NCBI GenBank assembly: GCA_045589175.1 | Contig: JAZNFS010000033.1 | Span: forward strand, 90,734-154,733 | Reading direction: 5' to 3' | Origin: Christensenellaceae bacterium | GTDB lineage: Bacteria > Bacillota > Clostridia > Christensenellales > Borkfalkiaceae | Length of the DNA stretch: 64,000 bases | Part shown: in pieces, positions 1-64,000 of the stretch | Layout of the letters: each line of letters begins with the position of its first letter | How positions within the stretch are numbered: position 1 is the stretch's first letter | Program-made: the position numbers and the translations under genes | The notes under the pieces: model-generated | Seen by the model: only the letters and a program-made list of their open reading frames with translations | Told to the model about the DNA's origin: nothing | The model's database searches: none

Positions 1-644
1 CCAACTATTAGCCCAGCTAAAGAAATAATACCTAAAATAACACCTAAAACAAAATAAATCTTTATTCCGCGCTCCTTTTTCATATAAACGGGTATTATAT
101 CTTTAAATTTTTCTTCAAGCTTTTGCTTGATTGCAACGTTTTCTTCTTTTTTATACTGCAAAATATCTTCATCGGATAACTTTGCAAGATTGTAAAAATC
201 TTTGTAAAGACGCAATATTATCTTCTTTTCTTCGCTATCAGCACAGTCTATTGCCTTTTTTAAATACTCTTCGTGCGTAGTGTTTCTATAATCTGTTAAA
301 TTTTGGGTTTCAACTCGCACAAGCCCAAAATATATTCTGTAATCGCTTGTAGTAATCGCTAAAGCTTTTTCAAGTTCTTCTTTTGCATTTATAAAATTTT
401 TTCTTTCAAGATGAAATTCAACGCGATTTAAAATACGATCAACTTCAAGATATTCTTCGCCAGATAAACCTTTTTTTGTTGTTTCTGTATTTTTCTCTTC
501 GTATAGCGAATCATAAAGTTTTATAGCTTTTTCGTTATCAAACTGTTTTTTGCAAACGGTACAAAGCCCCGTTCCTTTTTCGTATCCTATATGAAGTTCA
601 GCCCCACAGTATGGGCATTTTGCATTTGGTTTTTGTTCCTGCAT
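1..644 (-). CDS. Zinc-ribbon-containing protein with helical repeats and a C-terminal TM segment. The N-terminus is at 644; the C-terminus is cut by the window edge.
   Basis: ATG at 644 sits after an AGGAG RBS. The translation begins MQEQKPNAKCPYCGAELHIGYEKGTGLCTVCKK (CxxC..CxxC) and ends in a hydrophobic stretch at the window edge. Confidence 0.5.
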   Translation of the reverse strand, partial: MQEQKPNAKCPYCGAELHIGYEKGTGLCTVCKKQFDNEKAIKLYDSLYEEKNTETTKKGLSGEEYLEVDRILNRVEFHLERKNFINAKEELEKALAITTSDYRIYFGLVRVETQNLTDYRNTTHEEYLKKAIDCADSEEKKIILRLYKDFYNLAKLSDEDILQYKKEENVAIKQKLEEKFKDIIPVYMKKERGIKIYFVLGVILGIISLAGLIV

Positions 645-770
645 AATACTCCTAAATATGCGTTTATACGCTTATAGAATGCTTTTTTATTTCTATAATC
701 TACAAACAGCCACTTTTTAGTTTTTGCTTTCTATTAATAAATACAACTTTTGTTTTCTAATTATATATTC

Positions 771-1745
771 TTATTCAAAATTTTGTCTTATAATTTGGTC
801 GCATTTTTCTACCGTTATAAAGTCTCGCATTATTACGTTAACACATCTACTTTCTTCATATTGCTTTAAGTTGTCAATATATTCGCTAACGTTTTTGTTA
901 TGCGATCTTTCACGCGCCCAAGGCCCAAAAATTAAATATCCATCAGTAAGTTGTGCTTGTAAAACGAAAATTCCTTTATAACCTTCGTTATTAAACTTTT
1001 CATCAATTCGCGCATAATATTCGGGAAACGCTTCGTATATTAGAGCTTTACTTGTTCCCTTATGATATTCTTCATAATAATAAGAGTTCAAACTTACCCC
1101 CTCTAAACTACAAGTATCGTTATTTCTTATAAATAAATAGTTTTTTTGAGCAAACTCATCCGATCTATCACCCCAAAACACGATACATTTTCCGCGTGCT
1201 TCGCCAACTGTAAGTTCGCTTATAAACTGTAAATCGCTTTTATCGGTATCGTTAACTACAAGTAAATCATCGCTTGCAAAAAATTCTTCAATTAGCTCGC
1301 GAACACGATGTTGACTACCACCGCTAAAATGTTGAAAATCAAGAAGTAAAACTTCCGTTGGATTTTCAATAATAAAGTCGTAAATATCTTGCAAAATAGG
1401 TATAAATTTAGCCCCATTTATTATACTATGGAATATAACGAACTCACCGTCTTTTTGATTTACCCTTAAGTCGAAATATCTTACGCCAGATAAAAGCTGT
1501 TCTTCAACCGTATAGCACTGCGTTTCGCCAAGCCAAACCATTCCTTTCGTTCCTGCATCGTGACTACCGGGGATGACTATTTCACTTATTAAACAATCAT
1601 CTTCAATATCCATCATCCAGTGAGAATAGTATTCGTCAGCGCCATCGAACTTAATATAGCATTTTCCGCTTATTGCAACAACCGCGGCAAATAAAATCAC
1701 TACGGTTATTATAAAACCAAGTATTTTTTTTATAAATTTAAACAT
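771..1745 (-). CDS. Phosphatidylinositol-specific phospholipase C X-domain protein with an N-terminal signal/TM segment
   Basis: The 324-aa ORF carries the IPGSHDAGT motif typical of the PI-PLC X domain. A GAGGAAA RBS precedes the start. Confidence 0.7.
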   Translation of the reverse strand: MFKFIKKILGFIITVVILFAAVVAISGKCYIKFDGADEYYSHWMMDIEDDCLISEIVIPGSHDAGTKGMVWLGETQCYTVEEQLLSGVRYFDLRVNQKDGEFVIFHSIINGAKFIPILQDIYDFIIENPTEVLLLDFQHFSGGSQHRVRELIEEFFASDDLLVVNDTDKSDLQFISELTVGEARGKCIVFWGDRSDEFAQKNYLFIRNNDTCSLEGVSLNSYYYEEYHKGTSKALIYEAFPEYYARIDEKFNNEGYKGIFVLQAQLTDGYLIFGPWARERSHNKNVSEYIDNLKQYEESRCVNVIMRDFITVEKCDQIIRQNFE

Positions 1746-1806
1746 AAATTTTCCTCACTAAAGTATTTAAAAAAGTGGCGCATACGATATTATAGCGCCA
1801 CTTTTG

Positions 1807-2523
1807 TTATTCTGGTAATTGCATTGTGCCAAGTTCGTTACAGCGCACGCGTAATACTTCTGCAATTTGATATTTATCTAAACCTTGGTTAACAAGGTCG
1901 GTATAATAAATAGGTTTATCAATAACGTAAACCTTTTCTTTTTTACGAAGATAGGTTAAATAAATGGGCAAGTCCATTCCTTTTTTATGGCAATATTTTG
2001 CAAGAGTAACAAACCCAGAAAAGAACCCTGTAAGAGTGCTAAAATATCCGTTTGAAGAATCTTCTGGGAAAATAATTAACGACGCGTTATTTTCAAGCGT
2101 TCTTACGCTTTCTTTTAAAGTGCTTTTAAAACGGTGATCACGATAAGTTGAAATTAAAGTAAGCCCTCTATAAAACGCCCACGCTACAGGTGCTGCTATT
2201 ATACTAAACAACTTTGCACCCCATTTACTCCAATGCTTCTTTTGATAAAAATAAATTTCCGAAAGATACTTATAAACTTCTTTTACGCTTGAGTTCATTT
2301 CATAAGTACCCCAAAATCTAAATGGCTTTGGAAAATGCATTTCTAAGGTAAGTGGCGCGCTTGCTCCAACGTGATTGCTTAAAACGAGCGACCTATCTTG
2401 AAATTCCTCACCAAGAAAAACAAAGCGTGGCTTTTTTATAAAAATTCTTAAAATTGCCTTTACGCATTTAAACCAAACGCGTCTTTCACCAGGCTTAAGT
2501 TTATTCTTCTTTTCTTTTGCCAT
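1807..2523 (-). CDS. Lysophospholipid (PlsC-like) acyltransferase family protein
   Basis: Motifs NHVGASAP and IFPEDSSNG resemble the NHxxxxD and FPEGTR blocks of acyltransferases. Start chosen at MAKEKK (ATG 2523, GGGAG RBS) rather than the TTG at 2541. Confidence 0.5.
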   Translation of the reverse strand: MAKEKKNKLKPGERRVWFKCVKAILRIFIKKPRFVFLGEEFQDRSLVLSNHVGASAPLTLEMHFPKPFRFWGTYEMNSSVKEVYKYLSEIYFYQKKHWSKWGAKLFSIIAAPVAWAFYRGLTLISTYRDHRFKSTLKESVRTLENNASLIIFPEDSSNGYFSTLTGFFSGFVTLAKYCHKKGMDLPIYLTYLRKKEKVYVIDKPIYYTDLVNQGLDKYQIAEVLRVRCNELGTMQLPE

Positions 2524-2807
2524 TTTTCTCCCATTTTTCAAAATTTACCAAAACACCAAAGCGTTTTATTTTGTACTTTTAACAAACACATTTCTTTTGT
2601 TTATTATATAATACAAATGAAAAAATTTCAAGTAATTTTGAACATTTTTTCGCGTGATAATAGCGTTTTCATCTACCTTTCACAATTCAACACGTAGTTG
2701 TTCGTTTGTTATGGCAAAAACAGTTGCACTTTATTAAAATTATTGGTATAATAAGTTATACTATTAATCAATTATTTGGTTGTGCAAATCGCACAATTAG
2801 GTGTAAA

Positions 2808-3788
2808 ATGAAAGTATTTAAAAAAATAAGCGCTCTTTTTATTTGTTTTGCGCTTTTGTTTGCCTCCGCTTGTAACACAAGCGATCCTATAGTTTCTAAT
2901 ATGTTTGCTTCTCAATACTGGCTTTCTAATACAGAAGCCGAAATTGGCGAAATCAATGAAACTAGTGTTTATACACTTTCTTTCGTTGAAGCAGAAGTGG
3001 AAGAAGGCGAAACCAAATTAACCTCAACTTTAAGTGGAACTTTCACAACGAATATTCAAAATTCAACTTATAAAGGTCAATCTTGTTACAAGTTTACAAC
3101 CTCACTTTCTTCAAGTGGAAATTACTCTTACGGTGATAAAACGGTTGATTTTAACGATACGATTACTTCCACCGTTTACTTTTTAGGAATTTCTGCAAAA
3201 TTTTTCCCACTTTATAGTGAAAAAACAGTTAAAACTACTGCGCCAACAAAAATTTCGGGCTTTGACTTTGTATCCCTTGAATATTCGGTTACAACTACTT
3301 ACAATAAAGAAGAAAAATCGGCTTTTGTTAAAGTTACTTCAAACGCGGCAGAAGATGCCCCATATAAGGTTGCCGAAAGCGAAAAAACCTATACGAAACT
3401 AAACAAAAACGGTGCTTATTTTGATAACGAAAGTTTAATTTTTATTCCACGCGCAAGTGATTTATTATCGGGTTTTTCAGCTTCTTTTAATACGATTGAC
3501 GCACCTTCTCAAGAATTTCATAATATGCATCTTGCAGTATCGTCAACTGCGCCAACTAGCGAAATTAAACTTGATGATTACACTATTGACAACGTAAAAG
3601 CTCCTCAAACCTTTAACTGCTATAATGCAACCATTTCAATTAATAGCACGTTTTCAGGTTTACCATTAAAACTATATTACTCTGCCGATGCAAAAACTCA
3701 CGGCAAGCGCCTTGTTAAAATGGAAACCGAACTTGGTTACTCTCTTGGCAAGATAGTTTATACTTTACAGTCTATAACTCACGCTTAA
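2808..3788 (+). CDS. Hypothetical lipoprotein
   Basis: Internal ATG at 2808 follows an AGGTG RBS. The signal peptide MKVFKKISALFICFALLFASAC carries a lipobox. The rest is Ser/Thr-rich with no recognisable domain. Confidence 0.6.
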   Translation: MKVFKKISALFICFALLFASACNTSDPIVSNMFASQYWLSNTEAEIGEINETSVYTLSFVEAEVEEGETKLTSTLSGTFTTNIQNSTYKGQSCYKFTTSLSSSGNYSYGDKTVDFNDTITSTVYFLGISAKFFPLYSEKTVKTTAPTKISGFDFVSLEYSVTTTYNKEEKSAFVKVTSNAAEDAPYKVAESEKTYTKLNKNGAYFDNESLIFIPRASDLLSGFSASFNTIDAPSQEFHNMHLAVSSTAPTSEIKLDDYTIDNVKAPQTFNCYNATISINSTFSGLPLKLYYSADAKTHGKRLVKMETELGYSLGKIVYTLQSITHA

Positions 3789-4006
3789 TTATTTATCATA
3801 CGAAGGAAATTATGGAACAAGCTCCTCAGCCCCAACCGCGTGGCAATTTTAAAACTTATTTTTATCACAATTTAAATATACGCAAATAGCGATCCTTTAA
3901 CTTCATTGCCACCAATGAAATATTTTGCGTTCGCTTTTTTGCGAGCGCTTTTTTATTGCTTTTTATTGATATAAAAGCAAAATCTAATAAGGAATAGGTA
4001 ATATCA

Positions 4007-5401
4007 ATGGATGAATTAAAGGAAAACGAGTTATTAACTCAAGAATTTTCTCAAGAAATAGTACAAATAGTACGTGAAAATTCAGGTGAAAATTTACGCG
4101 AGTTGCTTAGCGACTATCACGAAAACGATATAGCCGAAGCTTTAGAACTTTTATCCCCACAAGAACGTAAAAAACTTTATAACACCTTAAGTGACGAAAC
4201 TTTATCTGAAATTTTTGCCTTTTTAGAAAATCCTGCTCCATTCGTTGAAGAACTTTCAAACGAAAAGGTTGCCGACATTATAGAAAACATGGCTTCAGAC
4301 GATGCCGTTGACCTTTTAGAAGAACTTGACGAAGACAAACAACGCGACCTTATTGAACTCTTAGACGAGGAAGTAGCGCACGACGTTGAACTTATCAATG
4401 CTTATAACGACGAAGAGATAGGTAGCTTGATGACAAACGACTTCGTTTGCGTTAACCAAAACTTAAGCGTTAAAAACGCAATGAAAAAGGTTGTAAAAGA
4501 TGCTGGCGAAAACAACAATATTTCCACTATTTTCGTAACCGATGACAACGGCGTTTATAAAGGTGCCTTTTATCTTCGCGATCTTGTTATTGCGCGAAGC
4601 GAAACTCCGCTTGAAAAAATTATAATAGGTTCGTTCCCTCATGTTTATGCTTTTGATAAAATTGACGATCGCCTTACCGATATAAAAGAGTATGCCGAAG
4701 CAATTTTGCCCATTTTAGATGCCGATAATCGCCTTATAGGCGCACTTACAAGTAGTGATATCGTTGAAGCAGTTGAAGAAGAACAGGCTGAAAACTATGC
4801 AAAACTTGCAGCTCTTCCAGAAGAAACCTTTGAAAGAACTGGTGCTAGCGGTATAATAAGAAATGCTTTTAGAAGACTACCTTGGCTTCTTATTTTGTTG
4901 TTTTTAAGTTTATTTATAGGCGCGTATATAGGGCTTTTTGAAAGCGCAATTATCGCTCTTCCTATATTAGTAAACTTCCAACAACTTATTTCGGGTATGA
5001 GCGGTAACGCTGGAACTCAAACTCTTGCAGTTACGGTTAAACTTTTAGATGATCCCGATTTAACTACAAAAGAAAAGATAAAGCACGTTTTAAACGAAAT
5101 TAGAATTGGCCTTATAATAGGTATTGTTACCGGCTTTATATCAGCGATAGCCATTAGCGCTTACGCCTATATAACTTCAAACGATCCATCCTTTTTAACC
5201 GCCCTTAACGTTGGTGGAGCGGTTGGTCTTGCAATGTTAGCGTCATCAACCACCTCAACCTTAACGGGCTGTATAATTCCTATCACTTTAGATAAATTAA
5301 AAATCGACCCTGCAACCGCAAGCGGACCACTTATTACTACGCTTAACGACTTTATTGCAATAACCGTTTACTACGGAATCGCTCTGTTAATCTTGTTGTA
5401 A
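4007..5401 (+). CDS. mgtE: Magnesium transporter MgtE
   Basis: 464 aa. An acidic N-domain is followed by a CBS pair and a C-terminal TM domain with the MgtE-type segment SGMSGNAGTQTLAV. Confidence 0.85.
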   Translation: MDELKENELLTQEFSQEIVQIVRENSGENLRELLSDYHENDIAEALELLSPQERKKLYNTLSDETLSEIFAFLENPAPFVEELSNEKVADIIENMASDDAVDLLEELDEDKQRDLIELLDEEVAHDVELINAYNDEEIGSLMTNDFVCVNQNLSVKNAMKKVVKDAGENNNISTIFVTDDNGVYKGAFYLRDLVIARSETPLEKIIIGSFPHVYAFDKIDDRLTDIKEYAEAILPILDADNRLIGALTSSDIVEAVEEEQAENYAKLAALPEETFERTGASGIIRNAFRRLPWLLILLFLSLFIGAYIGLFESAIIALPILVNFQQLISGMSGNAGTQTLAVTVKLLDDPDLTTKEKIKHVLNEIRIGLIIGIVTGFISAIAISAYAYITSNDPSFLTALNVGGAVGLAMLASSTTSTLTGCIIPITLDKLKIDPATASGPLITTLNDFIAITVYYGIALLILL

Positions 5402-5470
5402 TTGATTATTGATTCATTATAAAGATAGCGTTATAAAGTATCCACAAAGGATTTTAACTGAATAATAGAT

Positions 5471-5509
5471 AAAACTCGACTTAGAAAAAAAGTCGAGTTT
5501 TATTTTTTT
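5471..5509. terminator. Bidirectional intrinsic terminator between mgtE and the Fic gene
   Basis: Hairpin AAAACTCGACTT-AGAAAAAA-AGTCGAGTTTT is flanked by T-runs. Confidence 0.6.
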
Positions 5510-5526
5510 ATCCCTGTGTTTCTTCT

Positions 5527-6381
5527 TTAATTTTCTTCTTCGTAGTAGTAAGAATAATCTATACCATTCATAAAGATTTCACGGTCATCTATCTTGTCCG
5601 TTAAAGCATTTTTGATAAGAGCTAAAATATCACTATAATCAACAACACTTAATTTCATTGCTTCTAAATATTCAGTTTTATCAATTTTGCTCCAATCGAT
5701 ACATTTAGAAAGATTTTTCTTTAGTATTATATCTAACCAAATACGAGTAGTTCTGCCGTTGCCTTCCATAAAAGGATGCGCAACGTTCATTTCAACGTAT
5801 TTTTTTACGATTTCTTCTACTGTGTTTTCAGGCATTCTTTCAATAGTATTCAAAGTTTGCTCTAAATAACCAACACTTGCAAATACGAAACCACCCTTAC
5901 TAATATTTAACTTCCTAATTTGCCCTGCAAAATCGTATAAACCACCAAATAAATAAGAGTGGATTTGTTGCAAGCCGTTTATCGTTCCAACTTCAATATC
6001 ATTAATAAGACCACTTTCAAACATTTCGTAAGCCTTGTTCTTGCTTTGCTCGTCGATAGACGTGCCTTTTGTTTTAACCCATTTTAGAAATACGGCTGAC
6101 TTTTTGCTTGGAAGAATTGCTATAAGCAAATTAAGTCCGTCGTCATCTATAACGTCCGTCAAATATTTCTTGCCGTCTTTAGCCGTTAATTTCAGTTGTC
6201 TACAAATTGATGACAACTGATTATTTCTCTTTTTTAAGGTGTTCCAATATTTACGTGGAGAAGTGCTTAAAGAAAGGGCTTCTATAATATCAACTGCACA
6301 CAACCACCAATGAGAACTTTCTTCATCCCACACAGAACGAACAGGAACATTATCAAAAAATCTAATAGACGTTTTAATCAT
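5527..6381 (-). CDS. Fic/Doc family protein (AMPylase-type) with an N-terminal Bro-N-like domain
   Basis: The Fic motif [12 protein letters not shown] is present. The N-terminus ([30 protein letters not shown]) resembles the Bro-N phage antirepressor domain. Confidence 0.75.
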
Positions 6382-6589
6382 TTTTATCCTCGCTCACGAT
6401 TTCTAATATATCGTTTAAACCGCAATCAAGGGCGTTGCATATTTTAAAAAGTATATCCATATGCACGGTTTCGTTTCTACCAAGTTTCGCCATAGCGGTA
6501 GTAGTGATACCCGCTTTTAAGCGTAGGTCCTCTTTACGCATATCTCTATCAATAAGAATTTTCCATAATTTTTTATAACTTGCAGCCAT
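6374..6589 (-). CDS. XRE-family helix-turn-helix transcriptional regulator
   Basis: 71 aa with an HTH signature ([21 protein letters not shown]). Its 3' end overlaps the Fic gene start by 8 nt. Confidence 0.7.
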
Positions 6590-6764
6590 TTTTTAATCTC
6601 CGAAATGAAAGTCTATAAGCCATTTTTATTATTGTAGCACATATAAATAATTTTATCAAGATATTCTCCAATATTTAGAGAAAAATTTTATAAATTTTTT
6701 AGAAAAGTGCCTCAACTGACACTTTTAACTTTTTAAATAAATTTCGTGTGTTTTGCAAAGCAAA

Positions 6765-6800
6765 TGAAAAGACTAACGAAAAAATTTCGTTAGTCTTTTG
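6765..6800 (-). terminator. Intrinsic terminator downstream of gyrA
   Basis: Palindrome AAAAGACTAACGAAA...TTTCGTTAGTCTTTT with a U-run on the minus strand. Confidence 0.5.
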
Positions 6801-6966
6801 CAATCCTCTAAAAACCCCTATGTGAGGACACCGTTCATAGCGTGGCTTTTCGTTTTTTAATATAATTTTTTTCTGTGCTTTTTGTTTATATCAATCAAAA
6901 AAGCCTATCGTTTGATAGTCTTTTTTCTTATTATTTAGTTAGTTAATCAACTTATAGGGGCACTTT

Positions 6967-9654
6967 TTAATTTTCGCCGTTTTCTTCGGTTGCTCTTTCT
7001 GTTACGCTTTCAACAGCAACGTCTTCAACAGCTACACCGTTTTCGGTTAAAACTTCTTCGCCCAAATCTTCTTTTTCTTCTTCAGCGTGAGGGACTACCG
7101 CAACGGTAACGACTCTGCCACCGTCAACCTTCATTACCTTAACGCCCTTAGTATCTCTACCGATTTTTGAAACGTCACAGGCAGGAGTTCTAATAACAAT
7201 ACCGTTATCGGCAATAAGCATAATATCTTGATCATCTTTAACGAGTTTTAAGCTTACAAGTCTGCCAGTTTTATCGTTAAATACGCCAGCCTTAATACCC
7301 TTACCTCCACGAGATTGTAAACGGTAATCTTCGATATCACTACGTTTACCAAAACCGTTTGCGCTTATAGTTAAAACGTCAAATTCTGGTTTAACAACAG
7401 TCATATCAACAAGCATATCGTCTTCGCTTATTAACATACAGCGAACGCCTTGAGTATCTCTACCCATAGCGCGAACGTCGTGTTCGCTAAATCTGATACA
7501 CTTACCTTCGTAAGAAGCGGCTAAAATTTCATCATCACCCGAAGAAACTTGAACTGAAATAAGTTCGTCGCCTTCGTTTAAGTTAATAGCAATCTTACCG
7601 TTCTTTCTAATGTTATCAAATTCGCTTACTGCCGTTTTCTTAATTAAACCGCGACGAGTTGCTAAAACGATATATTTCTTTCCATCAACGGCTACTTCGC
7701 TTTCACCGTTAACTTCTTTGCTTGTATTTTCTTCGCCTTCTGCTTCTACTTGAACTTCTTGATCTTCGCTTTCTACTGCTCCCGCATTTGTTTCGTTAAG
7801 AGGAATAATTGCAGAAACGTGTTCGCCTTCGGCAAGTGGCAATAGATTTACCATTGCTCTACCGCGTGCAGCCTTAAGCCCTTCTGGAATTTCATAGCCC
7901 ATAAGTCTATAAACTTTACCAAAGTTGGTAAACATTAATAAGCGGTCGTGCGTTGAAGAGATAAACATATCTTCAACAAAGTCTTCTTCTTTTGGCTTAT
8001 GACCGGTTACACCCCTGCCACCACGTTTTTGAGCGCGATATTCTTCCAAAGATAAACGCTTAATATATCCTAAGTGAGTAACGCTAATAACCACGTCTTC
8101 TTTCTTAACGAGGTCGGCAATGTCGATTTCAGAAAGGTCGTAAGAAAGTTCGGTTTTTCTTGGAGTTGGATATTTTTCTTTAAGTTCGATAAGTTCGTTT
8201 CTAACGATGGCAAGAACCCTTTCAGGTTTTTCTAAAATATCACGTAAATCAGCCATTAGTTCATCTAAAGCAGCGAGTTCGGCTTGTAATTTTTCAACTT
8301 CTAAAGAAGTTAAACGTTGTAAACGCATATCTAAAATAGCGTTTGCCTGCTTTTCAGAAAGTTCAAACGATGCAATTAAGTTTGCTTGCGCTTCTTGACG
8401 ATCGCGCGAGCGTTTAATTACTGCAATAACCTCATCAATAGAAGAAAGAGCAATAACTAAGCCTTTAACGATATGTTCTCGTTCTTCGGTTTTTGCAAGG
8501 TCGTATCTTGTTTTTCTTGTAACTACTTCAACTTGGTGCTTAACGTAAGCTTCAAGAATTTGTTTTAGGTTAAGAATTTTTGGTTCACCGTCAAGCAAAG
8601 CAAGCAAGGTAATACCGTTACTAACTTGAAGTTCGGTGTGCTTATAAAGCATATTTAATAAAACTTGTGGATTTGCATCCTTTTTAACGTCGATAACGAT
8701 TCTCATACCGTGACGATCTGATTCATCGTTAATATCTGCAATACCTTCAATTTTTTTATCTTTTACAAGCTCTACAATGTACTTAATAAGCTTTTCTTTA
8801 TTAACTTGGTAAGGAAGTTCGGTTACAACTATTCTGTGCCTTGTTCCGTTATTAAAGTCTTCAATTTCACATCTACTTCTTAAAATAACGCTACCACGAC
8901 CAGTGCGGTAAGCATTTTTTACGCCGGCTCTACCAAGTTGAATTGCCCCGGTTGGATAATCTGGTGCAGGAATATATTCCATTAATTCATCGATAGTTAT
9001 TTCAGGGTTTTCAATTAAAGCGATAGTGCCGTTTATAACTTCGGTTAAGTTATGAGGTGGAATATTAGTTGCCATACCAACGGCAATACCGTCCGACCCG
9101 TTAACTAAAAGGTTAGGGAATTTTGATGGTAATACGGTTGGTTGCATACGCGTATCATCGAAGTTAGGATAAAAATCAACCGTTTCTTTATCGATATCAC
9201 GAAGAAGTTCAACGGCAAGTTTACTCATTTTCGCTTCAGTATAACGGTATGCTGCCGGTGGATCACCGTCAACCGAACCAAAGTTTCCGTGCCCGTCAAC
9301 AAGTGGTAAGTTGGTTGAGAAATCTTGAGCGAGTCTTACGAGTGCGTCGTAAACCGAACTGTCGCCGTGTGGGTGATATTTACCAAGAACGTCACCAACG
9401 ATGGCAGCACATTTTTTATAACCCTTTTCAGGCGCTAAGCCCATTTCATTCATAGCGTAAAGTATTCTTCTATGAACCGGCTTTAACCCGTCGCGCACGT
9501 CGGGAATAGCACGCGAAACGTTAACCGCCATAGCGTACGCTATAAACGATTTTTTAAGTTCGTTATCAACTTCGATATTTATTATATTCGTTTGTGCAAG
9601 CGTTTGACGAAATTCTTCAGTCAATGCGCTATTCATTTCTTTTTTAGTTGCCAT
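6967..9654 (-). CDS. gyrA: DNA gyrase subunit A
   Basis: The active-site region [12 protein letters not shown] and the GyrA box are present. The C-terminal beta-pinwheel carries an acidic insertion and an acidic tail. Gene order is gyrB-gyrA. Confidence 0.95.
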
Positions 9655-9674
9655 AACAAATTCACCTACCCATC

Positions 9675-11636
<1,962 letters not shown>

Positions 11637-11959
11637 TTATATCAATTTATATAATTATATAATTATATTATATAATATAGTAGAAAATTTGTAAAGCAAA
11701 TTTTTCACTTTTATGTGGATAATCACAAAAAAATATATATTTTTTTGCAATTTTTGGCGCTAGTTATTAACAAATTTCCTTTTTGCGCGCTTTTTGAAAT
11801 TTAATTTGCTTATTTTTTTAGTTTTTTCATTTATTTTTATGTAGCGTATCGTTGACAAATAAGTAAATAATGCTATAATTAAAATGTAAACTGCTTACCT
11901 ATTTTTCATTATACTTGTTTTTTAAAAGCTGTTTGCCAAAAAACTGCGAGGTTGATTTT

Positions 11960-13075
11960 ATGTTTAACGAAGTAAAAAAGAATTTTGGTTTTGGCTGTAT
12001 GAGATTGCCAATGAGCGGCGAAGATGTTAATTTTGAAGAGTTTTCTTTAATGATTGACGACTTTATTTTACAAGGATTTAATTATTTTGATACCGCTCAC
12101 GGCTACCTTAACGGAAAAAGCGAGTTGGCTTTAAAAAAATGTTTAACCTCACGTTATCCAAGAAGTTCTTATATTTTAACCAACAAACTAAGCGGTTGGC
12201 ACTTTGAAAAACAAGAGGATATTATTCCACTTTTTAATTCGCAACTAGAGGCGTGTGGCGTTGATTATTTCGATTTTTATCTTATGCACGCTCAAAACGC
12301 TAACAATTTTGTTAAGTACAAAGAATGTAAGGCCTATGAAACGGCTTTTGAATTAAAAAAACAAGGCAAGATAAAACACGTTGGTCTTTCTTTCCACGAT
12401 ACGGCTGAAGTTCTTGATAACATTTTAACACAATACCCCGAAGTTGAAGTAGTTCAAATTCAACTTAACTATCTCGACTGGGAAGACCCAACAATTCAGT
12501 CGAAAAAATGTTACGAGGTTTGCGTTAAACACAACAAACCCGTTATAGTAATGGAGCCTGTAAAGGGCGGTAAGCTTGTAAACTTTCCACAAGAAATTAC
12601 CCAACTTATTACTGATGCAAACAACGGCTCTCCTGCAAGCTACGCTATTCGCTTTGCGGCAAGCCTTGAAAAGGTATTTATGGTTCTTTCGGGAATGTCA
12701 AACTGCGAGCAAATGAGCGACAATCTTTCTTATATGCGCGAATTTAAACCGCTTGAAAGTGCCGATTACGCGCTTATAGACAGCGTTGTTAAAAAATTAG
12801 CCGAGCTAAAAGTTATACAATGCACCGCTTGCAGATACTGCACCGAAAACTGTCCGCAAGGTATTTTAATTCCCGATATGTTTACTTGCTACAATAATAA
12901 AAAGGCTTATAACGACTGGAACGCCGACCGATATTATGCCGAAACGCTTTGTAAAAATGGCGCAAAAGCAAGCGAGTGTATTAAGTGCGGAATATGTGAA
13001 AGCGTATGTCCACAAAAACTAAAGGTTCGCGAACTTTTAGTTGAGGTTGCAAATACCTTTGAAAATAAAGAATAA
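11960..13075 (+). CDS. Aldo/keto reductase fused to a C-terminal 2x[4Fe-4S] ferredoxin domain
   Basis: ATG 11960 follows a GAGGT RBS. An AKR fold is followed by CTACRYCTENCPQ and CIKCGICESVCPQ cluster motifs. Confidence 0.8.
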   Translation: MFNEVKKNFGFGCMRLPMSGEDVNFEEFSLMIDDFILQGFNYFDTAHGYLNGKSELALKKCLTSRYPRSSYILTNKLSGWHFEKQEDIIPLFNSQLEACGVDYFDFYLMHAQNANNFVKYKECKAYETAFELKKQGKIKHVGLSFHDTAEVLDNILTQYPEVEVVQIQLNYLDWEDPTIQSKKCYEVCVKHNKPVIVMEPVKGGKLVNFPQEITQLITDANNGSPASYAIRFAASLEKVFMVLSGMSNCEQMSDNLSYMREFKPLESADYALIDSVVKKLAELKVIQCTACRYCTENCPQGILIPDMFTCYNNKKAYNDWNADRYYAETLCKNGAKASECIKCGICESVCPQKLKVRELLVEVANTFENKE

Positions 13076-13204
13076 CACACCCTATTACCCCTTGTTCGCC
13101 AAAAATCTCACCTTATTGAACAAGCCTGCGATCTTGGAGATTTTTGCCTTAAAACAAAAACAGCGCCCCTTAAAAAGATGATTACAATTAAACGAATATA
13201 ATAT

Positions 13205-13245
13205 AAAAAGTGCCGATATAACTTTACTATCGGCACTTTCGTTTT
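13205..13245. terminator. Bidirectional intrinsic terminator
   Basis: Hairpin AAAGTGCCGATA...TATCGGCACTTT has T-runs on both sides. Confidence 0.5.
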
Positions 13246-13555
13246 ATTTATTTTCTTCTATGCGTTCTATTAAAAAGCTTACGGGGCGAAACCCGTCGTT
13301 ACAGGATATTAAAGCGGAATATGGATTTTTCATCCAACCGTCATAAAAATTACCGCCACCTAAGGCAAGTTCTTTAACAAAAGGATAAACGCTTTCCCAC
13401 GCGCTTTTACAAAACCCTTTGGGGCAACTTGCGTTCTCGCTTATAAAGGTTGTTCCTATTACGATATCGCAAGCGTGCTCGATAGGATTTTCATACTTTT
13501 CAATTAAATCTTCATAAATCGCCCTTTTTATTGGCGTTATTTTTACTTTATACAT
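13244..13555 (-). CDS. Small cysteine-containing protein (uncharacterised family, possibly TIGR04076-like)
   Basis: 103-aa ORF with conserved Cys residues (CDIV, CPKGFCKSAW). It is translationally coupled to the upstream gene. Confidence 0.4.
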   Translation of the reverse strand: MYKVKITPIKRAIYEDLIEKYENPIEHACDIVIGTTFISENASCPKGFCKSAWESVYPFVKELALGGGNFYDGWMKNPYSALISCNDGFRPVSFLIERIEENK

Positions 13556-14414
13556 GCTTTATTCCCGCTGTTTTTAAAAAACTTTCCCCGTCGTATGGCG
13601 GAATAATTATAAAATAATCTACCCCGCCAGTATTAAAATAAACTTTTATGCAGTTTTTAACGCTAAATAGCCCTACCGTAGTTATTTTTACTCCATAAGG
13701 CTTTATTGCTTTATCGTTTAAGGGTAAATTTTTATTCCAACTATTAAAGGTTACTGCCTTTTTTATAACTTCGTAGCCCTTAAAATCCTTCCTTTTTATA
13801 CCAAAAACGGTTGTTAAATCGCCAAACATTAAATATTCGCCCGAGCAAAAAATACGTACCGAAGTGTTTACGTAATTAAATGCTTTAACTACGGGCTTTA
13901 GCTCGCCGTTTTTATTTTCATAAACGGATAAAAATATATCACATTCTTTTGCTTGCGCAGGGATTTTTAAATCTTTTATACATTCGTCGTAAAGAGTCTC
14001 GCCGTTTTTGATAGTATCTAAATACTCGCTATCTTTAACAAGTTTTTTTTCGCGAATGGTTTTTATTATTAATAATACCGTTCCAACCAAAGCAAATATA
14101 CAGCCGAAAATAAAAATTATTAAGCCTTTATTAAAAGCGGTTTTTAAATCGCTTTCTTTTGTAACTGAAACAAAAAACACAACCAACAAAAACAAACCTA
14201 TCATTAGTGACAAATATCTTATTAACACCAAAAAATTAGGTTCTTTTGCGCGCTTTTCATATTCAGTTATTTTTTCAGTAAACTTTATTTGTTTTTGCAT
14301 AAGCTCTTCGCTTAATTTACGCACCACAAATTTCTCGCTTTCGCTATAACCGCTTGAAACGTCAACTGCAAAAAGTTCTTTCATAATTTTATCCTTAAGC
14401 ACGAAATCGCGCAC
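13548..14414 (-). CDS. Hypothetical membrane protein
   Basis: 288 aa with two central TM helices and no recognisable motif. Confidence 0.45.
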   Translation of the reverse strand: MRDFVLKDKIMKELFAVDVSSGYSESEKFVVRKLSEELMQKQIKFTEKITEYEKRAKEPNFLVLIRYLSLMIGLFLLVVFFVSVTKESDLKTAFNKGLIIFIFGCIFALVGTVLLIIKTIREKKLVKDSEYLDTIKNGETLYDECIKDLKIPAQAKECDIFLSVYENKNGELKPVVKAFNYVNTSVRIFCSGEYLMFGDLTTVFGIKRKDFKGYEVIKKAVTFNSWNKNLPLNDKAIKPYGVKITTVGLFSVKNCIKVYFNTGGVDYFIIIPPYDGESFLKTAGIKHV

Positions 14415-14415
14415 T

Positions 14416-15447
14416 CTATTTAGTTTCTTCCTTTAACTGTTTTAATCGTTTTTCGTATTCTTTAACAAATTTAGTGCTTGAATTTAATAACCTTTGATAA
14501 CTTTTATCTAAAGTTCGAGCCCAGTTAGTTTCGCCCGTAAACTTTCTATATTCGCGATGCGCCCTAACGGTAGATAAATCGCTTATGGATCCCACAAAAA
14601 AGTTTTCAGCAAGGTTTTTGTTTTGTTCGCTAAGGTTTCCGTTTAAACACTCGTTATAAATAATTTCAGGGAAAATAAGTAGGTATTCTTGATCGTCAAA
14701 TTGTAAAATATCAGCCGATAAGTCGATTAACACCTCGTTAGCACGTTTAAACTTTTCGCGAACAATAAGGTGTTTGTAATAATAAATACGGGCAAGCGGT
14801 TGTTTTGAATTTTGCAAAATGGCAGGACAAGAAGGAATTATACCCTTTGAGATTTGCCTTTCTTGGTGCATAATTTCAACCAAAACGTCGGCGTAATCGC
14901 TACTTGAAAAAATTAAGTATCCATCAGAAGTTTTATCAAAAGTTAAACAGTTAACAACTAATAAGTAAGTAGCAGGCAAACTTGCTACACCCACCAAGCA
15001 AAAAACTACGGGATTGGTTATACAAAGCGCCAAAACAATACCTAAAAGCGCATATAAAAACGAAAATAACAATCCGCCAAAGGCAGTTAAGCGTAGCTTT
15101 TCTTTAGTTGTTCCCTTATAAGGTAAAAATAGGCTTTCTCCTGCGTTTTCACCAAAAAACGTAAAAAACTTAACGCGTTTTTCTTTTTTTGTAAAATCAA
15201 TTGCAAACAATCCAAAATTTACGTAATTAACGGCAAACTTGTTTTTCTTAGCAAAAATTAAATGCCCGAGTTCGTGTAAAAAACAAGCTATAAAGTAATG
15301 TACTACCCACCCCACGACAAAACAAGTGATGGCAACCCATACTTTTGCCTTTAAGGTACTTATAGCGTATAGATTAAACAATACTGCCAAACCCAGCCAA
15401 GCTAGAACTAATATTAAATTGATAAAAAACGCTTTTTTATTTTTCAT
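14416..15447 (-). CDS. Putative membrane-embedded zinc metalloprotease (HExxH, M50-like)
   Basis: Polytopic protein with HELGH inside a TM helix (FLHELGHLIFAKK). Confidence 0.5.
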   Translation of the reverse strand: MKNKKAFFINLILVLAWLGLAVLFNLYAISTLKAKVWVAITCFVVGWVVHYFIACFLHELGHLIFAKKNKFAVNYVNFGLFAIDFTKKEKRVKFFTFFGENAGESLFLPYKGTTKEKLRLTAFGGLLFSFLYALLGIVLALCITNPVVFCLVGVASLPATYLLVVNCLTFDKTSDGYLIFSSSDYADVLVEIMHQERQISKGIIPSCPAILQNSKQPLARIYYYKHLIVREKFKRANEVLIDLSADILQFDDQEYLLIFPEIIYNECLNGNLSEQNKNLAENFFVGSISDLSTVRAHREYRKFTGETNWARTLDKSYQRLLNSSTKFVKEYEKRLKQLKEETK

Positions 15448-15452
15448 AAGTT

Positions 15453-16334
15453 CTATATCTTCCCGTTTTGTTCAAGCCACAAATAGTAGCCCTCTAAATT
15501 ATCGTCCTCGGTTAAAATTATTTTATTTGCACAAAGTTTATTTACTAAAAACCAAAGTATTAACGCCCCTGAATGAATAACTTTGGAGCGAAGATCATCT
15601 ATTAAAAATTGTGCTGAAATTTGCTCGCTTTCAATTAAGTAAAGTTTTTTAGCAAGCTCAAATAAATAATCTTTTGTAACAGTCATGCCGTTGGTTGCGT
15701 TGCGATCAAAATTTTTAAGTCCGCTTTTTATAAAAGCAATTATGTTTGCGCTTCCACCTATACCGTAAACTTCACCAATCTCTTTAGGCAGTTTATCAAA
15801 CTCTTCATCAATTTTATTTTTTAAAAAGTCGTAGGCGGTAAAGAAATCTTTACCAACTTTATCGGTTAAAGAAACTGCACCCACTTGCATCGAATGCGCA
15901 TAAATTATTTGCCCACCGCAAGAGCAAACTACTTCACTCGATGCCCCGCCAACGTCGATTATGCATCCACTTTTACCCTTTAACGCCCCTAAAACGCCCA
16001 TTTTTCCTTCCTTTTCGCCAGATAAAACGTCTAAACTTTCGCCGTATTTGCTATTGAATTTAGAAATAAAACTCTCTGCGTTTTTAGCGTTCCTTATCGC
16101 TGCTGTAGCAAATGCAAAAACCTTTGCCTTACGTTCGCGCGCAAGATTAAATAACGTATCAAGCCCATCAAAGGTGCGCGACATCGAGCACTCGTTTAGA
16201 TAGCCGTTTTGCATATTTTTTGCAAGTTGAGTGGTTATAACCCTTCTTAAAAAAACTTTTCCGTTACAAGAAATGCGTTCTCGAACGGAATTGCTACCTA
16301 TATCTATAATTGCTATATTTTGATTTTTATCCAT
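15453..16334 (-). CDS. Ppx/GppA phosphatase family protein (N-terminal actin-like domain only)
   Basis: The IAIIDIGSNSVR motif of exopolyphosphatase / guanosine pentaphosphate phosphohydrolase is present. Confidence 0.7.
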   Translation of the reverse strand: MDKNQNIAIIDIGSNSVRERISCNGKVFLRRVITTQLAKNMQNGYLNECSMSRTFDGLDTLFNLARERKAKVFAFATAAIRNAKNAESFISKFNSKYGESLDVLSGEKEGKMGVLGALKGKSGCIIDVGGASSEVVCSCGGQIIYAHSMQVGAVSLTDKVGKDFFTAYDFLKNKIDEEFDKLPKEIGEVYGIGGSANIIAFIKSGLKNFDRNATNGMTVTKDYLFELAKKLYLIESEQISAQFLIDDLRSKVIHSGALILWFLVNKLCANKIILTEDDNLEGYYLWLEQNGKI

Positions 16335-16391
16335 AATTTTATTTTTAAAAGTTGTTTAATTGCAATTAAACATAACAAAAGAAGCGAATAA

Positions 16392-16655
16392 TTACTTATC
16401 CGTTTCGTATAGATAACCAAGTTCATTTGCGCGTTCGATTATTTTCCATTCGCAAAGCCACAATTCAATACCTTTTTCCGTTTTTTCCTTTTTTTCTTCT
16501 AATAGGTGTATTTCGGTTTCCAACTGCTCGATTTTCGCCTTTTTGCCCTTTATCACACCCATTCCATAAACCATTATGGCAACCAAAATGAAAAGTAATA
16601 TTACGGCGGCTGAGGTTATTGCCGTTTGTATTCTTCTTGCTTTTTCTTCTGTCAT
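16392..16655 (-). CDS. divIC: Septum formation initiator (DivIC/FtsL-like)
   Basis: 87 aa with a single TM and a coiled coil. It lies immediately downstream of yabP-yabQ, as in Bacillus. Confidence 0.55.
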   Translation of the reverse strand: MTEEKARRIQTAITSAAVILLFILVAIMVYGMGVIKGKKAKIEQLETEIHLLEEKKEKTEKGIELWLCEWKIIERANELGYLYETDK

Positions 16656-16998
16656 TTAGCTTTTTTCTCCACGAAATAAATACTTTACTTGCTTTATTAT
16701 ACAACTTTTTTAATAATATTGCAATACTTTTGCCTAATGTTTTTTTATATAGATAAAAACCAAACAAACAAATTATTCCCATATACAAGCGAAACTCGCC
16801 CATTGCATAAGCGTTTTTAAAAAAAATGAATATAAAGGTAAGAAAAACAAACTCAAAAAAAGCACAAATATCTTTTAATATTTTTGTTTTAAATAAAAAA
16901 TTAAAAAAGCAAAAAGGGGCAAGTATAATTCCCGAAATATAGCCCAAAGAAAAACAAAGAATAATATGTATCGGTTGCGATTGTACTGTAAAAATCAT
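16465..16998 (-). CDS. yabQ: Spore cortex protein YabQ-like membrane protein. The ORF tail overlaps divIC in another frame.
   Basis: The hydrophobic N-terminal ~120 aa and the position after yabP fit YabQ. The last ~60 codons are a basic, low-complexity read-through into divIC. Confidence 0.4.
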   Translation of the reverse strand: MIFTVQSQPIHIILCFSLGYISGIILAPFCFFNFLFKTKILKDICAFFEFVFLTFIFIFFKNAYAMGEFRLYMGIICLFGFYLYKKTLGKSIAILLKKLYNKASKVFISWRKKLNDRRKSKKNTNGNNLSRRNITFHFGCHNGLWNGCDKGQKGENRAVGNRNTPIRRKKGKNGKRY

Positions 16999-17255
16999 TT
17001 TAATAGTTTTTTAATAAGAGAACCCTTTTTATAGCCGTACTTTATTTCAAAAATTACACCTTCGGCAATAAAAGTGGCGTTTTGCTTAGAAAAGCCACCC
17101 ATTTTTAAAGATTGCCCTACAACGGTTAATTTTTTATCATTAAAAAGTAGTAATGATATTTTTTCTTCAGTAATACTTTCTACCTCTTTAACTGCAGTAA
17201 CGTATATTCTTTTCTGCCCGTCTATTTGCACGGTATGAAGGTTTTTTTCGTCCAT
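16995..17255 (-). CDS. yabP: Sporulation protein YabP
   Basis: 86 aa (MDEKNLHTVQIDGQKRIYVTAVKEVESITEEK...) typical of YabP. It overlaps yabQ by 4 nt. Confidence 0.8.
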   Translation of the reverse strand: MDEKNLHTVQIDGQKRIYVTAVKEVESITEEKISLLLFNDKKLTVVGQSLKMGGFSKQNATFIAEGVIFEIKYGYKKGSLIKKLLK

Positions 17256-17513
17256 GAGTTATAACCACCTTAAATACGTAATCGATTTATTATATGCAAA
17301 AATATACCTAAAATATAACAAAAAACAATGCTTATAGAGTATAAAAATATAAAAAAATGAAAAATACTTGAATATAAAAGATAAAATTTTTGCTAATAAA
17401 GTAAAATTTTTGGTTTTTTTCATTTACAACCTTACGAATTTATGTTATAATGTTAAAACTATTATTAGTTTTTTGCCCAAACAAAATACAAATGGGCACA
17501 AAAGGAGAAAAAA

Positions 17514-18812
17514 ATGGATTCTGACGAACCTGAACCTGATAGTATTACGCTGTATATCGTAATCAGCATAATATTAGTTATTCTATCTTCATTCTTTTCG
17601 GCTACCGAAACAGCCTTTTCAGCCGTGAACAAAACACGCCTACGCGTAAGAGTTCAAGAAGGTCAAAAGGGCGCTCAAAGTGCACTTGATCTTGCCGAAA
17701 ATTTTGACAAATTAGTTTCAACGATTTTAGTAGGTAACAACATAGTTAATATCACACTTGCAACCGTCGCTCTTGCAATGTTTGAAAAGTTAATTGCAAA
17801 CGGCAACGTTGCCGATACGGTTTCAACTATCGTTACTACCGTTGTAGTATTAATTTTTGGCGAAATAGTACCTAAAATGATAGCTAAAGAAAAAAGCGAA
17901 GGCGCTTGTATTTGGCTTTCATACCCAATAAAGTTCTTTATGTTTATTTTAACCCCGATTACCATAATTTTTTCGGGCTTAAAGATTTTACTTCGCAAAA
18001 TGTTTAAATTCCAAGGCGAAGAAAAAATTACTGAAGAAGAACTTTTAACAATCGTTGAAGAAGCGCAAGAAGACGGGGCTTTAGATGAAAGCGAAACTAA
18101 GCTTATTTCAAGCTCGATCGAGTTTGATGACGTTTTGGTTGAAGATATTTTAGTTCCACGAGTTGGCGTTATAGCTGTTTCGCTTGATATGTCGATGAAC
18201 GAAATTAAAAAACTTTTCTTAGAGCACAATTTCTCGCGTATGCCAGTTTATAACGGCACGATAGACTCCATCGTTGGAATGATACACAATATTGACTTTT
18301 TTGCTGCCTTAGAACGTGGCGAAACATCAATTAAAAACGTAATCTCACCAACCGCGTATGCTACCGAACATATGAAAATTTCAACGCTACTAAAAAGTAT
18401 GCAAAAACAAAAGGTACATATGGCAATCGTTGTTGACGAATACGGTGGAACACTTGGTATTGCAACTTTAGAAGATATTTTAGAAGAGCTCGTTGGCGAA
18501 ATTTGGGACGAACACGACGAAATTATTAACTATTTTAACAAGATTGACGACGTTACCTATATGGTGGACGGAAGAGCCGAACTCGATAAATTCTTTACGC
18601 TTTTCAACCTTGAGGGTGACGACGAAGAATTTGAATCACAAACGGTTAACGGTTGGGTAATTGAAAAAATAGGAACTTTCCCTAAAAAGTTTGATAGCTT
18701 TGACTATAAAAACCTAACCATAATAACTAACAAAATTACTCAACGCCGAGTTTTAGACGTTAAAGTAGTTATAAACCCAATTGATGAAAACGGGGAATCA
18801 AAAGAAAATTAA
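17514..18812 (+). CDS. HlyC/CorC (CNNM) family transporter: DUF21 TM domain, CBS pair and CorC_HlyC domain
   Basis: 432 aa with the domain order typical of the TlyC/CorC hemolysin family. Confidence 0.85.
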   Translation: MDSDEPEPDSITLYIVISIILVILSSFFSATETAFSAVNKTRLRVRVQEGQKGAQSALDLAENFDKLVSTILVGNNIVNITLATVALAMFEKLIANGNVADTVSTIVTTVVVLIFGEIVPKMIAKEKSEGACIWLSYPIKFFMFILTPITIIFSGLKILLRKMFKFQGEEKITEEELLTIVEEAQEDGALDESETKLISSSIEFDDVLVEDILVPRVGVIAVSLDMSMNEIKKLFLEHNFSRMPVYNGTIDSIVGMIHNIDFFAALERGETSIKNVISPTAYATEHMKISTLLKSMQKQKVHMAIVVDEYGGTLGIATLEDILEELVGEIWDEHDEIINYFNKIDDVTYMVDGRAELDKFFTLFNLEGDDEEFESQTVNGWVIEKIGTFPKKFDSFDYKNLTIITNKITQRRVLDVKVVINPIDENGESKEN

Positions 18813-18897
18813 TTACTAAAGAGATAGCAAGTGGATAACTACGCCCTTGCTATTTTTGTTACCACTTAATTTAATAAGTTTTTATAAAGGAGTGTTT

Positions 18898-19686
18898 ATG
18901 AAAAAATTAGGTCTTGCCTTGGGCGCCGGCGGTGCACGCGGAGTTGCTCATATAGGCTTTTTAAAAGCTCTTGAAGATAACGATATAAGACCCTCGTATA
19001 TATCGGGCAGTTCAATGGGCTCGGTAGTTGGTGCGTGCTACGCTATGGGAATAACCCCAGATTATATGATAAAAATTGTTTCTGCCCTTCGTGCTCGCGA
19101 TATTTTAGACCTTTCGCCTTCCGCACTAAAAAACGGCACGCTACTTAAGAGTAAAAAAATGGCCGCCCTTCTTTCCAGATACTTAGGCGACACTCAATTT
19201 GAAGATTTACATCTACCCTTTTCTTGCGTAGGAACTGATATTATAAGCGGAAATAAGGTGGTTTTTAAACAAGGTAGGGTTGCAACGGCAATTCAAGCAA
19301 GTTCTTCCATTCCTCTTGTTTTTGCACCAGTTGCCTATGAAAATATGCTTATTGCCGACGGCTCGCTCGTAACCCGTGTTCCCGTTGAAGAAGTAAAAAA
19401 TATGGGGGCTGACGTTGTAGTTGCGGTTGACGTTTTAGGCCCTATTGGTGAAATTGATGAAATTAAAAGCATTTTTTCTTACTTTTTTAGGCTAATCGAC
19501 GTTTACGATAGCCAAGTTAACAAAATGAATCTTGAAAAACACCCTGCCGATTTCTACTGCGCACCTGCTATGGGCGATATGAGTCAATACAAGATTGACA
19601 GTACAAAAATGCAATTCGCATACGAAAAGGGCTATGAAAGCGCAATGAAAATAATGAATAGATTAAAACAAAAGCTTAATAGTTAA
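18898..19686 (+). CDS. Patatin-like phospholipase
   Basis: ATG 18898 follows an AAGGAG RBS. The GAGGARGVAHIG oxyanion loop and the GSSMG nucleophile motif are present. Confidence 0.8.
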   Translation: MKKLGLALGAGGARGVAHIGFLKALEDNDIRPSYISGSSMGSVVGACYAMGITPDYMIKIVSALRARDILDLSPSALKNGTLLKSKKMAALLSRYLGDTQFEDLHLPFSCVGTDIISGNKVVFKQGRVATAIQASSSIPLVFAPVAYENMLIADGSLVTRVPVEEVKNMGADVVVAVDVLGPIGEIDEIKSIFSYFFRLIDVYDSQVNKMNLEKHPADFYCAPAMGDMSQYKIDSTKMQFAYEKGYESAMKIMNRLKQKLNS

Positions 19687-19719
19687 AAATTAAGTTATAA
19701 ATCACAAGAAATATAAAAC

Positions 19720-19762
19720 AAAAGTGCCGATAATTAAGCTATATCGGCACTTTTTTGTTTTT
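19720..19762. terminator. Bidirectional intrinsic terminator (patatin gene / miaA)
   Basis: Hairpin AAAGTGCCGATAATTAAGCTATATCGGCACTTTTTTG. Confidence 0.55.
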
Positions 19763-19770
19763 ATATATTT

Positions 19771-20649
19771 TTATTTATTATAAAATTCTTCGCAAAGTTT
19801 GATTGCTTGGGCTTCGTAATCACCCGTCATATCAAGCCAAACGGCGTTTTTTTCTTTTTTAAACCAGGTTATTTGGCGTTTAGCAAAATGGCGAATTTCT
19901 TTTAACAGTTCGGCACGGTAATCTTCGTAGGTATAAACACCTTCTAAATATCTATTAGTATAGCGGTATTCAAGCCCTAACCCTTCTAAAAAAGCTGAAG
20001 TTGCACCTTGTTTTTTTAGATTTTCAATCTCTTCAACCATACCCATTTTTAAACGTTTATCAAGTCGCTCCTCAATGCGTGCGTATAAAACGTCACGTGG
20101 GAAAACCAACACTAATTGCATAACGTTATAAAGGGGAACGCTTTCTTTATGGCCAACACCCTTTATAGCCTTTTCAAGCCTTCTCGCTAAATGCCTTGGC
20201 GAAATTCCCTCGGGCACTTCTTCGCCTAAAGCGATTAGTTTTTCTTTAACCTGCTCGTAAGATAAAGCGTTTATCTCTTCGCGAAGCTTTGGATCGTTTT
20301 CTTCTTCGCCCATATTAAAACCTTCGGTAACGGCACGAGAATATAAACCCGTACCGCCAACCAGAAACGGGCATTTACCACGCGCTAATATATCGTTAAT
20401 TGCGTTATAGGCAAGTTTTTGATATTCTGAAACACAAAAATATTCGTTTGGCTCAACGATATCTAAAAGGTGATGAACAGCCATTTGTTGTTCTTCTTTA
20501 GTAACCTTTCCTGTCCCTAAATCAAGCCCCTTAAACACTTGGCGCGAATCACACGAAACGATTTCGCCGTTAAAATGCTTAGCCAAAACGATACCTAAAT
20601 CGCTTTTACCCGAAGCAGTTGTTCCAACAACGCTTACTAATTTTTGCAT
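19771..20649 (-). CDS. miaA: tRNA dimethylallyltransferase
   Basis: P-loop GTTASGKS plus the conserved MiaA core. Confidence 0.9.
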   Translation of the reverse strand: MQKLVSVVGTTASGKSDLGIVLAKHFNGEIVSCDSRQVFKGLDLGTGKVTKEEQQMAVHHLLDIVEPNEYFCVSEYQKLAYNAINDILARGKCPFLVGGTGLYSRAVTEGFNMGEEENDPKLREEINALSYEQVKEKLIALGEEVPEGISPRHLARRLEKAIKGVGHKESVPLYNVMQLVLVFPRDVLYARIEERLDKRLKMGMVEEIENLKKQGATSAFLEGLGLEYRYTNRYLEGVYTYEDYRAELLKEIRHFAKRQITWFKKEKNAVWLDMTGDYEAQAIKLCEEFYNK

Positions 20650-20729
20650 AAGTATCTCCCATATAAAAATCCCCTTGCTTTACCTAATAACTGCAAGGGA
20701 ATTTTTGTTTACTATTTTTTCAAAAAGAA

Positions 20730-21677
20730 TTAACGAGCGCAACCTTGTTTTTCAAGACTAACGCTAACTTTAATGCTAACCACTGGAATAGTAATAGCAA
20801 TTCCGTTAGATGCTAATTTTGTTTTTAAAGTAGCTAATTCTTCACCCGTGATTTCGTTTTCTGGAGTACCTTCTAAATAAACGCCTTTAAAATAAGTAAA
20901 ATCGCCTTCTTCATTTTCAGCGTAAGTAAAGCAAGTTCCAGCAAGCCATTTGTTACCTTCTGCATCTTCTGCCTTGTTTTCATCGATAACAACGTCTTTT
21001 TCTAAACGGTAAACCTTAACGCCCTCTGCAGTAGCTAAATAATCTTTTAATTTTAAAGCTTTTTCTAAACTGCTTAAGTATTCGGCTGAGGAAGAGTCTG
21101 CATCCTTGTTGCCGTCATCTGAAACGATTTGAGCGAAAAGACAGTATTCTTGTGGATTAAAAGGTGCAGCTGAAGAAAATGCAACGGTTAAAGTAGCTTT
21201 ACCTGTATCATATTTTGTTTTTTGATTATCAATAGCTTCATCGGCACGGTTAAGTAAAATAGAACCTGCATTTAGCGTTAATCTATTACCTGTATGGCCG
21301 TTTTTAACGAATTGACCTTTAATATAGCCAACGTTTGTATCAATTCTTTCGGTAAGTGGATCTGCTTTTGAAAGATCAACCTTACGGTCGCCAAATGATA
21401 AGTATGAAGAAGTTAATGCACTTACGTCAACGTTATTATAGTAGCCACTTTTAATAAGACTTTTAACGTGTTCAACCGTTAAATCAGCGAAGTTTAAGTA
21501 CATTTTAGCGTGAATATCGTAAGTGATTTGTTCGCCTTCTGCGTTCGTTAAACTAACCGTGATTGTAAAACGTTCAATCTTACTGCCGTTTTCAACTTCT
21601 GCAGAGCATGATGCAAAAGAGAACAAACAAGCTAAAGAAAGTACAATTGCAATGATTTTTGCTGTAAATTTTTTCAT
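20730..21677 (-). CDS. Hypothetical lipoprotein
   Basis: Signal peptide MKKFTAKIIAIVLSLACLFSFASC carries a lipobox. Confidence 0.55.
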   Translation of the reverse strand: MKKFTAKIIAIVLSLACLFSFASCSAEVENGSKIERFTITVSLTNAEGEQITYDIHAKMYLNFADLTVEHVKSLIKSGYYNNVDVSALTSSYLSFGDRKVDLSKADPLTERIDTNVGYIKGQFVKNGHTGNRLTLNAGSILLNRADEAIDNQKTKYDTGKATLTVAFSSAAPFNPQEYCLFAQIVSDDGNKDADSSSAEYLSSLEKALKLKDYLATAEGVKVYRLEKDVVIDENKAEDAEGNKWLAGTCFTYAENEEGDFTYFKGVYLEGTPENEITGEELATLKTKLASNGIAITIPVVSIKVSVSLEKQGCAR

Positions 21678-21782
21678 TATGTTCCTCCAGGGAAAAATAT
21701 TATTTCTTAATTTATAATAGCGTCACTTTATTAATTTTCATTATGATGAAACCTTGTTTTTAGAGAAAAACGCTTATAATTT

Positions 21783-22937
21783 TCAAATTTTTATACTAAG
21801 CAGGTTATCAACCGAAGAAAATAATTCTTCAAGCACCCCACTATGCATGAGTGCAAAATATAACCCAATAGCAAGCCCTACACCTAAAATTATTGCTATT
21901 AAAACCCTTAATGGTGATATAGGTGATTTGCCGGTTACTTTGCCGTTATTCCCATTAACTAAAACGGGATAATCTTTTTTGTTATACCTATAATTTAAGC
22001 GGTAAATAGGTAATAAAACGTATTTATATTTAACTGAATTATGTACTGTTGAAACGTTTAAATAGTCAATAACGTCGTAGCCGTAATAATGCAAAATATC
22101 CTGACGAAGCTGTTTATCTATAACCTCTTTAGCGTCCGCCCAACAGTCTTTAATATCCCTTGAATAATGCCTTGCCGTAAAACCCGATAAAAACTTGTTT
22201 TCGTAAACGCAAAGTGTTTCTTTTTTAAAGGGTTGAAGTTTATCAAGTTCATTTTGCGATATTCCGCCTGCAGAAATTGAAACGTCGTCAAACAATTTAG
22301 CAAAAGTTCCCTGAACGTGATGCCAAACTATGTAAGTTTCGGTGCGAGTTTTACCCTTTGAATCTCTTACCGTACGTGTTCTGCGTTCGCCAAGCCTACC
22401 TTCGTAATCTGAATAAGTATCGCTATCAAAGGTAAAAAATGGCATATAAATACCGTGAAGATTGCTTTCAACTAAGTTCTTTTTAAACTTAGTAGGCGCA
22501 AAAATACGCCTTTTTGCCCATTTTTTCGATAGATCAAGTGCACTTAAATTATCAATTAAAAAGGGATAAACTGCGGTAGGTTTTACACCGGCAAGGTCTT
22601 CGCGCTTAACGATATGCGTAGTTGAACAGTATGGGCAAATAACCGAAACTTCAACGTTTGAAACACTAAAGTTTGCACCACAGTTTTCACAACAATACAT
22701 CGTTGTTTCTTCATTCCATTTGGGAGCTTTTTGTAAAGCTTCTTCTAAACAAAACTCAGCTACGCTTTGATTTTTTTTAAAATCGACCTGCTTACCGCAA
22801 TGCCCGCATTTTAAAGTTTGAGTTAGTGGGTCAAACGACATATTTGATCCACACCCATCACATTTAATAAACACGCTTTCTTTTTGAGGGCTTGAATTTT
22901 CGCTTTCAAATTGATTAACGTTTTTATTTTCTTCCAT
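21783..22937 (-). CDS. Double zinc-ribbon protein with a C-terminal TM anchor
   Basis: Two zinc ribbons (CDGCGS...CGHCGK and CENCGA...CPYCS) and a C-terminal hydrophobic helix. Confidence 0.5.
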   Translation of the reverse strand: MEENKNVNQFESENSSPQKESVFIKCDGCGSNMSFDPLTQTLKCGHCGKQVDFKKNQSVAEFCLEEALQKAPKWNEETTMYCCENCGANFSVSNVEVSVICPYCSTTHIVKREDLAGVKPTAVYPFLIDNLSALDLSKKWAKRRIFAPTKFKKNLVESNLHGIYMPFFTFDSDTYSDYEGRLGERRTRTVRDSKGKTRTETYIVWHHVQGTFAKLFDDVSISAGGISQNELDKLQPFKKETLCVYENKFLSGFTARHYSRDIKDCWADAKEVIDKQLRQDILHYYGYDVIDYLNVSTVHNSVKYKYVLLPIYRLNYRYNKKDYPVLVNGNNGKVTGKSPISPLRVLIAIILGVGLAIGLYFALMHSGVLEELFSSVDNLLSIKI

Positions 22938-23220
22938 CTTTTCTTCTTTTTAGTGTAAGTTTAATGTTAAATAATATTTAAAAATGATAACTTACCTTTA
23001 ATCAATAAAATCCTTCGATTGCGCTTCTCTTCACTCAGGATGACTAAGGGAGCAAGGCTTCGCCGTATAAAAATTAAAAGTCTGTTATATTGCAAAATAA
23101 GGCTTAGATGCGAGTTAGAGTGGTGAAACCGAGTTTTTACCGACGGGCGCGTACTTGTACGTACGTAACCGAGGAAAAACGCAAGGCTTCGCCTCTATAA
23201 CGAAGTATATAAAGCTTATT

Positions 23221-23418
23221 TTATTCTGATAAATTATTTAACTCTTCCAATAAAGCGTCTAAATCAACGCCGTGAACGCCTACTGCTTGTTCAATAGTTT
23301 CCATATGAGCAAGAGCGCAACCTAAACAGTGCATACCGTATTTTTGTAAAATTCTAACTGATTCTGGGTTGATTTTTACGATATCCATAATAAGAGTGTC
23401 TTTAGTGATTTTTTCCAT
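23221..23418 (-). CDS. DUF1858 (hybrid-cluster-protein-associated redox disulfide) small protein
   Basis: 65 aa containing YGMHCLGCALAH. Confidence 0.65.
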   Translation of the reverse strand: MEKITKDTLIMDIVKINPESVRILQKYGMHCLGCALAHMETIEQAVGVHGVDLDALLEELNNLSE

Positions 23419-23533
23419 AATTATATCTCCTTAAGCCCAAAGTGGCTAACAATATTATTTACTTTTTTGCAACCTCATAAACATCGGTTGATTTTAAACA
23501 AATTTTATCAATCATCTGTTGTGTCAAGCACCA

Positions 23534-24598
23534 TTAATTTAATTTATTACCGCAAGATGCGCAGAATTTATCGCCAGACGCTACTTCGTTTCCACATTCT
23601 GGGCAAAAGCGCTTAACGTCCATTTTAGCGCCACATTCTGGGCAGAACTTACTGCCTGCTGCAACCTCTTTTTTACATGACTTACAAATTACGGTTGCTT
23701 TTTTAGGCTCTTCTTTTTGTGGCTTACTTTCGCTACCCTTCATTGCATCGCTCATAATAGCGCCAACTTGCGCGCCTGCACCCATGCCAACACCAACGCC
23801 CATAAACGCTCCGCCAACACCTGGGTTTTTAGCCGCGCTTCTCATTGCTTCGGCAGCAGAAACCTTCATCATAGTGTCGGTAGCATCGCCTAAAATACCG
23901 TATTTAGAGCGTTCGTCTAAAGCCTTTTCAACTTCTTGTGGAACAGACATATTTTCGATTATAAGCGTTTGTAAACTTAAACCGATTTCTTTAAACATAC
24001 TTTGTATTTTAGCCTTAACTATGGTTTGAAATTCCATTGTGTTGCCGGCTAAATCAATAACTGAAATTTTACTTTCGCCGATAGCATCTGTAATTCCCGA
24101 AACGATCATACCTTTTAGGTACTCTTGAATTGCGCTAGTTTCAAAAGAAGAATTAGTGCCAAAAAGTTGACGCATAAAGGTTGGAGCATCGTCAACCTTA
24201 AAAGCGTAAGAACCAAAACCGCGTACGCGTATAACCCCAAATTCGGGATCACGCATCATAAATGGGTTTTGTGTTCCCCATTTCATATTAGTAAATAGTT
24301 TGGTGTTAACAAAATATACGTCTAAAGTAATAGGGGTTTCAAATTTATATTTCCAAGAAGCAAGTTTAGTAAGAACGGGTAAAATTTCGCTTTCTAAGTT
24401 GTATAAGCCTGGTGTAAAAACGTCGGCAATTTGACCTTTATGTACGAAAATTGCTACTTGTGATTCTCTAACGGTAAGCGAGCTTTTGTTGTTAACTTCT
24501 TTACCACTGTTTTTAAAAGGATATTTATATACCATTCTGTTGGTGGTATCGTCTGACCATTCTATATTAAGCCTAAATAAGTTATCAAAAAGTCCCAT
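23534..24598 (-). CDS. SPFH/Band-7 domain protein with a C-terminal double zinc ribbon
   Basis: Start at MGLFDNLF (ATG 24598, AAGGAG RBS). A Gly-rich linker follows the SPFH core. The C-terminus has CKSCKK..CPECG..CPECG..CASCG. Confidence 0.7.
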   Translation of the reverse strand: MGLFDNLFRLNIEWSDDTTNRMVYKYPFKNSGKEVNNKSSLTVRESQVAIFVHKGQIADVFTPGLYNLESEILPVLTKLASWKYKFETPITLDVYFVNTKLFTNMKWGTQNPFMMRDPEFGVIRVRGFGSYAFKVDDAPTFMRQLFGTNSSFETSAIQEYLKGMIVSGITDAIGESKISVIDLAGNTMEFQTIVKAKIQSMFKEIGLSLQTLIIENMSVPQEVEKALDERSKYGILGDATDTMMKVSAAEAMRSAAKNPGVGGAFMGVGVGMGAGAQVGAIMSDAMKGSESKPQKEEPKKATVICKSCKKEVAAGSKFCPECGAKMDVKRFCPECGNEVASGDKFCASCGNKLN

Positions 24599-24768
24599 AA
24601 CATACTCCTTTGTGTCAATAAAATCATAAAATGCGCACACGCACGCATTATGATTATATATTATATCATCACTTTTATAATTTTACAATCATTTTTTATA
24701 AGTTTTTTGCTTTTTATTTTTGTTTATAGTTTATAAACACTCGTTTTTTAGTTTTTTTAAACAACTGC

Positions 24769-25386
24769 CTATTCTTCATCATCGGAGTTGTCGATATCGT
24801 CATCAAACTCTTCTATATCATCATCGAGGTCATCTTCGCAATCATCATCCGCATAATCGATATCTTCTTTCGTTTCATCTTCATCAATAGGATCTTCTTC
24901 ATAGTCTTCTATATCGTCATCCTCATCAATCGAATCTTCTTCATCATCTGGAGAGTCAAACGATAAAACCACGTCGTTTTGCTTTGGTTTTCTAAATACG
25001 ATAAAGGTATCGTAAAGATATTCGGTTGCAAAGTTTATAATCATATTCATAACAACAACCACAGTATCATTCCAACCTATTTGCACTAAAGCGTCGCCCC
25101 ACCAAGTTGAAAGTGGTGTAAATACTAAATAGTAGCAAGCAACCAAGAACATTGCAAACGGAACGTTAACCGCGCTTTTAAAGGTAAATTTACGGTTGAA
25201 AGTAAAATTCCATAAAACCGAAAGCGCAAGCGAAATTACGTAAACCCACCAGTAATATTGTTCTGGAGTAAACCAAATACCGCAAAGTAGTGCCAAAAGC
25301 TCGTAAGAAACTATTTGAATTACACCTGCCGAAATTGAAAATGCAGTAAATTTTAAAATTTGAATAAATCTTTCCTTCTTTGTCAC
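24769..25386 (-). CDS. GtrA-family membrane protein with a poly-acidic C-terminal tail
   Basis: Four-TM GtrA-like core. The last ~65 aa are nearly all D/E. Apparent GTG start at 25386 with an AAGGA RBS. Confidence 0.6.
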   Translation of the reverse strand: MTKKERFIQILKFTAFSISAGVIQIVSYELLALLCGIWFTPEQYYWWVYVISLALSVLWNFTFNRKFTFKSAVNVPFAMFLVACYYLVFTPLSTWWGDALVQIGWNDTVVVVMNMIINFATEYLYDTFIVFRKPKQNDVVLSFDSPDDEEDSIDEDDDIEDYEEDPIDEDETKEDIDYADDDCEDDLDDDIEEFDDDIDNSDDEE

Positions 25387-25426
25387 TTTTATTTCCTTTT
25401 AACAATAAAAATTGAAGATTTTTTAT

Positions 25427-25452
25427 TAAAAACCACGCTATAACGCGATTAA
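25427..25452 (-). promoter_or_regulatory. Copy A of the conserved upstream motif (TAAAAACCACGCTATAACGCGATTAA), 5' of the GtrA-like gene
   Basis: 26/26-nt identity with copies at 26122 and 28612. It lies ~40 nt upstream of the start codon. Confidence 0.55.
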
Positions 25453-25489
25453 AGGCGCTTTCATATCCTTTTAAAAGGATTTAAAAGTT

Positions 25490-26092
25490 TTATTTTAGTT
25501 TAAGCCACATAGCAGGACGCACTGCAACGTTATTACTATATGCAATATCACCACGAGTATCTATTATACCTTCACCGTCAACAAGCGCTTCACGACGTTC
25601 ACCCACGCCGGGCGAACGAAGCCACCAAAAACACGCTTTAGTAGCCGTATTTTGGTAAGCGTTATTTTTCATTGCGTACATAGTTGGCTCGCTTTGTTTG
25701 GATTTATCCGTAGGTAAATATTCTTTTGCTTCCTTTACGCTAAAAACAAATAATTTATCCTCAGTTGTAGTTATAAAACCTAATAACGACTTTTCTTCTT
25801 CAGTTTTAGTTGTTTCAATCATTTCTTTTTCTTCTTGAGTAAAGGCGTTATTATAAAATTCACCGTTTAGCCAAGCCCTTAAAGTGCATTTTTTCCAACT
25901 TGTTTTTTCATATTTTTCGTGGTAAGGCTTACAATCAATGCCGTATTTGCTAATAACAAGCACCATATTATCATCTTTTTTAACCAACAACCACTCGATA
26001 GGTTCTTTGATTTTAGGGTTAGACTTAGTATAATTACCAAACTCAATACTATCTCCTCTTTTCATTTTTGCAACTTCTTCTTTTTTTAACAT
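25490..26092 (-). CDS. DUF6273-like single-domain protein
   Basis: Motifs IEWLLV, SKYGIDCKPY, CTLRAWLNGEFYNNAF, WWLRSPG and VRPAMWL. ATG 26092 follows a GGGAGAA RBS. Confidence 0.55.
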   Translation of the reverse strand: MLKKEEVAKMKRGDSIEFGNYTKSNPKIKEPIEWLLVKKDDNMVLVISKYGIDCKPYHEKYEKTSWKKCTLRAWLNGEFYNNAFTQEEKEMIETTKTEEEKSLLGFITTTEDKLFVFSVKEAKEYLPTDKSKQSEPTMYAMKNNAYQNTATKACFWWLRSPGVGERREALVDGEGIIDTRGDIAYSNNVAVRPAMWLKLK

Positions 26093-26121
26093 TTTCACGT
26101 TCTCCCGAATTTGTTTTCATC

Positions 26122-26149
26122 TAAAACCACGCTATAACGCGATTAACAG
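26122..26149 (-). promoter_or_regulatory. Copy B of the conserved upstream motif (TAAAACCACGCTATAACGCGATTAACAG)
   Basis: Lies ~30 nt upstream of the 25490-26092 gene. Confidence 0.55.
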
Positions 26150-26195
26150 CGGTTTTGCGTTTCTTGTACTTGTCGTTTGTTTTTTATTAAGTATT

Positions 26196-28580
26196 TTAAT
26201 CTAACGTAACCCACATTGCTGGGCGCACACAACGATTCGTAAGATTCACATTTTTACCACTATCCTTAACTTTGCCATCCGAATTTACATAACCAACGAA
26301 ATTTTGATTACTACCTGGTGTTCTAATCCACCACATACAATTTTCACCATCCACATATGCACCATTTTCCCTTGCAAAGGCGGTAGGTTTACATGCCCTT
26401 TCTTCATCAACTTCAAAATGTTCTTTTGCCCCTTTGAGGCTTAATAAAAACATTTTATCGTTAGTTGAATTCCCTGGGTTTCTATTATATAAAGGGTTTT
26501 TGTCCGCGCTTACATGCATTAATTGAATTTTTAACTGTTCTTCACTGTTAAATGCACTGTTTAAAAACTCATTATTTAGCCATTTTCTTAAAGTACAACG
26601 CTCCCATGTTATATTAGTATCTTGAGAATTGTATGGCTTGCAGTCAAGAGCATATTTACTAATAAGTAACACCTTATCTTCTTGTTTTTCAAGAAGTAAC
26701 CACTCGATATCTTCTTTTATGCTAGCATCACTTTGTGGGTATTTACCAAACTTTATATAGCCACCAACTTTTGCATCGTTAAAAGGATTTAAAACCGCCT
26801 TTAAGTTTGTTTTTTCGGCTTCTTGCTTATCTTGTTTAGTCACAGCATCAAGTTCAATCCATATTACCGGACGCACAGCCATGTCAGTATTATTAACAAT
26901 GCTACCACCATTATGTATATGCCCATCACTATGGACATAACTTGCATTACTTTGAAAATGACCAGGAGTACAAAGCCACCAATTAACATTGTTTCTAAAA
27001 TCAACACTTAAGCCGTTTTGTTTTGCATAAGCAGTAGGCTTACATATTCTTAATGTATCGCTATTAAAATGCTTATTTACATCAGATATCGTTAATAAAT
27101 TTACTTTATCTTCTGTTGGTTTTCCAGCCTTTGTTCCATAAACAGGATTGCATCCTGCAGATATTAAAACTGTTGATATTTTAGTTTTCTCATCTACTGA
27201 AAAGGCATTATTAAAAAATTCATTATTTAGCCATTTTCTTAAACTGCAATTTGCCCAAGTGATATCTTCAAATTTATCATGATATTGCTTGCAATCAAGA
27301 GCATATTTACTAATCAGTAAAGCCCCGCTACCTTGTTTATCAAGAACTAACCACTCGATATCTTCTTTTGTGCTGGCATCACTTTGTGGGTATTTACCAA
27401 ACTTTATATAGTCACCCACTTTTACATTATTTAAAGCATGTTGCTTATTTTTGCTAACGCTTGGCGCTCTTCGTGACTTTTCACTTATTAATGAATCATT
27501 TTGTTCAAGCTCTTTTTTAAAACGCTTTTGCTCTTCAATTTGTTTTTGAGAATCAAAATCTTCTTCAAAACAATCGTCTGCGCACATATATTTCATAATG
27601 CGCGCTTTTACGCCATCAATATCGTAGCAATATTCAAGCCCTGCAAAAATTTCGTTAACGATACCGTCTGCCATACTCTTTGTATCGTCGAGCCTTAACT
27701 GAATACGCGGTTTTTTATACTTACAATTTATTTTATCATAAGAAAGATTAGGGAATTTATATCGCAAATTTTCTAAATCGCTCTTTTTTAAATATGGCAA
27801 TTCGTGCTTTATTGCGTCGCACTTAAAATTGCGCGAATTTTTTGAAGAGATAAATAAAAAGATTTTACTGTTATCAATAGCCTTTTCAAGCGCTTGTTGA
27901 TAGTTATTAACCGCGCCAACACCGTGCTGTAGGTTACGCATTGCAACAAAGCAAGTTAACCCTTCTTCTTCAAGGGCGGTTACAATTTGTTGAACTTTAC
28001 CCATGTCGGCGCTTGAATACGCCACGAATACGTCACGCGGTAAATTAAGCTCGTAAACGCCTTCTTCAACAAGTTCGGCTTGAGTAGCAAAAGCGGTTGT
28101 TAGGCGATTATAGGTTTGTAAATCACTACCCTTATACGCCCTTTCAATTAGGTTATTAACGCATAGCAAATATTCACTTTTTAGCGATTTAATTAAAAAG
28201 TTAACGATAGGCTCAATAACTTCGTAATGCTCTTTTACGTTTATGTTATCAATAAAATCAATTACCGCTTGTTCGTATTGACCACAAACAACTTCGTAAA
28301 AGTTTGCTAAAAAATCTTCGGGATAAATATTTTTAATATTTAAACATATAGAAACTATTTTTTCGCTATCAATAAATTTTGCAGTTGCTTCTTGCCATAA
28401 ATGACGGCGAAGCGAATTTAACTGCTCTTGCTTTTGTTTATCTAAAAAACTATCAAGAAGCTCTTGTTGTTTTTTTGCGGTAACTTGCGCATAGGTAGAG
28501 CCACAGTTTTCACACTTGCAAATTTCTTCACTTATAGGCTGTAGCGTTCCACCACAGTTTTTACAAAATAACTCTTGCAT
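26196..28580 (-). CDS. Multi-domain protein: N-terminal zinc ribbon, helical domain, TIR-like domain and three DUF6273-like repeats
   Basis: N-terminal CKNCGG..CKCENCGS. The TIR-like block reads DVFVAYSSADMGKVQQIVTALEEEGLTCFVA...KIFLFISSKNS. Three repeats each carry the EWLVL / SKYALDCK / CSLRKWLNNEF / WWL(C/R)TPG / VRP(V/A)(I/M)W motifs. Confidence 0.6.
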   Translation of the reverse strand: MQELFCKNCGGTLQPISEEICKCENCGSTYAQVTAKKQQELLDSFLDKQKQEQLNSLRRHLWQEATAKFIDSEKIVSICLNIKNIYPEDFLANFYEVVCGQYEQAVIDFIDNINVKEHYEVIEPIVNFLIKSLKSEYLLCVNNLIERAYKGSDLQTYNRLTTAFATQAELVEEGVYELNLPRDVFVAYSSADMGKVQQIVTALEEEGLTCFVAMRNLQHGVGAVNNYQQALEKAIDNSKIFLFISSKNSRNFKCDAIKHELPYLKKSDLENLRYKFPNLSYDKINCKYKKPRIQLRLDDTKSMADGIVNEIFAGLEYCYDIDGVKARIMKYMCADDCFEEDFDSQKQIEEQKRFKKELEQNDSLISEKSRRAPSVSKNKQHALNNVKVGDYIKFGKYPQSDASTKEDIEWLVLDKQGSGALLISKYALDCKQYHDKFEDITWANCSLRKWLNNEFFNNAFSVDEKTKISTVLISAGCNPVYGTKAGKPTEDKVNLLTISDVNKHFNSDTLRICKPTAYAKQNGLSVDFRNNVNWWLCTPGHFQSNASYVHSDGHIHNGGSIVNNTDMAVRPVIWIELDAVTKQDKQEAEKTNLKAVLNPFNDAKVGGYIKFGKYPQSDASIKEDIEWLLLEKQEDKVLLISKYALDCKPYNSQDTNITWERCTLRKWLNNEFLNSAFNSEEQLKIQLMHVSADKNPLYNRNPGNSTNDKMFLLSLKGAKEHFEVDEERACKPTAFARENGAYVDGENCMWWIRTPGSNQNFVGYVNSDGKVKDSGKNVNLTNRCVRPAMWVTLD

Positions 28581-28611
28581 AATTTATCTCCTTCGTTAAA
28601 ATATTTTCACT

Positions 28612-28640
28612 AAAAACCACGCTATAACGCGATTAACAGC
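28612..28640 (-). promoter_or_regulatory. Copy C of the conserved upstream motif (TAAAAACCACGCTATAACGCGATTAACAG)
   Basis: Lies ~30 nt upstream of the 794-aa gene start. Confidence 0.55.
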
Positions 28641-28700
28641 CCTTTGAATTATTTTTTTTATCTAAATTTATAAAACCTGCTATTAAGTTTTAACGTTGTA

Positions 28701-29483
28701 TCACTTTACACTTATTTGTAGAACTGGAACAATTCCTTTCATCGACGTTTGAAATGAATAGAAAATAGAGCCGTCTGTATTTCCAATCCATGCATAGTTA
28801 ATAGACGCGTGATAAGGCGAACGAAGCCACCAAGTTCCATTACCATATCTATCCAAGGTGGTAAGTATACCAACACCAGTTGCGCGAGCATAGTCGCTGG
28901 CTATCTTTTCTCTTACTGAACTTCTTCCTTCATTTTGATTATCAAGATTACATGCTTCTTGTTTACTTAATAAATAAATTTTATCTTTAGTATTTTTGCA
29001 TGCATTTTTATTTGAAGAATGCCCAGTACTTGCTTTAGTGTTGTTTACGGTTGTAACAGCGATTAACTTTTTTTGAATTTCATTAAATGCAAGATTATAA
29101 AACTCAGCGTTAAGCCAAGCCCTAATTTCACTATCCATATAAGTTTGTGGGATAGTGGAAAAAACTCGACCATCAATTATGTTTGTGCATAAAACCGATA
29201 AAGTTTCACTATCTTTTGAAAGAACTATCCACTTTATGGGCTCAACTTTAAAATAATATTCATTACCTTTAGTTATGATAGTTCCGTTTGAAAACTTATA
29301 ATTCGTATTATATGGGGTTGCTACTATTTTTGAATAACATTCGCCGTCGCTACCCAAGTAATAACCATTTTCATTTACAGTATCGGATACAACAACATCA
29401 TCTTCTTTAACTGATTGCGGATAAAAACCAAAATCTACTATCTCGCCTATTTTTACATTTTTTAGGATATCGTTCATTACCAT
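28701..29483 (-). CDS. DUF6273-like protein, translationally coupled to rsmA
   Basis: Motifs IKWIVL, IRAWLNAEFYNLAF and WWLRSPY. The start lies 3 nt after the rsmA stop. Confidence 0.55.
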   Translation of the reverse strand: MVMNDILKNVKIGEIVDFGFYPQSVKEDDVVVSDTVNENGYYLGSDGECYSKIVATPYNTNYKFSNGTIITKGNEYYFKVEPIKWIVLSKDSETLSVLCTNIIDGRVFSTIPQTYMDSEIRAWLNAEFYNLAFNEIQKKLIAVTTVNNTKASTGHSSNKNACKNTKDKIYLLSKQEACNLDNQNEGRSSVREKIASDYARATGVGILTTLDRYGNGTWWLRSPYHASINYAWIGNTDGSIFYSFQTSMKGIVPVLQISVK

Positions 29484-29486
29484 TTT

Positions 29487-30326
29487 CTATCCCTTATAAC
29501 CTTTTTGCTTAATTACGTTAGATAGCTTTACAAAATCGGCTTCGCAAAGGGTTTCGCCACGCGCAAGCAAATCAATTTCACATTCTAAAAGTAAATTTTC
29601 GATTGAAACTTTATCAATCTTAAGCCATTCACGCAAATTATTAGCAAGCGTTTTTCTTCTTGATAAAAAAGCGTTTCTAACCGTTTCGCGATATAAAATT
29701 CTATCAACACCCTCGAACTTGTTTCGATTAAAGGTTATTTTCACCACCGCACTATCAACGTTTGGCGCAGGATAAAACATTTTACGCGAAACACTTAAAA
29801 TGCGCTCACTATCTGCAACAACGTTAATACCTGCGGTAATTGCACCGTATTCACTAGTTCCGGCTTTAGCGCAAATTCTATCCGCCACCTCTTCTTGCAC
29901 CATAATAACTATGCCCTTACAAAGTTTAGATTCTTCAATAAACTTCATAATGATAGGAGTTGTTATATAGTAAGGTAGATTTGCAACGAGCATATAAGGT
30001 TCGCCAATGCGGTTTTCGGTTTCGTGCGTTTTTTCACGCATAATATCCTTAAAAGTTATGTCGCAATTTTCAATCCCTGCAAGATTTTCACCCAAAACAG
30101 GTGCTAACGTTTTATCAATTTCGTAGCCGTAAACGTATTTTGCTCTTTCGCATAAAACCTTGGTTAAAGTTCCTGCACCGCACCCTATTTCAAGCACGGG
30201 GGTAGTTTTATCAACCCCACTTTTTATAACGATACTTTCAAGCAAATTGCTGTCGCTTAAAAAGTTTTGCCCGTATTTTTTACTAAACTTAAAATCGTGT
30301 TTTTTAAGTAATTCGCCAAGTTTCAT
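29487..30326 (-). CDS. rsmA: 16S rRNA (adenine1518/1519-N6)-dimethyltransferase
   Basis: The N-terminus KKYGQNFL and the SAM-binding motif are present. Confidence 0.9.
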   Translation of the reverse strand: MKLGELLKKHDFKFSKKYGQNFLSDSNLLESIVIKSGVDKTTPVLEIGCGAGTLTKVLCERAKYVYGYEIDKTLAPVLGENLAGIENCDITFKDIMREKTHETENRIGEPYMLVANLPYYITTPIIMKFIEESKLCKGIVIMVQEEVADRICAKAGTSEYGAITAGINVVADSERILSVSRKMFYPAPNVDSAVVKITFNRNKFEGVDRILYRETVRNAFLSRRKTLANNLREWLKIDKVSIENLLLECEIDLLARGETLCEADFVKLSNVIKQKGYKG

Positions 30327-30339
30327 TTATAATTCCTTT

Positions 30340-31113
30340 TTAATTTCCAAGTTGTTCTTCCCCAAAAAATTTAACCGCGTTTTCGGCAACTTGTTTTATA
30401 AACTTTTGTAAACTAATTTCGTAAATATCAGCCATAGCCTGATAGACTATCGCCACCCTTTTAGGCTCGTTTACCTGCCCACGGTATGGTACGGGTGACA
30501 TATACGGACAGTCAGTTTCGCACATAACACGCTCGATTGGTATATTTTTTATAATATCTTCCTTTTTAGCGTTTTTAAAGGTGATTGCCCCGCCAAAGGC
30601 GAAATATCCGCCAAGCTTTAGGTATTCTTTCGCACTTTCAAGACTTTCGGAATAGCAATGCATCAAAAAGCCCTTTTTTAGCTTTGGCGCGTAAATCGAA
30701 AGAATATCAAGCATATCTTTTGTTGCTTCGCGCGAGTGAATAACAACCGGTAAATCGAGCTCGCAAGCTAACTTTAATTGCTCTATAAAGGCATTTTGTT
30801 GTTCTTCTTTATTATCTTTACCGTAATGATAATCAAGCCCGATTTCTCCAATAGCAAGACACTTTTCGTGTTTGATTATTGGCAAAAACTTTTGTATAAG
30901 TTCGCTGTTTAAAAACTTACAATCAGATGGGTGAACGCCAACGGTAAAAAACACCTTTTCGTTATTTTCGGCAATTTCTTTACCTAAAAAAGAGGTTTCT
31001 TCATTACAACCAACGGTTATTATTTTATTAACGCCCTCATTTTTAGCGTTTTGTATAATTTCGCTGGGGTTTTGGTATATTTTATCGGTTAAATGCGCGT
31101 GAGTATCTATCAT
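30340..31113 (-). CDS. tatD: TatD family metal-dependent hydrolase
   Basis: MIDTHAHL start. Follows metG as in Bacillus. Confidence 0.85.
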   Translation of the reverse strand: MIDTHAHLTDKIYQNPSEIIQNAKNEGVNKIITVGCNEETSFLGKEIAENNEKVFFTVGVHPSDCKFLNSELIQKFLPIIKHEKCLAIGEIGLDYHYGKDNKEEQQNAFIEQLKLACELDLPVVIHSREATKDMLDILSIYAPKLKKGFLMHCYSESLESAKEYLKLGGYFAFGGAITFKNAKKEDIIKNIPIERVMCETDCPYMSPVPYRGQVNEPKRVAIVYQAMADIYEISLQKFIKQVAENAVKFFGEEQLGN

Positions 31114-33050
31114 TAGCGAACAATGCTTCCTTCAGGCATTTGAGCGTTAGGTTCAACTAAAGTTACAACGCCATCCTTTTCGGCACATAAAACCATACCT
31201 TCGCTTTTAATTCCGCGTAGGTTTGCAGGCTTTAAATTGCTTACTAAAATAACCTTTTTACCAACAACTTCTTCAGGCGCGTAATATTTTGCAATACCGC
31301 TAGCAACAGTTCTAGTTTCATTACCAAGTGAAAGAGTGAGTTTTAAAAGCTTATCGCTCTTTTCAACTCTTTCGCAAGCAGTTACCAAAGCAACCTTTAA
31401 ACTGATTTTTGCAAAATCTTCAATGCCTATTTCAGGTAGTTTTGGCTCTTCTTTTATAGGTTCTTCTTTAACTTGATATTTTTTAGCAATTTCTTCAGCT
31501 TTTTTTAAAACTTCGCTTACGTCAAGGCGAGCAAAAATAACCTTTGGATCTTCGGTTACCTTAGTTCCGTCTTTATATAAACCGAACTTATCAAGGCTAT
31601 CAAAGGCGCGAATTTCCGTATTCAATTCGTTTAAAACTTCTTCACTAGTTGCAGGCATAAATGGGTGCAATAAGCTTGCGCAAATAACTATAGTTTCAGT
31701 TAAGTTGTACATAACCTCTTTTAAACGTGGCATACTCGCTTCTTCTTTTGCTAGTACCCAAGGCGCAGTTTCGTCGATATACTTATTTGCTCTCCTTAAA
31801 AGCGTGAAAACACAAGAAAGAGCGTCGGCAATCTTACATTCATCCATAAGCGCGCTTACCTTTGAATAGGTTGAAGTGGCTAAAGCTTTTAGTTCTTGGT
31901 CAATTTCTTCTTCTACTCCACTTCTTTCAACAACGCCATCAAAATATTTGTTAGTCATTGAAATAGTACGCTTAACAAGGTTTCCGTAAACGTTTGCAAG
32001 TTCGGCGTTTATTTTTTCAGTCATCATTCCCCAAGAAACTAAGCCGTCATTATCAAAAGGCATACCGCTTAAAACGTAATATCTAACCGCATCTACACCA
32101 AAAACACTAGCTAAATCATCTGCGTAAAGTACGTTACCCTTTGATTTGGACATTTTTCCACCTTCTTGAAGTAGCCATGGATGACCAAATACTTGTTTAG
32201 GTAAAGGTTCGCCCATTGCCATTAAGAAAATTGGCCAGTAAATCGTATGGAATCTTATAATATCCTTACCGATAACGTGAACGTCGGCAGGCCAATATTT
32301 TTTATATAATTCGTTGTGGTTACCCTCCAAATCAAAGCCTAAGCCTGTAATATAATTAGTAAGAGCGTCCAGCCATACGTAAACTACGTGTTTATCGTCA
32401 AAATCAACCGGGATACCCCATTTAAACGAAGTTCTTGAAACACATAGGTCTTGAAGCCCAGGTAATAAGAAATTGTTCATCATTTCATTCTTTCTTGAAA
32501 CGGGAACTATAAAATCGGGGTTTGCATTGATATGATCGATTAGTTTTTGAGCATACTTGCTCATTTTAAAGAAGTACGCTTCTTCGTTTGCCTTTTTAAC
32601 TTCTCTACCGCAATCGGGGCATTTACCGTCAACTAATTGGCTTTCAGTCCAAAAAGATTCGCAAGGGGTGCAATACCAACCCTCGTAAGAACTTTTATAA
32701 ATATCGCCTTGTTCGTAGAATTTTTTAAATATTTTTTGAACTTGCTTTTCGTGGTGTTCGTCGGTAGTTCTTATAAACTTATCGTAAGATACGTTCATAA
32801 TATCCCAAATACCTTTTATAGTGGTTGAAACTTCGTCAACGTATTGCTTGGGAGTTTTGCCAGCAAGCTTTGCTTTTTCTTCTATTTTTTGACCGTGCTC
32901 GTCAGTTCCCGTTTGAAAGAAAACGTCGTACCCTTGCATCCTTTTAAATCTAGCCATACCGTCAGCTAAAATAGCTTCGTAAGTGTTGCCGATATGTGGT
33001 TTTGATGAAGTGTAAGCTATCGCCGTTGTAATGTAGTATTTTTCTTTCAT
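31113..33050 (-). CDS. metG: Methionine--tRNA ligase with a C-terminal tRNA-binding domain
   Basis: HIGN and KMSKS motifs. 645 aa. Confidence 0.95.
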   Translation of the reverse strand: MKEKYYITTAIAYTSSKPHIGNTYEAILADGMARFKRMQGYDVFFQTGTDEHGQKIEEKAKLAGKTPKQYVDEVSTTIKGIWDIMNVSYDKFIRTTDEHHEKQVQKIFKKFYEQGDIYKSSYEGWYCTPCESFWTESQLVDGKCPDCGREVKKANEEAYFFKMSKYAQKLIDHINANPDFIVPVSRKNEMMNNFLLPGLQDLCVSRTSFKWGIPVDFDDKHVVYVWLDALTNYITGLGFDLEGNHNELYKKYWPADVHVIGKDIIRFHTIYWPIFLMAMGEPLPKQVFGHPWLLQEGGKMSKSKGNVLYADDLASVFGVDAVRYYVLSGMPFDNDGLVSWGMMTEKINAELANVYGNLVKRTISMTNKYFDGVVERSGVEEEIDQELKALATSTYSKVSALMDECKIADALSCVFTLLRRANKYIDETAPWVLAKEEASMPRLKEVMYNLTETIVICASLLHPFMPATSEEVLNELNTEIRAFDSLDKFGLYKDGTKVTEDPKVIFARLDVSEVLKKAEEIAKKYQVKEEPIKEEPKLPEIGIEDFAKISLKVALVTACERVEKSDKLLKLTLSLGNETRTVASGIAKYYAPEEVVGKKVILVSNLKPANLRGIKSEGMVLCAEKDGVVTLVEPNAQMPEGSIVR

Positions 33051-33163
33051 AAAAATCTCCTTGAGTTAGAAAACTTGCATTTTATCGTTTATTGTATTGA
33101 TTATACAATAAAACCAAAAAAATGTAAAACATAAAAAGCGAATTATGAACATATTATTTTGTT

Positions 33164-33727
33164 ATGAACGCCATTTTTTTGTTATTTTGCACCTTTTCAC
33201 TAATTTTTTGTATTTTTAAAAGTCCCGAAACTGCTCTTTCGGCTATGCTTGAGGGGGCTAATAAATCAATTTCGCTGATTTTTACGCTTGCAAGCGTTTA
33301 TATCGTTTGGATGGGCGTTTATAATTTGCTTGAAAAATCGAAGGTTACAGATAAGATAGCTTTGGGATTAAAAAAACCTATAAATAAACTACTAAAAAAC
33401 AAGGATAGCGATACCGAAAAACTGCTTTGTATGAATTTTGCTTGCAATCTTTTAGGTCTTGGCGGAATAGCTACCCCACTAGGCATAAAAGCTTGCAGTA
33501 AAATGCAAGATAGCAATAATTTTTTTGGAGCGGAGCTTTTGGTCGTTATAAGCGCAACCTCAATTCAAGTTTTACCAACTTCAGTAATTTCGCTTGCAAT
33601 AAGTTACGGAGCTAAAAGTGCATACTCTTTAATTTTACCCTGCTTTTTATGCACCATTTTTTCAAGCGCTTTTGGAGTGCTTTTATTTTACTTTTTTAAA
33701 TCAAAAAAGTTAAAAGGGAAAAAATGA
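33164..33727 (+). CDS. spmA: Spore maturation protein A (nucleoside-recognition domain membrane protein)
   Basis: Membrane protein forming a 4-nt-overlapping pair with spmB. Typical length. Confidence 0.7.
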   Translation: MNAIFLLFCTFSLIFCIFKSPETALSAMLEGANKSISLIFTLASVYIVWMGVYNLLEKSKVTDKIALGLKKPINKLLKNKDSDTEKLLCMNFACNLLGLGGIATPLGIKACSKMQDSNNFFGAELLVVISATSIQVLPTSVISLAISYGAKSAYSLILPCFLCTIFSSAFGVLLFYFFKSKKLKGKK

Positions 33728-34236
33728 AAGTATTTGCTTTTATATTGCCTTGTTTTGTTTTATTCGCTTTTATTTCGGCTTTTTTAAAAAAAGTAAACGT
33801 TTACGATGCCTTTATATGTGGCATTAACGATGCTATAGCCCTACTTTTATCAATTTTTCCTTATATTTGCGCGGTTCTTATAATGAACGAGTTAGCGCTA
33901 AAAAGTGGGCTTTGGGATTTAGTGTGTAAACTTTTAAATCCAATATTTTCTTTTTTTAACCTTCCAACCGAGCTTACAAAGTTAATACTTATAAAGCCAC
34001 TTTCTGGAAGTGGCTCGCTTGCAATCCTTAGCGATATTTATAAAGCCTACGGGGTGGATAGTTATATCGCAAGGTGCGCCTCTTGTATTTTTTCAAGCAG
34101 TGAAACCGTTTTTTATATAGGAGCTTTGTATTTTTCTAAATGCAAAAATAAAAAGCTTACCACCGCAATTATAACCTGCCTTTTAAGCAATTTTGCATCT
34201 TGTATTTTCGCTTGCTTTATATGTAGGTTTTTATAA
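33724..34236 (+). CDS. spmB: Spore maturation protein B
   Basis: Membrane protein, partner of spmA. Confidence 0.7.
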   Translation: MKVFAFILPCFVLFAFISAFLKKVNVYDAFICGINDAIALLLSIFPYICAVLIMNELALKSGLWDLVCKLLNPIFSFFNLPTELTKLILIKPLSGSGSLAILSDIYKAYGVDSYIARCASCIFSSSETVFYIGALYFSKCKNKKLTTAIITCLLSNFASCIFACFICRFL

Positions 34237-34272
34237 ATGATTTTTTAAAACGCCGTTTGTTTTTTTGCATAC

Positions 34273-34296
34273 AAAAAGCGCGCTTTTTTTAAAGCC
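34273..34296 (+). terminator. Intrinsic terminator after spmB
   Basis: AAAAAGCGCGCTTTTTTT palindrome followed by a T-run. Confidence 0.45.
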
Positions 34297-34649
34297 CGCT
34301 TTTCTTTTTATTATTTTCAACACAAAAGTGCCGTTAATTGCCTTATACGGGCACTTTTTAAAAAATTCTTATATCCTCGCTAACAATTTTTACTTTAATG
34401 AAAAATTAGATATCTTACTACTTTCGAACTTACCCATCAAAAATTATTGTTAGAAAAAAGAGCTTTTTTTATAACCAAAAATCGCGCAAAAAACCTTGAT
34501 AATCAACTTATTGGGACTTTTTTATTACTTTTATAGTCATTTTTCGATAATTTGTTGTTTTTTTGTTGACTTTTGAATAATATAGTTGTAAAATTAATTT
34601 ATAATTAATTGTGATATAATTATTCTTTCATATAAGGGAGGGGTTAGAA

Positions 34650-35732
34650 ATGGCAGAAAAAGAGCTTATAAAATACGTTGGTGACAACAATACTTTAGTA
34701 CATAAATTCACTTGTCCCGATTTAAAACCAACTGCAGAACTTATGGTTCACGACTCGCAAGAAGCGGTTTTTTATAAAAACGGCCAAGCGTTAGACGTTT
34801 TTCCAGGCGGTATTCATTCTTTAAAACCTGAAAACGTACCATTTTTAAAACGTGTTTTCGGCGCTATTTTTGGCGGACCAAACACCTTCCCTTGCGATAT
34901 ATTCTTTGTAAATAAAGTTTCTGTGCTTGATATAATTTGGGGAACTGATTCTCCTATAGCGCTTGAAGATCCAAAATACCCTATGCTTATAAACGTTCGC
35001 GCAAACGGCCAAACGGGTTTAAAAATTAAAGACTCTAGCAAATTCGTTGCAAACGTAGTTGGTCAACTTCCAGAAATTAGCGTTGAAGCCGTTCGCCGTG
35101 CAATTAAAGGTATGATGATGAGTTCTATCAAAGAGTGTATTGCCATAGCAATTGCCGAACATAAAGTAAGCATTTTAGAAATTTCAACTAAACTTAGCGA
35201 ACTTTCTAACGCTATTTTAGCAAAATTAAACGCAAGAGTTGCCGATTTAGGTATTGAACTTAACCACTTTGCAATCAACTCAATCTCTGCAAGCGAAAGC
35301 GATCTTGAACAACTTCGCAAAACTAAAGCTGAAATGCTTAAGGGCTTTAGTGAAGCAGATATTGAAGCATATAAAATTTCAAGAATCAGTGAAGCGCGCG
35401 CCAAAGCACGTGAAACTGAAGGCTACACTTATGCCGACGAACGCAAATTTGACGTTTTAGAAGAAGCAGCAAAAAATGCTAACGCCCCTGCTTTTGCAGG
35501 CAACGCAGTTAACCAAATGGGCAACTCAACTTTAAACGCTCCTGCATCTAAACCAGTTCAACAAGGCACTGGTAAGGTTTGCCCCGAATGTGGTGCGCCA
35601 GTTGCAGAAGGTGCTAAGTTCTGTATGAACTGCGGTAAACAACAACCTGTTGCTATGTTCTGCCCTGAATGTGGTAACAAATGCGTTCCAGGAAGTAAAT
35701 TCTGCATGAACTGCGGAACTAAGCTCGGCTAA
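34650..35732 (+). CDS. SPFH/Band-7 domain protein with a C-terminal double zinc ribbon, paralog of 23534-24598
   Basis: SPFH core. The C-terminus has CPECGAP..CMNCGK..CPECGNK..CMNCGT. An upstream promoter reads TTGACT...TGTAAAAT. Confidence 0.7.
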   Translation: MAEKELIKYVGDNNTLVHKFTCPDLKPTAELMVHDSQEAVFYKNGQALDVFPGGIHSLKPENVPFLKRVFGAIFGGPNTFPCDIFFVNKVSVLDIIWGTDSPIALEDPKYPMLINVRANGQTGLKIKDSSKFVANVVGQLPEISVEAVRRAIKGMMMSSIKECIAIAIAEHKVSILEISTKLSELSNAILAKLNARVADLGIELNHFAINSISASESDLEQLRKTKAEMLKGFSEADIEAYKISRISEARAKARETEGYTYADERKFDVLEEAAKNANAPAFAGNAVNQMGNSTLNAPASKPVQQGTGKVCPECGAPVAEGAKFCMNCGKQQPVAMFCPECGNKCVPGSKFCMNCGTKLG

Positions 35733-35761
35733 AACTAAAACGCAAAATTAAAATTTACAAA

Positions 35762-36139
35762 ATGCGCAAACAAATACGTGAAATAAAAATTATCGACCTT
35801 ATCACTTACGCAGTTATCCCTGCTATTTTAATCGTTTTAGTGTGGACGGTTGGTTTAAAGACTTTACCAAAACTTTTAAAATACGAACTCGTTTGGTGGG
35901 TTTACCTAATTTACGGCGTTGTTACCTACTTTTTAACACAAAGGTTTGTAATAGGAATGGTGCTTTTTTATAAAGCATTCGCCCCACTTAGTGTAAGATC
36001 GGAATGTAGATTCGAGCCAACCTGCTCGACTTATATGATTATGGCTATACAAAAATACGGGCTAATAATCGGTGTAATAAAAGGAATCAAGCGGTTGCTT
36101 CGATGCCGTCCACCAAACGGCGGTGTTGACTACCCTTAA
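35762..36139 (+). CDS. yidD: YidD-family membrane protein insertion efficiency factor with an N-terminal TM extension
   Basis: Matches the YidD signature CRFEPTCSTY...RLLRCRPPNGGVDYP. Confidence 0.6.
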   Translation: MRKQIREIKIIDLITYAVIPAILIVLVWTVGLKTLPKLLKYELVWWVYLIYGVVTYFLTQRFVIGMVLFYKAFAPLSVRSECRFEPTCSTYMIMAIQKYGLIIGVIKGIKRLLRCRPPNGGVDYP

Positions 36140-36184
36140 TTTAATAAAAAGAAATAAAAATAAATGTTTTTTTTGGAGGAAAAA

Positions 36185-38992
36185 ATGGCTAATTTTTTAA
36201 CAGGTCGTTGTCCTAATTGTGACAGCAAGTTAGAATATTCAAGCAATGACCAAGTGGTTGTTTGTAATGCTTGTGATAGTTCTATCAGCGTTGCTCAATT
36301 ACAAGGCAACAGCGGTGCAAGCGTAGCACCTGCAGCAGCAGCATTCAGTCCTATGATGATGTTAGGTTTTGATAACCCAGAATCAGGAGTTGTTTTCGTT
36401 GAAAACTTCTTTGAAAACTATGATTGGGCAGATTATCAAGATTCAACTGAAATCAAACTTTACGAAATCAACGAAGTTATTGAAAACAATAAAATCAAAA
36501 ACGGCGCTGATGCACATTCTTGGTACTTAGCATTCAAAGGTTTAGCAGTTCCAGTAAGCAAGAAAATTGAAGGCTTGGCATTAAAAGCTAAATACATGCA
36601 CGACCAATACAATAGCGACGATAACAGCGAAAGCTTTGCAGCGTTTGACGTTTATCGTAGAGTTGTTGAAACTTTAGTTGCTCAACAAGGCGCTATCGTT
36701 AAAGAATTAGAATCAGCTATCAAATACGCTGAAAAGTTTAACCTTTCTGCCGATAAATTAGCTGAAATCAATGCTGAATTAGATGGTTTAAAGTCTCAAC
36801 TTTCTGCTTTACACCCAGTTAAAGATATCAACGAAATTCCTGAATATCTTGAAGCTCAACGCGCAGCAGATGCAAAGCTTGAAAAAGAATTACACGAAAC
36901 TAAAGGTATTAACGCGCCTGCTCTTTACCAAGCAGCTGTTGAAAATTTCAATGCTGGTGGCGAAGCTAAGAGAGCAGCTTTAAGAAGCTTTACTGAAATT
37001 CGTGGTTATGCCGACAGTAATCGTTACATTGAAAGAATCAATCACTACTATAAATATTTTGACGGCGATTTATTCTTCTTCGGTGATAAATACTATTTAT
37101 TTAGAAGAGAAGCTGCCCCAGCTCCAACCTTTGACGTTAAGAACTTAGGCGACAGCATTAAGGGTAAATTAGGCAAGAAGGGTAAAAAAGAAGCTGCTCC
37201 AGCTCCAGCACCTGTTGCTCAACCAACAGAAGTTGTAAAAACTCTTTCTTTATACGAAGTTGTTGTTGATGAAAAGAGTGGTAAGCCTGTTAAAGCTGAT
37301 AAACCTGTTTTAAGAGGTATTGAACAAGTTATTAAATACTTCAACAACTGCCTATACTTCTTCAACAGCAAGGGTATTTGCAAATTTGATTTAATTGGTA
37401 AATCTGAAACAGTTGTTGATACTGGTAAGCTTGCTGACTACAAGGCTGGTGGTAAATATCAAACAAGATTAGTTCTTAACGAAACTCACCTTCTTGTTAA
37501 GAAAAAACTTCAACCTAAGAAAGCAGAAGAGGCAAAGAAAGGTTGCTTATCATTCTTACCATTCGGCAAGAAAGCACCTGCTGCTCCTGAAAAAACTTTC
37601 AATAACTACGAATTAATTCTTATCGACTTAATGAGTGGCGAAAAGAAAACGGCTGTTAGCGAATTAGTTGACGTTGCTCTTGCATACGATAAAGAAATTT
37701 TCTACGTAAAAGCAGAATCATTAATCAAACCAGCACCTGCTAAGAAAGGTTGCTTATCATTCTTACCATTTGGCAAGAAAGAAGAAGCTCCTAAGGGTCC
37801 AGAATTCAAAACAGAACTTATGTTCTGCAACTTAAAAACAGGCGCTTGCTCAAAGATTCTTAATGAAGATTGCCAAATCCACAACGTTGTTGACGGTAAG
37901 GTTGTTTACACTCATTGGGAACCTGTTAGCCTTAACCAAGATTTATACGTTTACGATATTGCAAGCGCTCAATCAACTCTTATCGAAAATAACATTTACA
38001 GTTACTTCGACGTTATCGGTGGTAAAGTTTACTACACTATCGGTAATAAGGACTTCCGCCCATTAGTTCGCGCTAACTTCGACGGTACTGATAGAAAAGA
38101 ACTTATGAGAAACGTTGAACGCGTTATTTCTGCTAAGGGTAACTGGTTATACCTTAAGAAAGGTTCTGGTAGAAACGCTGCTATTGTTAAATTTAACGTA
38201 GAAACTGGCAAACGCGTTGTAATTTGTACACAAGTTGATAGAATTCTTCGTGAAACTTCAACTCATATCCACTACGTTGACATTTATAACAACCTACGCG
38301 TTGTTCGTACAGATGGTAAGGAAAATAGACTTATTGCTGAAAACTTTGAAACATTCTTCATCGTTGGTAAAGATTGCATCTACTATGCTCGTAACGAAGC
38401 AGTTGATACAAATGCAAGCGGTTTATCACTTTACGTAATGGATCCAGACGGCAACAATTCAAGAAAGTTAGTATTCAACGTTGAATCTATTTCAGATTAC
38501 GATGAACAATACTTATACTACAAGAAGGTTGAAACCGTTCGCTTCAAAGTTACTAAAACTATCGGCAAAGGTCAAACTGAAGAATCATTTGAATCTCGTA
38601 AGTTAACAAGCTACTACAAGTACAATAAGGAAACTGGCAAGAGCGAAGAAGTATTACTTGTTGGTTGGCCAACCGGTAGCTCAACTTACCAAGAAAAGAC
38701 TGGTTGCTTAGCTAAATTCGGTATTGGTAAGACTAAAGACGTTAAGACCGATAACATATACGAAAGAATTCCTGCTAAGTGCAGATTTAAATACAGAGGT
38801 CTTGCTGCTGCCGGCGCTGTAGAAGCTGAACACGCTGCAGAAGAAGAAAAGAAGAACAATCCAGCACCTGCTGCTGGCGCACCTGCTAACGCTCCAGCTG
38901 CTCAAGGCGGAATTTTAGGTAAAATTACTTCTGCTTTAACTAACCTTAAAAACCGCGTTGTTGGATTCTTTAAAAAACTTTTCAAAAAATAA
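36185..38992 (+). CDS. Large zinc-ribbon / DUF5050 (beta-propeller-like) protein with an internal tandem repeat and a C-terminal amphipathic helix
   Basis: ATG 36185 follows a GGAGG RBS. N-terminal CPNCDS..CNACDS. KKGCLSFLPFGKK occurs twice. Propeller-like DG-x-VYYT repeats follow. Confidence 0.55.
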   Translation: MANFLTGRCPNCDSKLEYSSNDQVVVCNACDSSISVAQLQGNSGASVAPAAAAFSPMMMLGFDNPESGVVFVENFFENYDWADYQDSTEIKLYEINEVIENNKIKNGADAHSWYLAFKGLAVPVSKKIEGLALKAKYMHDQYNSDDNSESFAAFDVYRRVVETLVAQQGAIVKELESAIKYAEKFNLSADKLAEINAELDGLKSQLSALHPVKDINEIPEYLEAQRAADAKLEKELHETKGINAPALYQAAVENFNAGGEAKRAALRSFTEIRGYADSNRYIERINHYYKYFDGDLFFFGDKYYLFRREAAPAPTFDVKNLGDSIKGKLGKKGKKEAAPAPAPVAQPTEVVKTLSLYEVVVDEKSGKPVKADKPVLRGIEQVIKYFNNCLYFFNSKGICKFDLIGKSETVVDTGKLADYKAGGKYQTRLVLNETHLLVKKKLQPKKAEEAKKGCLSFLPFGKKAPAAPEKTFNNYELILIDLMSGEKKTAVSELVDVALAYDKEIFYVKAESLIKPAPAKKGCLSFLPFGKKEEAPKGPEFKTELMFCNLKTGACSKILNEDCQIHNVVDGKVVYTHWEPVSLNQDLYVYDIASAQSTLIENNIYSYFDVIGGKVYYTIGNKDFRPLVRANFDGTDRKELMRNVERVISAKGNWLYLKKGSGRNAAIVKFNVETGKRVVICTQVDRILRETSTHIHYVDIYNNLRVVRTDGKENRLIAENFETFFIVGKDCIYYARNEAVDTNASGLSLYVMDPDGNNSRKLVFNVESISDYDEQYLYYKKVETVRFKVTKTIGKGQTEESFESRKLTSYYKYNKETGKSEEVLLVGWPTGSSTYQEKTGCLAKFGIGKTKDVKTDNIYERIPAKCRFKYRGLAAAGAVEAEHAAEEEKKNNPAPAAGAPANAPAAQGGILGKITSALTNLKNRVVGFFKKLFKK

Positions 38993-39013
38993 TAACTAAA
39001 TATTAAACAGCTT

Positions 39014-39051
39014 AACGCCGTGAGTGAATTTTTACTCACGGCGTGTTTTTT
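39014..39051 (+). terminator. Intrinsic terminator
   Basis: ACGCCGTGAGTGAATTTTTACTCACGGCGT followed by a T-run. Confidence 0.6.
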
Positions 39052-39226
39052 ATATTCCGCAACTCATTTTAAAAGTAATAATTTTATTACTATACGCTTT
39101 TGCTTTTTATAAAAATTATGTAAAAAAAGATTACCTTTTAAATTAATATTTTTACCTTTTTAACTTTCTTTTTTAAGCGCTGTTAAAAGAATGGACTAAA
39201 ACGCGTAATTATGTTATAATTTTTCT

Positions 39227-40540
39227 ATGTTTGACAAAAGCCTTTTTAACAAACAAGAAAGTGTTGCCGTTGCCCTTTCGGGTGGGAAAGATTCGGTTTT
39301 CTTATTACACCTTCTTTATAAAAACGCCTTAGAGCTTGGCATCACTTTAAAAGCTATTAACGTTGAACACGGAATACGTGGCGAATCTTCCATTCGCGAT
39401 AGCGAGTTTGTAAAAGAGCTTTGCGCAAAACTCAACGTAGAACTTTTATGCTTTAGCGTAAACACTTTAGCGCACTGCAAAGAAAATGGCTATAGCGAAG
39501 AGCAGTCTGCACGCATTTTACGCTATGAATGCTTTAAAAAAGCAATAAGCGATGGGTTTTGTGATAAGGTTGCTACAGCCCACCACGCTAGCGACAACGC
39601 CGAAACGGTGCTTTTAAACCTATTTAGGGGAAGCGCTCTTTCTGGCGTTTCTGGCATTCCTAAAACCACCTTAAACGGCAAGATCGTGCGACCTATACTA
39701 AATACTTCAAAACAAACGATTGAAGAATATATTAAAAAAAATAATCTGCCTTTCGTTATTGACGAAAGCAATGAATCTAGCGATTATTCGCGAAATTTCA
39801 TAAGAAACTGTGTTTTACCGCAAATTGAAAAAAGGTTTGAAAGCGCAACCACCGCCATCAACCGCTTTTCTTCTATTGCCTTTGAAGAAAACCAACTACT
39901 TGACCAACTTGCGCAAAAACTAATTGAAAATAATAGTGTAATTATTCCCGAAAAAGAGCAGTTTGTTCTATTTAAGCGCGCTTGTTTAAAAATTATTAAG
40001 TCTATGGGTTTTGAAAAAGACTTTACTAAAACTCATCTCGACAATATTATTGATTTAACCAAAAAACAAACCGGAAGAAAAATAAATTTAAAATTTGGGC
40101 TTATCGCGCATAAAGTGTCGAATAGAATTGTATTTATAAAAAACGAAAAAATCGACGAAAATATTTATCAAATAACTTTTGATAAACCAATTGAAACCAA
40201 ACGTTATATAATCAATTTAGAAACAGTAAAAAAGCCTACAAAAGAGCAATTAACAAATGGCGAAGTTTTATATTTTGATAAAAACAAACTTCCCGAAAGC
40301 GCAATAATTCGCACGAAAAAAATAGGCGATGAAATATATACTTTCGGCAAAAAACAAATATCACTAAAAAAGTTTTTTACCGATAAAAAAATTGATAGCA
40401 CTACCAATAAACACTTACCCTTAATTGCTATTGAAAGCGAGATTTTTGCCGTTTGCACGGTTGATATTTCTCAAAAGTTAGCAGTGGATGAAAACACCAC
40501 TCAAATAATTAAACTTACCGCAAAGAAAAAAGGAGAGTAG
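39227..40540 (+). CDS. tilS: tRNA(Ile)-lysidine synthetase
   Basis: PP-loop SGGKDS. Followed by hpt as in Firmicutes. Confidence 0.9.
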   Translation: MFDKSLFNKQESVAVALSGGKDSVFLLHLLYKNALELGITLKAINVEHGIRGESSIRDSEFVKELCAKLNVELLCFSVNTLAHCKENGYSEEQSARILRYECFKKAISDGFCDKVATAHHASDNAETVLLNLFRGSALSGVSGIPKTTLNGKIVRPILNTSKQTIEEYIKKNNLPFVIDESNESSDYSRNFIRNCVLPQIEKRFESATTAINRFSSIAFEENQLLDQLAQKLIENNSVIIPEKEQFVLFKRACLKIIKSMGFEKDFTKTHLDNIIDLTKKQTGRKINLKFGLIAHKVSNRIVFIKNEKIDENIYQITFDKPIETKRYIINLETVKKPTKEQLTNGEVLYFDKNKLPESAIIRTKKIGDEIYTFGKKQISLKKFFTDKKIDSTTNKHLPLIAIESEIFAVCTVDISQKLAVDENTTQIIKLTAKKKGE

Positions 40541-40541
40541 C

Positions 40542-41078
40542 ATGTATAATCAACTTGAAAGAATTTTATTTTCTAAACAGCAACTTGAAAAACGAGTAAA
40601 AGAACTTGGCTCAACTTTAAGCGCCGATTATAAGGATAAAAATCCCCTGCTTATTTGCATTTTAAAAGGAAGCACACTTTTTTACGCAGATTTAGTTAGA
40701 GCGATGGATATCCACCTTAATTTCGACTTTATGGCAGTTAGCAGTTACGGTGCAGAAACTCGTTCTTCTGGCGAAGTTAAAATGATAAAAGACCTTGACT
40801 ATTCTATCGCCGACCGTCACGTTATTATAGTTGAAGATATAGTAGATACCGGTTTTACTTTAAAGTATTTAAAGAAACTGTTATGCGCTAGAAAGCCAGC
40901 ATCACTAAAAATATGCACTCTTTTAAATAAACCAAGCCGTAGAGAAGTTGATTTGATGCCTGACTACGTGGGATTTGAAGTTGGCAATCACTTCGTTGTT
41001 GGCTACGGACTTGATTACGATGAAAAGTTTAGAAATCTACCCGAGATAGGCGTTTTAAAAGAGGAAGTTTATAAATAA
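40542..41078 (+). CDS. hpt: Hypoxanthine phosphoribosyltransferase
   Basis: PRPP-binding motif VIIVEDIVDTGFTL. Confidence 0.9.
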   Translation: MYNQLERILFSKQQLEKRVKELGSTLSADYKDKNPLLICILKGSTLFYADLVRAMDIHLNFDFMAVSSYGAETRSSGEVKMIKDLDYSIADRHVIIVEDIVDTGFTLKYLKKLLCARKPASLKICTLLNKPSRREVDLMPDYVGFEVGNHFVVGYGLDYDEKFRNLPEIGVLKEEVYK

Positions 41079-41079
41079 A

Positions 41080-42015
41080 ATGTTTGATAATATACTTGAG
41101 CAAATTAAAAATCACGATACAATAATCATTCACCGCCACACCAAGCCCGACGGCGACGCACTCGGCTCGCAGATAGGCTTAAAGCACCTTATTAAACACA
41201 ATTTTCCCAACAAAAAAGTGTTTGTCGTTGGCGATATGACCGAGCGTTATTCCTTTATTAACGACTGTGTAATGGATGAAATTGACGATAGCGTATATAG
41301 CGATGCTCTCGCCTTTGTTTTAGACCTTTCTGCTCCACATTTGGTATCCGACGAAAGATATAAATTAGCAAAAACAACCGTTCGTATCGACCATCACCTT
41401 TTTATTGAAAAGTTTTGCGATATAGAAGTTACGGACAGTAGTTTTGAAAGTTGCGCAGGGCTTATTGCGTACTTTGCCAAGAGCTGTAATCTTGGTTTAA
41501 ACGCGCAAAGCGCAAGCGCGCTATATACGGGAATGGTAACCGATTCTGGCCGTTTTAGATATGATTCAACCACTTCACGAACCTTTGAAGTTGCATCTTT
41601 TTTATTAACCGTTCCTTTTTCGTTAACCGATATATACGTAAACCTTTACGCCGACGATTTTGAGTTTATAAAACTTCGCGCAAGCTTTATTTTAAAAATT
41701 AATTTTACAGATAAAAAGGTTGCATATATCTATACTACTAAAGAAGAAATGGCTAAGCTTAACAAAGATACTTTTACTATTTCACGCGGAATGGTTAATA
41801 CTATGTCCGATTTAAAGGGCGTTGACGTTTGGGTTAACTTTACCGAAACTGAAGATGCTGTTCTTTGCGAAATTCGCTCGTCAAAGTATAACATTAACCC
41901 CATTGCTGTTAAGTACGGCGGTGGCGGACACGCAAAAGCAAGCGGAGCAACCCTACCCAACAAACAAACCGCTATGGCGCTACTTAACGACTTAAACGAC
42001 TTAATTGTAGAATAA
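41080..42015 (+). CDS. nrnA: DHH-family bifunctional oligoribonuclease / pAp phosphatase
   Basis: DHH motifs HRHTKPDGDALGS and IDHH, plus the DHHA1 segment GGGHAKASGA. Confidence 0.8.
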   Translation: MFDNILEQIKNHDTIIIHRHTKPDGDALGSQIGLKHLIKHNFPNKKVFVVGDMTERYSFINDCVMDEIDDSVYSDALAFVLDLSAPHLVSDERYKLAKTTVRIDHHLFIEKFCDIEVTDSSFESCAGLIAYFAKSCNLGLNAQSASALYTGMVTDSGRFRYDSTTSRTFEVASFLLTVPFSLTDIYVNLYADDFEFIKLRASFILKINFTDKKVAYIYTTKEEMAKLNKDTFTISRGMVNTMSDLKGVDVWVNFTETEDAVLCEIRSSKYNINPIAVKYGGGGHAKASGATLPNKQTAMALLNDLNDLIVE

Positions 42016-42055
42016 ATAGCATGAGATGACTCGACTTGCGCGTAATCACAACGCA

Positions 42056-42103
42056 TTCTCCTTCCACCGCTAAAGCGGTCCCCCTTCCTCCCGGAGGACG
42101 GCT
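42056..42103 (+). repeat. GC-rich repeat, type B copy 1 (TTCTCCTTCCACCGCTAAAGCGGTCCCCCTTCCTCCCGGAGGACGGCT)
   Basis: Carries two short hairpins (ACCGC-TAAA-GCGGT and TCCTC-CCG-GAGGA). Near-identical copies lie at 42616 and 44721. Confidence 0.6.
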
Positions 42104-42161
42104 AATTTATATAAGCAAAATAAAAAAAAATATAGTTAATTAAAAAGGTTTTATATAAATA

Positions 42162-42539
42162 ATGTCGCTTGATTATAATAAAAAAAATATAACACTTGCA
42201 AAAAATTTACGCAAGAATGCAACGCCTCAAGAGAATCATTTATGGTATGACTTTTTATCAAAATATGATATTAGGTTTCAGCGACAAAAAGCAATAGATA
42301 ATTTTATTGCAGACTTTTATTGTCATAAAGCAAAACTTGTTATAGAAATTGACGGTTCGCAACATTATACCGAAAAGGGGAAAAGTCAAGACTTTTTTAG
42401 AACCGAGATTTTAGAGGAATATAATTTACAAGTTATACGATTTACAAACTTCGATATTGATTCCAACTTTCAGGGCGTATGCGAGTATATCGACAAAGTA
42501 GTAAAGCAAAATATTATAAACTATAAAAAGCGAATTTAA
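42162..42539 (+). CDS. DUF559 (Vsr-like endonuclease fold) protein
   Basis: Carries the ATPQENHLW..FQRQKAI.NFIADFYC..AKLVIEIDGSQH..VIRF pattern typical of the DUF559 family. Confidence 0.65.
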   Translation: MSLDYNKKNITLAKNLRKNATPQENHLWYDFLSKYDIRFQRQKAIDNFIADFYCHKAKLVIEIDGSQHYTEKGKSQDFFRTEILEEYNLQVIRFTNFDIDSNFQGVCEYIDKVVKQNIINYKKRI

Positions 42540-42542
42540 GTT

Positions 42543-42593
42543 AAGGCTCCTTCGGGGAGGGAGCTGGCGCGTATGAGACTGAGGGAGAATGCC
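42543..42593 (+). repeat. GC-rich repeat, type A copy 1 (AAGGCTCCTTCGGGGAGGGAGCTGGCG...GAGGGAGAATGCC)
   Basis: GCUCC-UUCGGGGAG-GGAGC hairpin containing a UUCG loop. Second copy at 42707. Confidence 0.55.
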
Positions 42594-42615
42594 CTTTACG
42601 TGCTTTTAATTTTTT

Positions 42616-42667
42616 CGCTTTCTCCTTCCACCGCTGAAGCGGTCCCCCTTCCTCCCGGAGGACGGCT
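42616..42667 (+). repeat. GC-rich repeat, type B copy 2
   Basis: 50/52-nt identity with copies 1 and 3. Confidence 0.6.
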
Positions 42668-42706
42668 TGGAAAATTTTGCTTAGACTTACATTATTAGTA
42701 TAAAAT

Positions 42707-42757
42707 AGGCTCCTTCGGGGAGGGAGCTGGCGTGCAAACGCCTGAGGGAGAGTGCCA
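42707..42757 (+). repeat. GC-rich repeat, type A copy 2
   Basis: Near-identical to 42543-42593 over the first 27 nt and the last 13 nt. Confidence 0.55.
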
Positions 42758-42845
42758 TTTTGCTTTTAAACGCGTTTTAAAATAGAAAAAGTTAAAAAAC
42801 AAAAACGGCTTTGTAATAATACCAAAGTCCAAAAAGGTATAAAAT

Positions 42846-43829
42846 ATGAACGAACAAATAATGCAAAGCATTTTGCAAAAAATTAAAGATTACCAAAGTA
42901 TAATGATATTCCGCCATATTCGTATGGATGGTGACTGTACTGGCGCAACAAAGGGCTTTAAGGATATTTTAACCGCATCTTTTCCCGAAAAAGACGTTTA
43001 TTTAATTGACCCAAGCCAAAGTAGCGAATTTTTAGCCTTTTTAGGTAGCGATGATGAAGACGTAAGCGACGAAATTTATGCAAAATCGCTTGCTATAGTT
43101 TTAGATACCGCTTCGCTTGACAGAATTTCTAATAAAAAATACGCCCTTTGCAAAGAGATTATAAAAATAGACCACCATATCAATATCACGCCCTACGGTG
43201 ATTTAAGTTGGGTTGAAGAAGAGCGCTCTTCTACTTGCGAAATGATAACTCATTTTTACAAAACCTTTAAAGATGAGCTTAAAATAACTAAAGAGGGAGC
43301 AAAATATCTTTTCACAGGTATGGTAACCGATTCTGGCCGTTTTAGATATCGTGAAGTTTCGGGCGAAACCATGCGACTTGCCGGCTTTTTATTAGATACG
43401 GGCATCGATACCGATACACTTTACGCACACCTTTATATGCAAACTAAAGAAAGTATGATTTATAAAGGCTATATTTTAAAAAATATGAAGGTAACCGAAA
43501 ACGGCGTTGCTTACTTTTACGTATCAAACAAAACTCAAGAAAAACTTGGTTTATCGCGCGAAGATGCAAGCGCCGGTGTTTCAGCTCTTGAAAATATTGA
43601 AAACTGCTTGATTTGGATTGCTTTTATTGAAAACGAAGATAAATCAATCCGTGTGCGCCTACGCTCACGCTTTATAACTGTTAACGATATAGCCGAAAAA
43701 TATCACGGTGGTGGGCATTCTTGCGCGAGTGGAGCAACCGTTTATAGCAAAAAAGAACTAAAAGCCTTAATTGACGACGCTGACGCTAAACTAAAAGAAT
43801 ATAAAGAAAATAACGAGGGCTGGCTATGA
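42846..43829 (+). CDS. Second DHH-family phosphoesterase (NrnA paralog)
   Basis: DHH motifs FRHIRMDGDCTG and IDHH, plus GGGHSCASGA. Shares TGMVTDSGRFRY with the upstream nrnA. Confidence 0.75.
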   Translation: MNEQIMQSILQKIKDYQSIMIFRHIRMDGDCTGATKGFKDILTASFPEKDVYLIDPSQSSEFLAFLGSDDEDVSDEIYAKSLAIVLDTASLDRISNKKYALCKEIIKIDHHINITPYGDLSWVEEERSSTCEMITHFYKTFKDELKITKEGAKYLFTGMVTDSGRFRYREVSGETMRLAGFLLDTGIDTDTLYAHLYMQTKESMIYKGYILKNMKVTENGVAYFYVSNKTQEKLGLSREDASAGVSALENIENCLIWIAFIENEDKSIRVRLRSRFITVNDIAEKYHGGGHSCASGATVYSKKELKALIDDADAKLKEYKENNEGWL

Positions 43830-44551
43830 GAATACTTATAACCAACGACGACGGTATAAACGCTCCCGCGCTTAAACCGCTTGCTAAGTGGGCTAAAAAA
43901 CACGGCGAAGTTACTGTGGTTGCTCCAAAGGTTGAACAAAGCGGAAAGAGTCACGGCATTGAAATTATAAAGGCAATGGAAATTAAAAAGGTTGAATTTA
44001 CTAGTGGCATTGAAGCTTATTCGGTTGATTCTACCCCTGCCGATTGCGTAAGATTTGGTATTATCGGGCTTAAGCGCGATTACGATTTGGTTATTTCGGG
44101 CATAAATCGCGGATATAATTTAGGCAAAGATATTGTTTATTCGGGTACTATTGGCGCAATTTTTGAGGCAAGCGGACTTGGTATTAAATCGGTGGCGCTT
44201 TCTACCGCACCCGATAGTTTAGATAATGCTCTTTCACTTTTAGATGAAGTTTATGAGTTTTTTGTTTACAATAAATTGCTTGATAAAAACCCAATTTATA
44301 ACGTAAACTTACCAAGTTTAAAATGTAAAGGAATTAAAATTACTAAAACCGGTGGCGGTTATTATTCTGATGATTTTAAAGAAGTTTCGCCTAATATGTT
44401 CGTCCAAGTTGGAAAAATGATTTGGGATGATAAAAACGATATGAATATTGATACCGATGCCACAATGCACGGTTACGTATCGATTACTCCCCTTTCTAGT
44501 GAACGCACTGAAATTAGAGTGTATAACGAGCTAAAAGTTTTAAACGATTAA
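43826..44551 (+). CDS. surE: 5'/3'-nucleotidase SurE
   Basis: MRILITNDDGINAPAL signature. Confidence 0.9.
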   Translation: MRILITNDDGINAPALKPLAKWAKKHGEVTVVAPKVEQSGKSHGIEIIKAMEIKKVEFTSGIEAYSVDSTPADCVRFGIIGLKRDYDLVISGINRGYNLGKDIVYSGTIGAIFEASGLGIKSVALSTAPDSLDNALSLLDEVYEFFVYNKLLDKNPIYNVNLPSLKCKGIKITKTGGGYYSDDFKEVSPNMFVQVGKMIWDDKNDMNIDTDATMHGYVSITPLSSERTEIRVYNELKVLND

Positions 44552-44720
44552 TCTCTTTTAATTAAATATTATAGCACGGTAGAATATCGTTATGGTCAAA
44601 TGATAAACTACCGTGCTTTTTTATTGTTTTGGTTGTTATATTTTTTTTGAGACCTTTCGACTGACGCTCAAGGTGACATTACAATGCTCAACATGACAAA
44701 AGAAAAAGCGCGGTGTATAA

Positions 44721-44772
44721 CGCTTTCTCCTTCCACCGCTAAAGCGGTCCCCCTTCCTCCCAGAGGACGGCT
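44721..44772 (+). repeat. GC-rich repeat, type B copy 3 (followed by TTTTTT)
   Basis: CGCTTTCTCCTTCCACCGCTAAAGCGGTCCCCCTTCCTCCCAGAGGACGGCT. Confidence 0.6.
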
Positions 44773-44797
44773 TTTTTGGGGGTGGCATTATAAAAGA

Positions 44798-44830
44798 AAA
44801 AAGCAAGTGCGGTTGGGCACTTGCTTTTTG
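44798..44830. terminator. Bidirectional intrinsic terminator
   Basis: AGCAAGTGCGGTTGGGCACTTGCT flanked by A- and T-runs. Confidence 0.6.
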
Positions 44831-44869
44831 AGTTTTTATTTGTAATAACTTTTAGCTTTTTACAAAATC

Positions 44870-47800
44870 TTAGTAGTAAATAACTTCGATTGCTGTTATT
44901 CTAGCTTGACCGTTCGTTGCACTACCTGTATTGCCTACGCCAAAGGTTGTTGTTGTTGCATTAACTGTTACAACTGTTCCGCTAGTAATATTGCTACCAT
45001 TATGTGTTAAACAGCCACTGTTGTTTACTACATATGTAATTTTTACTGATTTAATAGTTTTACCATTAGCTGCACTTATTGTAAGTTCTGCAGATTCAGA
45101 TTGATATAAACGCCAGTTTGTGCCAGATGTATAGTATTTACCACTATTGCCGCCACCGTTTACTGTAACACTAATATTATTATCCATTGTCATGGTTGTA
45201 TATTGTGTACCATTCTCCCAACCATTTGCACTAGCATAATTAGCAATTGAAACAGTTATTTCTGTTTCTTGTACGCCAGCTTGCTTTCCACATACACAAC
45301 TACCACTTGATAAGTCGTGTTCTTCAGTTTCTAACGGAGCATTACAAATTGAACATGGCTTCCAGTGGTTACTATCATCAGAACCCCAAGTACTTGAAGC
45401 AACGCATTCATGTTTATCAATATCTAGTAATGTACAACCATTAAATTCAATAGTTGCATAATAGTTTAATATTTTACCAGTAGCAGTAATTGTATCGCCA
45501 ACAGAAACTCTATCAATACCATCACCAGCTAATTTATAACATTTAACTACATAATCACTATGATTTAAAATTTTAATATCAACAGTAATACTAGTTGCAT
45601 TTGGTGTATATGCATAGCTAATATTATCAACTACACCAACTAAAGTAACTTGATTAGGATAAGTTGTTGTATTATTATTTTTATCAGCAATTGCAAATAT
45701 GTCAGCTAACAAATCGCCAGTTGCTATAGTTTCTTTGTGTGATTCATCATTTCCACAAACACGAACGTGAGTGTCGTTTTCTGCAGGAGTCCATGCGCCA
45801 TATTTGTGACCTAAAGCAGGAGCTAAAACTTTTTCACATACTTCACATTTTTGAGCTGTTTCACAAGTAGCAGCCGCACCAGGAGTATGAGCTACCTTTT
45901 CATCTGCAAGATCACTACATACTGTACAAGCGTGCCAATGGTTGTCACCGTCTGATGACCAATCTTCTGAAGCGGTGTGACCAGTTTCAGGAACCTCATC
46001 TTTGTGTTTAGTTGATTGGCAACCTTCAAAGTTACAATGGTAAACAGTATAACCAGCTTCTGTACAAGTAGGAGCAACAGTTTCGCCCTTTACTGAGAAA
46101 TCACAAGTGTGTGATAATGCACGACAAGTTGTACATTTGTTATCTGCGCCGTAAACGTGAGCTTCTTTTTCAGTTGCAGGGTTACCGCAAGTTTCACATG
46201 CGTGCCAGTGACCTTCGCCATCGCTTGACCATTCAGCTGAAGCAACGTGATCAGCTAAAGGAAGTTCTTCTGTGCTAACTGTTTCGCCACAGTCATCACA
46301 AACAACAGTTATTGAGCCAGCTTCTGTGCAAGTAGCATCTTCTTGAGTTGTAGTAGTTTCAGCATGTGCACAAGGAATAACTTCGCCATAGAACTTACAA
46401 TAGAAACCTTCGTATGAAACTTTGCAAGGACCTACTGTTGTATACTTTTGATCGTTTCTTGTACCAAACCAGTAATCTTCATCATTAACTACAGCGATAA
46501 GAGTTTGCTTTTCTGAATCATATCTGTAAACAGTTGAAGCAGTTGCTTCGTAAGCACCATTTACATGCGTTCCGCTAACTACACAGTTAATATATAATTT
46601 TGATTCACCATTTAAAGTGTATAAGTAGTAACCACCTTCTGTAGCTTCAAGATATACGTCAATAGCTGCTTCTACGTTTTCAGTAGTAGCTAAATAGTAA
46701 CTATTCATACCACCAGCTAGGTAGTACATCTTGTCATCAAGATTGCCTTGAGCCATACCAAACTTGTATGCAGTTCCTACTACTGGAGCTTTAATTAAAC
46801 CAAATTCAGGAGCTTTATGCTCAAAAGCAATAATTGTTGCATTTTTGAATTGAATTGCATCGTTATAAGTGCTTAATTCACCATATAAGTAAACAATATC
46901 ACCAGCAACTGGTTTGAATGTCATATCAGCATAACCAACACCGCGTGGATCGTAAGAACCGTAAACAGTTACTTTTAATTGACGGTTTTCATCGGTTACA
47001 TACATGTTACCATATTGTGCATTGTAAACTTCGGTAACAGTAACTTTTGCAAAGAATTTGCCCGCTGGAACTTCTGTGAATGCAGCGATATCAGCAAGAT
47101 CTGTAGGTGCTGTAAATGAAACGATATCAGCATTCTTCATTTGAGCTGTACCGTTGTATTGACCCATAGGACCAACAACTTTTACGTAATCACCAACAAC
47201 TGGTTTGCTTTCCATTTCACCGTATTTCTTGCCGTTACCATCGTATAAACCGTAAATGTAAAGTTTATCGCCGTTGCCATCCATAATGTACATATTGCCG
47301 TATTGTGCACTTGCAATTTCAACAACAACACCTTCTGCGATGTATTTATCAGCAGTGTAAACGTTATGTGCTTGTGCAGAACCAATAGCATTAAGTTCTT
47401 TAATAGCTGTAGTAAATTTGTTTAATTCAACTTTAAATGATTTAGTTGCAGTTTCACCGTTTAAAGTAGCAGTTGCAACTAAAGTAACAGTTGTTTTTCC
47501 CTCAGGAAGAGTGAATGTTGCAGTACCTTCAGCGTTATCAATAACAACTGCATCTGATTCAGATGCCCAAGTAAATGTAACTTCTGGGAATAAAGAACCA
47601 ACCATTGTTAAGTTAACAACTTTATCACTATTTAAACTTTCAACACATTCAAGAGCTTCTAATTCGAAAGCAACTCTGCCTGCATCGTCTAATTCAGCAG
47701 CGGTAATGTAACGGAAGATAGTTGTAGAGAAGCCATCAACTGTGATAGTAGCTGTTAAGCAAGCTCTTTCCATATTGCCAGGGTTGATAACTAAGTTGCC

Positions 47801-49321
47801 TTGGTCAATAGCAAAAGATCTTGGTGTACCGATGATGCGGTAAGAAACTTCGCAACCTTCAAGTTCAGCAGGAAGATTTACGTTTTTAGCAAGTGCAACA
47901 ACTGCTGCATCTAAACCGTTTTCAGCAATAATAGCATCGATAGCAGCAACAGCCTTAGCAGCTGTTTTACCAGCGTAAACGGTGCCTTCTGGGTCAGCAG
48001 TGCCACCTTTAACAACTGCGCTTGCGCTTAATGGAGCGATTTGGTGACCTTTGTAGTTACCTAAAATACCTGTTACAGATACTACGTCGCCAACTTGTAA
48101 AGAGCTTTGTAAGCCGATAAGAGCTGAACAAGTAGCATCGCTTGTTTTATATGCGTATGCGCCTTCGTAATATTTTGAAATAACAACAGGAACGTCAACA
48201 CCGCCCTTTGTAAGAACGAATAAAGTTTGAGTTCCGCTTGATAAATCAGGAGTATCTTTAATTTCTTTTACAGTCCAGTTAGTAAGTGATACTAATCTTG
48301 ATTGATTGTAGTATGCAGATTGTAAGTTACCGATAATGTCGTTATCAACAGCGTAAACCTTTTCGCTTACGTTGATAGGAGCAACGTCGGTATCAACAAC
48401 TAAATTACCACCGGCGTTAGTTTCCATAAGGCCGTTGTAATCGGTGTTAATTGTTTCGGTAACGGTGATGTGAACGCCTGGTTGTAATAATGCTGCGTTT
48501 GCATCGTCTGTTTTAACGCGGTATAAGTAGTAACCAGCAGTGAAATCATCGTTAACCATATAAAGAGTTACGTTTTTGTATTCATCACTATATACTGTAC
48601 CGATTGTTACAACGTAACCACTCATAACGATACCTACACCGGTGTTAGTGTACCAATAGTCAACTTCTTGTAAAGGTTCTTTTTGTTCAGAAACAGTCAT
48701 TCTGTAGCTCTTGGTAGTGCTTACGCCGTTGTATGTGAAAGTAGCGTTAATTTTTACTTGTGGGTTAAGTGATGATGGGTAAACGTAGCAAGTTTTACCG
48801 TCTTCACTGATTTCAAGATAGTTTGCATATTCTTCGTCAACCGACCAAGCGATAGTAGCAGTGTGACCTTTAAATTCGCAAGAAGTATCAAGCGCGAAGT
48901 CTTCAACTACGGTGCCGTTGTTGTTAACAAAGTTGTAAGAACCACTAAAATCGTAAACGCTTAATGGATTAACGTAAACGGTAAAGGTTTTAGAAATTCT
49001 TTTAGATTTGAATAAAACTGTAAGGTCAACTTCCGTTCTTTCGGTAGGTAAACCAACTTTTGCAACGTATTGTCTTTCAATTCCATTTTCTTTGTCTGCT
49101 TCTACTTCTGTTAACGTAATTAAATCGCTATTAGAAGACCAGGTAGCTTTAAATTCGCCAATTGTGCCTGGAAGAACAAAGTCTTCTGAAATCGTTTGAC
49201 CATCTTTTTCAAAGATGTACATATCCAATGTTGCTTGAGGGTCTGTTTTGCTACAAGCTACTAAGCCGAAGCAAGAAAGAGCAAGAACAAGCGATAGGAT
49301 GACAAGTAGGGTTTTCTTCAT
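44870..49321 (-). CDS. 1483-aa surface lipoprotein with multiple OB-fold (nucleic-acid-binding-like) modules and Cys-rich HWHxCxxC repeats
   Basis: Lipobox LVAC. Repeated segments of the type AQYGNMY..DG....YG.Y...VGD.V.V.G....YN...Q.KNA resemble OB modules. SDGxxHWHACxxC occurs three times. Confidence 0.55.
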   Translation of the reverse strand: MKKTLLVILSLVLALSCFGLVACSKTDPQATLDMYIFEKDGQTISEDFVLPGTIGEFKATWSSNSDLITLTEVEADKENGIERQYVAKVGLPTERTEVDLTVLFKSKRISKTFTVYVNPLSVYDFSGSYNFVNNNGTVVEDFALDTSCEFKGHTATIAWSVDEEYANYLEISEDGKTCYVYPSSLNPQVKINATFTYNGVSTTKSYRMTVSEQKEPLQEVDYWYTNTGVGIVMSGYVVTIGTVYSDEYKNVTLYMVNDDFTAGYYLYRVKTDDANAALLQPGVHITVTETINTDYNGLMETNAGGNLVVDTDVAPINVSEKVYAVDNDIIGNLQSAYYNQSRLVSLTNWTVKEIKDTPDLSSGTQTLFVLTKGGVDVPVVISKYYEGAYAYKTSDATCSALIGLQSSLQVGDVVSVTGILGNYKGHQIAPLSASAVVKGGTADPEGTVYAGKTAAKAVAAIDAIIAENGLDAAVVALAKNVNLPAELEGCEVSYRIIGTPRSFAIDQGNLVINPGNMERACLTATITVDGFSTTIFRYITAAELDDAGRVAFELEALECVESLNSDKVVNLTMVGSLFPEVTFTWASESDAVVIDNAEGTATFTLPEGKTTVTLVATATLNGETATKSFKVELNKFTTAIKELNAIGSAQAHNVYTADKYIAEGVVVEIASAQYGNMYIMDGNGDKLYIYGLYDGNGKKYGEMESKPVVGDYVKVVGPMGQYNGTAQMKNADIVSFTAPTDLADIAAFTEVPAGKFFAKVTVTEVYNAQYGNMYVTDENRQLKVTVYGSYDPRGVGYADMTFKPVAGDIVYLYGELSTYNDAIQFKNATIIAFEHKAPEFGLIKAPVVGTAYKFGMAQGNLDDKMYYLAGGMNSYYLATTENVEAAIDVYLEATEGGYYLYTLNGESKLYINCVVSGTHVNGAYEATASTVYRYDSEKQTLIAVVNDEDYWFGTRNDQKYTTVGPCKVSYEGFYCKFYGEVIPCAHAETTTTQEDATCTEAGSITVVCDDCGETVSTEELPLADHVASAEWSSDGEGHWHACETCGNPATEKEAHVYGADNKCTTCRALSHTCDFSVKGETVAPTCTEAGYTVYHCNFEGCQSTKHKDEVPETGHTASEDWSSDGDNHWHACTVCSDLADEKVAHTPGAAATCETAQKCEVCEKVLAPALGHKYGAWTPAENDTHVRVCGNDESHKETIATGDLLADIFAIADKNNNTTTYPNQVTLVGVVDNISYAYTPNATSITVDIKILNHSDYVVKCYKLAGDGIDRVSVGDTITATGKILNYYATIEFNGCTLLDIDKHECVASSTWGSDDSNHWKPCSICNAPLETEEHDLSSGSCVCGKQAGVQETEITVSIANYASANGWENGTQYTTMTMDNNISVTVNGGGNSGKYYTSGTNWRLYQSESAELTISAANGKTIKSVKITYVVNNSGCLTHNGSNITSGTVVTVNATTTTFGVGNTGSATNGQARITAIEVIYY

Positions 49322-49360
49322 CTTTTTTTTCTCCTTAAATTTGTTTAAAATAAATTTTAA

Positions 49361-50644
49361 TTATTTGATTTGAATATCGGCAAAATTTAAAATTGTTAAT
49401 TCGCCTGAATTTTCTTCATACTGATAGCCTTTCACACTAAACTGCTTGCCTACAGTAAATTCGTTTGTATAATTTGCGGGAACTTCAACGCTAAAGGTGA
49501 AGCTTTCAACTTCTTCCTTTACGCCGTCTTTCATGCGTTTTTGAGCCGTTGCTACAATGGTAAGAGTTGTTCCTTCAATCGACGAACTTACTACCGTTGC
49601 GTCAGTATAAAGGGTATCACTATATTGAGTAAGGTAATTTGTTGATGAATTAAATGTTAAAAGGTAATTTTTTTGAATTGGTGACGTGTGGTCCATTAGG
49701 TTAGCACCGTAAATCACGTCATATAAAATACCTGAAATTTGATAATTACCGTAATGCATTTGGATTGTACCAACTACACGGTATAAATGCCCTATCTTCA
49801 TTTTAGATGCTGCACTTGAAGAATATCCCGCATATACGTCAATCGCATATCTCGTGCCGTTTTCGTCATAATACTCTGCAACAAAAGTGCGAGTTCCGCT
49901 GTTTGAAATTCTTAAATCACAAATACAAGCGGTGAAGCGAACTTTTGAACCAGCTTCGGTTTCAACGTTGTAATATGCTTCCTCGTTATCAAAAAATTGC
50001 TTTAGAGTAATATCTTCGGGGTCGGTAGAGAATAGTGGGTCGTCAAGATCAGAATAAATACGAAGTTTAATTTTTCTTGCAAACGATTCTGCCTTTGCAA
50101 AATAACTGTTATATGGATACTTGTCTGTAGCCATACCGCCGTTTGAGCTAAAACCATTTTCAACCAATTCTAAATTTAGGCACTTAAAGTCGCTATCTTG
50201 TGCGGTTTTATACCATACGTAACCCAAATATCTTGTGCCATAACTATCCTTTTCGGCACGGGGAGCAGTTGCTTCCAATACGATTTCGGTTGCACTTGAT
50301 AAACGGGTTTTGGTAAATAATGATGCCGCTTTGCCCCATTTTTGCACGTTTCCGGTTGATTCGGGCGTGTCAATTTGGTAATATCTAACGGCTATAATAT
50401 TGCCTTGTTCTAATCTAAAACGGGTGGTATCACCGTCGGTATGGGCATCGACTGTTGCTCTGCCTATACCGTCGGTTAAAAATGATTTCCCCTCAAAACT
50501 TTTGTTTAATTTTAAACCAGAGGTGATTTCGTTATAATATTCGGTATTGTCAGCAACTTTTTCTTTTCCGCCATCGCAGGCAAAGAAAACTAAGCTACTT
50601 AACGTTATTAATATTAAAACGATAATCGATAAAATCTTTTTCAT
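49361..50644 (-). CDS. Thermonuclease (SNase) family lipoprotein with C-terminal OB-like domains
   Basis: Lipobox FFAC. The SNase core reads DGDTTRF...IDTPE...GKAAS.F......VLE......D.YGR.LGYV. Confidence 0.7.
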   Translation of the reverse strand: MKKILSIIVLILITLSSLVFFACDGGKEKVADNTEYYNEITSGLKLNKSFEGKSFLTDGIGRATVDAHTDGDTTRFRLEQGNIIAVRYYQIDTPESTGNVQKWGKAASLFTKTRLSSATEIVLEATAPRAEKDSYGTRYLGYVWYKTAQDSDFKCLNLELVENGFSSNGGMATDKYPYNSYFAKAESFARKIKLRIYSDLDDPLFSTDPEDITLKQFFDNEEAYYNVETEAGSKVRFTACICDLRISNSGTRTFVAEYYDENGTRYAIDVYAGYSSSAASKMKIGHLYRVVGTIQMHYGNYQISGILYDVIYGANLMDHTSPIQKNYLLTFNSSTNYLTQYSDTLYTDATVVSSSIEGTTLTIVATAQKRMKDGVKEEVESFTFSVEVPANYTNEFTVGKQFSVKGYQYEENSGELTILNFADIQIK

Positions 50645-50682
50645 TTTCTTAAATTTCTTTTCTTTATTATTTTTATTTGTTC

Positions 50683-52038
50683 TTATTTACCGCCACAGTT
50701 TGTGTATGCGTCAGCTAATGCTTGAGCTGCGGTCTTTTCGCCTCTTAATGCGAATACTAATGCTGTTCCAACTTGTTCACGTGCAGTTGAAGAACCAACG
50801 AATGCAGGTGAAGTGTAGAATCTTGAGCTTAATTCTCTTGCAACGTTTGCAGCTTGTGCAGTAAGTGATTCGGTATCAGCCATGTGAGCTACATAATCTG
50901 GGATATCAAATGTTGATAAACGGCAAGGATTGTAACCAGATGAGATTGAGAATGATGCTTGGAATGTAGGATCTAAAAGTTCCTTCATAAATAACCAAGT
51001 CATAAGTTGTTTTTCTTCGCTGTTAGATACGCCGTGACCATCCTTAAGCATAACTAGTGATGGACCTTGTGAAATAACTGAGTAATCAACTGAACCATCT
51101 TCTAAAGTTGAACCAGGAATTGGAGCAATACCCCATTCAAACTTATCGCCTGGGTCTTGGTGAGATGCACCACCAGATGAACCGATACAGTAAACTAAAC
51201 CGCCATCTTCAACACCCTTTGTGAATAGTGCGCTTGTATATGCGCCGTAGTCTTCTTGAGTTGTGATGTAACCTTCTTTATAGTATCCATTAAGTTGTTC
51301 TAACCAAGCAGTTGTTTCTGGGTTGTTAAATAAGAAGTGGTTTCCTTCTGCACTAGTGTAACCCCAACCGTTTTGTTCACACATTGTGATAAACCAGTTT
51401 GCTTCAGAGTCGTATCCTAAAGGAGTTGCAGTAGGATAAGCTTTTACGATAGTTTCGCATTGTGCCCAAAGTTGATCCCAAGTTGTTGCTACTGGAAGAT
51501 TTAAAGCATCAAGTGCAGTTTTGTTGTAATATAATAATTCGGTTGACTTAACAAATGGTAGAGTTAACATAGATTCTGCAGTGTAACCATTAGCTGCATA
51601 ACCAGCATAGTTAGTTGCATAACCTTCGTTATAGTAACCTGGAACGAAGTCTTGAACTTCTGTTGCAGTATAACCGTGTTCTGCACTTGAAATAAACTGG
51701 CTAAGATCAACTACCTTGCCGGTTTGAATGTATTGTGCAACGTGGTCTGGATAGCAGTATGCTAAGTCTGGTTGGTTTTGACCTTGGAAATCTGAAACGA
51801 TTTTTGACTTTACTTCGTCGTAGCCACCTGGTTGAGAGTGTTCTACCTTCCAACCTGGATATTTAGCTGTAAATGAAGCAATAGCGTTTGCAGTAACCTT
51901 TTGAAGTGCGTCACCTTGTGTTGAGTAGAAGAAGATGGTGTGTTCATAATCAACTGGTTCTTCAGTTTTACCACAAGCAGCCATTGTGCTAAAAAGCATA
52001 ACTACGAACATTAATGTTGCTAAAAGTTTGTTTTTCAT
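50683..52038 (-). CDS. ABC transporter substrate-binding lipoprotein (family 1 / CUT1 type)
   Basis: Lipobox MAAC. 451-aa solute-binding fold. Confidence 0.75.
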   Translation of the reverse strand: MKNKLLATLMFVVMLFSTMAACGKTEEPVDYEHTIFFYSTQGDALQKVTANAIASFTAKYPGWKVEHSQPGGYDEVKSKIVSDFQGQNQPDLAYCYPDHVAQYIQTGKVVDLSQFISSAEHGYTATEVQDFVPGYYNEGYATNYAGYAANGYTAESMLTLPFVKSTELLYYNKTALDALNLPVATTWDQLWAQCETIVKAYPTATPLGYDSEANWFITMCEQNGWGYTSAEGNHFLFNNPETTAWLEQLNGYYKEGYITTQEDYGAYTSALFTKGVEDGGLVYCIGSSGGASHQDPGDKFEWGIAPIPGSTLEDGSVDYSVISQGPSLVMLKDGHGVSNSEEKQLMTWLFMKELLDPTFQASFSISSGYNPCRLSTFDIPDYVAHMADTESLTAQAANVARELSSRFYTSPAFVGSSTAREQVGTALVFALRGEKTAAQALADAYTNCGGK

Positions 52039-52148
52039 GTGTTACTTCCTTCCTAAAAAAAATTTTTATTTTTGTTAACGCACTTTCGTGCGATTTAACC
52101 TTTAATTGTTTTGTGCGCCTTTACACGCGCGTTATTCTATAATAAGGC

Positions 52149-53114
52149 TTAACCCTTTGTTCCACTCTTTGATACGCCGTGCATAATGTATTTACGGCAG
52201 AAGATGAATAGTACAAACAATGGAAGTGATACTATACATACCGCCGCCATTTTTAAAGTGTTAAGAGGTTCGCTTCCGTAGTCACCACCGTAAATCAAAC
52301 CATCTTTATCGGTAAATCCGCCGGTAACCCAGTTGGTTATCATTTGCCACTTATCCATATTTACAAGACGAGGCCAAATGTATGAGTTCCACGTTCCTAT
52401 AAACTTTAAAAGAGTTATTGATATTAAGGTTGGTGCTGTTAACGGAACCATTACCTTAATTAAATAGCCCATATCGGAAAGCCCGTCAACCTTTGCTGCC
52501 TGGTATAGCGAATTTGGTATTTGCATAAAGTTGTTTCTCATAAGGTAAATATAATATACGCTTACTAAAAAAGGAACTATTAAAACGGTGTAAGTATCCT
52601 GCCAATGAAGTTTTGATATAGTTAAGTAGTTAGTAATGGTGTACATTTCGCCCGGTATCATCATCGTGCCAAGCATTATTGAGAATAGTAAGTTTTTGCC
52701 CTTAAAATCCATTCTTGCTAATGCGTATGCCGTGATTATTATTATCACCAAGCCTATTATAGTGGAGGTGAAACCTACTACCAATGTGTTAACTAAAATT
52801 TGTGCAAAGCTCGTTCCACTTGAAGAGCCTTCGGTTTGGTTTAAAACCATTGAATAGTTTTCCCACATTGCCTTTTCTGGAAAGAACGATGAGGTTGGAT
52901 CGCGGTATTCAGGCTCGCTCTTTATAGATGATATAAACATCCAAAAGAAGGGTAAAAATGCAAGAATAGCGCAGATTGAAAGAAAGAAATAAACAAAAAT
53001 ATTTTTAATTATTTTTTGTATTCTTTGCTTTTTATATTCCTTCTCGATATCGAAAATGGGGTTTTCTTGTGGTAGAGATGAATTTTCAGAAATGTTTTTA
53101 ATATTATCTTCCAT
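52149..53114 (-). CDS. Carbohydrate-type ABC transporter permease (MalG/UgpE-like)
   Basis: Six TM segments and an EAA-like loop. Confidence 0.8.
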   Translation of the reverse strand: MEDNIKNISENSSLPQENPIFDIEKEYKKQRIQKIIKNIFVYFFLSICAILAFLPFFWMFISSIKSEPEYRDPTSSFFPEKAMWENYSMVLNQTEGSSSGTSFAQILVNTLVVGFTSTIIGLVIIIITAYALARMDFKGKNLLFSIMLGTMMIPGEMYTITNYLTISKLHWQDTYTVLIVPFLVSVYYIYLMRNNFMQIPNSLYQAAKVDGLSDMGYLIKVMVPLTAPTLISITLLKFIGTWNSYIWPRLVNMDKWQMITNWVTGGFTDKDGLIYGGDYGSEPLNTLKMAAVCIVSLPLFVLFIFCRKYIMHGVSKSGTKG

Positions 53115-53125
53115 ATTGCACCTCC

Positions 53126-54256
53126 TTAGTAGGTTACGCGCTTTTTACTAACGCGTAAGTTGATAGCAGTTATAATCATTATTATTATAAACAATAATAA
53201 AGAACCTGCGTATGCGTAACCCGTTTGACCGAGTTCTAAGTATTGGTAAATGTAACCTACCATCGTTCCCATATCGTAGTTAGTACCCATATCTGCGCCG
53301 AATACACCTACTACTGCCGAATATTGTTTCATACCGCCCATAATACCCGTAATCAATAAATAAGATATCATTGGAGAAATTAAAGGAGTGGTTATTTTCC
53401 ATAATACGGTGCTCTTTGACGCCCCGTCAATTTTTGCAGCATCGTAATATTGCTTGTTAACGCTTTGTAACGCGCTGAATAAAATTAAAATTTTAAAAGG
53501 TAAGCCAGACCAAACTTCATATACAATCATTATAGAATATTTAGTCCACGGAATATCAACCTTGCCTAAATGCCAAACTAAACTTTCGTTTGTGCTTAAG
53601 TTCGTTCCCCTTATCCAGTTGATTGGGTCAGCCCCAAACCAGCCAAGTAAATCGTTTACTATACCAAGTTGTGCTGTTCCAGCAGCGATTTGACGTGTCG
53701 TTCCTATTACTTGGAAGAAGGTTAAGAAAACCGCACCCATCGCTAACGAGTTGGTTAGGTATGGTAAAAACAATACCGTTTGAAAGGCTTTTTGTAAAGG
53801 TTTAATTGAGTTTAAGGCTACCGAAATGAATAATGCAATAAATGTTGAAAGTGGAACTGATACGAAGGTTAGTACCATCGTGTTGGTTAAGCATTGCAAA
53901 AAGTTTGCTCCGCCCGTTCCCGTGTCACCCTTTAAAACACGAATAAAATTTTCAACCCCCCAGCCGTTATAGGTGCTGGCTAAACCATTGTATTCTTGCT
54001 TAAAAGAGTTTACGAACGCACTTACGATGGGATAGAAAGTGAATATAACCATTAAAAGCAAAGCGGGTAAAACAAATAACCAGCCTTGTTGAGCACGGAA
54101 AAAACGACTTAACTTTTCTTTGGTTGAAAGTTGTGGAATTGCCTCGCTCGCTTTTTTAGCTACGGGAGAATCCGTATTTTCAGCATCGCTTTCTATAACA
54201 ACGTTTTGTTCGGTAATATTTTCATTTTCGGGCAAATTTCTTTTGTCCATAGTCAT
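53126..54256 (-). CDS. Carbohydrate-type ABC transporter permease (MalF/UgpA-like)
   Basis: Polytopic permease with an N-terminal extension. Confidence 0.8.
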   Translation of the reverse strand: MTMDKRNLPENENITEQNVVIESDAENTDSPVAKKASEAIPQLSTKEKLSRFFRAQQGWLFVLPALLLMVIFTFYPIVSAFVNSFKQEYNGLASTYNGWGVENFIRVLKGDTGTGGANFLQCLTNTMVLTFVSVPLSTFIALFISVALNSIKPLQKAFQTVLFLPYLTNSLAMGAVFLTFFQVIGTTRQIAAGTAQLGIVNDLLGWFGADPINWIRGTNLSTNESLVWHLGKVDIPWTKYSIMIVYEVWSGLPFKILILFSALQSVNKQYYDAAKIDGASKSTVLWKITTPLISPMISYLLITGIMGGMKQYSAVVGVFGADMGTNYDMGTMVGYIYQYLELGQTGYAYAGSLLLFIIIMIITAINLRVSKKRVTY

Positions 54257-54257
54257 A

Positions 54258-55334
54258 TTAATAAATCCTCTCTTCAGTTTCTGCGTTAAATAAGAAAACT
54301 TTGTTTGGTTTCAAGTTGAACTTAAGTTGTTTTGCCTCTTCTGGAAGCGCTATGTCAGAATCGATTATGCTTCTTACTGTATCTTTAGTTGAGTTAGGGT
54401 GGGTTGAAACAACCGTTTTATCTCTTCCCATAACCTCAATATGATCGGTATTTAAAGTGAACCTGCCGTTCTCATCGTAAATAAAGCCTTCTGGTCTAAT
54501 ACCTACGAATACCGCTTGGTCTTCAAGTTCGGGCTTTTCTAAAACCACTTCACCGCCAATGATTAGCTTGCCGTTAACGATTTCGCCCTTAAATATATTG
54601 ATTGGTGGCGTTCCTAAGAAGTTTGCTACGAACATATTTGATGGATTGTCGTATATCTTTTGAGGCGCACCGACTTGTTGAACAACGCCAAGTTTCATAA
54701 CTACCATTATATCACAAATGGACATCGCTTCTTCTTGGTCGTGCGTTACGAATACGGTTGTAATTCCCGTTTCACGTTGGATACGTTTAATTTCTTCACG
54801 AGTTTGTAAACGTAATCTTGCGTCAAGGTTTGAAAGTGGTTCGTCAAGCAATAAAACGTTTGGCATTTTTACAAGTGCACGTGCTATTGCTACACGTTGT
54901 TGTTGACCACCCGAAAGTTGCGATGGCTTACGCGCCATAAGATCTTCTATTTGAACTAATTTTGCCGCGTCTAAAGCCCTTGCTTTTGCTTCTTCTTTAG
55001 GCATTCTCATATTTACTAAAGGAAACATTATGTTTTGTTCCACCGTCATATGTGGGTATAACGCGTAGTTTTGGAAAACTAAACCTATTCCACGTCTTTC
55101 AGGGGCTAAGGTTGTTACGTCTTGGTCTTCAAATAAAATGTGGCCCGACGTTGGGTTTTCTAATCCTGATAACATAAACAATGTGGTTGATTTACCACAA
55201 CCTGATGGACCTAAAAGACCAACAAGTTTGCCTGATGGAATTTCAAGACACATATCGTTAACTGCAACTACTTCGTCGCCTTTTTTGTTTCTACTTGGGA
55301 AAATTTTCGTTAGATTGTTGATTGTAATTTTCAT
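54258..55334 (-). CDS. ABC transporter ATP-binding protein (MalK/UgpC type, with a C-terminal TOBE-like domain)
   Basis: Walker A GPSGCGKST, signature LSGGQQQR and Walker B LLLDEP. Confidence 0.85.
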   Translation of the reverse strand: MKITINNLTKIFPSRNKKGDEVVAVNDMCLEIPSGKLVGLLGPSGCGKSTTLFMLSGLENPTSGHILFEDQDVTTLAPERRGIGLVFQNYALYPHMTVEQNIMFPLVNMRMPKEEAKARALDAAKLVQIEDLMARKPSQLSGGQQQRVAIARALVKMPNVLLLDEPLSNLDARLRLQTREEIKRIQRETGITTVFVTHDQEEAMSICDIMVVMKLGVVQQVGAPQKIYDNPSNMFVANFLGTPPINIFKGEIVNGKLIIGGEVVLEKPELEDQAVFVGIRPEGFIYDENGRFTLNTDHIEVMGRDKTVVSTHPNSTKDTVRSIIDSDIALPEEAKQLKFNLKPNKVFLFNAETEERIY

Positions 55335-55345
55335 TCGCGTTCTTC

Positions 55346-56626
55346 CTATCGCCTTATAATTTTTGCCTCAACGGCTTTTCTATAACCTTCAGCAACGATG
55401 GTTGCTGGTATAGATTTCGTTTCAAAAGTTGTTTCCAGTTCGGATGACTGCAAACTGTAAACCCCTGCTTTCATCCTTTGCTTATCCCTATAACCGTTTA
55501 CGTAATTAAAGGTAAAGGTTACGCTTTCAGTTTCGTTTGCGTAGGTTAGCTTAATCTCTTCCGATTCGCTTAAACCTTCGGCTTGTAACGTTATTTCTAC
55601 CTGACTGTAATAATCTGTTCCAAAAGTTGATTCGTCAAGTTTTGGTTCTTTAGGCTTGATTTTTAATACCTTTGTGCCAAACCATTTTATAAACTTTAAA
55701 ATATATCTCGTGCCTAAAAGAAAATCGCCAAGCACGTAAACACATACGAAATATATTATTATGGTTTTAGTCGCGCGCTTATCTGCGCTTGATCTTGCTA
55801 TACTCGTGTTGCTTTTGGCATAGTTTTCGTTTGATAGAAGTTGAGCATCTAACGCGGTTAATTCAGCGCCTAACGCTTGGTTATTTTGGTTAAAATCTTC
55901 ATCTCCTGCGTGAAGAGCCGCATAATCGGCTACTTCGTTATTTTTTTCAATAAAAGCTTCAACGTCATTAAAAAATTGGGTTTTAAACAAATTTTCACTA
56001 CTAAAAGTTGGATTCGTGGTTTCAATAGTGCCATATTCGCCACCATTCGCCATTATAAAGGTTAGAGACAAAATATTCGTAACACCTAATGACTGCATAT
56101 CACTATCCGAAAACTCTAAAAAGAAAAAGTTGTTGGTTAAAAGCGATGATATATTGTCGAAAACTTGGTCGTTATTAGTATCACAATTTAAAAGCTCAAA
56201 CTCTTTCGCTCCATCTGTTGTGTTGATTAAAAGTTTGGTTTTATTTTCAGCAGTGGAAGAAACTGCAAATTTATCATCCAACCCAAAAACAAAACCTGCG
56301 TAAGACTTGTGCATTTTATATTTTTTTACAACATTTTCTGCACTCGTATCGTCGCCGTATTTATGCTCGTATAGGGTTGCGGATTCAAAAATTACAACAC
56401 TTCCGCCCCTTTCGAAGCTTTTGTATAATACGTATTGCTCGTTGTAGTACCCGCCAACCAGACCCATTGCTTGGCTATAATTCCCAACCTCAAGCGACTG
56501 TTGTATGGTGTTTAATGCTTCCCCATCATACATATAAACGAAGGGTAAAAAAATAGCCAGCATAATACCTAACGAAAAAGCGAATAAATAGTAAACTATT
56601 TTTGCAAACAAACTTCCCTTTTTCAT
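55346..56626 (-). CDS. Hypothetical two-TM membrane protein with a large extracytoplasmic domain
   Basis: N-terminal and internal TM helices. No recognisable motif. Confidence 0.4.
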   Translation of the reverse strand: MKKGSLFAKIVYYLFAFSLGIMLAIFLPFVYMYDGEALNTIQQSLEVGNYSQAMGLVGGYYNEQYVLYKSFERGGSVVIFESATLYEHKYGDDTSAENVVKKYKMHKSYAGFVFGLDDKFAVSSTAENKTKLLINTTDGAKEFELLNCDTNNDQVFDNISSLLTNNFFFLEFSDSDMQSLGVTNILSLTFIMANGGEYGTIETTNPTFSSENLFKTQFFNDVEAFIEKNNEVADYAALHAGDEDFNQNNQALGAELTALDAQLLSNENYAKSNTSIARSSADKRATKTIIIYFVCVYVLGDFLLGTRYILKFIKWFGTKVLKIKPKEPKLDESTFGTDYYSQVEITLQAEGLSESEEIKLTYANETESVTFTFNYVNGYRDKQRMKAGVYSLQSSELETTFETKSIPATIVAEGYRKAVEAKIIRR

Positions 56627-56629
56627 AGT

Positions 56630-56896
56630 TTATTTATCGCTAATGTCCTCATCGTTTGGAGTCGATAAATCAATCGTGTCGTCACTTACGGATTCAGCAT
56701 CTCTGGCTTTTTTGGCAGCGTTAAACGCGCTTTCTCTTTCTCTTAAATTATTGCGTTGCGTTTCGTATTGCTCTCTTCTAAAAATTGGTATTAAAAAATA
56801 CACAGCAATTATTACGGCAATGATGATACCACAAATTAAAAAGAAATTGCGGTCGACCTTGCCTAATCTATTTAATAACAACAAAGTATTTAACAT
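56630..56896 (-). CDS. Small single-TM protein
   Basis: 88 aa, first gene of the minus-strand operon. Confidence 0.35.
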   Translation of the reverse strand: MLNTLLLLNRLGKVDRNFFLICGIIIAVIIAVYFLIPIFRREQYETQRNNLRERESAFNAAKKARDAESVSDDTIDLSTPNDEDISDK

Positions 56897-57805
56897 AACT
56901 TTATACTCCTTTACGATAATCGCTACTATATCATTAAAGTTTCGCTTTAGTTTAATATTTATTTTTTTTAGCCCTATTTTTGTTTAATCTTTGTTTTTAA
57001 ATGCGGGTTCAACACCGTTTCTCTTGTTTTTATTGTGTTTTTCGCGCACGCGCGCACCTATGCGAGTCAAAATTATAACATATTCAAACACATATCTGTC
57101 TAAAAAGATTATTTTTCCTCAAGGTTTTAAAAGCAACTGTGTTCATATGCTTTGAGAAAGCCAATTACACAATTTTTTTACAAAAATCAACGCTTTTTGT
57201 ACGGACTTAAAAATCTTAACCTTAGCATGCGCAATTCTGAAGTTTATACAAGCAACAAAACATTTTTTTTTGCGCTTTTGATCGTTGAAACGATAATGTG
57301 CCAAGTTTATCTTATTCTCAGTTTTACCTTTGGTAACAACTCTTTTTTTAAAGAATAAAAAATTTTTGTGTGTTTTTTTTAAAAAACCAAATCTTGCGTT
57401 TTTATTATATCACAAAAATCGACAAAACGCCACTATTTTACTACCCTTTATTAATAATTAATAAAATTATTTTCTTACTTGATTTTTTATGCCAAAAATT
57501 ATAAATAAAATTGCCGAATTTTTGTGGTTTTTTACTAACTTTTCTAAAAAATAAGGTGTTTTTTCAATTTCCAAACAAAACTAAAGTTGTAAGCGACAAA
57601 CTTTTAATTGTATCTTCAAATAAACCCACGACTTCGCTTAAAAAACGTAACAAAAATAGCGAGCTTTAACGAGATAAAATTTTTTAAAAAACACGGGGAA
57701 TTTTAATATAAAAGTGACGTTTATCAACTTATAGGCTTACTTTTTTGTAATTTATAATCCTTAAAAAACGCTTAAAAATAATCCGATATTTTTTTAAGAA
57801 AGTTA

Positions 57806-57845
57806 AAAAACCAAAAAGTTGTAGCACACAAAAGTATACTACAAC
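57806..57845 (-). terminator. Intrinsic terminator after the M20 peptidase gene
   Basis: AGTTGTAG...CTACAACT hairpin plus a T-run. Confidence 0.5.
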
Positions 57846-57851
57846 TTTTAA

Positions 57852-59123
57852 CTATTCGGTTAATTCCTTAATCGTTCTTTTATAAATTACACACATTCTT
57901 TCAATGTTTTTTACCGTAATATATTCATTAGGTTCGTGTACGGGAGCATCTTCGCCTGGAAATTCAGGACCAAAAGCCGCACCAATAGGTAAAGCTCTTG
58001 CGTAAGTTCCACCACCAATAGCCATAGGCTCTTCGATAGAATTTGTTTCTTCGTTATATACCTTTAATAAAGTTTTAATCAAAAAGCTATCTTTACTATT
58101 ATAAAGTGGTAGTTGATGGTTGCCGATTAATGTATATGGCGCAATTTTTTCACTTGCTTTTTGAATAAAGTCAGCTGGCAAGGTGCATGGATATCTAAAA
58201 TCAACAATAATATCTAATTTACCATTCTTTGCGCTAATCACGTTTGGCGACATCGTTAAAAATCCACTTTCATCATTAGTTTGTTTTAATTTAAAGCAAT
58301 CGTCAAATAACTTTTCGTGTACAGTTTTATCAACCAAACCAAGCTCTATTAGATATTTTAAAAGTGCCGAAATTGCATTTTTGCCCTTTTCTGGAGTAGA
58401 TCCATGAGCAGAAACGCCAAAGCTTTCAATTTTTTCGCCCTTTATTTGCAATCCGTATTTTTCAACCAGTTTTTCATCAATAGGAGCAATCGCGCAAGCG
58501 TAATCACATACCATATTGGGCATTTCTCCACCTTGAATTACTATATTTTTATCACACTCAAAGTGAAATTGTGGGTGAAAAATACCCTTTTCTGCATAAA
58601 TAACAGGAAAATTTCCGTCTGGAGAAAACCCAAAATCTGGCATTTTTGCAACTTCTGCGTAATGCTTCATGCAAGCCCAACCGCTTTCTTCGTTACAACC
58701 AAGTATTAGTTTTATCGTCTTCTTTGGCTTAAATCCTTCATCTTTAAGTTCTTTAAGCATATGTAATACGCAAATTGCAGGCCCCTTATCGTCTAACGTT
58801 CCACGCGCATAAATTTTACCGTTTTCTTCAGTTGGTTCAAACGGTGGATATTTCCAATCTTGCAATCTTCCTGCTTTAACAACGTCTAAATGGCACAAAA
58901 TACCCATCGTTTGTTCACCTTCTTCACCATTAAAAATAACTTCGCCAACGTATCCGTCATAATTTACGGTTTCAAATCCCATTTCGCTTGCAAGATTTAA
59001 CGTAAACAATAGTGCATCGTTAACCTCTTTACCAAATGGCATTCCGGGCAACGCAGGCGCTTGCACGCTTGGAATTGCGCATAATTTCATAATATTTTTC
59101 TTTATTTCATTAATTTGTTGCAT
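57852..59123 (-). CDS. M20-family dipeptidase (PepV/Sapep-like)
   Basis: Metal-binding blocks HLDVV, GTLDDKG and NEESG. Confidence 0.75.
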   Translation of the reverse strand: MQQINEIKKNIMKLCAIPSVQAPALPGMPFGKEVNDALLFTLNLASEMGFETVNYDGYVGEVIFNGEEGEQTMGILCHLDVVKAGRLQDWKYPPFEPTEENGKIYARGTLDDKGPAICVLHMLKELKDEGFKPKKTIKLILGCNEESGWACMKHYAEVAKMPDFGFSPDGNFPVIYAEKGIFHPQFHFECDKNIVIQGGEMPNMVCDYACAIAPIDEKLVEKYGLQIKGEKIESFGVSAHGSTPEKGKNAISALLKYLIELGLVDKTVHEKLFDDCFKLKQTNDESGFLTMSPNVISAKNGKLDIIVDFRYPCTLPADFIQKASEKIAPYTLIGNHQLPLYNSKDSFLIKTLLKVYNEETNSIEEPMAIGGGTYARALPIGAAFGPEFPGEDAPVHEPNEYITVKNIERMCVIYKRTIKELTE

Positions 59124-59236
59124 TATTTTACCTCAATTTTTAAAAATTCGTCTTTATTTATTATACACTTTTTTTTAAATGTGGTAAAATAGATTAGCAG
59201 GCTTTTTGAATTTTTACTAAATTTTAGGAGAAATTT

Positions 59237-59932
59237 ATGCACGAAGGACATAGAGAACGCCTCATTTCTAAACTGCTTGAAGGAAATACTATACTTTCAG
59301 ATCACGAAATTTTAGAAATTTTGCTATTTTATTCAATACCACGCAAAAATACTAACGAACAAGCACATTTAATACTTGACAATTTTGGTTCATTAAAAGC
59401 TTGTTTTAGCGCAGACCATTCTGCACTTATGGCAATCGAGGGTATAGGGCACAAAACTGCTTCTTTCATCGTCACATTAGGCGAAATTTTCCGTAGGATG
59501 GAAGAAGACAAACATCAACTTCCAATAATTTTTAGTTACGACGGTTGTAAAAAAATTTTAATTGATAGTTTTAAGCACTTAAGTGAAGAAAAATTCGTTG
59601 CTCTTTTCTTAAACAAGTCGGGTGAAATTATTCTAAGAAAGATTTTCTCTTCTCATTCTGATAATATGGTTAATATTGATATAAGCGATCTTTTAAAGGG
59701 CGTTTTGATTAAAAAGCCAAAAAGCGTAGTAATTTGTCATAACCATTTATCGGGAATTAACCAACCTTCATTTTGTGACGATAATGCAACGGCAAAAATT
59801 CATCTTGCGCTTAAGCTTAATAATATTACCCTAAGCGATCATATTATCGTTGCCGGTAATAAAACTTTTAGTTACAGGGCAAGCGATCGACTTACAACAA
59901 TTATTAATAACATTAAAGAATTTTTATATTAA
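59237..59932 (+). CDS. radC: RadC-like JAB/MPN domain protein
   Basis: JAMM motif HNHLSG plus an N-terminal HhH-like segment. Confidence 0.75.
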   Translation: MHEGHRERLISKLLEGNTILSDHEILEILLFYSIPRKNTNEQAHLILDNFGSLKACFSADHSALMAIEGIGHKTASFIVTLGEIFRRMEEDKHQLPIIFSYDGCKKILIDSFKHLSEEKFVALFLNKSGEIILRKIFSSHSDNMVNIDISDLLKGVLIKKPKSVVICHNHLSGINQPSFCDDNATAKIHLALKLNNITLSDHIIVAGNKTFSYRASDRLTTIINNIKEFLY

Positions 59933-60086
59933 TTTGAAAAAATTGGTTTTATAAAAATATTGTGAAACACTTATTAACGAAATTATAGGCTTATTTTTAG
60001 CTGTGAAACATAATTTAACGACTAAAAAACGACCTTTAAAAATTTAAATAAATTATACGGCGCATTTTTTGCGACGGGAGGATAAA

Positions 60087-61526
60087 ATGGAAAAAATTAG
60101 AACGAGATTTGCCCCCAGTCCAACGGGATTTATGCATTTGGGTGGCTTACGTACGGCACTTTATTGTTATCTTTACTCAAAAAAGCACGGCGGTGACTTT
60201 ATTTTAAGAATTGAAGATACCGACCAAGAACGTTTTGTTGAAGGCGCTGTCGAGGTTATTTATTCTTCACTAAACGAGTCGAGTATTCATTACGACGAAG
60301 GTCCCGATAAAGGCGGTGAGTTCGGCCCATACGTACAAAGCGAAAGAAGAGCTATTTATCTAGAATACGCTAAAAAATTAGTTGAATTAGGCGGTGCTTA
60401 TTACTGTTTCTGCACTAAAGAACGCCTTGAAAGCTTAACCGATGAAAATGGCAATAGAAAATATGACAAACATTGCTTAAAACTATCAAAAGAAGAGGTT
60501 GAAACGCGAATTGCTGCAGGCGAACCTTACGTTATCCGTCAAAATATTCCAACGGAAGGCACTTCTGTTTACGAAGATATGGTTTTTGGAACGATCTCAG
60601 TTGATTATGCCGACCTTGAAGACAACATTCTTATTAAAAGCGATGGGTTACCAACCTATAACTTCGCCAACGTCGTTGACGACCACCTAATGAAGATTTC
60701 ACACGTTATTCGTGGTACTGAATATTTATCTTCTACACCAAAATACAACTTGATGTATGATACTTTTGGTTGGGAACGCCCACACTATATACACTTACCT
60801 ATTATAATGAAAGATCAAACCCGTAAACTTTCAAAGCGTTACGGCGATGCAAACTTCGATGATTTTGTAAATAAAGGATATTTACCAGAAGCAATCGTTA
60901 ACTACGTTGCACTTTTAGGCTGGTCACCAAAGGAAAACGTTGAAAAAATGAGCATGGCTCAAATGATTGACTTGTTTTCATTAGACGGCGTATCAAAAAG
61001 TCCATCTATTTTTGACGACGTTAAACTTCGTTGGTTAAACGGCGAATATTTAAAAGAGTTATCAGACGAAGAATTTTTAAAGGTCGCAACTCCTTTCTTT
61101 AAACAATCAAAAGTTTATGGAAAGTACGATTTGTTACAACTTTCTGCGCTTTTAAAAACAAGAATTGAAATTTTAAGCGAAATTCCAGATAAAATTAATT
61201 TCTTAGAAGAGTTTGGCGAATACGACACTGCTCTTTTCTTCCACAAGAAGATGAAAACTGATGCTGAACTAGCTAAAACCGTACTGCCTTGGATTCGCGA
61301 AAAACTTGAAAGCGCCCCATCTTTCGACCACGACACCATTCACGATTTATTAATCGGCTTAGCAACCGAAAAAGAAATGAAAAACGGTCAAATTTTATGG
61401 CCTGCACGAGTTGCTTTATCGGGTAAAGACGTTACCCCCGGTGGTGCTATCGAATTAGCACTTATTTTAGGTAAAGAAGAATGCTTACGCAGAATAGATT
61501 TCTCGCTTGAACTTTTAAATAAATAA
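60087..61526 (+). CDS. gltX: Glutamate--tRNA ligase
   Basis: ATG 60087 follows a GGGAGGA RBS. HIGH-region HLGGLRTA and KLSKR motifs. Confidence 0.95.
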   Translation: MEKIRTRFAPSPTGFMHLGGLRTALYCYLYSKKHGGDFILRIEDTDQERFVEGAVEVIYSSLNESSIHYDEGPDKGGEFGPYVQSERRAIYLEYAKKLVELGGAYYCFCTKERLESLTDENGNRKYDKHCLKLSKEEVETRIAAGEPYVIRQNIPTEGTSVYEDMVFGTISVDYADLEDNILIKSDGLPTYNFANVVDDHLMKISHVIRGTEYLSSTPKYNLMYDTFGWERPHYIHLPIIMKDQTRKLSKRYGDANFDDFVNKGYLPEAIVNYVALLGWSPKENVEKMSMAQMIDLFSLDGVSKSPSIFDDVKLRWLNGEYLKELSDEEFLKVATPFFKQSKVYGKYDLLQLSALLKTRIEILSEIPDKINFLEEFGEYDTALFFHKKMKTDAELAKTVLPWIREKLESAPSFDHDTIHDLLIGLATEKEMKNGQILWPARVALSGKDVTPGGAIELALILGKEECLRRIDFSLELLNK

Positions 61527-61546
61527 TTTTAACTAACAAATTTTTA

Positions 61547-61582
61547 CCCTCTAATTGCTCGTCGCGATTAGAGGGTTTTTTT
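61547..61582 (+). terminator. Intrinsic terminator after gltX
   Basis: CCCTCTAAT...ATTAGAGGG followed by a T7 run. Confidence 0.65.
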
Positions 61583-61920
61583 GTGAAACATTTTTATAAA
61601 ATTCAAGTTAATGAATATATAGGCCTGTTTTTTGTGAAATATTTTTTAATACAAGAAGTTAAAAACTTGCTTGCAAGGGTTTTAAACTTCGCAGGATTAT
61701 ACACTTGAAGTTTAAAAACATGAGTTTTTAAAGCAAAACCCACAGTTTTTGCAAAGATTTTGCCAGTGGCAAAAGATTTAACTTCTTATCGTTTTTAATA
61801 TTTACTTAAAAAAATAAAACATTTATAGTAATTTTTATTTTTTTCTTTTTTATAATTTTTTCGTATTTTACTATTTTTTAAGTTTTTTGATAAAAATTAA
61901 GATATAAAAATACATAAAAG

Positions 61921-62532
61921 TTAGCCTATAAGTCGATTATTGGCACTTTCAAGCATACTTTTTATATCTTCGTTTGAGAGTGTGTCTTTTTGCTTTTTAT
62001 TACTATATCTCTCTTTTATAAACACTTCAATCCCTTTTGCAACGTTCGTTGCCATTTTGTATATACTAGAAAGGCGGATATCTGTTAAAAAACCTCTTTT
62101 AAAGTCAGCTTTTTCTCCAACAACCCCTATAATCGACAAGTCCCCCACCATTGGCAAATCTTTGTCCACTCCAAGCCCTGGTTTTAAGCCCGTTTTTTGA
62201 ACCTTTACCCTTCCAACGTCCCATTTTTTACCCACAGCGGCATCGACAACCACTACAGTACTATCAGGATGAGCTTTTTTTATATATTGTGCTATAAACG
62301 GTACTTCTTTTGCCGTTATCGGATGAGTTAAGTTGCCGTAAGTAAATATATTCCCCACGTTAAGGTTGATTAAAGTTGCACTTAGCGGAGCTAAAGAGTC
62401 ACCTATATTACTGTCTGTACCGATGAAAACGAACACAAGGTTTTCACTTTTATAATCAACGTATTTTTCAAGCGCTTTTGCAATTGACAAATATAAATAT
62501 TTATCTTCAATATAAAAATTTAACTCTTTCAT
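61921..62532 (-). CDS. yyaC: Spore protease YyaC-like protein
   Basis: IGTDSNIGDSLAPL motif. An alternative TTG start lies at 62550. Confidence 0.55.
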   Translation of the reverse strand: MKELNFYIEDKYLYLSIAKALEKYVDYKSENLVFVFIGTDSNIGDSLAPLSATLINLNVGNIFTYGNLTHPITAKEVPFIAQYIKKAHPDSTVVVVDAAVGKKWDVGRVKVQKTGLKPGLGVDKDLPMVGDLSIIGVVGEKADFKRGFLTDIRLSSIYKMATNVAKGIEVFIKERYSNKKQKDTLSNEDIKSMLESANNRLIG

Positions 62533-62674
62533 ACAGTTAATTTTAACCAAATATGTCTTTTTTAATCATTTTTAATTGCAAATTGAATATTTTAGTGATA
62601 TAATGATAAAGAAGGTAATAAAATAAACAAGGTTTAGTTTATTATTTTAAATTTAATACAAAAGGAGATTTGAT

Positions 62675-63406
62675 ATGAACACATTAATGGGTAACGTAGG
62701 CTTAATTGTCGATCTCGTTTGTCTTGCTTTAATTTTAGCATTTGTCATCACTGGGCTAATTCGAGGCTTTTTCAAGCGAGTTTTTAAAATTGCCGTTACG
62801 ATTGGCGCACTTTTAATCGCATATTTCTTTTGCGATAACCTAGTAAACTTACTAGAAGATCAATTTCAATTACTAACTAAACTCACCGATAAAATTGTAG
62901 GACTAGATTTATTTAAAATCCCTGCAGACGTTATCAAAGGTAGCTTAAGCGAAAGCATAAAAGCCGCCGTTGAATCAATGGGATTACCACAATTTATTGC
63001 TGAAGCAGCACAAAGTTCTGCGGCATCACTTGAAACAAGTATTGGAAACTCAATTGAAGGCATTACCCTTCATATTTCAACAGTTCTTTCAAGATATATT
63101 TTAATAGGCGCAAGCTTTGTTGCATTACATATAGTTTCAAAATTAATTTTATCAGTAGTCGCTATTATTTTAACAAAAATTATTGAATTACCAATCATAA
63201 ACGGTGTTGATAAACTTTTAGGCGCTATAATGGGTTTAATTAAAGGATTTTTAGTTTTAACTGTTGTGATTTACTTAATCAGCGTTATTCCTGGCGGAAT
63301 TTTTGAAGACTTAAGACAAATGCTTTCAACAGCAACATTTGGCGGATTCTTGCAAGAACACAACCTATTCGAAGCTATTATTTCAGCCGTAGTTGCAAGA
63401 TTTTAA
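62675..63406 (+). CDS. cvpA: CvpA-family membrane protein
   Basis: Four TM helices with a typical CvpA N-terminus. Confidence 0.65.
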   Translation: MNTLMGNVGLIVDLVCLALILAFVITGLIRGFFKRVFKIAVTIGALLIAYFFCDNLVNLLEDQFQLLTKLTDKIVGLDLFKIPADVIKGSLSESIKAAVESMGLPQFIAEAAQSSAASLETSIGNSIEGITLHISTVLSRYILIGASFVALHIVSKLILSVVAIILTKIIELPIINGVDKLLGAIMGLIKGFLVLTVVIYLISVIPGGIFEDLRQMLSTATFGGFLQEHNLFEAIISAVVARF

Positions 63407-63423
63407 AACATTTTAAAGTTTAA

Positions 63424-63453
63424 AAACGAGCATATCTTTGCTCGTTTTTTTGT
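63424..63453 (+). terminator. Intrinsic terminator after the cvpA-like gene
   Basis: AAACGAGCATATCTTTGCTCGTTT followed by a T-run. Confidence 0.55.
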
Positions 63454-64000
63454 TTGTAAAAAACGAATTTTTCAGCTAAAAATAATTGTTTAACAGTGTT
63501 TCATACTTGTTTTGTGAGCGTTTTTTGCTCATTTTTTACAGTTTTTAGTTGTTTTACTAGTCTAACAATAATTGTTTGATATTAATTTTGTGTTTTTCTT
63601 CGTGAAACACTATTGTTTCACATTTTTAGCTATTAGAATTAATCGGCTAAAGAAAAATATATTGTTTTTCTATAAATAAAAAATCAAAAATTCGGCATAA
63701 AATCTACAATTTTAAAACTTTAAAACTTTTTATTAATTAATAGGAATATTTAAAATGTTTCACGAGAAACAATTTTTTATCGCTTATCAAGTTTCACGTG
63801 AAACACGCAAATTTTTAAAAATTTATTCTAATCAAAAATCATAGTTATTAATGAACGTAACCCCATTATTTTTATGATTGTTGATTAGATATTTTTAAAT
63901 AAAAGCGCGACCATTTTTAAATATCATTTAGCAATAAAAGTTTATGTTGCTTTAACGATTGAATTAAAAAACAACCTTTTAAAAAAAATATTAAATAAAT

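Follow-up and report, generated by a model that had tools for sequence, protein, structure and literature searches.

Between mgtE and gyrA of a Christensenellaceae bacterium (assembly GCA_045589175.1, contig JAZNFS010000033.1) lies a self-contained accessory cassette that measures about 1.2 kb and consists of a promoter/operator region, a small helix-turn-helix (HTH) gene and a gene joining a Bro-N to a Fic domain. It lies inside an insert of 1.43 kb in the window, by which we mean the whole stretch of 64,000 nt that was analyzed. The larger protein is composed of a Bro-N/APSES-fold domain and a class III Fic domain with an intact catalytic motif. As this architecture has already been catalogued as PADLOC PDC-S04, the locus was assigned to that family, and it is an ordinary member of a catalogued but unvalidated group of candidate anti-phage genes. 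The present analysis contributes the placement of the enzyme in class III, with an inhibitory-helix cap that is systematically altered, the finding that two sister genomes have reciprocal occupied and empty sites, the delimitation of a minimal cassette of promoter, HTH and Fic, and evidence that favors a portable controller over an antitoxin as the role of the HTH protein.

Among the genomes of the collection, the host has a single close relative, a Clostridia MAG from sheep rectum (GCA_017522945.1), whose MgtE protein is 95% identical. Comparison by blastn with L006 and L098-L103 showed that positions 1759-5403 and 6836-11671 of the window are collinear with this sister species, and that the 1,432 nt between them (5404..6835) stand in place of 26 nt. 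The entire mgtE-gyrA gap of GCA_017522945.1 measures 158 nt. The empty junction was found in six places from six samples (L006, L098-L103). The cassette is a true accessory insert and not a conserved feature of the genus. In the window it is flanked by mgtE (4007-5401, plus strand) on one side and by gyrA (6967-9654, minus strand) and gyrB (9675-11606, minus strand) on the other, and the genes annotated as far as 21.7 kb have ordinary housekeeping functions. The claim of a preliminary description that the gene pair interrupts a housekeeping neighborhood was thus borne out by its absence from the same junction in the related species. A pair conserved at this site throughout the genus with a degenerate Fic motif, the outcome named there as contrary evidence, was not what we found, as the pair is not conserved genus-wide and the motif is not degenerate. 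The base composition failed to distinguish the insert from its surroundings, and neither flanking direct or inverted repeats nor a target-site duplication were found at the cassette.

Both cassette genes are encoded on the minus strand. The HTH gene (6374..6589, 71 aa) overlaps the Bro-N-Fic gene (5527..6381, 284 aa) by 8 nt (ATGATTAA, 6374-6381), exactly in the coordinates, lengths and strand described before, and the GAGGA ribosome-binding site of the Fic gene sits within the HTH gene. The strong terminators said to bracket the pair were recovered as predicted hairpins, with four terminator-like sites observed versus 0.9 expected by chance. A bidirectional intrinsic terminator with a 16-bp stem (5467..5505) is common to mgtE on the plus strand and the Fic gene on the minus strand; it was not found with cassette copies at other sites. 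A perfect 15-bp hairpin (6767..6799, minus strand) is predicted as a terminator upstream of the cassette promoter. It is specific to the mgtE-gyrA insertion and probably shields the cassette from gyrA read-through. The adjoining segment (6836..6966), which is common to the sister species, is the remainder of the ancestral mgtE-gyrA intergenic region and holds the gyrA terminator hairpin (~6899-6930).

An AT-rich spacer of 377 nt (6590-6966) does exist upstream of the HTH gene, where a leader of ~375 nt had been supposed, but the predicted promoter leaves the HTH gene a 5′UTR of only ~35-40 nt. The longer leader misread the spacer, since the remainder consists of the upstream insulating terminator and the ancestral gyrA 3′ region. 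Sequence prediction and conservation place the -35 box (TTGATA) at 6654-6659 and, after a 17-nt spacer, the -10 hexamer (TACAAT) with an upstream TG (extended -10) at 6631..6636, both on the minus strand. No RNA elements were found in the intergenic regions with Rfam. No Rfam family reached its gathering score in the window, so that an M-box riboswitch upstream of mgtE is not present.

The domain structure of the 284-aa protein rests on Pfam calls accepted at curated cutoffs. Bro-N (PF02498) scored 35.6 bits against a cutoff of 25.6 at residues 14-103, and Fic (PF02661) 50 bits against a cutoff of 24 at residues 135-220. The N-terminal domain, comprising approximately residues 1-105 (6067..6381, minus strand), belongs to the Bro-N/KilA-N/APSES fold, a DNA-binding fold of beta-sheet plus helix, and is a putative sensor that binds DNA or a phage factor. 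The catalytic motif at residues 202-213 (5743..5778, minus strand) conforms to HxFx(D/E)GNGRxxR and, together with the profile score above the gathering threshold, identifies a Fic/Fido AMP-transferase. All 121 close homologues have the complete motif, which is identical in 98 of them and differs only at its variable positions in the other 23. The union of a Bro-N domain with a complete Fic motif, as previously described, is thereby established.

Residues 108-281 align end-to-end with NmFic of N. meningitidis at 64% identity (PDB search, E 3e-69), and the protein passed the NCBIfam equivalog model for NmFic with 275 bits versus a cutoff of 230. This equivalog-level match and the same fold place the protein in class III of the Fic enzymes (NmFic type). 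When 95 is added to the NmFic residue numbers, the catalytic H107 corresponds to H202 and the inhibitory pair S182/E186 to S277/E281. The auto-AMPylated Y183 (Y278 here) and the interface residue E102 (E197) are conserved. E156 is represented by D251, and the second auto-AMPylation site, Y188, is absent, with E283 in its place. The motif S277-Y-Y-Y-E281 (5539..5553, minus strand) was located by the NmFic alignment, by conservation and by an AlphaFold model built on a diverse 48-sequence alignment, in which the predicted C-terminal helix spans residues 267-279. With a putative C-terminal inhibitory helix of its own, the protein is predicted to be an auto-inhibited protein AMP-transferase.

The search for an inhibitory helix suggested earlier had asked for (S/T)xxxE(G/N). 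Such a helix was found at the Fic C-terminus, except that its last position departs from the pattern: the residue following E281 is E282 instead of the canonical G or N. SYYYE is invariant in the close homologues (n = 121), and E282 is conserved in more than 90% of them. A glycine at the cap occurs in none of the nine cluster representatives fused to Bro-N, versus eight of the 11 representatives without Bro-N (mostly SYxYEG). As E282 replaces G/N in the inhibitory motif, regulation of the Fic enzyme may differ from that of NmFic. Compared by sequence alone, the protein further differs from NmFic (PDB 2G03, 3S6A, 3SE5, 5CGL) in the additional 105-residue N-terminal Bro-N domain and in being encoded by a mobile, accessory gene preceded by an HTH controller. 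Class III Fic domains elsewhere carry RloB-like, XRE HTH or transmembrane N-terminal domains, and these varied fusions would fit an effector module with exchangeable sensor or regulatory domains.

Both genes are under strong purifying selection. The dN/dS ratio was 0.05-0.09 for the Fic protein, in both domains, and 0.03-0.18 for the HTH protein. The Fic half was constrained at least as strongly as the Bro-N half in most comparisons.

The small gene encodes a protein of the HTH_26 type (XRE/Cro-C1; 57.8 bits in Pfam versus a cutoff of 22), which we propose to be a controller-type autoregulator. Its promoter region contains a 40-nt block, TTTTCTCTAAATATTGGAGAATATCTTGATAAAATTATTT (6645..6684, minus strand), that is near-invariant at five independent insertion sites and better conserved than the coding sequence. 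Besides the -35 box, this block holds the palindrome TCTCTAA-ATA-TTGGAGA (6665-6681), a predicted operator that is unique in the window. In the form TCTCTAA-ATA-TT(G/A)GAGA it is separated by 5 nt from the -35 box downstream of it at all five sites. The HTH protein P0391 is 100% identical to that of the window.

Several findings bear on the relation of the HTH protein to the Fic enzyme. The motif (S/T)xxxE(G/N) is present neither in the HTH protein nor in any of the three types of HTH partner. The HTH gene is absent at four of the nine first-surveyed sites of the clade with 82-93% Fic identity and at the tenth site, that of the sister species, and HTH-less Fic copies of 84-91% identity still have their active site intact and are themselves subject to purifying selection. 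At 20 Fic loci of 55-73% identity, a different, unrelated XRE family is encoded upstream, either co-directionally (gap of 57-73 nt) or divergently (gap of ~153 nt). In P0143, an HTH of this second family and a class III Fic domain are joined in one protein, the HTH being 45% identical to the free form; this natural fusion and the close 8-nt gene overlap would also be in keeping with a physical HTH-Fic partnership. Moreover, a homologue of the HTH protein with 78% identity and the same promoter layout (P0491) heads an operon on a conjugative element that encodes a C5 DNA methylase, a SNF2/ResIII helicase and either AbiTii or an AAA ATPase. The HTH protein is probably not an antitoxin. Since it has no inhibitory motif, is often missing, is exchanged for other families and has a 78% homologue in front of another operon, we propose that it acts as a portable, controller-like regulator.

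The controller proteins of restriction-modification (R-M) systems, such as C.PvuII and C.AhdI, are small proteins that regulate their own expression and control when, or how strongly, dangerous genes are expressed after transfer. The HTH gene appears to work like them, as suggested by the HTH-headed operon, the promoter palindrome and the reuse with different cargos. As in C-protein systems, a small XRE-type HTH gene directly precedes and overlaps the gene of a potentially toxic effector, the -35 box of its own promoter has a palindrome beside it, and a close homologue heads a methylase-containing operon. In contrast to the usual pair of C-boxes, a single palindrome is evident here. The likeness is one of layout only, the best named match of the HTH protein being VanU-like and below the cutoff.

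The Bro-N-Fic clade of 82-93% identity occupies at least nine chromosomal sites, and the surE site of the sister species, with the Fic gene alone, is a tenth. The HTH-Fic pair was found at five of them: between mgtE and gyrA; at sipL/veg; beside a giant-protein gene together with ResIII-Eco57I and AbiH; at murJ with a large serine recombinase; and at GH130/aminotransferase genes. The four sites with Fic alone are at clpX/lon, downstream of a FAD oxidoreductase, between a WYL and a LexA-like gene and after a gene for a 314-aa protein (L009). DNA homology among the pair-bearing copies extends from ~115 nt upstream of the HTH start codon to the Fic stop codon, and neither terminal repeats nor a recombinase travel with these copies.

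When the range was widened to 55-93% identity, 84 loci resolved into 59 distinct sites. The commonest flanking families were type I R-M subunits, ResIII, AbiH, RhuM, Schlafen/AlbA_2, serine recombinases and other PADLOC candidates; in a raw tally of neighbors, no family exceeded four of the 149 flanking proteins. The 93% homologue adjoins ResIII/Eco57I and AbiH. One copy is carried by a plasmid, Treponema pTS1, where a type I R-M operon surrounds it and HNH, KAP NTPase and Abi genes lie alongside. Many copies, the present one included, stand alone among housekeeping genes. A functional link to gyrase was also considered from gene position. Only two of the 59 sites are near the origin or gyrase genes; a rough Poisson estimate (P ~0.03-0.08) gives this number no significance, so we do not claim such a link.

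The 284-aa protein matches the PDC-S04 profile (PDLC04841) over its full length, with an E value of 1.1e-132 and 440 bits; residues 2-283 correspond to positions 3-291 of the 292 in the profile. By itself, the Bro-N half further matches PDC-S13 and an uncharacterized PHROG family. The matching database proteins number more than 8,000; the best 120 of these have 82-93% identity and lengths of 279-293 aa (nearly all 283-284) and come mostly from Clostridia MAGs. NCBI annotates these proteins as Fic adenylyltransferases. In an exhaustive search, the Bro-N-Fic architecture was recovered in about nine clusters at the 50% identity level, reaching down to 35% identity, the most distant of which have degenerate catalytic motifs such as KPFEHGSERSLR and are taken to be catalytically dead. 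The resemblance to PDC-S04, a family found in defense islands, extends to the whole Bro-N plus Fic architecture; PDC-S04 is a computational candidate without a validated member, and the HTH controller is outside the PADLOC definition. The only published test of PDC-S04 concerned an E. coli NILS69 gene of a TA-like subtype, which gave no defense phenotype (PMC12409345). We did not accept this null result as evidence against the present subtype, since the protein tested was the TA-like one of E. coli.

A validated single-gene Fic defense system with an AS1 antitoxin is known in SoFic, which is similar in using a Fic-domain AMPylator as abortive-infection effector together with a small accessory gene (PMC12249575). 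The present protein is not a SoFic: it matches the PADLOC model with an E value of 1.5e-4 over the Fic core only, and the NCBIfam model with 13 bits versus a cutoff of 550.

We favor, with slightly more than even confidence, a model in which an HTH-controlled and Bro-N-triggered Fic enzyme AMPylates a host target and thereby aborts phage infection. The HTH protein would occupy the palindrome that adjoins the -35 box and set a low, safe level of transcription of the potentially toxic enzyme, with translation of the Fic gene coupled to that of the HTH gene via the 8-nt overlap; it would not neutralize the enzyme through protein contact. The Fic enzyme would rest in an off state through its own E281 and probably also through oligomerization as in NmFic. 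NmFic is inactive as a tetramer, and its monomer auto-AMPylates Y183, which frees the helix, and then AMPylates Tyr109 of GyrB (PMC12894286). In the cassette-encoded enzyme, Bro-N would sense a trigger, for instance a protein or the DNA of a phage, and inhibition would be released via auto-AMPylation of Y278. The likeliest host target would be the ATP-lid tyrosine of GyrB, the product of the adjacent gyrB gene, and/or ParE; the host GyrB retains the target tyrosine as Y122. AMPylation would stop DNA replication, and the infection would be aborted. NmFic and domain logic are the basis from which both the GyrB target and the Bro-N trigger are extrapolated.

A defense or abortive-infection role, one of the readings offered in the preliminary description, is the best-supported interpretation of the sequence evidence, as it is favored by the full-length PDC-S04 match and by the R-M/Abi island contexts of the relatives. 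The toxin-antitoxin (TA)-like module also offered there, taken here as a classical type II module in which the HTH protein would bind and neutralize Fic and repress the operon, serving addiction, stress dormancy or persistence, would be in keeping with a small upstream gene overlapping a toxin gene by 8 nt, with the upstream antitoxins of the gyrase-targeting FicT/VbhT-type toxins, with the XRE HTH fused directly to class III Fic in P0143 and with the TA-like classification of the E. coli PDC-S04 gene. We nevertheless consider it unlikely. In the class I modules VbhT/VbhA, FicT/FicA and Fic-1/AntF the upstream protein provides the inhibitory helix in trans to a toxin without one, whereas here the helix is predicted inside the enzyme and no HTH partner carries the motif. 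Persistence of intact Fic copies that have no HTH gene, partners drawn from different families and sometimes divergently encoded, and the place of the 78%-identical HTH at the head of an unrelated operon all argue against a dedicated antitoxin.

The close relationship to NmFic with its known substrate, GyrB Tyr109, would suit a physiological, non-defense regulator of DNA topology that tunes gyrase by growth state and for which the position next to gyrA and gyrB is functional; another copy follows dnaA-dnaN-recF (L052). The empty site in the sister species, the few sites near the origin or gyrase genes (two of 59, not significant as roughly estimated) and the patchy distribution, which includes R-M/Abi islands and recombinase-bearing elements, make this explanation improbable. 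That Bro-N is the functional part, as an antirepressor or transcription factor, with Fic as a regulatory or vestigial appendage, or that the locus is a prophage remnant, we regard as very unlikely. The Bro-N/APSES fold does bind DNA, there are weak matches to PHROG anti-repressor families, the distant clusters have degenerate catalytic motifs and one copy adjoins a LexA-like repressor and small genes. In the clade itself, on the other hand, the motif is complete throughout and selection on the Fic half mostly equals or exceeds that on Bro-N. The phage-gene setting of prophage or phage antirepressors (Bro, Ant) is not seen: the annotated flanks (1-21.7 kb) contain no phage genes, and a full-length match was found in none of 50,697 phage records and a close relative in none of 2.9 million viral contigs. 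The earlier suggestion of a prophage remnant is thus not supported.

The abortive-infection model, if true, would for the first time explain how the PDC-S04 Bro-N-Fic candidates function, tie gyrase AMPylation of the NmFic type to anti-phage immunity and reveal a phage-type DNA-binding domain gating a self-inhibited toxin. A more specific version seems possible to us but on balance doubtful: Bro-N would be a phage-sensing switch on a gyrase-AMPylating class III Fic, amounting to one-protein abortive infection; systematic loss of the G/N cap in the Bro-N fusions would reflect release by a Bro-N ligand as opposed to concentration-dependent dissociation of tetramers; and the HTH gene with its promoter would be a portable establishment controller captured by varied defense cargos, Fic as well as methylase/helicase/Abi operons, as a means of surviving horizontal transfer. 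The interest of the locus would rise if such Bro-N-gated, gyrase-directed abortive infection were true. The shared HTH-promoter head suggests that regulation of the R-M controller type is reused for other toxic defense cargos. The reciprocal occupied and empty sites offer a clean natural example of minimal, putative defense cassettes without a recombinase scattering among housekeeping genes.

The second of these sites is downstream of surE, where the sister species carries its own Bro-N-Fic gene (P0118, 85% identity) without an HTH gene. At this place the window is empty, with 132 nt (44552..44683) versus a segment of 1,513 nt in the sister genome. The window and sister Fic copies show a dS of 1.10 and differ at 15% of their residues. 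Of eight housekeeping genes for which the two genomes were compared, six gave dS values of 0.41-0.93 and protein identities of 82-98%. The window Fic protein is closer (93%) to a copy in an unrelated context than to that of the sister species. Owing to this divergence and to the closer copy elsewhere, the two sites point to independent acquisition of different alleles and not to a simple move. A repeat of ~55 nt flanking the insertion at the surE site was considered as the cassette end and rejected; it is located outside the cassette, as it is absent from the insert of the window and from all other Fic loci. In the window, a REP-like repeat of ~55 nt occurs at around 42-45 kb. The remaining two of the eight compared genes, SNase and SBP (dS 0.01-0.06), fall in a 5.5-kb tract (47671-53156) that matches the sister species at 98.5% identity, compared with a background of 82-91%.

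In the window segment 5527-11606, the gyrA-gyrB pair is adjoined by the gene encoding the Bro-N-Fic protein. At L052 (2175-6861), a locus elsewhere, three genes resembling dnaA, dnaN and recF are directly followed by a Bro-N-Fic gene. GyrB is a substrate of NmFic, the class III Fic AMP-transferase of Neisseria meningitidis (PMC12894286). Since an origin or gyrase neighbourhood was found at only 2 of the 59 distinct sites, the location of Bro-N-Fic genes beside such genes may be coincidental. The gyrB-gyrA genes of the window genome are not preceded by dnaA-dnaN-recF, and a very AT-rich spacer (11607-11914, GC approx. 0.21) separates gyrB from a divergent aldo/keto-reductase/ferredoxin gene. 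The region upstream of mgtE is a frequent location of the M-box riboswitch. A comparison with Rfam yielded no family at gathering score in the entire 64-kb window and thus no M-box in this region (3789-4006).

The closest Fic homologue (93%) is located at L089 (1-7536), just downstream of a gene that codes for a giant protein exceeding 8,000 residues; genes for a ResIII/Eco57I enzyme and AbiH follow it. Among distant Bro-N-Fic members, the cluster representatives P0135, P0137, P0179 and P0148 display degenerate catalytic motifs (KPFEHGSERSLR, KPFDKCNGPAIR, KPFVAGNEIVAT, HPFENGNGIALR) and likewise degenerate inhibitory helices. They are probably pseudo-enzymes that have kept the Bro-N domain. 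Six further proteins (P0143, P0173, P0140, P0152, P0165 and P0207) carry the class III Fic domain behind an N-terminal module other than Bro-N, namely an XRE HTH, a RloB-like domain, a multi-pass membrane domain or unknown domains. The Fic-fused XRE HTH is 45% identical to the free HTH encoded upstream of more distant Bro-N-Fic genes.

A relative of the window HTH (78% identity) is encoded at L108-L113 on a conjugative element with PcfJ/PcfK as neighbours, and the promoter layout is identical. There, the HTH_26 gene (L108 5001-5210) is followed by C5 DNA methylase and SNF2/ResIII helicase genes and then by a gene for either AbiTii or an AAA_23 ATPase. This may be an uncharacterised defence operon.

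Three copies of a REP/MITE-like intergenic repeat of approx. 55 nt with the core TCCTTCCACCGCTAAAGCGGTCCCCCTTCCTCC are present on the forward strand of the window (42059-42091, 42623-42655 and 44728-44760), compared to 0 expected by chance. A DUF559 (Vsr-like) gene (42162-42539) has a copy on either side. In the sister genome, copies (L105 7636-7687, 7800-7853 and 9110-9164) border the Fic insertion at the surE site on both sides, while no other Fic locus contains the repeat.

The tract 47671-53156 takes in the final part of a large surface-protein gene, followed by SNase, solute-binding protein and permease genes. It shares 98.5% identity with the sister species (dS 0.01-0.06), whereas the remainder of the window reaches only 82-91% (dS 0.4-0.9). 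This difference suggests recent transfer or recombination between the two species.

Follow-up and report, generated by a model that had tools for sequence, protein, structure and literature searches.

A TIR protein with two tandem DUF6273 (C-type-lectin-fold) domains in a strain-variable gene block next to rsmA in a Christensenellaceae bacterium

Analysis of the window, the whole 64,000-nt stretch of DNA from a Christensenellaceae bacterium, showed a 794-aa protein in which an N-terminal module (zinc ribbon, helical domain, and TIR domain; N-module) is joined to two tandem DUF6273 domains of the C-type-lectin (CLec) fold. Its gene lies in a strain-variable block of four genes downstream of rsmA. 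The N-module defines a large, uncharacterized family in gut Clostridia (Christensenellales-like), in which the TIR::DUF6273 architecture is a rare variant. The protein may well be a single-chain cytoplasmic ligand sensor with a TIR effector, probably acting in conflict or immunity, with the other three genes as co-residents and not obligate partners.

The block consists of four minus-strand ORFs between rsmA and an SPFH/Band_7 gene, as the earlier note had described (Table 1). The 3-nt spacing it gave was also found: the rsmA stop codon TAG is followed by AAA and then by the ATG of the 260-aa gene, and a Shine-Dalgarno-like AAGGGA motif lies ahead of this gene inside the 3′ end of rsmA. The window covers a core part of the chromosome (gyrAB, metG, tilS-like, gltX) and is not a defence island, the metG-tatD-rsmA order is kept across 80 species, and the G+C content of the array (0.31 to 0.37) does not differ from that of its flanks. 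An Rfam scan of the entire window at gathering thresholds gave no match, and promoter predictions were as numerous as in shuffled sequence.

Table 1. Features of the rsmA-proximal block and its flanks (window positions)
Feature	Position	Strand	Remarks
SPFH/Band_7 protein, double zinc ribbon	23534..24640	-	Band_7_1 259 bits; conserved right flank, outside the insertion
GtrA-like membrane protein, 205 aa	24769..25386	-	GtrA_DPMS_TM 24.6 bits; acidic tail
27-nt element, copy 3 (2 mismatches), upstream of GtrA-like gene	25429..25455	-	
Stand-alone DUF6273 protein, 202 aa, without leader peptide	25490..26098	-	
27-nt element, copy 2, upstream of 202-aa gene	26123..26149	-	
TIR::2xDUF6273 protein, 794 aa, no signal peptide, no TM helix	26196..28580	-	
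DUF6273 domain B (aa 591-794)	26199..26810	-	Pfam best stretch 635-792; motifs FGKY611, WWIRTP750, VRPAMW785
DUF6273 domain A (aa 381-590)	26811..27440	-	Motifs FGKY394, WWLCTP534, VRPVIW569
Charged linker (aa 336-380)	27441..27575	-	pLDDT <50 from residue 336
TIR domain (aa 173-335), invariant E260 in helix alphaC	27576..28064	-	
All-helical domain (aa 32-172)	28065..28487	-	AF2 helices, pLDDT about 90-97
N-terminal Cys4 zinc ribbon (aa 1-31)	28488..28580	-	Three short strands in AF2 model
27-nt element CTGTTAATCGCGTTATAGCGTGGTTTT, copy 1, upstream of TIR gene	28613..28639	-	
Stand-alone DUF6273 (C-type-lectin-fold) protein, 260 aa, without leader peptide	28701..29483	-	DUF6273 75.1 bits
rsmA (16S rRNA dimethyladenosine transferase)	29487..30326	-	Pfam RrnaAD 184.9 bits; conserved left flank of the insertion

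The zinc ribbon and the TIR-like domain that the earlier note had seen in the 794-aa protein both held, whereas the number of its DUF6273 repeats was reduced from three to two. A third repeat was rejected, as Pfam gave two stretches, tblastn gave two copies, and each hallmark motif occurs twice. The N-module was modelled by AF2 with a pLDDT of 91.6. The ribbon cysteines C6, C9, C23, and C26 are invariant across 84 relatives. The helical domain always accompanies the TIR domain among the full-module matches listed, and its comparison with the PDB (aa 32-172) gave no informative match. The linker holds 11 D/E and 10 K/R residues in 45 aa. Domains A and B are 53% identical (tblastn), and over its first 108 nt domain B matches domain A at 90% identity (repeat D5). 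The protein is the sole member of its 90% cluster; a paralogue, P0007, is encoded on the same contig.

The TIR domain is genuine. TIR_2 (PF13676) matched residues 184-252 with 36.8 bits (cut-off 28), covering model positions 1-65 of 122 only, and the AF2 model is of the flavodoxin-like alpha/beta type and superposes on TIR domains of known structure, with PdTIR, AbTir, and BtpA among the best Foldseek matches. When the PDB was searched with a profile of the full alignment (A1), the LRR part dominated the matches; with a TIR-only alignment, the TIR matches were weak but consistent (best E value, 6.6e-4). The earlier note had asked whether a catalytic Glu sits in such a fold, and the model places an invariant glutamate, E260, in the first turns of helix alphaC (255-271), directly after betaC (238-245). 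E260 is conserved in all 84 + 53 relatives (137/137), as are R182, D192, R250, and the RNLxHG loop. The surrounding CDAIKHE motif was aligned with the SARM1 sequence KDWVHKE(642), which would pair E260 with E642 at the motif level; hhalign of the TIR profile against a SARM1 TIR sequence covered betaA-betaC only, with a probability of 31%, and did not reach the catalytic helix. By its conservation and modelled position, E260 would be the catalytic-type Glu at the start of alphaC that characterizes enzymatic TIRs. SARM1 and plant TIRs carry a Trp four residues ahead of the catalytic Glu. Here, this aromatic position of the W-x-x-x-E motif is an alanine, A256, which is invariant or nearly so; therefore, the chemistry or the substrate may differ.

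The sensor half of the protein carries the same domain as two of its neighbors. The two stand-alone DUF6273-like genes of the earlier note were confirmed, and Pfam DUF6273 (PF19789) scored 96.4, 181, and 75.1 bits in the three array proteins (cut-off, 23.5). DUF6273 has the C-type-lectin fold. Published work describes it as CLec-like, undergoing diversification in the receptor-binding proteins of phages and serving as a target of diversity-generating retroelements (DGRs) in gut phages (PMC10743442, PMC11792537, bioRxiv 10.1101/2024.10.15.618418). The gut-phage DGR targets (tentaclins, Mtd-like, Hoc-like) and the Thomasclavelia ramosa IgA protease carry DUF6273 on exported or virion proteins, whereas the three proteins of the window are leaderless, one is fused to a TIR, and there is no sign of hypermutation. 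Among stand-alone DUF6273 relatives, 57 of 78 have a signal or a TM anchor. A homologue of the 260-aa protein at locus L024 (37% identical) stands at the same position but is a lipoprotein.

The fourth protein, of 205 aa, is probably GtrA-like. The acidic tail of about 65 residues attributed to it was found (67 residues, 42 of them D/E [63%] and one K/R), but the family score of GtrA_DPMS_TM (PF04138) fell just under the cut-off (24.6 versus 26.1 bits; E = 3e-5; model positions 1-117/117 covered). Four hydrophobic segments were judged by eye.

Downstream of rsmA, the four genes together form an insertion that varies from strain to strain; its cassettes are bounded by a 27-nt element and have been reshuffled between strains. 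First, in four of the closest species (RsmA 77-79% identical; L004, L005, L006, and L009), the SPFH gene directly follows rsmA, and the GtrA-like protein is absent from the nearest species' loci. A DUF6273 gene of any kind occurs at only 2 of 80 rsmA loci. This means that the array is accessory, as had been suspected, and universal conservation beside rsmA is ruled out. Second, the order at the conspecific locus, L003, is duf260-duf202-TIR::LRR-gtrA, with a TIR::LRR gene at a different position instead of the TIR::DUF6273 gene. Third, synonymous divergence is uneven. The accessory genes show a pS of 0.012 to 0.116 compared to 0.214 for rsmA; an extreme example is the 260-aa protein, which is 98% identical in L003 with a pS of 0.012. 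The GtrA-like protein is also 98% identical there. The pN/pS of duf202 and gtrA is about 0.15, which indicates purifying selection. Finally, the N-module is itself a mosaic: compared to the L003-type protein, residues 1-60 are 97% identical and the remainder is 53-87% identical.

The 27-nt element occurs three times in the window compared to 0 expected by chance, and each of the three L003 junctions also carries it. Its copies mark both ends of the homology blocks shared by the two strains. The element is absent from 81 other loci, and its one occurrence in the metagenome collection is upstream of an unrelated gene; therefore, a general role as a cassette signal is not demonstrable. An RNA hairpin or terminator was also considered and rejected: the sequence could form an 8-bp stem that includes G-U pairs and precedes a U-run, yet folding was similar to that of shuffled sequences (z of -1.2 to +0.5), and the terminator scan did not call the element.

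The whole N-module was matched by at least 452 clusters at 50% identity (E ≤ 1e-30). Across the family, the module stays constant and the binding domain at the C terminus is exchanged, most often being a BspA-type LRR, with DUF6273, TPR, Sel1, MORN, TM2, and L12-C-like domains as the others. For example, among 53 random representatives, TIR_2 was found in all 53 and LRR_5 in 30 (57%), compared to TPR in 4 and DUF6273 (about 4%), Sel1, L12_C, and TM2 in 2 each. Of 94 family members, 24 have a TM helix after the module; no such helix is present in the window protein. DUF6273 also follows two further TIR types (P0028/P0030/P0034/P0060, and P0036), and therefore the TIR-CLec pairing arose repeatedly. 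The family genes are solitary and lie among housekeeping genes in ten contexts (among them six in other genomes and three more in the conspecific genome), none of which is a recognizable defence island, and no GtrA-like gene, stand-alone DUF6273 gene, or recognizable defence gene was found near them. The comparison with defence islands proposed in the earlier note was thus negative, and its reading of the four genes as one unit did not survive, since the relatives lack the partner genes. A genome can hold several such paralogues; one MAG has at least four. When viral contigs were scanned, no relatives of the N-module turned up.

Known TIR systems do not account for this protein. PADLOC gave a weak ThsB-like match for the TIR protein (E = 2e-3, 15.6 bits) and nothing for the other three array proteins, and no defence-system model fits. 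No ThsA was found, and no SIR2, Macro, or SLOG domain occurs among the neighbors, as would be expected of Thoeris; no SAVED, STING, CARF, or cyclase (CD-NTase) domain, as in CBASS, Pycsar, and type III CRISPR TIR effectors, occurs in the protein or the window; and no NTPase was matched of the kind present in STAND/NLR-like TIR proteins (Avs, bNACHT, TIR-NLR), nor is there any other thresholding partner, the gap between TIR and DUF6273 being the low-confidence charged linker. Compared to SpbK of B. subtilis, AbTir, Thoeris ThsB, TIR-SAVED, and TIR-STING, the window protein lacks a ThsA, CD-NTase, SAVED, or STING partner, has Ala for the Trp of the W...E motif, and belongs to a family with CLec or LRR sensor repeats in which the zinc ribbon and the 140-aa helical domain are unique.

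The closest precedent is in predicted bacterial conflict systems, where CLec sensors are fused to TIR or CHAT effectors (PMC10907252), and FGS-type, DGR-diversified CLec antigen sensors are fused to STAND NTPases and TIR or CHAT effectors (Kaur et al. 2020, PMC7159879; Dore et al. 2024, PMC10907252). As in those systems, a lectin-fold ligand sensor and a TIR effector are combined in one protein. The window protein differs in lacking an NTPase and MoxR/vWA partners, in the absence of a DGR from the window, in having tandem CLec domains of the DUF6273 type, and in its host, one of the small-genome gut Clostridia and not a multicellular cyanobacterium or a proteobacterium. Within the searchable literature, no paper was found that mentions a TIR domain together with DUF6273, and nothing relevant for TIR with BspA, LRR_5, or DUF6273 in bacteria. 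This agrees with the earlier suggestion of an undescribed arrangement. TIR plus DUF6273 does not stand alone, being a minor C-terminal variant of a large family, and there is a conceptual precedent for CLec sensors joined to TIR effectors among DGR targets (PMC10907252).

The enzymatic activity, trigger, and biological role of the 794-aa protein are inferred by analogy with enzymatic TIRs. The constant module (Cys4 zinc ribbon, ~140-aa helical domain, and TIR with the invariant alphaC Glu) is tied by the flexible charged linker to two tandem lectin-fold ligand-binding domains. A ligand bound there may relieve autoinhibition or induce self-association of the TIR module, which would in turn use E260 to cleave NAD+ or to produce a signal derived from NAD. 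This would lead to growth arrest or signalling during a biological conflict, such as attack by a phage or mobile element. The two single-domain DUF6273 paralogues and the GtrA-like protein are accessory co-residents.

Other explanations were weighed against this one. First, the family may serve not immunity but the sensing of the envelope or environment, as a TIR scaffold or receptor that has no enzymatic activity and whose TIR oligomerizes or adapts as in MyD88, MAL, and TLRs; TM-bearing members would be TLR-like, with LRR or CLec outside and TIR inside, and the window protein, which has no leader, would be a variant residing in the cytosol and binding a cellular ligand. The Ala in place of the motif Trp, the TM segment between TIR and repeats in a quarter of the members, and the location of family genes among housekeeping genes are in its favor. 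Because the quarter of the TIR family and most stand-alone DUF6273 relatives carry signals or TM anchors, binding domains are often extracellular, and envelope or environment sensing fits this as well as phage sensing does. However, the strict invariance of E260, R182, D192, R250, and RNLxHG in 137 sequences is expected of an active site, not of a scaffold, no adaptor or kinase partner is conserved nearby, and multicopy, mosaic, strain-variable behavior is more typical of conflict genes. We regard this explanation as rather unlikely; if it were correct, the family would still be a widespread, uncharacterized receptor-like one, if less striking.

Second, the four genes may form a cell-surface glycan-handling unit, in which the GtrA-like protein flips a lipid-linked sugar, the DUF6273 proteins bind the glycan, and the TIR-like domain, whose fold is common to nucleoside 2-deoxyribosyltransferases, processes a nucleotide or nucleotide sugar. 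Both strains do hold all four genes here, a TIR-family member included, three genes share the upstream 27-nt element, and carbohydrates are commonly bound by the CLec fold. However, the array has no glycosyltransferase (GtrB-like), the three DUF6273 proteins lack export signals and so would not meet a flipped glycan, other TIR::DUF6273 and TIR::LRR loci have no GtrA-like or stand-alone DUF6273 neighbor, and the other strain has a differently placed TIR::LRR gene in lieu of the TIR gene. Such a unit is improbable. Third, the protein may be a secreted, host-directed Tcp-like effector (Brucella BtpA/TcpB, Paracoccus PdTIR class) that interferes with host TIR signalling or depletes host NAD+, its lectin folds targeting host glycans. 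The structural matches to PdTIR, AbTir, and BtpA, the life of the organism as a ruminant gut commensal, and the DUF6273 N-terminal domain of a secreted IgA protease would fit, but the protein lacks a signal peptide and no secretion system lies in its context, a Cys4 zinc ribbon at the N terminus typically marks a cytoplasmic protein, the TM-bearing relatives would put the TIR on the cytoplasmic side, and the family is highly paralogous within small genomes; we consider this very improbable. Finally, although DGRs of gut phages repeatedly target DUF6273, whose C terminus holds the variable region, and TvpA is a structural neighbor of this domain, it is highly improbable that a DGR located elsewhere in the genome rewrites the DUF6273 C termini of the protein as its variable regions, as no template/variable (TR/VR-like) repeat pair was found in the 64-kb window and no reverse transcriptase among the ORFs scanned, the strain differences in duf260 and duf202 are scattered and not clustered at the C terminus, and no viral contig encodes the N-module.

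Returning to the ligand-sensor explanation, the family resembles animal Toll-like receptors and plant TIR-NLRs in that most members combine LRR and TIR, about a quarter with a TM helix between them (a TLR-like layout). It differs in its reversed order (TIR N-terminal), BspA-type LRR_5 repeats, and lack of NB-ARC; the window protein has neither LRR nor TM helix, and its homology to them is that of the TIR fold only. Tentatively, the N-module might define a hitherto undescribed class of receptor repertoires in gut Clostridia, germline-encoded and NTPase-less, in which each genome has several solitary receptors that exchange sensors by recombination between paralogues, a ligand directly switches on the TIR chemistry, and the rsmA-proximal site is a cassette-exchange hotspot bounded by the 27-nt element; this is possible, if doubtful. 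The sensors exchanged in such a repertoire would be LRR, C-type-lectin, Sel1, and TPR, and its members partly membrane-spanning (TLR-like) and partly cytosolic. The compact (~335 aa), confidently modelled N-module, with E260 as a mutational handle, makes the mechanism directly testable in vitro. If the mechanism is true, the family would amount to a TIR immune receptor of minimal design, with a sensor and a TIR but no STAND NTPase or second-messenger partner, built on two classic diversifiable scaffolds (LRR and C-type lectin) and expanded to several copies per genome in an abundant uncultured gut lineage. This would widen the design space of TIR signalling, and DUF6273 would gain a function in cells in addition to that in phage receptor-binding proteins.

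Four minus-strand open reading frames (ORFs) of 260, 794, 202, and 205 aa (duf260, the TIR gene, duf202, and gtrA) lie between rsmA and an SPFH/Band_7 gene, and G+C content did not distinguish this block from its flanks. The earlier note's description held for the four ORFs, their domains, and the acidic tail, but two corrections were needed; of the three DUF6273 repeats claimed for the 794-aa protein, two copies were found. The Pfam DUF6273 scores were 181, 96.4, and 75.1 bits for the 794-, 202-, and 260-aa proteins, respectively (cutoff, 23.5). TIR_2 matched residues 184 to 252 of the 794-aa protein at 36.8 bits (cutoff, 28), and GtrA_DPMS_TM matched the 205-aa protein over the entire model at 24.6 bits, slightly below its cutoff of 26.1; the tail of this GtrA-like protein has 67 residues, 42 of them D/E. 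The reported 3-nt spacing between rsmA and duf260 is real, the junction reading stop, AAA, ATG, with a purine-rich AAGGGA motif just 5′ of the ATG. The flanking SPFH gene has a paralog (Band_7_1) 10 kb away, both with C-terminal double zinc ribbons, and zinc ribbons also open several other nearby proteins, including a 384-aa protein and the TIR protein.

Coordinates of features in the window and in the compared rsmA loci L003 and L024
Feature	Location	Strand	Remark
rsmA	window 29487-30326	minus	one flank of the block
SPFH/Band_7 gene, double zinc ribbon	window 23534-24640	minus	other flank of the block
SPFH (Band_7_1) paralog	window 34650-35732		
384-aa protein	window 21783-22937		opens with zinc ribbon
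DUF6273 domains of TIR protein, first 108 nt	window 26681-26788, 27332-27439		
27-nt element	window 28613-28639, 26123-26149, 25429-25455	minus	intergenic junctions
27-nt element	L003 11691-11708, 12377-12394, 15048-15065		intergenic junctions
TIR::LRR_5 protein with coiled-coil linker	L003 12433-15012		
403-aa lipoprotein	L024 10904-12115		
G+C-rich repeat family 1	window 42050-42108, 42614-42672, 44719-44777		intergenic
G+C-rich repeat family 2	window 42544-42597, 42707-42760		intergenic
BRO-N + Fic/DOC protein, 284 aa	window 5527-6381		

Window proteins were mapped onto 80 rsmA loci from species-representative genomes, and metG-tatD-rsmA was kept throughout. In four loci from among the closest species (L004, L005, L006, and L009; RsmA 77 to 79% identical), rsmA is followed directly by the SPFH gene. 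Because the downstream genes are also as in the window, up to miaA, in the three where the contig continues (L005, L006, and L009), the four-gene block is an insertion. The array is therefore accessory, as had been proposed, being absent from these species and not universally conserved by rsmA. In RGIG6167, a genome of the same species recovered from sheep rectum (L003; RsmA 99% identical), the block takes an altered form, in the order rsmA, duf260, duf202, a gene for an 859-aa TIR::coiled-coil::LRR_5 protein, and a GtrA-like gene. The TIR proteins of the two strains are 97% identical in residues 1 to 60 and 53 to 87% identical beyond that, which indicates recombination among paralogs; RGIG6167 has at least four paralogs of the family. 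Synonymous divergence was 0.214 for rsmA, compared to 0.012, 0.116, and 0.085 for duf260, duf202, and gtrA, respectively, and pN/pS was ∼0.15 for duf202 and gtrA. On these values, the accessory genes are under purifying selection, with a history that is younger or exchanged.

At the DNA level, each block of homology shared by the two strains is bounded by copies of a 27-nt element, CTGTTAATCGCGTTATAGCGTGGTTTT, and the breakpoints of the gene-order difference lie at it. There are exactly three copies per strain, one in each intergenic junction downstream of duf260; one further occurrence was found elsewhere (L090), 5′ of an unrelated gene. The element could fold into an 8-bp, G-U-containing hairpin followed by a U-run, but no better than shuffled sequence does. 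Separately, the linker of the L003 TIR::LRR_5 protein contains a perfect tandem array of about seven copies of EEQRKQEQARKL. A near-identical relative (P0010, 847 aa) is shorter by 12 residues, i.e., one unit; therefore, linker length may vary.

In a search against 5.8 billion proteins, the first ∼340 residues of the 794-aa protein stood out as a conserved N-terminal module (N-module), and the C termini that follow it in other proteins differ widely. In an alignment of 84 module-bearing proteins, the zinc-ribbon cysteines C6, C9, C23, and C26 are invariant, as are R182, F185, Y188, D192, F211, N216, L217, G220, Y227, S245, R250, E260, and R292 of the TIR. An AlphaFold2 model from this alignment was confident (pLDDT 91.6), with a three-stranded ribbon, an all-helical domain (residues 32 to 172) for which no informative structural neighbor was found, and an alpha/beta domain (182 to 334) with its elements in TIR order; residue 336 onward is disordered. 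Helix alphaC (255 to 271) comes immediately after strand betaC and carries E260 in its first turns. The proposed TIR-like domain was upheld, with a conserved glutamate. In our own motif alignment, CDAIKHE around E260 is in what we take to be the register of SARM1 KDWVHKE(642), except for the Trp, whose position is an invariant Ala in the family; a profile-profile comparison with SARM1 stopped short of the E260 region. At the motif level, E260 would correspond to the SARM1 catalytic Glu. Neither a transmembrane helix nor a signal peptide was predicted in the 794-aa protein.

The family is large and uncharacterized. With HMMER run filter-free, the N-module matched 452 of 1.84 billion cluster representatives at E ≤ 1e-30; relaxing the cutoff to E ≤ 1e-3 raised this to 989. 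Among the best 150 matches listed, the module usually spans ∼3 to 335, at the N terminus, in proteins of 286 to 3132 aa. When 53 randomly chosen representatives were scanned with Pfam, TIR_2 was present in all 53, BspA-type LRR_5 in 30, TPR in 4, and DUF6273, Sel1, the Ribosomal_L12 C-domain, and TM2 in 2 each. A transmembrane helix follows the module in about one-quarter of members (24/94). DUF6273 was also found behind two unrelated TIR N termini; therefore, the pairing of TIR with this C-type-lectin (CLec) fold arose more than once. No viral contigs encode the module, NCBIfam has no model for the family, and members carry generic names in their source records ("leucine-rich repeat protein," "NINE protein," "TIR domain-containing protein"). 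In some family members (P0020, P0021, P0039, P0041, P0045, P0055, and P0065), a ribosomal L7/L12 C-terminal-like domain (PF00542) separates the TIR module from the repeats; it is an odd partner for a TIR and may be a hint that translation factors are sensed.

Taken from sequence, these are probably sensor-effector proteins of some biological conflict, because a constant, enzymatic-looking N-module is combined with swapped ligand-binding repeats in multicopy, mosaic, strain-variable genes. In the simplest mechanism, ligand binding would activate the TIR, which, via E260, would cleave NAD+ or synthesize a signal; we infer that the family functions through such activation. A less likely alternative is a nonenzymatic receptor role, suggested by the replacement of the motif Trp by Ala, best structural matches of scaffold type, the lack of defense-island context, and the frequently extracellular binding domains.

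The gene partnership dissolves outside this species. Relatives of the TIR::DUF6273 type (P0014, P0047, and P0002), of another TIR type with two DUF6273 copies (P0030), and of the TIR::LRR type (P0008, P0020, P0090, and P0117) are all solitary genes, with neighbors that include luxS, nrdD, trigger factor, clpX/lon, rseP/plsX, and gap/pfk; no GtrA-like, stand-alone DUF6273, or recognizable defense genes were found near these eight. PADLOC gave only a marginal ThsB-like match for the array proteins, and the other window genes are housekeeping. These results argue against the four genes as one system; their reading as a glycan-handling unit is less likely than a receptor role. The sole window gene resembling a mobile element or toxin encodes a BRO-N + Fic/DOC protein. 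Around two DHH/DHHA1 genes and surE lie two families of G+C-rich 54- to 59-nt repeats, 85 to 93% identical, which may represent structured RNAs or elements of the REP type; Rfam at gathering thresholds returned nothing for them.

DUF6273 is a C-type-lectin-like domain that bears the variable region of gut-phage diversity-generating retroelement (DGR) targets (PMC10743442, PMC11792537, bioRxiv 10.1101/2024.10.15.618418), and its PHROG matches are to the same Hoc-like family. A signal peptide, a lipobox, or a zinc-ribbon-transmembrane anchor occurs in 57 of the 78 stand-alone proteins related to the 202-aa protein; the domain is thus usually extracytoplasmic. Unlike most of these, all three DUF6273 proteins of the window lack a leader peptide, and a secreted, host-directed effector is a less likely reading. 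A DGR target is likewise less likely, with no template/variable repeat pair in the 64-kb window and no reverse transcriptase among the window ORFs scanned. In the TIR protein, the first 108 nt of both DUF6273 domains are 90% identical compared to just 53% protein identity overall, which suggests that the N-terminal beta-hairpin segment recently underwent gene conversion. Directly 3′ of rsmA in a Candidatus Scatosoma species (L024; RsmA 53% identical) is a lipoprotein whose lipobox reads FASC and whose Ser/Glu-rich linker is acidic. Its DUF6273 domain shares 37% identity with the window 260-aa protein, and the two genes occupy the same position, but the lipoprotein is exported.

The 794-aa protein belongs to the TIR superfamily and DUF6273. 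Identity as Thoeris, a CBASS-type effector, or STAND/NLR was rejected, the defining partners or domains having been searched for and found absent. SpbK, a solitary TIR immune protein and a close concept, was among the structural matches. Predicted CLec-sensor/TIR-effector conflict proteins exist in multicellular bacteria (PMC10907252, PMC7159879). Compared to these two closest concepts, the 794-aa protein alone has the zinc-ribbon/helical prefix, and it has neither an NTPase nor a DGR; our literature search found no paper linking TIR with DUF6273. The proposed four-gene system is unsupported and function is wholly inferred, whereas the anatomy is real and the role of E260 is testable.

Follow-up and report, generated by a model that had tools for sequence, protein, structure and literature searches.

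A motif present in three identical copies among the accessory genes downstream of ksgA is best explained, with a probability that we put at roughly 0.55, as a local sub-variant of a lineage-specific family of terminator-like intergenic repeats, similar in kind to REP and SPRITE elements, that marks the joints between gene cassettes. Most likely it is not a promoter or operator.

Results

Alignment of the three intergenic regions revealed 24 invariant bases (TTAATCGCGTTATAGCGTGGTTTT on the sense, minus strand), while the sequences on either side of this core are unrelated among the copies, the identity being sharply bounded at 24-27 nt. We searched the window (the whole 64-kb stretch of DNA analysed here) with a 20-mer, allowing up to three mismatches and taking the chance level from dinucleotide shuffles. 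Exactly three matches were found (25433-25452, 26127-26146 and 28617-28636 on the plus strand), and the 24-nt core likewise has three occurrences in the window and no others, against a shuffle expectation of 0. An identical motif upstream of three genes, as claimed in an earlier note on this DNA, is therefore real, a non-chance cis element that is conserved far better than its flanks and the adjoining genes.

The local genes lie on the minus strand throughout (Table 1). On this strand each copy is situated 36-60 nt 3′ of a stop codon, and the gene before it ends in a DUF6273 domain (3/3), neither of which figured in the earlier note. The next start codon follows 29-40 nt beyond each copy. Counted from the motif coordinates of that note (25427, 26122 and 28612), the distances are 40 nt to the GTG of the GtrA-like gene (25386), 29 nt to the ATG of DUF6273 gene B (26092; 23 nt if the GTG at 26098 is used) and 31 nt to the ATG of the TIR gene (28580), so the proposed range of 25-45 nt is correct, as is the placement of the motif in intercistronic RNA shortly before three start codons. 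For gene B we prefer the ATG because of the Shine-Dalgarno spacing and the 200-aa call in a relative.

Table 1. Elements, genes and promoter-like sites in the window (positions are those of the window; E1-E3, element copies)
Feature	Position	Strand	Remarks
Element copy E1	28610..28646	-	core 28613-28636; between DUF6273-A and the TIR-2xDUF6273 gene
Element copy E2	26123..26157	-	core 26123-26146; between the TIR-2xDUF6273 gene and DUF6273-B
Element copy E3	25425..25461	-	core 25429-25452; between DUF6273-B and the GtrA-like gene
metG-tatD-ksgA	29487..33050	-	conserved housekeeping genes; proximal anchor of the variable locus
Cassette gene A	28701..29483	-	260-aa DUF6273 (C-type-lectin-like) protein; start 3 nt after ksgA
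TIR-2xDUF6273 cassette gene	26196..28580	-	794 aa; TIR domain and two DUF6273 domains
Cassette gene B	25490..26092	-	200-aa DUF6273 protein
GtrA-like gene	24769..25386	-	membrane protein with acidic tail
Promoter-like site upstream of metG	33100..33128	-	best sigma-70-like match, TTTACA-17-TATAAT, 11/12
Promoter-like site upstream of SPFH gene	24660..24688	-	next strong intergenic site, TTGTAA-17-TATAAT with TG
Canonical family member	19720..19757	+	AAAAGTGCCGATAATTAAGCTATATCGGCACTTTTTT; convergent intergenic region; perfect stem, ~-16.5 kcal/mol, bidirectional terminator type
Family member	34323..34360	+	AAAAGTGCCGTTAATTGCCTTATACGGGCACTTTTT; downstream of Gate-domain gene
Weaker second copy	34499-34526		second to the member at 34323..34360
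Family member	61913..61950	-	GAAAGTGCCAATAATCGACTTATAGGCTAACTTTT; convergent region between gltX and DUF1256 gene
Family member	6937..6969	+	GTTAATCAACTTATAGGGGCACTTTTT; touches gyrA stop codon, antisense; without matching 5′ arm

The direct repeat ACGC-N4-ACGC described earlier is present, and its sense-strand reading, GCGU-UAUA-GCGU, also gives a hairpin that contains G-U pairs. For E1 the predicted sense-strand hairpin is AAUCGCGU-UAUA-GCGUGGUU (28615-28634) followed by UUU, an 8-bp stem with a UAUA loop and three G-U pairs (-6.7 kcal/mol); in E2 the outer arms, AAAAC(C)GC and GCGUGGUUUU, may pair further. The motif hairpin folds on the gene strand only, and in 3/3 copies GGTTTT(T)A, which would provide a U-tract, stands directly 3′ of the stem. 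The three hairpins (-4.7 to -9.3 kcal/mol) are much weaker than the other terminators of the window (-16 to -23 kcal/mol); the three sites were absent from the output of a consensus terminator scan, and our own scan for a hairpin plus T-run called the motif.

The motif belongs to a dispersed family of intergenic elements of ~30-40 nt, laid out as an A-run, a GC arm, G(A/T)TAATCGNNYTATAG, a second GC arm and a T-run; ~100 distinct members were collected from related contigs of MAGs and gut metagenomes that total 733 kb. These stand in both orientations beside unrelated genes, convergent gene pairs included. Three other Clostridia MAGs contain the exact 20-mer, beside unrelated genes; a slightly degenerate pattern matches in 89 metagenome stretches (~52 distinct contexts), and a relaxed core is present at 66 further sites in 612 kb; none of the 2.9 million viral contigs searched contained the family. 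The window itself holds ~7 intergenic members at E<0.05, the strong canonical ones in convergent intergenic regions, and members occur once per ~3-6 kb. A search of Rfam 15 gave no family at the gathering threshold (best score 25 bits against a cut-off of 50).

Of the family sites, 81% lie outside called ORFs; for the 14 inside called ORFs, a rough estimate attributes 3-8 to chance matches. By a crude ORF-based classification, 14 of 61 classifiable sites of the metagenome set lie between convergent and 9 between divergent genes, and the split among tandem, convergent and divergent positions is close to background. The family is clearly intergenic and is not strictly bound to 3′ ends. The earlier note held that occurrence as a simple repeat at hundreds of random positions would speak against a regulatory element, and a family dispersed over all intergenic types in both orientations comes close to that description.

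When 100 distinct instances were compared with flank-shuffled controls, they folded better (mean z -1.24, p=5e-10), and the strand carrying the T-run folded better than its complement (p=0.001); at least five T within 8 nt after the 3′ arm were present in 82%. In the sub-type of the motif, 15 distinct sequences from ~14 contexts all keep the 8-bp hairpin 100% paired, with only G-C to G-U changes, in either direction, at all three variable pairs. At the free position opposite G, all 14 contexts have C or T, versus 26 of 38 in the other sub-type (p=0.023). Across the family we found no fixed-register covariation, and complementarity of the arms was slightly above the cross-pair control. The best-conserved part of the family is primary sequence, the AT-rich core, and its conservation is not accounted for by a plain terminator.

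Comparison of three genome types showed that cassette content or order differs downstream of ksgA. With E for an element copy, the window reads ksgA-A/E/TIR-DUF6273/E/B/E/GtrA; a genome of the same species (ksgA 95% identical) reads ksgA-A/E/B/E/TIR-LRR/E/GtrA, and a sister species (ksgA 84%) reads ksgA/E′/TIR-LRR/E′/GtrA. The GtrA-like gene is the conserved distal anchor in 3/3 types, and the closest relative lacks the TIR-2xDUF6273 gene at the position it occupies here. The cassette joints fall at the motif and most can be placed within it: the A-to-B joint of the relative, for instance, consists of the left half of E1 and the right half of E2. The 5′UTR always moves with the downstream gene and, for A, the 3′UTR moves with the upstream gene. 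The 3′UTR of gene B, however, is unlike between the two strains, and therefore not every breakpoint lies inside the element. In the sister species the repeat is ~80 nt long and runs through the whole 5′UTR up to the ATG. Since each cassette is flanked by this one sequence of 24-80 nt, we infer that the element serves as a joint for cassette insertion, deletion and reordering, which would proceed by Campbell-type or unequal recombination between copies. For RecA-dependent recombination, 24 nt of identity is short.

The same joints might instead be the work of a dedicated site-specific recombination system, att-like, integron-like or of Xer/tyrosine-recombinase type, in which a recombinase encoded at another site would capture and excise circular cassettes (an ORF plus one element) at the elements that follow ksgA. 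We regard this as unlikely, although several observations fit it. The locus is an array whose ORFs share one orientation, apparently lack promoters and each have the same imperfect palindrome behind them; the element copy at which a TIR-X gene is placed differs among three lineages, with direct repeats of the element on both sides of the gene; the A-to-B joint of the relative is exactly what would remain if the TIR cassette had been cleanly deleted between two copies; and the bounded 24-27 nt correspond to the size of a recombinase core and are short for homologous recombination. Against this, neither the window nor the 10-kb flanks in the relatives yielded an integrase, recombinase or transposase, two other TIR-X loci have no intact elements on their flanks, and the ~80-nt repeat of the sister species looks like the outcome of homologous (Campbell-type) recombination. 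Moreover, with members every ~3-6 kb in both orientations, a genome in which all were active would be scrambled.

Two known kinds of site can be compared. Sites of the Xer/dif type are laid out as 11-6-11 and have a conserved, TTATGTTAAAT-like XerD arm. The element core contains ATAA-N5-TTAT; by eye, the inner ATAA and TTAT look like the inner arms of such sites, and the outer arms and the 5-nt spacer do not. Integron attC sites, in turn, carry R″-L″...L′-R′ boxes and a GTTRRRY core and span 57-141 nt. Like these (for example the Vibrio cholerae repeats) and like CALINs, the element is a near-identical imperfect palindrome after each same-orientation, apparently promoterless and unrelated ORF, with cassette content and order that vary between strains and joints in the repeat. 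At 27-40 nt, however, it is far shorter than attC, it lacks the R and L boxes, its direct reading (GTTAATC or GATAATC) does not fit the GTTRRRY consensus, no intI integrase was found in the window or the relatives' 10-kb flanks, and, unlike attC, it is dispersed genome-wide outside any array. Slightly less probable than a dedicated site in general is the specific proposal that the element belongs to a gene-cassette system of uncultured gut Clostridia with a distant integrase, integron-like but unrelated in site and enzyme, by which TIR genes with swappable ligand-binding C-termini (C-lectin/DUF6273 or LRR) would be captured, excised and reordered at terminator-like hairpins downstream of ksgA, their position in the array setting the expression level.

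Slightly lower again we place a selfish, REP-like element without selected function at the locus, mobilized in trans by an HUH/Y1 (RAYT-like) or another transposase, with the three identical copies as recent insertions or conversions. The high copy number, the intergenic location in both orientations with indifference to intergenic type, the retention of primary sequence while the arms decay, and an identical run of ~30 nt in different species beside unrelated neighbours would all suit such an element. The window showed neither a RAYT nor an IS200-like gene, and no Y1_Tnp domain among its ORFs of at least 100 aa, a sample of 64 kb for what, in the case of RAYT, is a single-copy gene; in the 733 kb of related contigs an IS200-like query gave one fragmentary tblastn match, 4.7 kb from an element. 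The copies in the window are single or directly oriented, with no inverted doublets (REPINs). That almost all members carry the T-run, and that G-U pairing is asymmetric in favour of the sense strand, suggests that selection acts on the RNA, which makes a purely selfish element less favoured, and the copies at this locus share a 3′ arm that is missing from other copies of the same species, pointing to local duplication rather than independent insertion.

The earlier note had proposed a shared promoter, operator or 5′-UTR element, that is, co-regulation of the TIR, DUF6273-B and GtrA-like genes. A variant that we add to this model would be an attenuator read by a sequence-specific antiterminator. 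Several features would fit: the short, fixed distance to the next start codon; the absence of any other evident promoter for these three genes; the conserved primary-sequence core, which is what a protein-binding site is expected to look like; the inclusion of the whole 5′UTR in the repeat of the sister species; and the homologous 5′UTR of TIR paralogues elsewhere, with an element-like hairpin and T-run ~32 nt before the ATG. A sigma-70 scan, however, found no -35/-10 pair (16-18 nt spacing) overlapping the motif, in a genome that has canonical promoters elsewhere, and the strong intergenic promoter-like sites are confined to two places, before metG and before the SPFH gene. An identical motif in another Christensenellaceae MAG is followed by a separate canonical promoter.

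In 6 of 14 independent contexts of the exact sub-type the downstream gene is convergent, ending 4-149 nt past the T-run (five within 41 nt), so a promoter or 5′-UTR role is impossible there; across the family, such convergent positions are the 14 of 61 noted above. The element also occurs in both orientations beside unrelated neighbours, and an operator needs neither a T-run nor a hairpin. Co-regulation by a shared promoter, operator or leader element is the least probable of the alternatives considered so far. As a general property of the motif, a promoter or operator is unsupported; what can stand is a diluted form of the 5′-UTR option, in which each copy is possibly an attenuating hairpin in the leader of the downstream cistron.

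The target-recognition hairpin of a diversity-generating retroelement (DGR) was also considered. In the DGR of Bordetella phage BPP-1, a conserved hairpin lies just 3′ of the variable region. DUF6273 is a C-type-lectin-like DGR target domain with its variable region at the C-terminus. The genes before all three copies end in DUF6273, and in gut phages DUF6273 proteins serve as targets of DGRs (PMC10743442; bioRxiv 10.1101/2024.10.15.618418), but a DGR hairpin is effectively refuted, since there is no reverse transcriptase in the window or the relatives' flanks and no template/variable repeat pair in the window, the 3′ ends of the three DUF6273-ending genes are ~50% identical at the nucleotide level, differences between strains are not concentrated at the C-termini, and the family also follows many genes without DUF6273.

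Discussion

On the reading that we prefer, an intergenic repeat that is terminator-like, the three copies would belong to the metG-tatD-ksgA transcription unit, inside it or at its end, with one copy behind each DUF6273-ending accessory gene. The site upstream of metG is the likely promoter of a transcript running through the cassette array, and the site upstream of the SPFH gene would start the next transcription unit. In the sense RNA each copy would form a weak hairpin followed by U's and, by analogy with REP elements in E. coli operons, may act as a leaky intercistronic terminator or a 3′-end stabilizer, grading the expression of the genes behind it.

For REP elements, roles as partial terminators, mRNA 3′ stabilizers and substrates for rearrangement are known or inferred (bioRxiv 10.64898/2026.03.23.713779; PMC3337134), and REP325 of E. 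coli is both a terminator and an mRNA stabilizer inside an operon (bioRxiv 10.64898/2026.03.23.713779). The REP/BIME elements of enterobacteria and pseudomonads share with the element the form of short imperfect palindromes in many dispersed intergenic copies, between co-directional genes in operons as well as between convergent genes, at sites that vary between strains. REP elements differ in having GC-rich, conserved stems, whereas here the AT-rich core is conserved and the GC arms vary; they often form REPINs and are tied to a RAYT gene and a conserved flanking tetranucleotide; the T-run is integral to the element, unlike in REP, and the host, an uncultured Clostridia lineage, is different. 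SPRITE of S. pneumoniae is likewise a dispersed Firmicute repeat near gene ends with a fold resembling a Rho-independent terminator, a hairpin plus U-tract (PMC3184786). It is ~105 nt long against ~30-40 nt for the element, shows no sequence relationship to it and is not known to bound gene cassettes. Rho-independent terminators themselves resemble the element in having a hairpin and then a T-run in sense orientation 3′ of a stop codon, and canonical members at convergent sites look like bidirectional terminators. Such terminators have a stable, GC-rich stem of ~5-14 bp with a short loop, and they do not normally form a cross-species family with a conserved 14-nt core.

Should this reading hold, the motif does not speak for a regulon but marks a class of small repeats between the genes of a gut lineage that is uncultured and has been little studied. 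Repeats of this kind would tune expression inside operons while leaving promoters untouched, and they could mislead regulon inference that is based on motifs. Gene gain and loss would also be concentrated at them, here of TIR-domain proteins fused to variable binding domains, beside housekeeping genes. With the three-way genome comparison, cassette turnover at a repeat of 24-80 nt becomes a concrete case open to testing, and the involvement of a dedicated recombinase would make it more widely interesting. The 794-aa TIR protein of the cassette array has a Cys-rich region at its N-terminus, a putative zinc ribbon judging from its sequence.

An identical core at three intercistronic sites

A search with the 20-mer CCACGCTATAACGCGATTAA, allowing up to three mismatches, found exactly three sites in the window (see Table), with 0 expected in shuffled sequence, which bears out the claim of the earlier note that an identical motif precedes three consecutive genes. 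Read on the minus strand, 24 bases (TTAATCGCGTTATAGCGTGGTTTT) are invariant across the three intergenic regions, and the sequence on either side of this core is unrelated among the copies (E1, E2 and E3). The distances to the next start codon also hold, being 40 nt for the GtrA-like gene, 29 nt for B and 31 nt for the TIR gene, and a Shine-Dalgarno sequence lies within these mere 29-40 nt between each motif and the next ATG or GTG. A point absent from that note is that the preceding stop codon is 36-60 nt before each copy. The genes that stop there each have a DUF6273 domain at their end: A (260 aa), the TIR gene with two such domains (794 aa) and B (200 aa).

Strong intergenic sigma-70 sites were found only upstream of metG and of the SPFH gene. 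The sigma-70 scan gave no match overlapping any motif copy, and a sigma-70 promoter was rejected on this ground. The GtrA-like protein carries a C-terminal tail of ~60 residues that is extremely acidic (D/E-rich); its start codon is GTG in the window versus ATG in relatives. Paralogous SPFH/Band_7_1 proteins, both with C-terminal double zinc ribbons, are encoded on either side of the metG-to-GtrA region.

Table. Positions of the genes, motif copies and other features in the window
Feature	Position	Strand	Remark
metG	31113-33050	minus	first gene of the order
tatD		minus	between metG and ksgA
ksgA	29487-30326	minus	
A	28701-29483	minus	then E1
20-mer in E1	28617-28636		
TIR-DUF6273	26196-28580	minus	then E2
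20-mer in E2	26127-26146		
B	25490-26092	minus	then E3
20-mer in E3	25433-25452		
GtrA-like	24769-25386	minus	
SPFH gene			after GtrA-like; own promoter
Sigma-70 site, metG	33128-33100		11/12
Sigma-70 site, SPFH gene	24688-24660		with TG
SPFH/Band_7_1 paralogues	23534-24640; 34650-35732		opposite strands
Further family members	6937; 19720; 34323; 34499; 61913		
Match inside mgtE	4717-4747		
Match inside miaA	20385-22		
GC-rich repeats	42050-42108; 42614-42672; 44719-44777; 42544-42597; 42707-42760		
DUF559 gene	42162-42539		Vsr-like endonuclease
DHH/DHHA1 paralogues	41080-42015; 42846-43829		
Fic/DOC + Bro-N gene	5527-6381		directly downstream of gyrA

The core belongs to a dispersed intergenic family

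The exact 20-mer is present in three other Clostridia MAGs. One of them (L001, sheep-rectum MAG RGIG6167) is a close relative carrying the same locus; in the other two, unrelated genes stand beside it. In a Christensenellaceae MAG (L003) the 20-mer lies between tandem SHOCT-domain paralogues and is followed by a separate canonical promoter (TTGCGT-16-TATAAT with TG), and in MAG SIG378 (L002) a convergent 658-aa ORF ends 4 nt past it. The degenerate pattern TAATCGNNYTATAGCGNGGTTTT matched 89 metagenome stretches, mostly from gut, which reduce to ~52 distinct contexts, and gave 0 matches in viral contigs. A relaxed core, TAATYNNNYTATA, added 66 sites within the same 612 kb and exposed the wider family: an A-run; a GC-rich arm, often GTGCCG; G(A/T)TAATCG(A/C/G)(C/G)(T/C)TATAG; a second GC-rich arm (CGGCAC, GGCGAC, GCGNGG and others); and a T-run. 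Five further members lie in the window, among them the copy at 19720, a perfect predicted bidirectional terminator in a convergent intergenic region. No homologues of the cassette proteins are encoded on the other contigs, so the motif is not bound to DUF6273 or TIR genes; a specific link to DUF6273 genes was rejected, there being none outside this species.

By a crude ORF-based classification, 38 members were tandem (22 sense, 16 antisense), 14 convergent, 9 divergent and 14 inside called ORFs, against an intergenic-type background of 245, 63 and 49; by a rough estimate about 3-8 of the 100 matches would be due to chance, most likely among those inside ORFs. The family is thus strongly intergenic yet not confined to 3′ ends. 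For the local sub-type (core CGCG), a convergent gene lies downstream in 6 of 14 contexts. The family certainly occurs where a promoter or 5′-leader role is impossible.

Significant profile matches also fell inside real genes, mgtE and miaA, a caution for motif censuses: the mgtE match is a coding coincidence, because GAT AAT CGC CTT ATA GGC encodes the CBS-domain motif DNRLIG. A Haemophilus-type uptake sequence (AAAGTGCCG resembles AAGTGCGGT) was ruled out as the family is intergenic, with at least this one in-CDS look-alike coincidental. On another contig (L101, 7925-7986), a Big_2 surface-protein gene has a perfect TTGACA-17-TATAAT promoter, and between this promoter and the gene's Shine-Dalgarno sequence there is a core resembling that of the family (GCGCGATAATCGCGCTATAGG), showing that the core can also sit in a genuine 5′UTR; this copy has no T-run, and GCGCGA-UAA-UCGCGC is a predicted 6-bp hairpin.

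Predicted folding of the sense RNA

The sense RNA of the core is predicted to fold as AAUCGCGU-UAUA-GCGUGGUU, with U's after the stem. The complementary strand does not fold, because three of the eight pairs are G-U. The core hairpin alone reaches -6.7 kcal/mol, versus -16 to -23 for other terminators of the window; the three sites went unlisted in a consensus terminator scan and were picked up by a separate scan for a hairpin plus T-run. Within the CGCG sub-type the 8-bp hairpin is paired in 15 of 15 distinct sequences (~14 contexts), its three variable pairs alternating only between G-C and G-U, and the position left free in the search is C or T in 14/14 contexts, versus 26/38 in the other sub-type (p=0.023).

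Among 100 distinct family instances, the element region folds better than flank-only-shuffled controls (mean z -1.24, p=5e-10; z below -2 in 27%), and in 82% the 8 nt that follow the 3′ arm contain five or more T. Folding is also better on the T-run strand than on its complement (p=0.001), which would be expected were G-U pairs important. The idea that one fold is conserved throughout the family was rejected: outer-arm complementarity was barely above a cross-pair control, and fixed-register covariation was not found across the whole family. Pairing varies by copy, involving either the outer arms or TAATCG with the 3′ arm, and the AT-rich primary sequence is the best-conserved feature.

The element bounds strain-variable cassettes

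The most informative new result is a comparison of three genome types. The window array reads ksgA and A, element, TIR-DUF6273, element, B, element, GtrA. In the same species (L001, L097 and L098; ksgA 95% identical) the order is ksgA and A, element, B, element, TIR-LRR (847 aa), element, GtrA, and in a sister species (L095, L096 and L099; ksgA 84%) it is ksgA, element, TIR-LRR (567 or 615 aa), element, GtrA. At every joint the downstream gene has its own specific sequence after the element (5′UTR and Shine-Dalgarno), and in the case of A the upstream gene likewise has its own before the element; the relative's joint from A to B is the left side of E1 joined exactly to the right side of E2. 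Element copies are near-identical inside one genome and different between genomes: GTTAATCGCGTTATAGCGTGG in the window, one CGTG and one GCGTAAC in the relative, and AATAATCGTGTTATAGCYCTAC in the sister species, where a direct repeat of ~80 nt runs from the element's 5′ arm through to the ATG. Not all breakpoints fall within the element, since B has different 3′UTRs in the two strains. The relative's genome also has two other TIR-X loci without intact flanking elements. In a comparison aimed at gene conversion, a family copy orthologous between strains lay in an intergenic region that was highly diverged throughout. The simplest history would be an ancestral element-GtrA arrangement, into which TIR-X cassettes with one element each entered at different copies per lineage, duplicating the element. 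The cassettes so bounded encode TIR-domain proteins with interchangeable C-terminal binding domains, which makes the element locally notable.

Many Clostridia proteins (P0002-P0120) share 60-80% identity over the ~330 N-terminal aa of the TIR protein (a Cys-rich putative zinc-ribbon, a linker and TIR). Their C-termini are wholly different (DUF6273, LRR_5/LRR_8, TM2, L7/L12_C, TPR or protein kinase); the family is modular, with binding domains that can be swapped. For the cassette proteins, PADLOC gave no meaningful match. Downstream of another TIR-LRR gene in the MAG of L001 (L094, 12571-13096) are tandem GC-rich repeats of ~160 nt (…CGTCATCCTGAGTGAAGCGTTAGCGCAATCGAAGGATC…).

A probable terminator-like repeat and its alternatives

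We favour, with a probability of about 0.55, a dispersed REP/SPRITE-like repeat that is built like a Rho-independent terminator. Because the array copies are weak and would lie inside one transcription unit with its promoter upstream of metG, these copies may act as leaky intercistronic terminators or 3′-end stabilisers, grading expression of the TIR gene, B and GtrA; because the element is repeated, its copies could also be joints for cassette insertion, deletion and reordering. Such action would be like that of REP325, a partial terminator and mRNA stabiliser inside an E. coli operon (REP locations being strain-variable; bioRxiv 10.64898/2026.03.23.713779), or of SPRITE, a terminator-like repeat of a Firmicute (PMC3184786). 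Canonical family members resemble ordinary bidirectional terminators. Unlike REP, with its conserved GC stems, the element has a conserved AT-rich core and variable GC arms, and neither the RAYT nor the doublets of a strict REP were seen. The element matched no Rfam family, and a limited literature search found no description of the repeat family; it is a small dispersed terminator-like repeat of a kind already known.

A dedicated recombination site, integron-like or Xer-like, would fit how the array is built and the sharp limits of the 24-nt identity. We consider it unlikely: no recombinase is nearby, the architecture rules out attC, the family is dispersed in both orientations, and the 80-nt repeat in the sister species is suggestive of homologous recombination. 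An unrecognised cassette-capture system with the hairpin as its site seems somewhat more doubtful still. The context-blind distribution also matches a purely selfish REP-like element, to which we give slightly less credence again; no RAYT was found, within a 64-kb sample too small to decide.

Below these we place the shared promoter, operator or leader proposed in the earlier note, a distinctly improbable reading. A cis element in the intercistronic RNA is real, but a promoter or operator regulon signal did not stand, given the missing promoter match, the separate promoter in L003, the convergent contexts and the occurrence in both orientations. A possible variant is an attenuator read by a sequence-specific factor; hints of it are the conservation of the primary sequence and the fact that a TIR paralogue at a different locus retains an element-like hairpin ~32 nt upstream. 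A target hairpin of a diversity-generating retroelement (DGR) was raised since DGRs target DUF6273, a C-lectin-like domain (PMC10743442; bioRxiv 10.1101/2024.10.15.618418); it is scarcely credible and was ruled out, as neither a reverse transcriptase nor a TR/VR pair was found, gene 3′ ends are just ~50% identical and between-strain C-terminal hypervariability was not seen.

Several sequence look-alikes were dismissed. The T7 promoter is TAATACGACTCACTATAG, and the core TAATCGAC(C/T)TATAG resembles it with 4 nt missing; a phage-type RNA polymerase promoter was ruled out by the many copies facing convergent gene ends, both orientations and 0 viral-contig matches. A sigma-28 -10 box (GCCGATAA) occurs in only a subset of 5′ arms, with TAAA absent at the correct spacing, and cre, CIRCE and Fur/Zur-type boxes did not fit in comparisons by eye.

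Other repeats

MAG SIG378 also contains another, unlike repeat family, densely arrayed (GAGATTCTATCGCTTCGCTCCAGAATGAC..., up to 14 copies; L002 1-3400 and 7060-7330) around the 658-aa ORF and a gene for a GIY-YIG endonuclease; that 2.9-kb segment is flanked by a 73-nt direct repeat whose two copies are 93% identical and end in the motif. In the window, otherwise 35.5% GC, GC-rich repeats (for example CTCCTTCCACCGCTAAAGCGGTCCCCCTTCCTCCCGGAGGACGGCT) flank a small DUF559 gene with paralogous DHH/DHHA1 genes on either side; the gene and its repeats look like an inserted small mobile unit. Beyond the Fic/DOC + Bro-N gene there is a 585-nt intergenic stretch containing several strong hairpins.

What the first reader, a model, noticed from the sequence alone, without database searches (positions are those of the whole stretch)
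26196..28580. 794-aa zinc-ribbon / TIR-like / 3x DUF6273 protein
The domain order is an N-terminal CxxC...CxxC ribbon, a ~150-aa helical region, a TIR-like block (DVFVAYSSAD...ALEEEGLTCFVA...IFLFISSKNS), a charged linker and then three ~190-aa repeats. Each repeat carries the EWLVLDK / SKYALDCKxY / C(T/S)LRKWLNNEF / WWLxTPG / VRPxxW motifs. The triplicated module looks like a ligand- or protein-binding array attached to a signalling or effector domain.
Basis: partly seen in the sequence, partly recalled or inferred. Interest (0 to 1): 0.6.

Follow-up and report, generated by a model that had tools for sequence, protein, structure and literature searches.

The report
TIR enzyme head with lectin-like sensors
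This gut-Clostridia gene fuses a zinc-ribbon/helical/TIR "head" to two (not three) C-type-lectin-like DUF6273 binding domains, and belongs to a large undescribed family that keeps the head constant while swapping the binding array, which looks like a repertoire of sensor-effector proteins.

Summary
The 794-aa ORF (26196-28580, minus strand) is real, and so is the domain order. The repeat count is wrong: there are two DUF6273 repeats, not three. Two stand-alone DUF6273 genes flank the ORF.

[quoted passage not shown] Its most variable loops lie where diversity-generating retroelement (DGR) variable regions map in phage homologues. This window has no DGR.
- **Family:** the first ~340 aa form a conserved head found in at least 452 clusters at 50% identity. 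It is fused to DUF6273, BspA-type LRR, TPR, Sel1, MORN or membrane segments, often as several paralogues per genome.
- **Cassette swap:** the syntenic locus of a sister genome carries head+LRR in a different cassette order. The junctions fall at a repeated 53-nt element.
- **Localisation:** no signal peptide or membrane segment, so the protein is predicted cytoplasmic.

Best reading (inferred): ligand binding clusters the protein, which activates a TIR NADase, as in SpbK. I classify it as a new variant of a known kind, with moderate interest.

The parts
26196..28580 (-). Whole gene: 794-aa zinc-ribbon / helical / TIR / 2x DUF6273 protein. No signal peptide or membrane segment.
   Evidence: ORF. 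Pfam. Maximum Kyte-Doolittle 19-residue mean is 0.90. It is a singleton 90%-identity cluster among about 15 billion proteins.
28488..28580 (-). N-terminal zinc ribbon (residues 1-31; C6, C9, C23, C26).
   Evidence: CxxC pairs. Three short strands in the AF2 model. The Cys are 97-98% conserved in 189 relatives. Weak profile matches to L37Ae/RpoP-type ribbons.
28065..28487 (-). Eight-helix domain (residues 32-172), family-specific and uncharacterised.
   Evidence: AF2 helices with pLDDT 85-95. No significant PDB or Pfam relative for a profile of this region.
27582..28037 (-). TIR domain (residues 182-333).
27801..27803 (-). Codon of Glu260, the candidate catalytic glutamate on predicted helix αC (255-271).
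   Evidence: 100% invariant in 189 head modules, together with R182, F185, Y188, D192, F211, N216, L217, G220, Y227, A234, S245 and R250. Codon checked. Its equivalence to the catalytic Glu of SARM1, AbTir or SpbK was not shown by superposition.
27429..27581 (-). Charged, probably disordered linker (residues 334-384).
   Evidence: 43% D/E/K/R. pLDDT below 50 from residue 336.
26847..27428 (-). DUF6273 repeat 1 (residues 385-578).
   Evidence: Pfam PF19789. tblastn and alignment.
26199..26780 (-). DUF6273 repeat 2 (residues 601-794), C-type-lectin-like fold. The most variable stretch is residues ~755-784, just before the invariant VRPxxW.
25490..26092 (-). Stand-alone DUF6273 paralogue 'A' (200 aa from the ATG; the ORF listing gives a GTG at 26098). 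No hydrophobic segment.
   Evidence: Pfam E 2.3e-27. 40% identical to repeat 2. 96% identical to the L004 orthologue. Kyte-Doolittle maximum 0.73.
28701..29483 (-). Stand-alone divergent DUF6273 paralogue 'B' (260 aa, with an insertion in the N-terminal hairpin). No hydrophobic segment.
   Evidence: Pfam E 8e-21. 27% identical to repeat 2. 98.5% identical to the L004 orthologue. Kyte-Doolittle maximum 0.93.
28604..28656 (-). Copy 1 of the 53-nt intergenic element (between B and the TIR gene). It marks a cassette boundary.
   Evidence: Repeat family D2. The 24-nt core TTAATCGCGTTATAGCGTGGTTTT occurs exactly three times against 0 expected. It forms a small hairpin followed by a U run. It coincides with a synteny breakpoint against L004.
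26114..26166 (-). Copy 2 of the 53-nt element (between the TIR gene and A).
25420..25472 (-). Copy 3 of the 53-nt element (between A and the GtrA-like gene).

Best explanation
This is a cytoplasmic, single-chain sensor-effector protein. A constant head (zinc ribbon, eight-helix domain, TIR domain) carries a tandem pair of C-type-lectin-like DUF6273 domains that act as the ligand-binding part.

The head defines a large family in gut and rumen Clostridia and their relatives. The C-terminal array is exchanged between close paralogues: DUF6273 x1-6, BspA-type LRR, TPR, Sel1, MORN or membrane segments.

Proposed mechanism (inferred). The DUF6273 loops bind a multivalent, probably invader-derived ligand, either protein or glycan. 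Binding concentrates several chains, and the TIR domains then assemble head-to-tail into composite active sites. Glu260 cleaves NAD+, causing NAD+ depletion or producing an ADPR-type signal. The outcome would be abortive infection or immune signalling, as shown for SpbK. The helical domain may hold the TIR inactive until that happens.

Shown here: the architecture, the folds, the invariant residues, the family and the cassette replacement. Inferred: the ligand, the clustering, the NADase activity and the biological role.
For: - **Constrained TIR.** E260 on αC and the βA 'RDVFVAYSSxD' and BB-loop 'CFVAxRNLxHGxGA' motifs are 94-100% conserved in 189 relatives. This argues for a constrained catalytic or assembly site rather than a decayed domain.
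- **Head as a unit.** 452 clusters at E<=1e-30 align over residues ~1-335 at the N-terminus of proteins 286-3132 aa long.
- **Swapped arrays.** The closest heads (75-85% identity) carry LRR_5, 6x DUF6273 or a TM2 domain.
- **Paralogue expansion.** At least 5-6 paralogues per genome and tandem arrays of 2-4 genes.
- **Cassette replacement.** The syntenic locus L004 has flanks 91-95% identical, a head only 79% identical, an LRR array instead of DUF6273, and a different cassette order.
- **Cytoplasmic location.** No signal peptide or membrane segment. Cys conservation is relaxed in TIR-fused DUF6273 copies without a membrane segment, compared with exported ones.
- **Mechanistic precedent.** SpbK has a helical sensor domain plus a TIR that is activated by clustering on a phage portal (PMC12847820). 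TIR+CLec 'antigen sensors' are described in PMC10907252.
Against: - **No defence-island context.** The neighbours here are metG, tatD, rsmA, miaA and tilS. At three other TIR-DUF6273 genes they are tig-clpP-clpX/lon and luxS.
- **Weak defence-database signal.** PADLOC gives only a weak ThsB-like hit, E 0.002. No partner effector was found.
- **Catalytic Glu not positioned.** Sequence and profile alignments to solved TIRs stop before αC, and E260 lies 6 residues after the conserved Cys. No coordinates were available for a superposition.
- **DUF6273 is mostly exported elsewhere.** In 20 of 26 non-TIR relatives it sits behind a signal peptide or membrane segment: kinase-TM-DUF6273, sigma-TM-DUF6273 and lipoproteins.
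- **Many family members may be membrane proteins.** About 40% of family members have hydrophobic segments after the TIR (crude hydropathy test). That fits a membrane-receptor role for part of the family.
- **No experimental data** exist for any member.
Confidence: 0.45

Rival explanations
1. The TIR domain is not an enzyme here. It acts as a homotypic assembly or adaptor module in a housekeeping or envelope/membrane-stress pathway, and the arrays bind endogenous ligands such as cell-envelope glycans or proteins.
For: - The genes sit in housekeeping contexts.
- In 16 of 74 loci the head genes lie in a recurring island. It holds an Snf7-like protein, an FtsK-like ATPase, an AAA ATPase, an XRE regulator, a Zn-ribbon/Sel1/trypsin-like protease and an SPFH/Zn-ribbon protein.
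- An SPFH/Zn-ribbon gene lies two genes away in this window.
- Some members are just the head plus a membrane anchor, e.g. P0013 with a TM2 domain.
Against: - An absolutely invariant Glu on αC, together with invariant βA and BB-loop motifs, is the pattern of catalytic TIRs.
- Rapid paralogue turnover and array swapping are unusual for housekeeping functions.
- The island is absent from this window apart from SPFH.
Confidence: 0.2
2. The family is a TLR-like transmembrane or surface receptor. The TIR stays inside the cell, the lectin/LRR array faces outside, and the array senses extracellular ligands from host, phage or neighbouring cells. This copy would be exported or anchored by an unrecognised route.
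For: - DUF6273 and LRR_5 are typical of exported or surface proteins.
- Kinase-TM-DUF6273, sigma70-TM-DUF6273 and head-TM-DUF6273 (P0017, P0019) architectures exist.
- The four Cys columns typical of exported copies are kept in repeat 2.
- The nearest solved relative is the N-terminal domain of a secreted IgA protease (PMC12402451).
Against: - This protein and both flanking paralogues have no hydrophobic segment at all; Kyte-Doolittle maxima are 0.73-0.93.
- 29 of 31 head+DUF6273 proteins lack a membrane segment.
- The linker is highly charged.
Confidence: 0.12
3. It is a host-directed effector or adhesin of a gut commensal. The TIR would mimic or attack host TIR signalling (as TcpB/BtpA do) and the lectin/LRR arrays would bind host molecules.
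For: - The family is restricted to gut and rumen organisms.
- Bacterial TIR virulence factors PdTIR, TcpB and BtpA are the top Foldseek hits.
- DUF6273 occurs in an IgA-cleaving protease (PMC12402451).
Against: - No secretion signal.
- No secretion-system genes in the window.
- Dozens of paralogues per genome in uncultured commensals.
- The head is absent from the phage collection, and nothing was found that would indicate horizontal virulence cargo.
Confidence: 0.07
4. The DUF6273 repeats are targets of a diversity-generating retroelement, as in gut phages, and the protein is hypermutated at the repeat C-termini.
For: DUF6273 is a documented DGR target, with the variable region at its C-terminus (PMC11792537, PMC10743442). 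In the family, the most variable stretch of the domain is at the same place.
Against: - No reverse-transcriptase-like ORF in the 64-kb window.
- No template/variable repeat pair.
- Differences between repeats 1 and 2 are not restricted to adenine positions.
- No RT-like ORF in the first 74 related loci.
- No RT-type Pfam family among the genes around three other TIR-DUF6273 genes.
Confidence: 0.03

Closest known systems
SpbK (YddK) of Bacillus subtilis ICEBs1, a single-protein TIR abortive-infection system
   Different: SpbK is 266 aa, with a 4-helix N-terminal sensor and no repeat array. Here the helical domain is an 8-helix domain preceded by a zinc ribbon, and the presumed sensor is a C-terminal tandem lectin-like array. 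SpbK is carried on a mobile element, whereas this gene sits among housekeeping genes. Homology outside the TIR domain was not tested.
CLec-domain 'antigen sensor' conflict proteins diversified by DGRs (Thiohalocapsa, cyanobacteria; PMC10907252, PMC7517822)
   Same: A C-type-lectin-fold sensor combined with effector domains, including TIR, in one protein or locus. The general logic is also the same: a variable binding domain attached to a constant effector.
   Different: Those proteins usually contain a STAND, MoxR or other NTPase and are mutated by an adjacent DGR. Here there is no P-loop and no RT or template repeat. Variation comes from paralogue expansion and cassette exchange. The CLec subfamily here is DUF6273, not the FGE-sulfatase type.
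Phage DUF6273 receptor-binding proteins (tentaclins and Mtd-like targets of gut phages)
   Same: The same Pfam family (PF19789) and the same C-type-lectin-like fold. The variable C-terminal loops lie in the same position (PMC10743442; bioRxiv 2024.10.15.618418).
   Different: The phage proteins are virion proteins fused to Ig-like domains and hypermutated by DGRs. Only weak matches of this repeat exist in the phage collection, 29-31% identity in 2 records. The TIR head is absent from phages.
N-terminal DUF6273 domain of the Thomasclavelia ramosa IgA protease ThomasA (PDB 9qa6)
   Different: It is a secreted, sortase-anchored metallopeptidase (PMC12402451) with a single DUF6273 copy attached to an M64 peptidase rather than a TIR.
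Thoeris ThsB TIR proteins
   Different: ThsB is a small stand-alone TIR encoded next to ThsA. No SIR2/SLOG or other ThsA-like gene is near this locus.
Toll-like receptors and plant TIR-NLRs (LRR + TIR)
   Same: A repeat or lectin-type recognition module is combined with a TIR, and a germline repertoire arises by paralogue expansion. Family members carry LRR arrays, and some have a membrane segment between the TIR and the array.
   Different: The domain order is reversed (TIR at the N-terminus). This copy has no membrane segment and no NB-ARC. The LRRs are BspA-type (LRR_5). Any similarity is architectural; common descent of the architecture was not tested.

Membership tests
TIR domain (Pfam TIR_2 / TIR fold) | Sequence match to the TIR profile above the curated threshold | tested here: met
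   PF13676 scores 36.8 bits against a cut-off of 28, E 6.4e-9, over residues 184-252. All 22 relatives tested match TIR_2. A family profile finds TRR-2, MyD88, TIRAP and TLR TIR chains in the PDB at E 1e-3 to 5e-2.
TIR domain (Pfam TIR_2 / TIR fold) | Flavodoxin-like five-strand β/α fold that superposes on solved TIR domains | tested here: met
Catalytic (NADase) TIR domains | Conserved catalytic glutamate on helix αC facing the NAD+ pocket | tested here: inconclusive
   E260 is 100% invariant in 189 relatives and lies on predicted αC, residues 255-271. Alignments to solved TIRs end before αC, and no superposition could be made.
Catalytic (NADase) TIR domains | NAD+ cleavage or cyclisation activity that depends on self-association | not testable with these tools
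   Requires a biochemical assay.
DUF6273 (PF19789), C-type-lectin-like | Profile match and C-type-lectin/FGE-like fold | tested here: met
DGR target proteins | A nearby reverse transcriptase and a template repeat matching a variable region with adenine-specific differences | tested here: not met
   No RT-like ORF. No TR/VR-type repeat in the 64 kb. Differences between repeats 1 and 2 affect all bases. No RT-like ORF in the 74 related loci.
Thoeris (ThsA/ThsB) | A ThsB-type TIR encoded next to a ThsA effector (SIR2 or TM with SLOG/Macro) | tested here: not met
   Only a weak ThsB1 hit, 15.6 bits, E 0.002. The neighbouring genes are DUF6273, rsmA, tatD, metG, GtrA-like, SPFH and miaA.
STAND / NLR-like TIR proteins (Avs, bNACHT, TIR-NB-LRR) | A central P-loop NTPase between effector and repeats | tested here: not met
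   No Walker A motif and no NTPase family in Pfam. The region between the ribbon and the TIR is an all-helical domain with no detectable relatives.
TLR-like membrane receptors | A membrane-spanning segment separating the recognition array from the TIR | tested here: not met
   The highest 19-residue hydropathy is 0.90. A segment is present in some relatives, such as P0017 and P0019, and in roughly 40% of family members by a crude hydropathy test.
Zn-ribbon/helical/TIR head family (unnamed, defined here) | An N-terminal four-Cys ribbon, a ~140-aa helical domain and a TIR carrying the RDVFVAYSS, CFVAxRNLxHG, CDAxxxE and YKKPR motifs, aligned end to end | tested here: met
   40-85% identity over residues 1-340 to more than 90 proteins. 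452 representative clusters at E<=1e-30. Invariant columns.

The most novel reading that the evidence does not exclude
Gut and rumen Clostridia, with some Mollicutes-like relatives, may encode a germline repertoire of innate-immune-type receptors built like a mirror image of TLRs and TIR-NLRs.
- One conserved Zn-ribbon/helical/TIR head is combined with interchangeable recognition arrays: C-type-lectin-like DUF6273, BspA-type LRR, TPR, Sel1 or MORN. Some members are cytoplasmic and some span the membrane.
- The repertoire would diversify by exchange of whole cassettes at short conserved intergenic elements, rather than by DGR mutagenesis.
- In many genomes the head genes lie in an island with an ESCRT-III/Snf7-like protein, an AAA ATPase, an FtsK-like ATPase, a protease and an SPFH protein. 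That would tie TIR signalling to a membrane-remodelling or membrane-repair response.
Probability: 0.2. Interest if true: 0.8.

Novelty: new variant of a known kind. Interest (0 to 1): 0.55.

Why it matters
- **A new input type.** TIR domains are the shared currency of immunity in animals, plants and bacteria. The open question for bacterial TIR proteins is what they sense and how sensing is coupled to NAD+ cleavage. This family has one constant head and many swappable, structurally recognisable binding arrays, including a lectin-like fold otherwise known from phage receptor-binding proteins and an IgA protease. It would be a natural set of 'same output, different input' receptors for studying that coupling.
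- **DUF6273 in a new setting.** The family shows DUF6273 working without a DGR, in a predicted cytoplasmic protein, and diversifying by cassette exchange.
- **Poorly known organisms.** Defence and signalling systems of these uncultured gut Clostridia are barely explored.
- **If it is ordinary.** If the TIR proves inactive, the family is still a large unannotated paralogue family that current pipelines label only as 'leucine-rich repeat protein', 'NINE protein' or 'hypothetical'.

Tried and rejected
- **DGR hypothesis:** rejected for this locus. There is no RT-like ORF, no TR/VR pair, the repeat differences are not A-specific, and there is no RT in the related loci or contexts.
- **PDB search with the TIR region alone:** only chance hits.
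- **PDB search with the full-length family alignment A1:** swamped by the LRR_5 part.
- **hhalign of the TIR profile against a SARM1 TIR sequence typed from memory:** aligned only βA-βC at 43% probability. The catalytic Glu could not be placed.
- **The look-up of encoding contigs for this protein and its same-contig paralogue P0007:** not on record.
- **NCBIfam:** no family.
- **PADLOC:** only a weak ThsB-like hit.
- **Helical domain:** no PDB or Pfam relative.
- **Rfam on the whole window:** nothing.
- **The 53-nt element as a terminator:** the consensus scan does not flag it, and folding is strong for only one of the three copies. I could not tell whether it is a weak terminator, a 5' leader or simply recombination homology.
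- **Island partners in this window:** a tblastn search for the Snf7-like, FtsK-like, AAA, protease and SPFH island proteins gave only one short match, to the zinc-ribbon tail of the SPFH gene at 23534-24640.
- **Selection on the binding loops:** differences between the stand-alone paralogues and their L004 orthologues (8 and 4 substitutions) are not concentrated in the hypervariable loops. This gives no evidence of ongoing positive selection there.
- **Silent donor cassettes:** I considered that genes A and B might be silent donor cassettes for gene conversion. Repeats 1 and 2 are closer to repeats of other TIR fusions (52-56%) than to A (40%) or B (27%), so this is not supported.
Full report
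**Observation**

The two CxxC pairs are at residues 6-9 and 23-26.

Pfam finds TIR_2 at residues 184-252, scoring 36.8 bits against a curated cut-off of 28. It finds DUF6273 with E 2.3e-53, but in two stretches, not three. tblastn of repeat 2 against the window finds four DUF6273 copies:
- repeat 2 itself;
- repeat 1, at 54% identity;
- the downstream 200-aa gene 'A' (25490-26092), at 40%;
- the upstream 260-aa gene 'B' (28701-29483), at 27%.

So '3x DUF6273' is wrong. The correct description is 2x within the protein plus two flanking stand-alone paralogues. The linker (residues 334-384) is 43% charged.

**The TIR call**

An AF2 model of residues 1-345, built on 69 homologues, has pLDDT 89.9 and pTM 0.79. 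It shows a three-stranded ribbon, eight helices (32-172) and a βαβ domain at 182-333.
- Foldseek against the PDB ranks bacterial and animal TIR domains first: PdTIR, AbTir, TcpB, BtpA, TIR-1, MAL and TIR-STING, all at probability 1.0.
- A profile of the TIR region finds TIR chains in the PDB, and all 22 relatives tested match TIR_2.

In 189 relatives, twelve TIR-domain residues besides E260 are 100% invariant: R182, F185, Y188, D192, F211, N216, L217, G220, Y227, A234, S245 and R250. S189 and S190 are 96-97% conserved. E260, also 100% invariant, sits on predicted helix αC (255-271). That is where catalytic TIRs carry their glutamate. SpbK uses S121/S122 and Y188/E192 in the same elements (PMC12847820).

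I could not prove the equivalence. Sequence and profile alignments to solved TIRs end before αC, and no coordinates were available for a superposition. This feature is therefore marked inconclusive.

**The DUF6273 repeats**

- the Legionella Lcl C-terminal domain (8.3);
- a Bacteroides fimbrial protein (7.8);
- the Treponema DGR target TvpA (7.1);
- FGE-like domains (OvoA, EgtB, PvdO);
- many C-type lectins (~5);
- Bordetella phage Mtd (4.5).

This agrees with the literature. DUF6273 is described there as a C-type-lectin-like domain of gut-phage receptor-binding proteins, with the DGR variable region at its C-terminus (PMC10743442, PMC11792537, bioRxiv 2024.10.15.618418). [quoted passage not shown]

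In an alignment of 41 domain copies, the most variable stretch is residues ~755-784, just before the invariant VRPxxW. That is the same place as the phage variable regions.

There is no DGR here. I found no RT-like ORF and no template/variable repeat pair. The differences between repeats 1 and 2 affect all four bases. At the DNA level the first ~240 aligned columns of the two repeats are 70-93% identical and the rest 43-63%.

**The larger picture: a constant head with swappable arrays**

The homologue search shows that residues ~1-340 are a conserved unit placed at the N-terminus of proteins with quite different C-terminal parts. These parts include DUF6273 (1-6 copies), BspA-type LRR_5, TM2/'NINE', multi-pass membrane segments, TPR, Sel1, MORN and an L7/L12-like domain.

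An exhaustive phmmer search finds 452 representative clusters (50% identity) at E<=1e-30. Almost all listed hits align over residues ~1-335, in proteins of 286 to 3132 aa. The helical domain has no detectable relative in the PDB or Pfam. NCBIfam has no model.

A scan of species-representative genomes returns 74 loci. Nearly all come from gut or rumen Clostridia MAGs; a few come from other groups, among them Anaeroplasma bactoclasticum ATCC 27112, Acholeplasmatales, Erysipelotrichaceae and Christensenella. Single genomes carry up to 5-6 or more paralogues, and some loci hold tandem runs of 2-4 genes.

The heads most similar to this one (75-85% identity) carry LRR_5, six DUF6273 repeats (L003, 1828 aa) or a TM2 anchor. 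Array swapping is therefore recent. This exact protein is a singleton among about 15 billion sequences clustered at 90% identity.

**Cassette replacement at this locus**

Locus L004 (Clostridia bacterium RGIG6167, sheep rectum) is syntenic with the window, and its flanks are 91-95% identical at the DNA level.
- In L004 the order is rsmA - B - A - [head + coiled coil + LRR_5, 859 aa] - GtrA-like - SPFH.
- In the window the order is rsmA - B - [head + 2x DUF6273] - A - GtrA-like - SPFH.

The head DNA is only 79% identical between the two loci. B and A are also adjacent in a third genome, as MBR3864932 and MBR3864931.

Every junction coincides with a 53-nt intergenic element. Its 24-nt core occurs exactly three times in the window, against 0 expected. 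It forms a short hairpin followed by a U run. I could not decide whether it is a weak terminator, a leader or only recombination homology.

**Localisation**

The protein and both stand-alone paralogues have no hydrophobic segment; the maximum 19-residue hydropathy is 0.73-0.93. They are therefore predicted to be cytoplasmic.

This is notable because most non-TIR DUF6273 proteins in the sample carry the domain behind a signal peptide or membrane segment: lipoproteins, kinase-TM-DUF6273 and sigma70-TM-DUF6273. Two head-TM-DUF6273 proteins also exist.

Three of the four Cys columns that are conserved in exported copies (0.88, 0.79, 0.62) are less conserved in TIR-fused copies without a membrane segment (0.47, 0.37, 0.37); the fourth is 0.56 in both. 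That would fit loss of disulfide constraint in the cytoplasm. The copies are not phylogenetically independent, so this is only suggestive.

**Context**

The window is housekeeping: metG, tatD, rsmA, miaA, tilS, hpt, yidD. There are no defence or mobile genes apart from a DUF559 ORF. Three other TIR-DUF6273 genes also sit among housekeeping genes, such as tig-clpP-clpX-[gene]-lon and luxS. PADLOC gives only a weak ThsB-like hit. The head is absent from the phage collection.

In 16 of the 74 loci the head genes lie in a recurring island: Snf7-like protein - FtsK-like ATPase - head gene(s) - AAA ATPase - XRE regulator - Zn-ribbon/Sel1/trypsin-like protease - SPFH/Zn-ribbon protein. Only the SPFH/Zn-ribbon component is present in this window: one gene two genes away from the TIR gene, and a second copy at 34650-35732.

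**Mechanism**

The best-supported reading is a single-chain sensor-effector. The lectin-like array binds a multivalent ligand, the local concentration of chains rises, the TIR domains assemble, and NAD+ is cleaved through E260. This is the mechanism shown experimentally for SpbK (PMC12847820). It is also the logic proposed for CLec-TIR 'antigen sensors' (PMC10907252).

The architecture, folds, invariant residues, family structure and cassette replacement are shown here. The ligand, the clustering, the catalysis and the biological role are inferred.

Three observations are the main weaknesses: the lack of defence-island context, the membrane-bearing relatives, and the link to membrane-stress genes. 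They keep alive a non-enzymatic or envelope-stress role and a TLR-like membrane-receptor role for parts of the family.

**Verdict**

This is a real and well-defined protein, with the repeat count corrected to two. It is a member of the TIR and DUF6273 families. It is not a DGR target, a Thoeris system or a STAND/NLR. It belongs to a large head family that I could not find described in the held literature. I classify it as a new variant of a known kind, with moderate interest (0.55).

Noticed in passing
Loci L011, L034, L040, L047, L048, L054, L069, L070, L073, L074 (e.g. L011:1635-12382; L070:5001-15530): Head-family genes recur inside an island of this order:
- a ~190-aa Snf7/ESCRT-III-like helical protein whose acidic C-terminal 'EFDxEIDxM' tail resembles a MIM motif (my reading);
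- an FtsK-like ATPase with a helical N-terminus and no membrane segment that I could see by eye;
- one or more head genes;
- a ~370-aa AAA ATPase with a helical N-terminal region;
- an XRE regulator;
- a Zn-ribbon/Sel1/trypsin-like protease;
- an SPFH/Zn-ribbon protein.
L048 also has TerD genes. I do not know what system this is.
   Followed up: partly
window 23534-24640 (-) and 34650-35732 (+): Two paralogous SPFH (Band_7_1) proteins with C-terminal double zinc ribbons, 27% identical to each other's L004 counterpart. One lies two genes from the TIR gene. The same protein type recurs near head genes in other genomes (L018, L039, L048, L054, L069).
   Followed up: partly
window 24769-25386 (-): A GtrA-like membrane protein (Pfam score just below the cut-off) with a ~70-aa, almost purely Asp/Glu C-terminal tail. 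It is 97% conserved in L004.
   Followed up: no
window 21783-22937 (-): A 384-aa protein with two zinc ribbons near the N-terminus and a single C-terminal membrane segment. It matches no Pfam family above threshold and is 93% identical in L004. It adds to an unusual density of zinc-ribbon proteins around the locus.
   Followed up: no
window 42050-42108, 42614-42672, 44719-44777; 42544-42597, 42707-42760; ORF 42162-42539 (+): GC-rich 59-nt and 54-nt repeats (85-93% identical) in an AT-rich genome flank a DUF559 ORF (Pfam E 3e-27). They look like remnants of a small repeated element. There is no Rfam match.
   Followed up: partly
L003:7488-12971 (+): The sister genome (RGIG6167) encodes an 1828-aa paralogue with the same head (75% identical) followed by six DUF6273 repeats. 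Repeat number in the family ranges from 1 to 6.
   Followed up: partly
window 13196-13254, 19706-19764, 34312-34362, 57698-57748: A recurrent palindromic 'AAAAGTGCCGATA...TATCGGCACTTTT' element, resembling a bidirectional terminator, lies between convergent or adjacent genes.
   Followed up: no
window 36164-38992 (+): A 942-aa protein with a DUF5050 domain and an internal 66-nt direct repeat (37520-37585 and 37727-37792, 82% identical).
   Followed up: no
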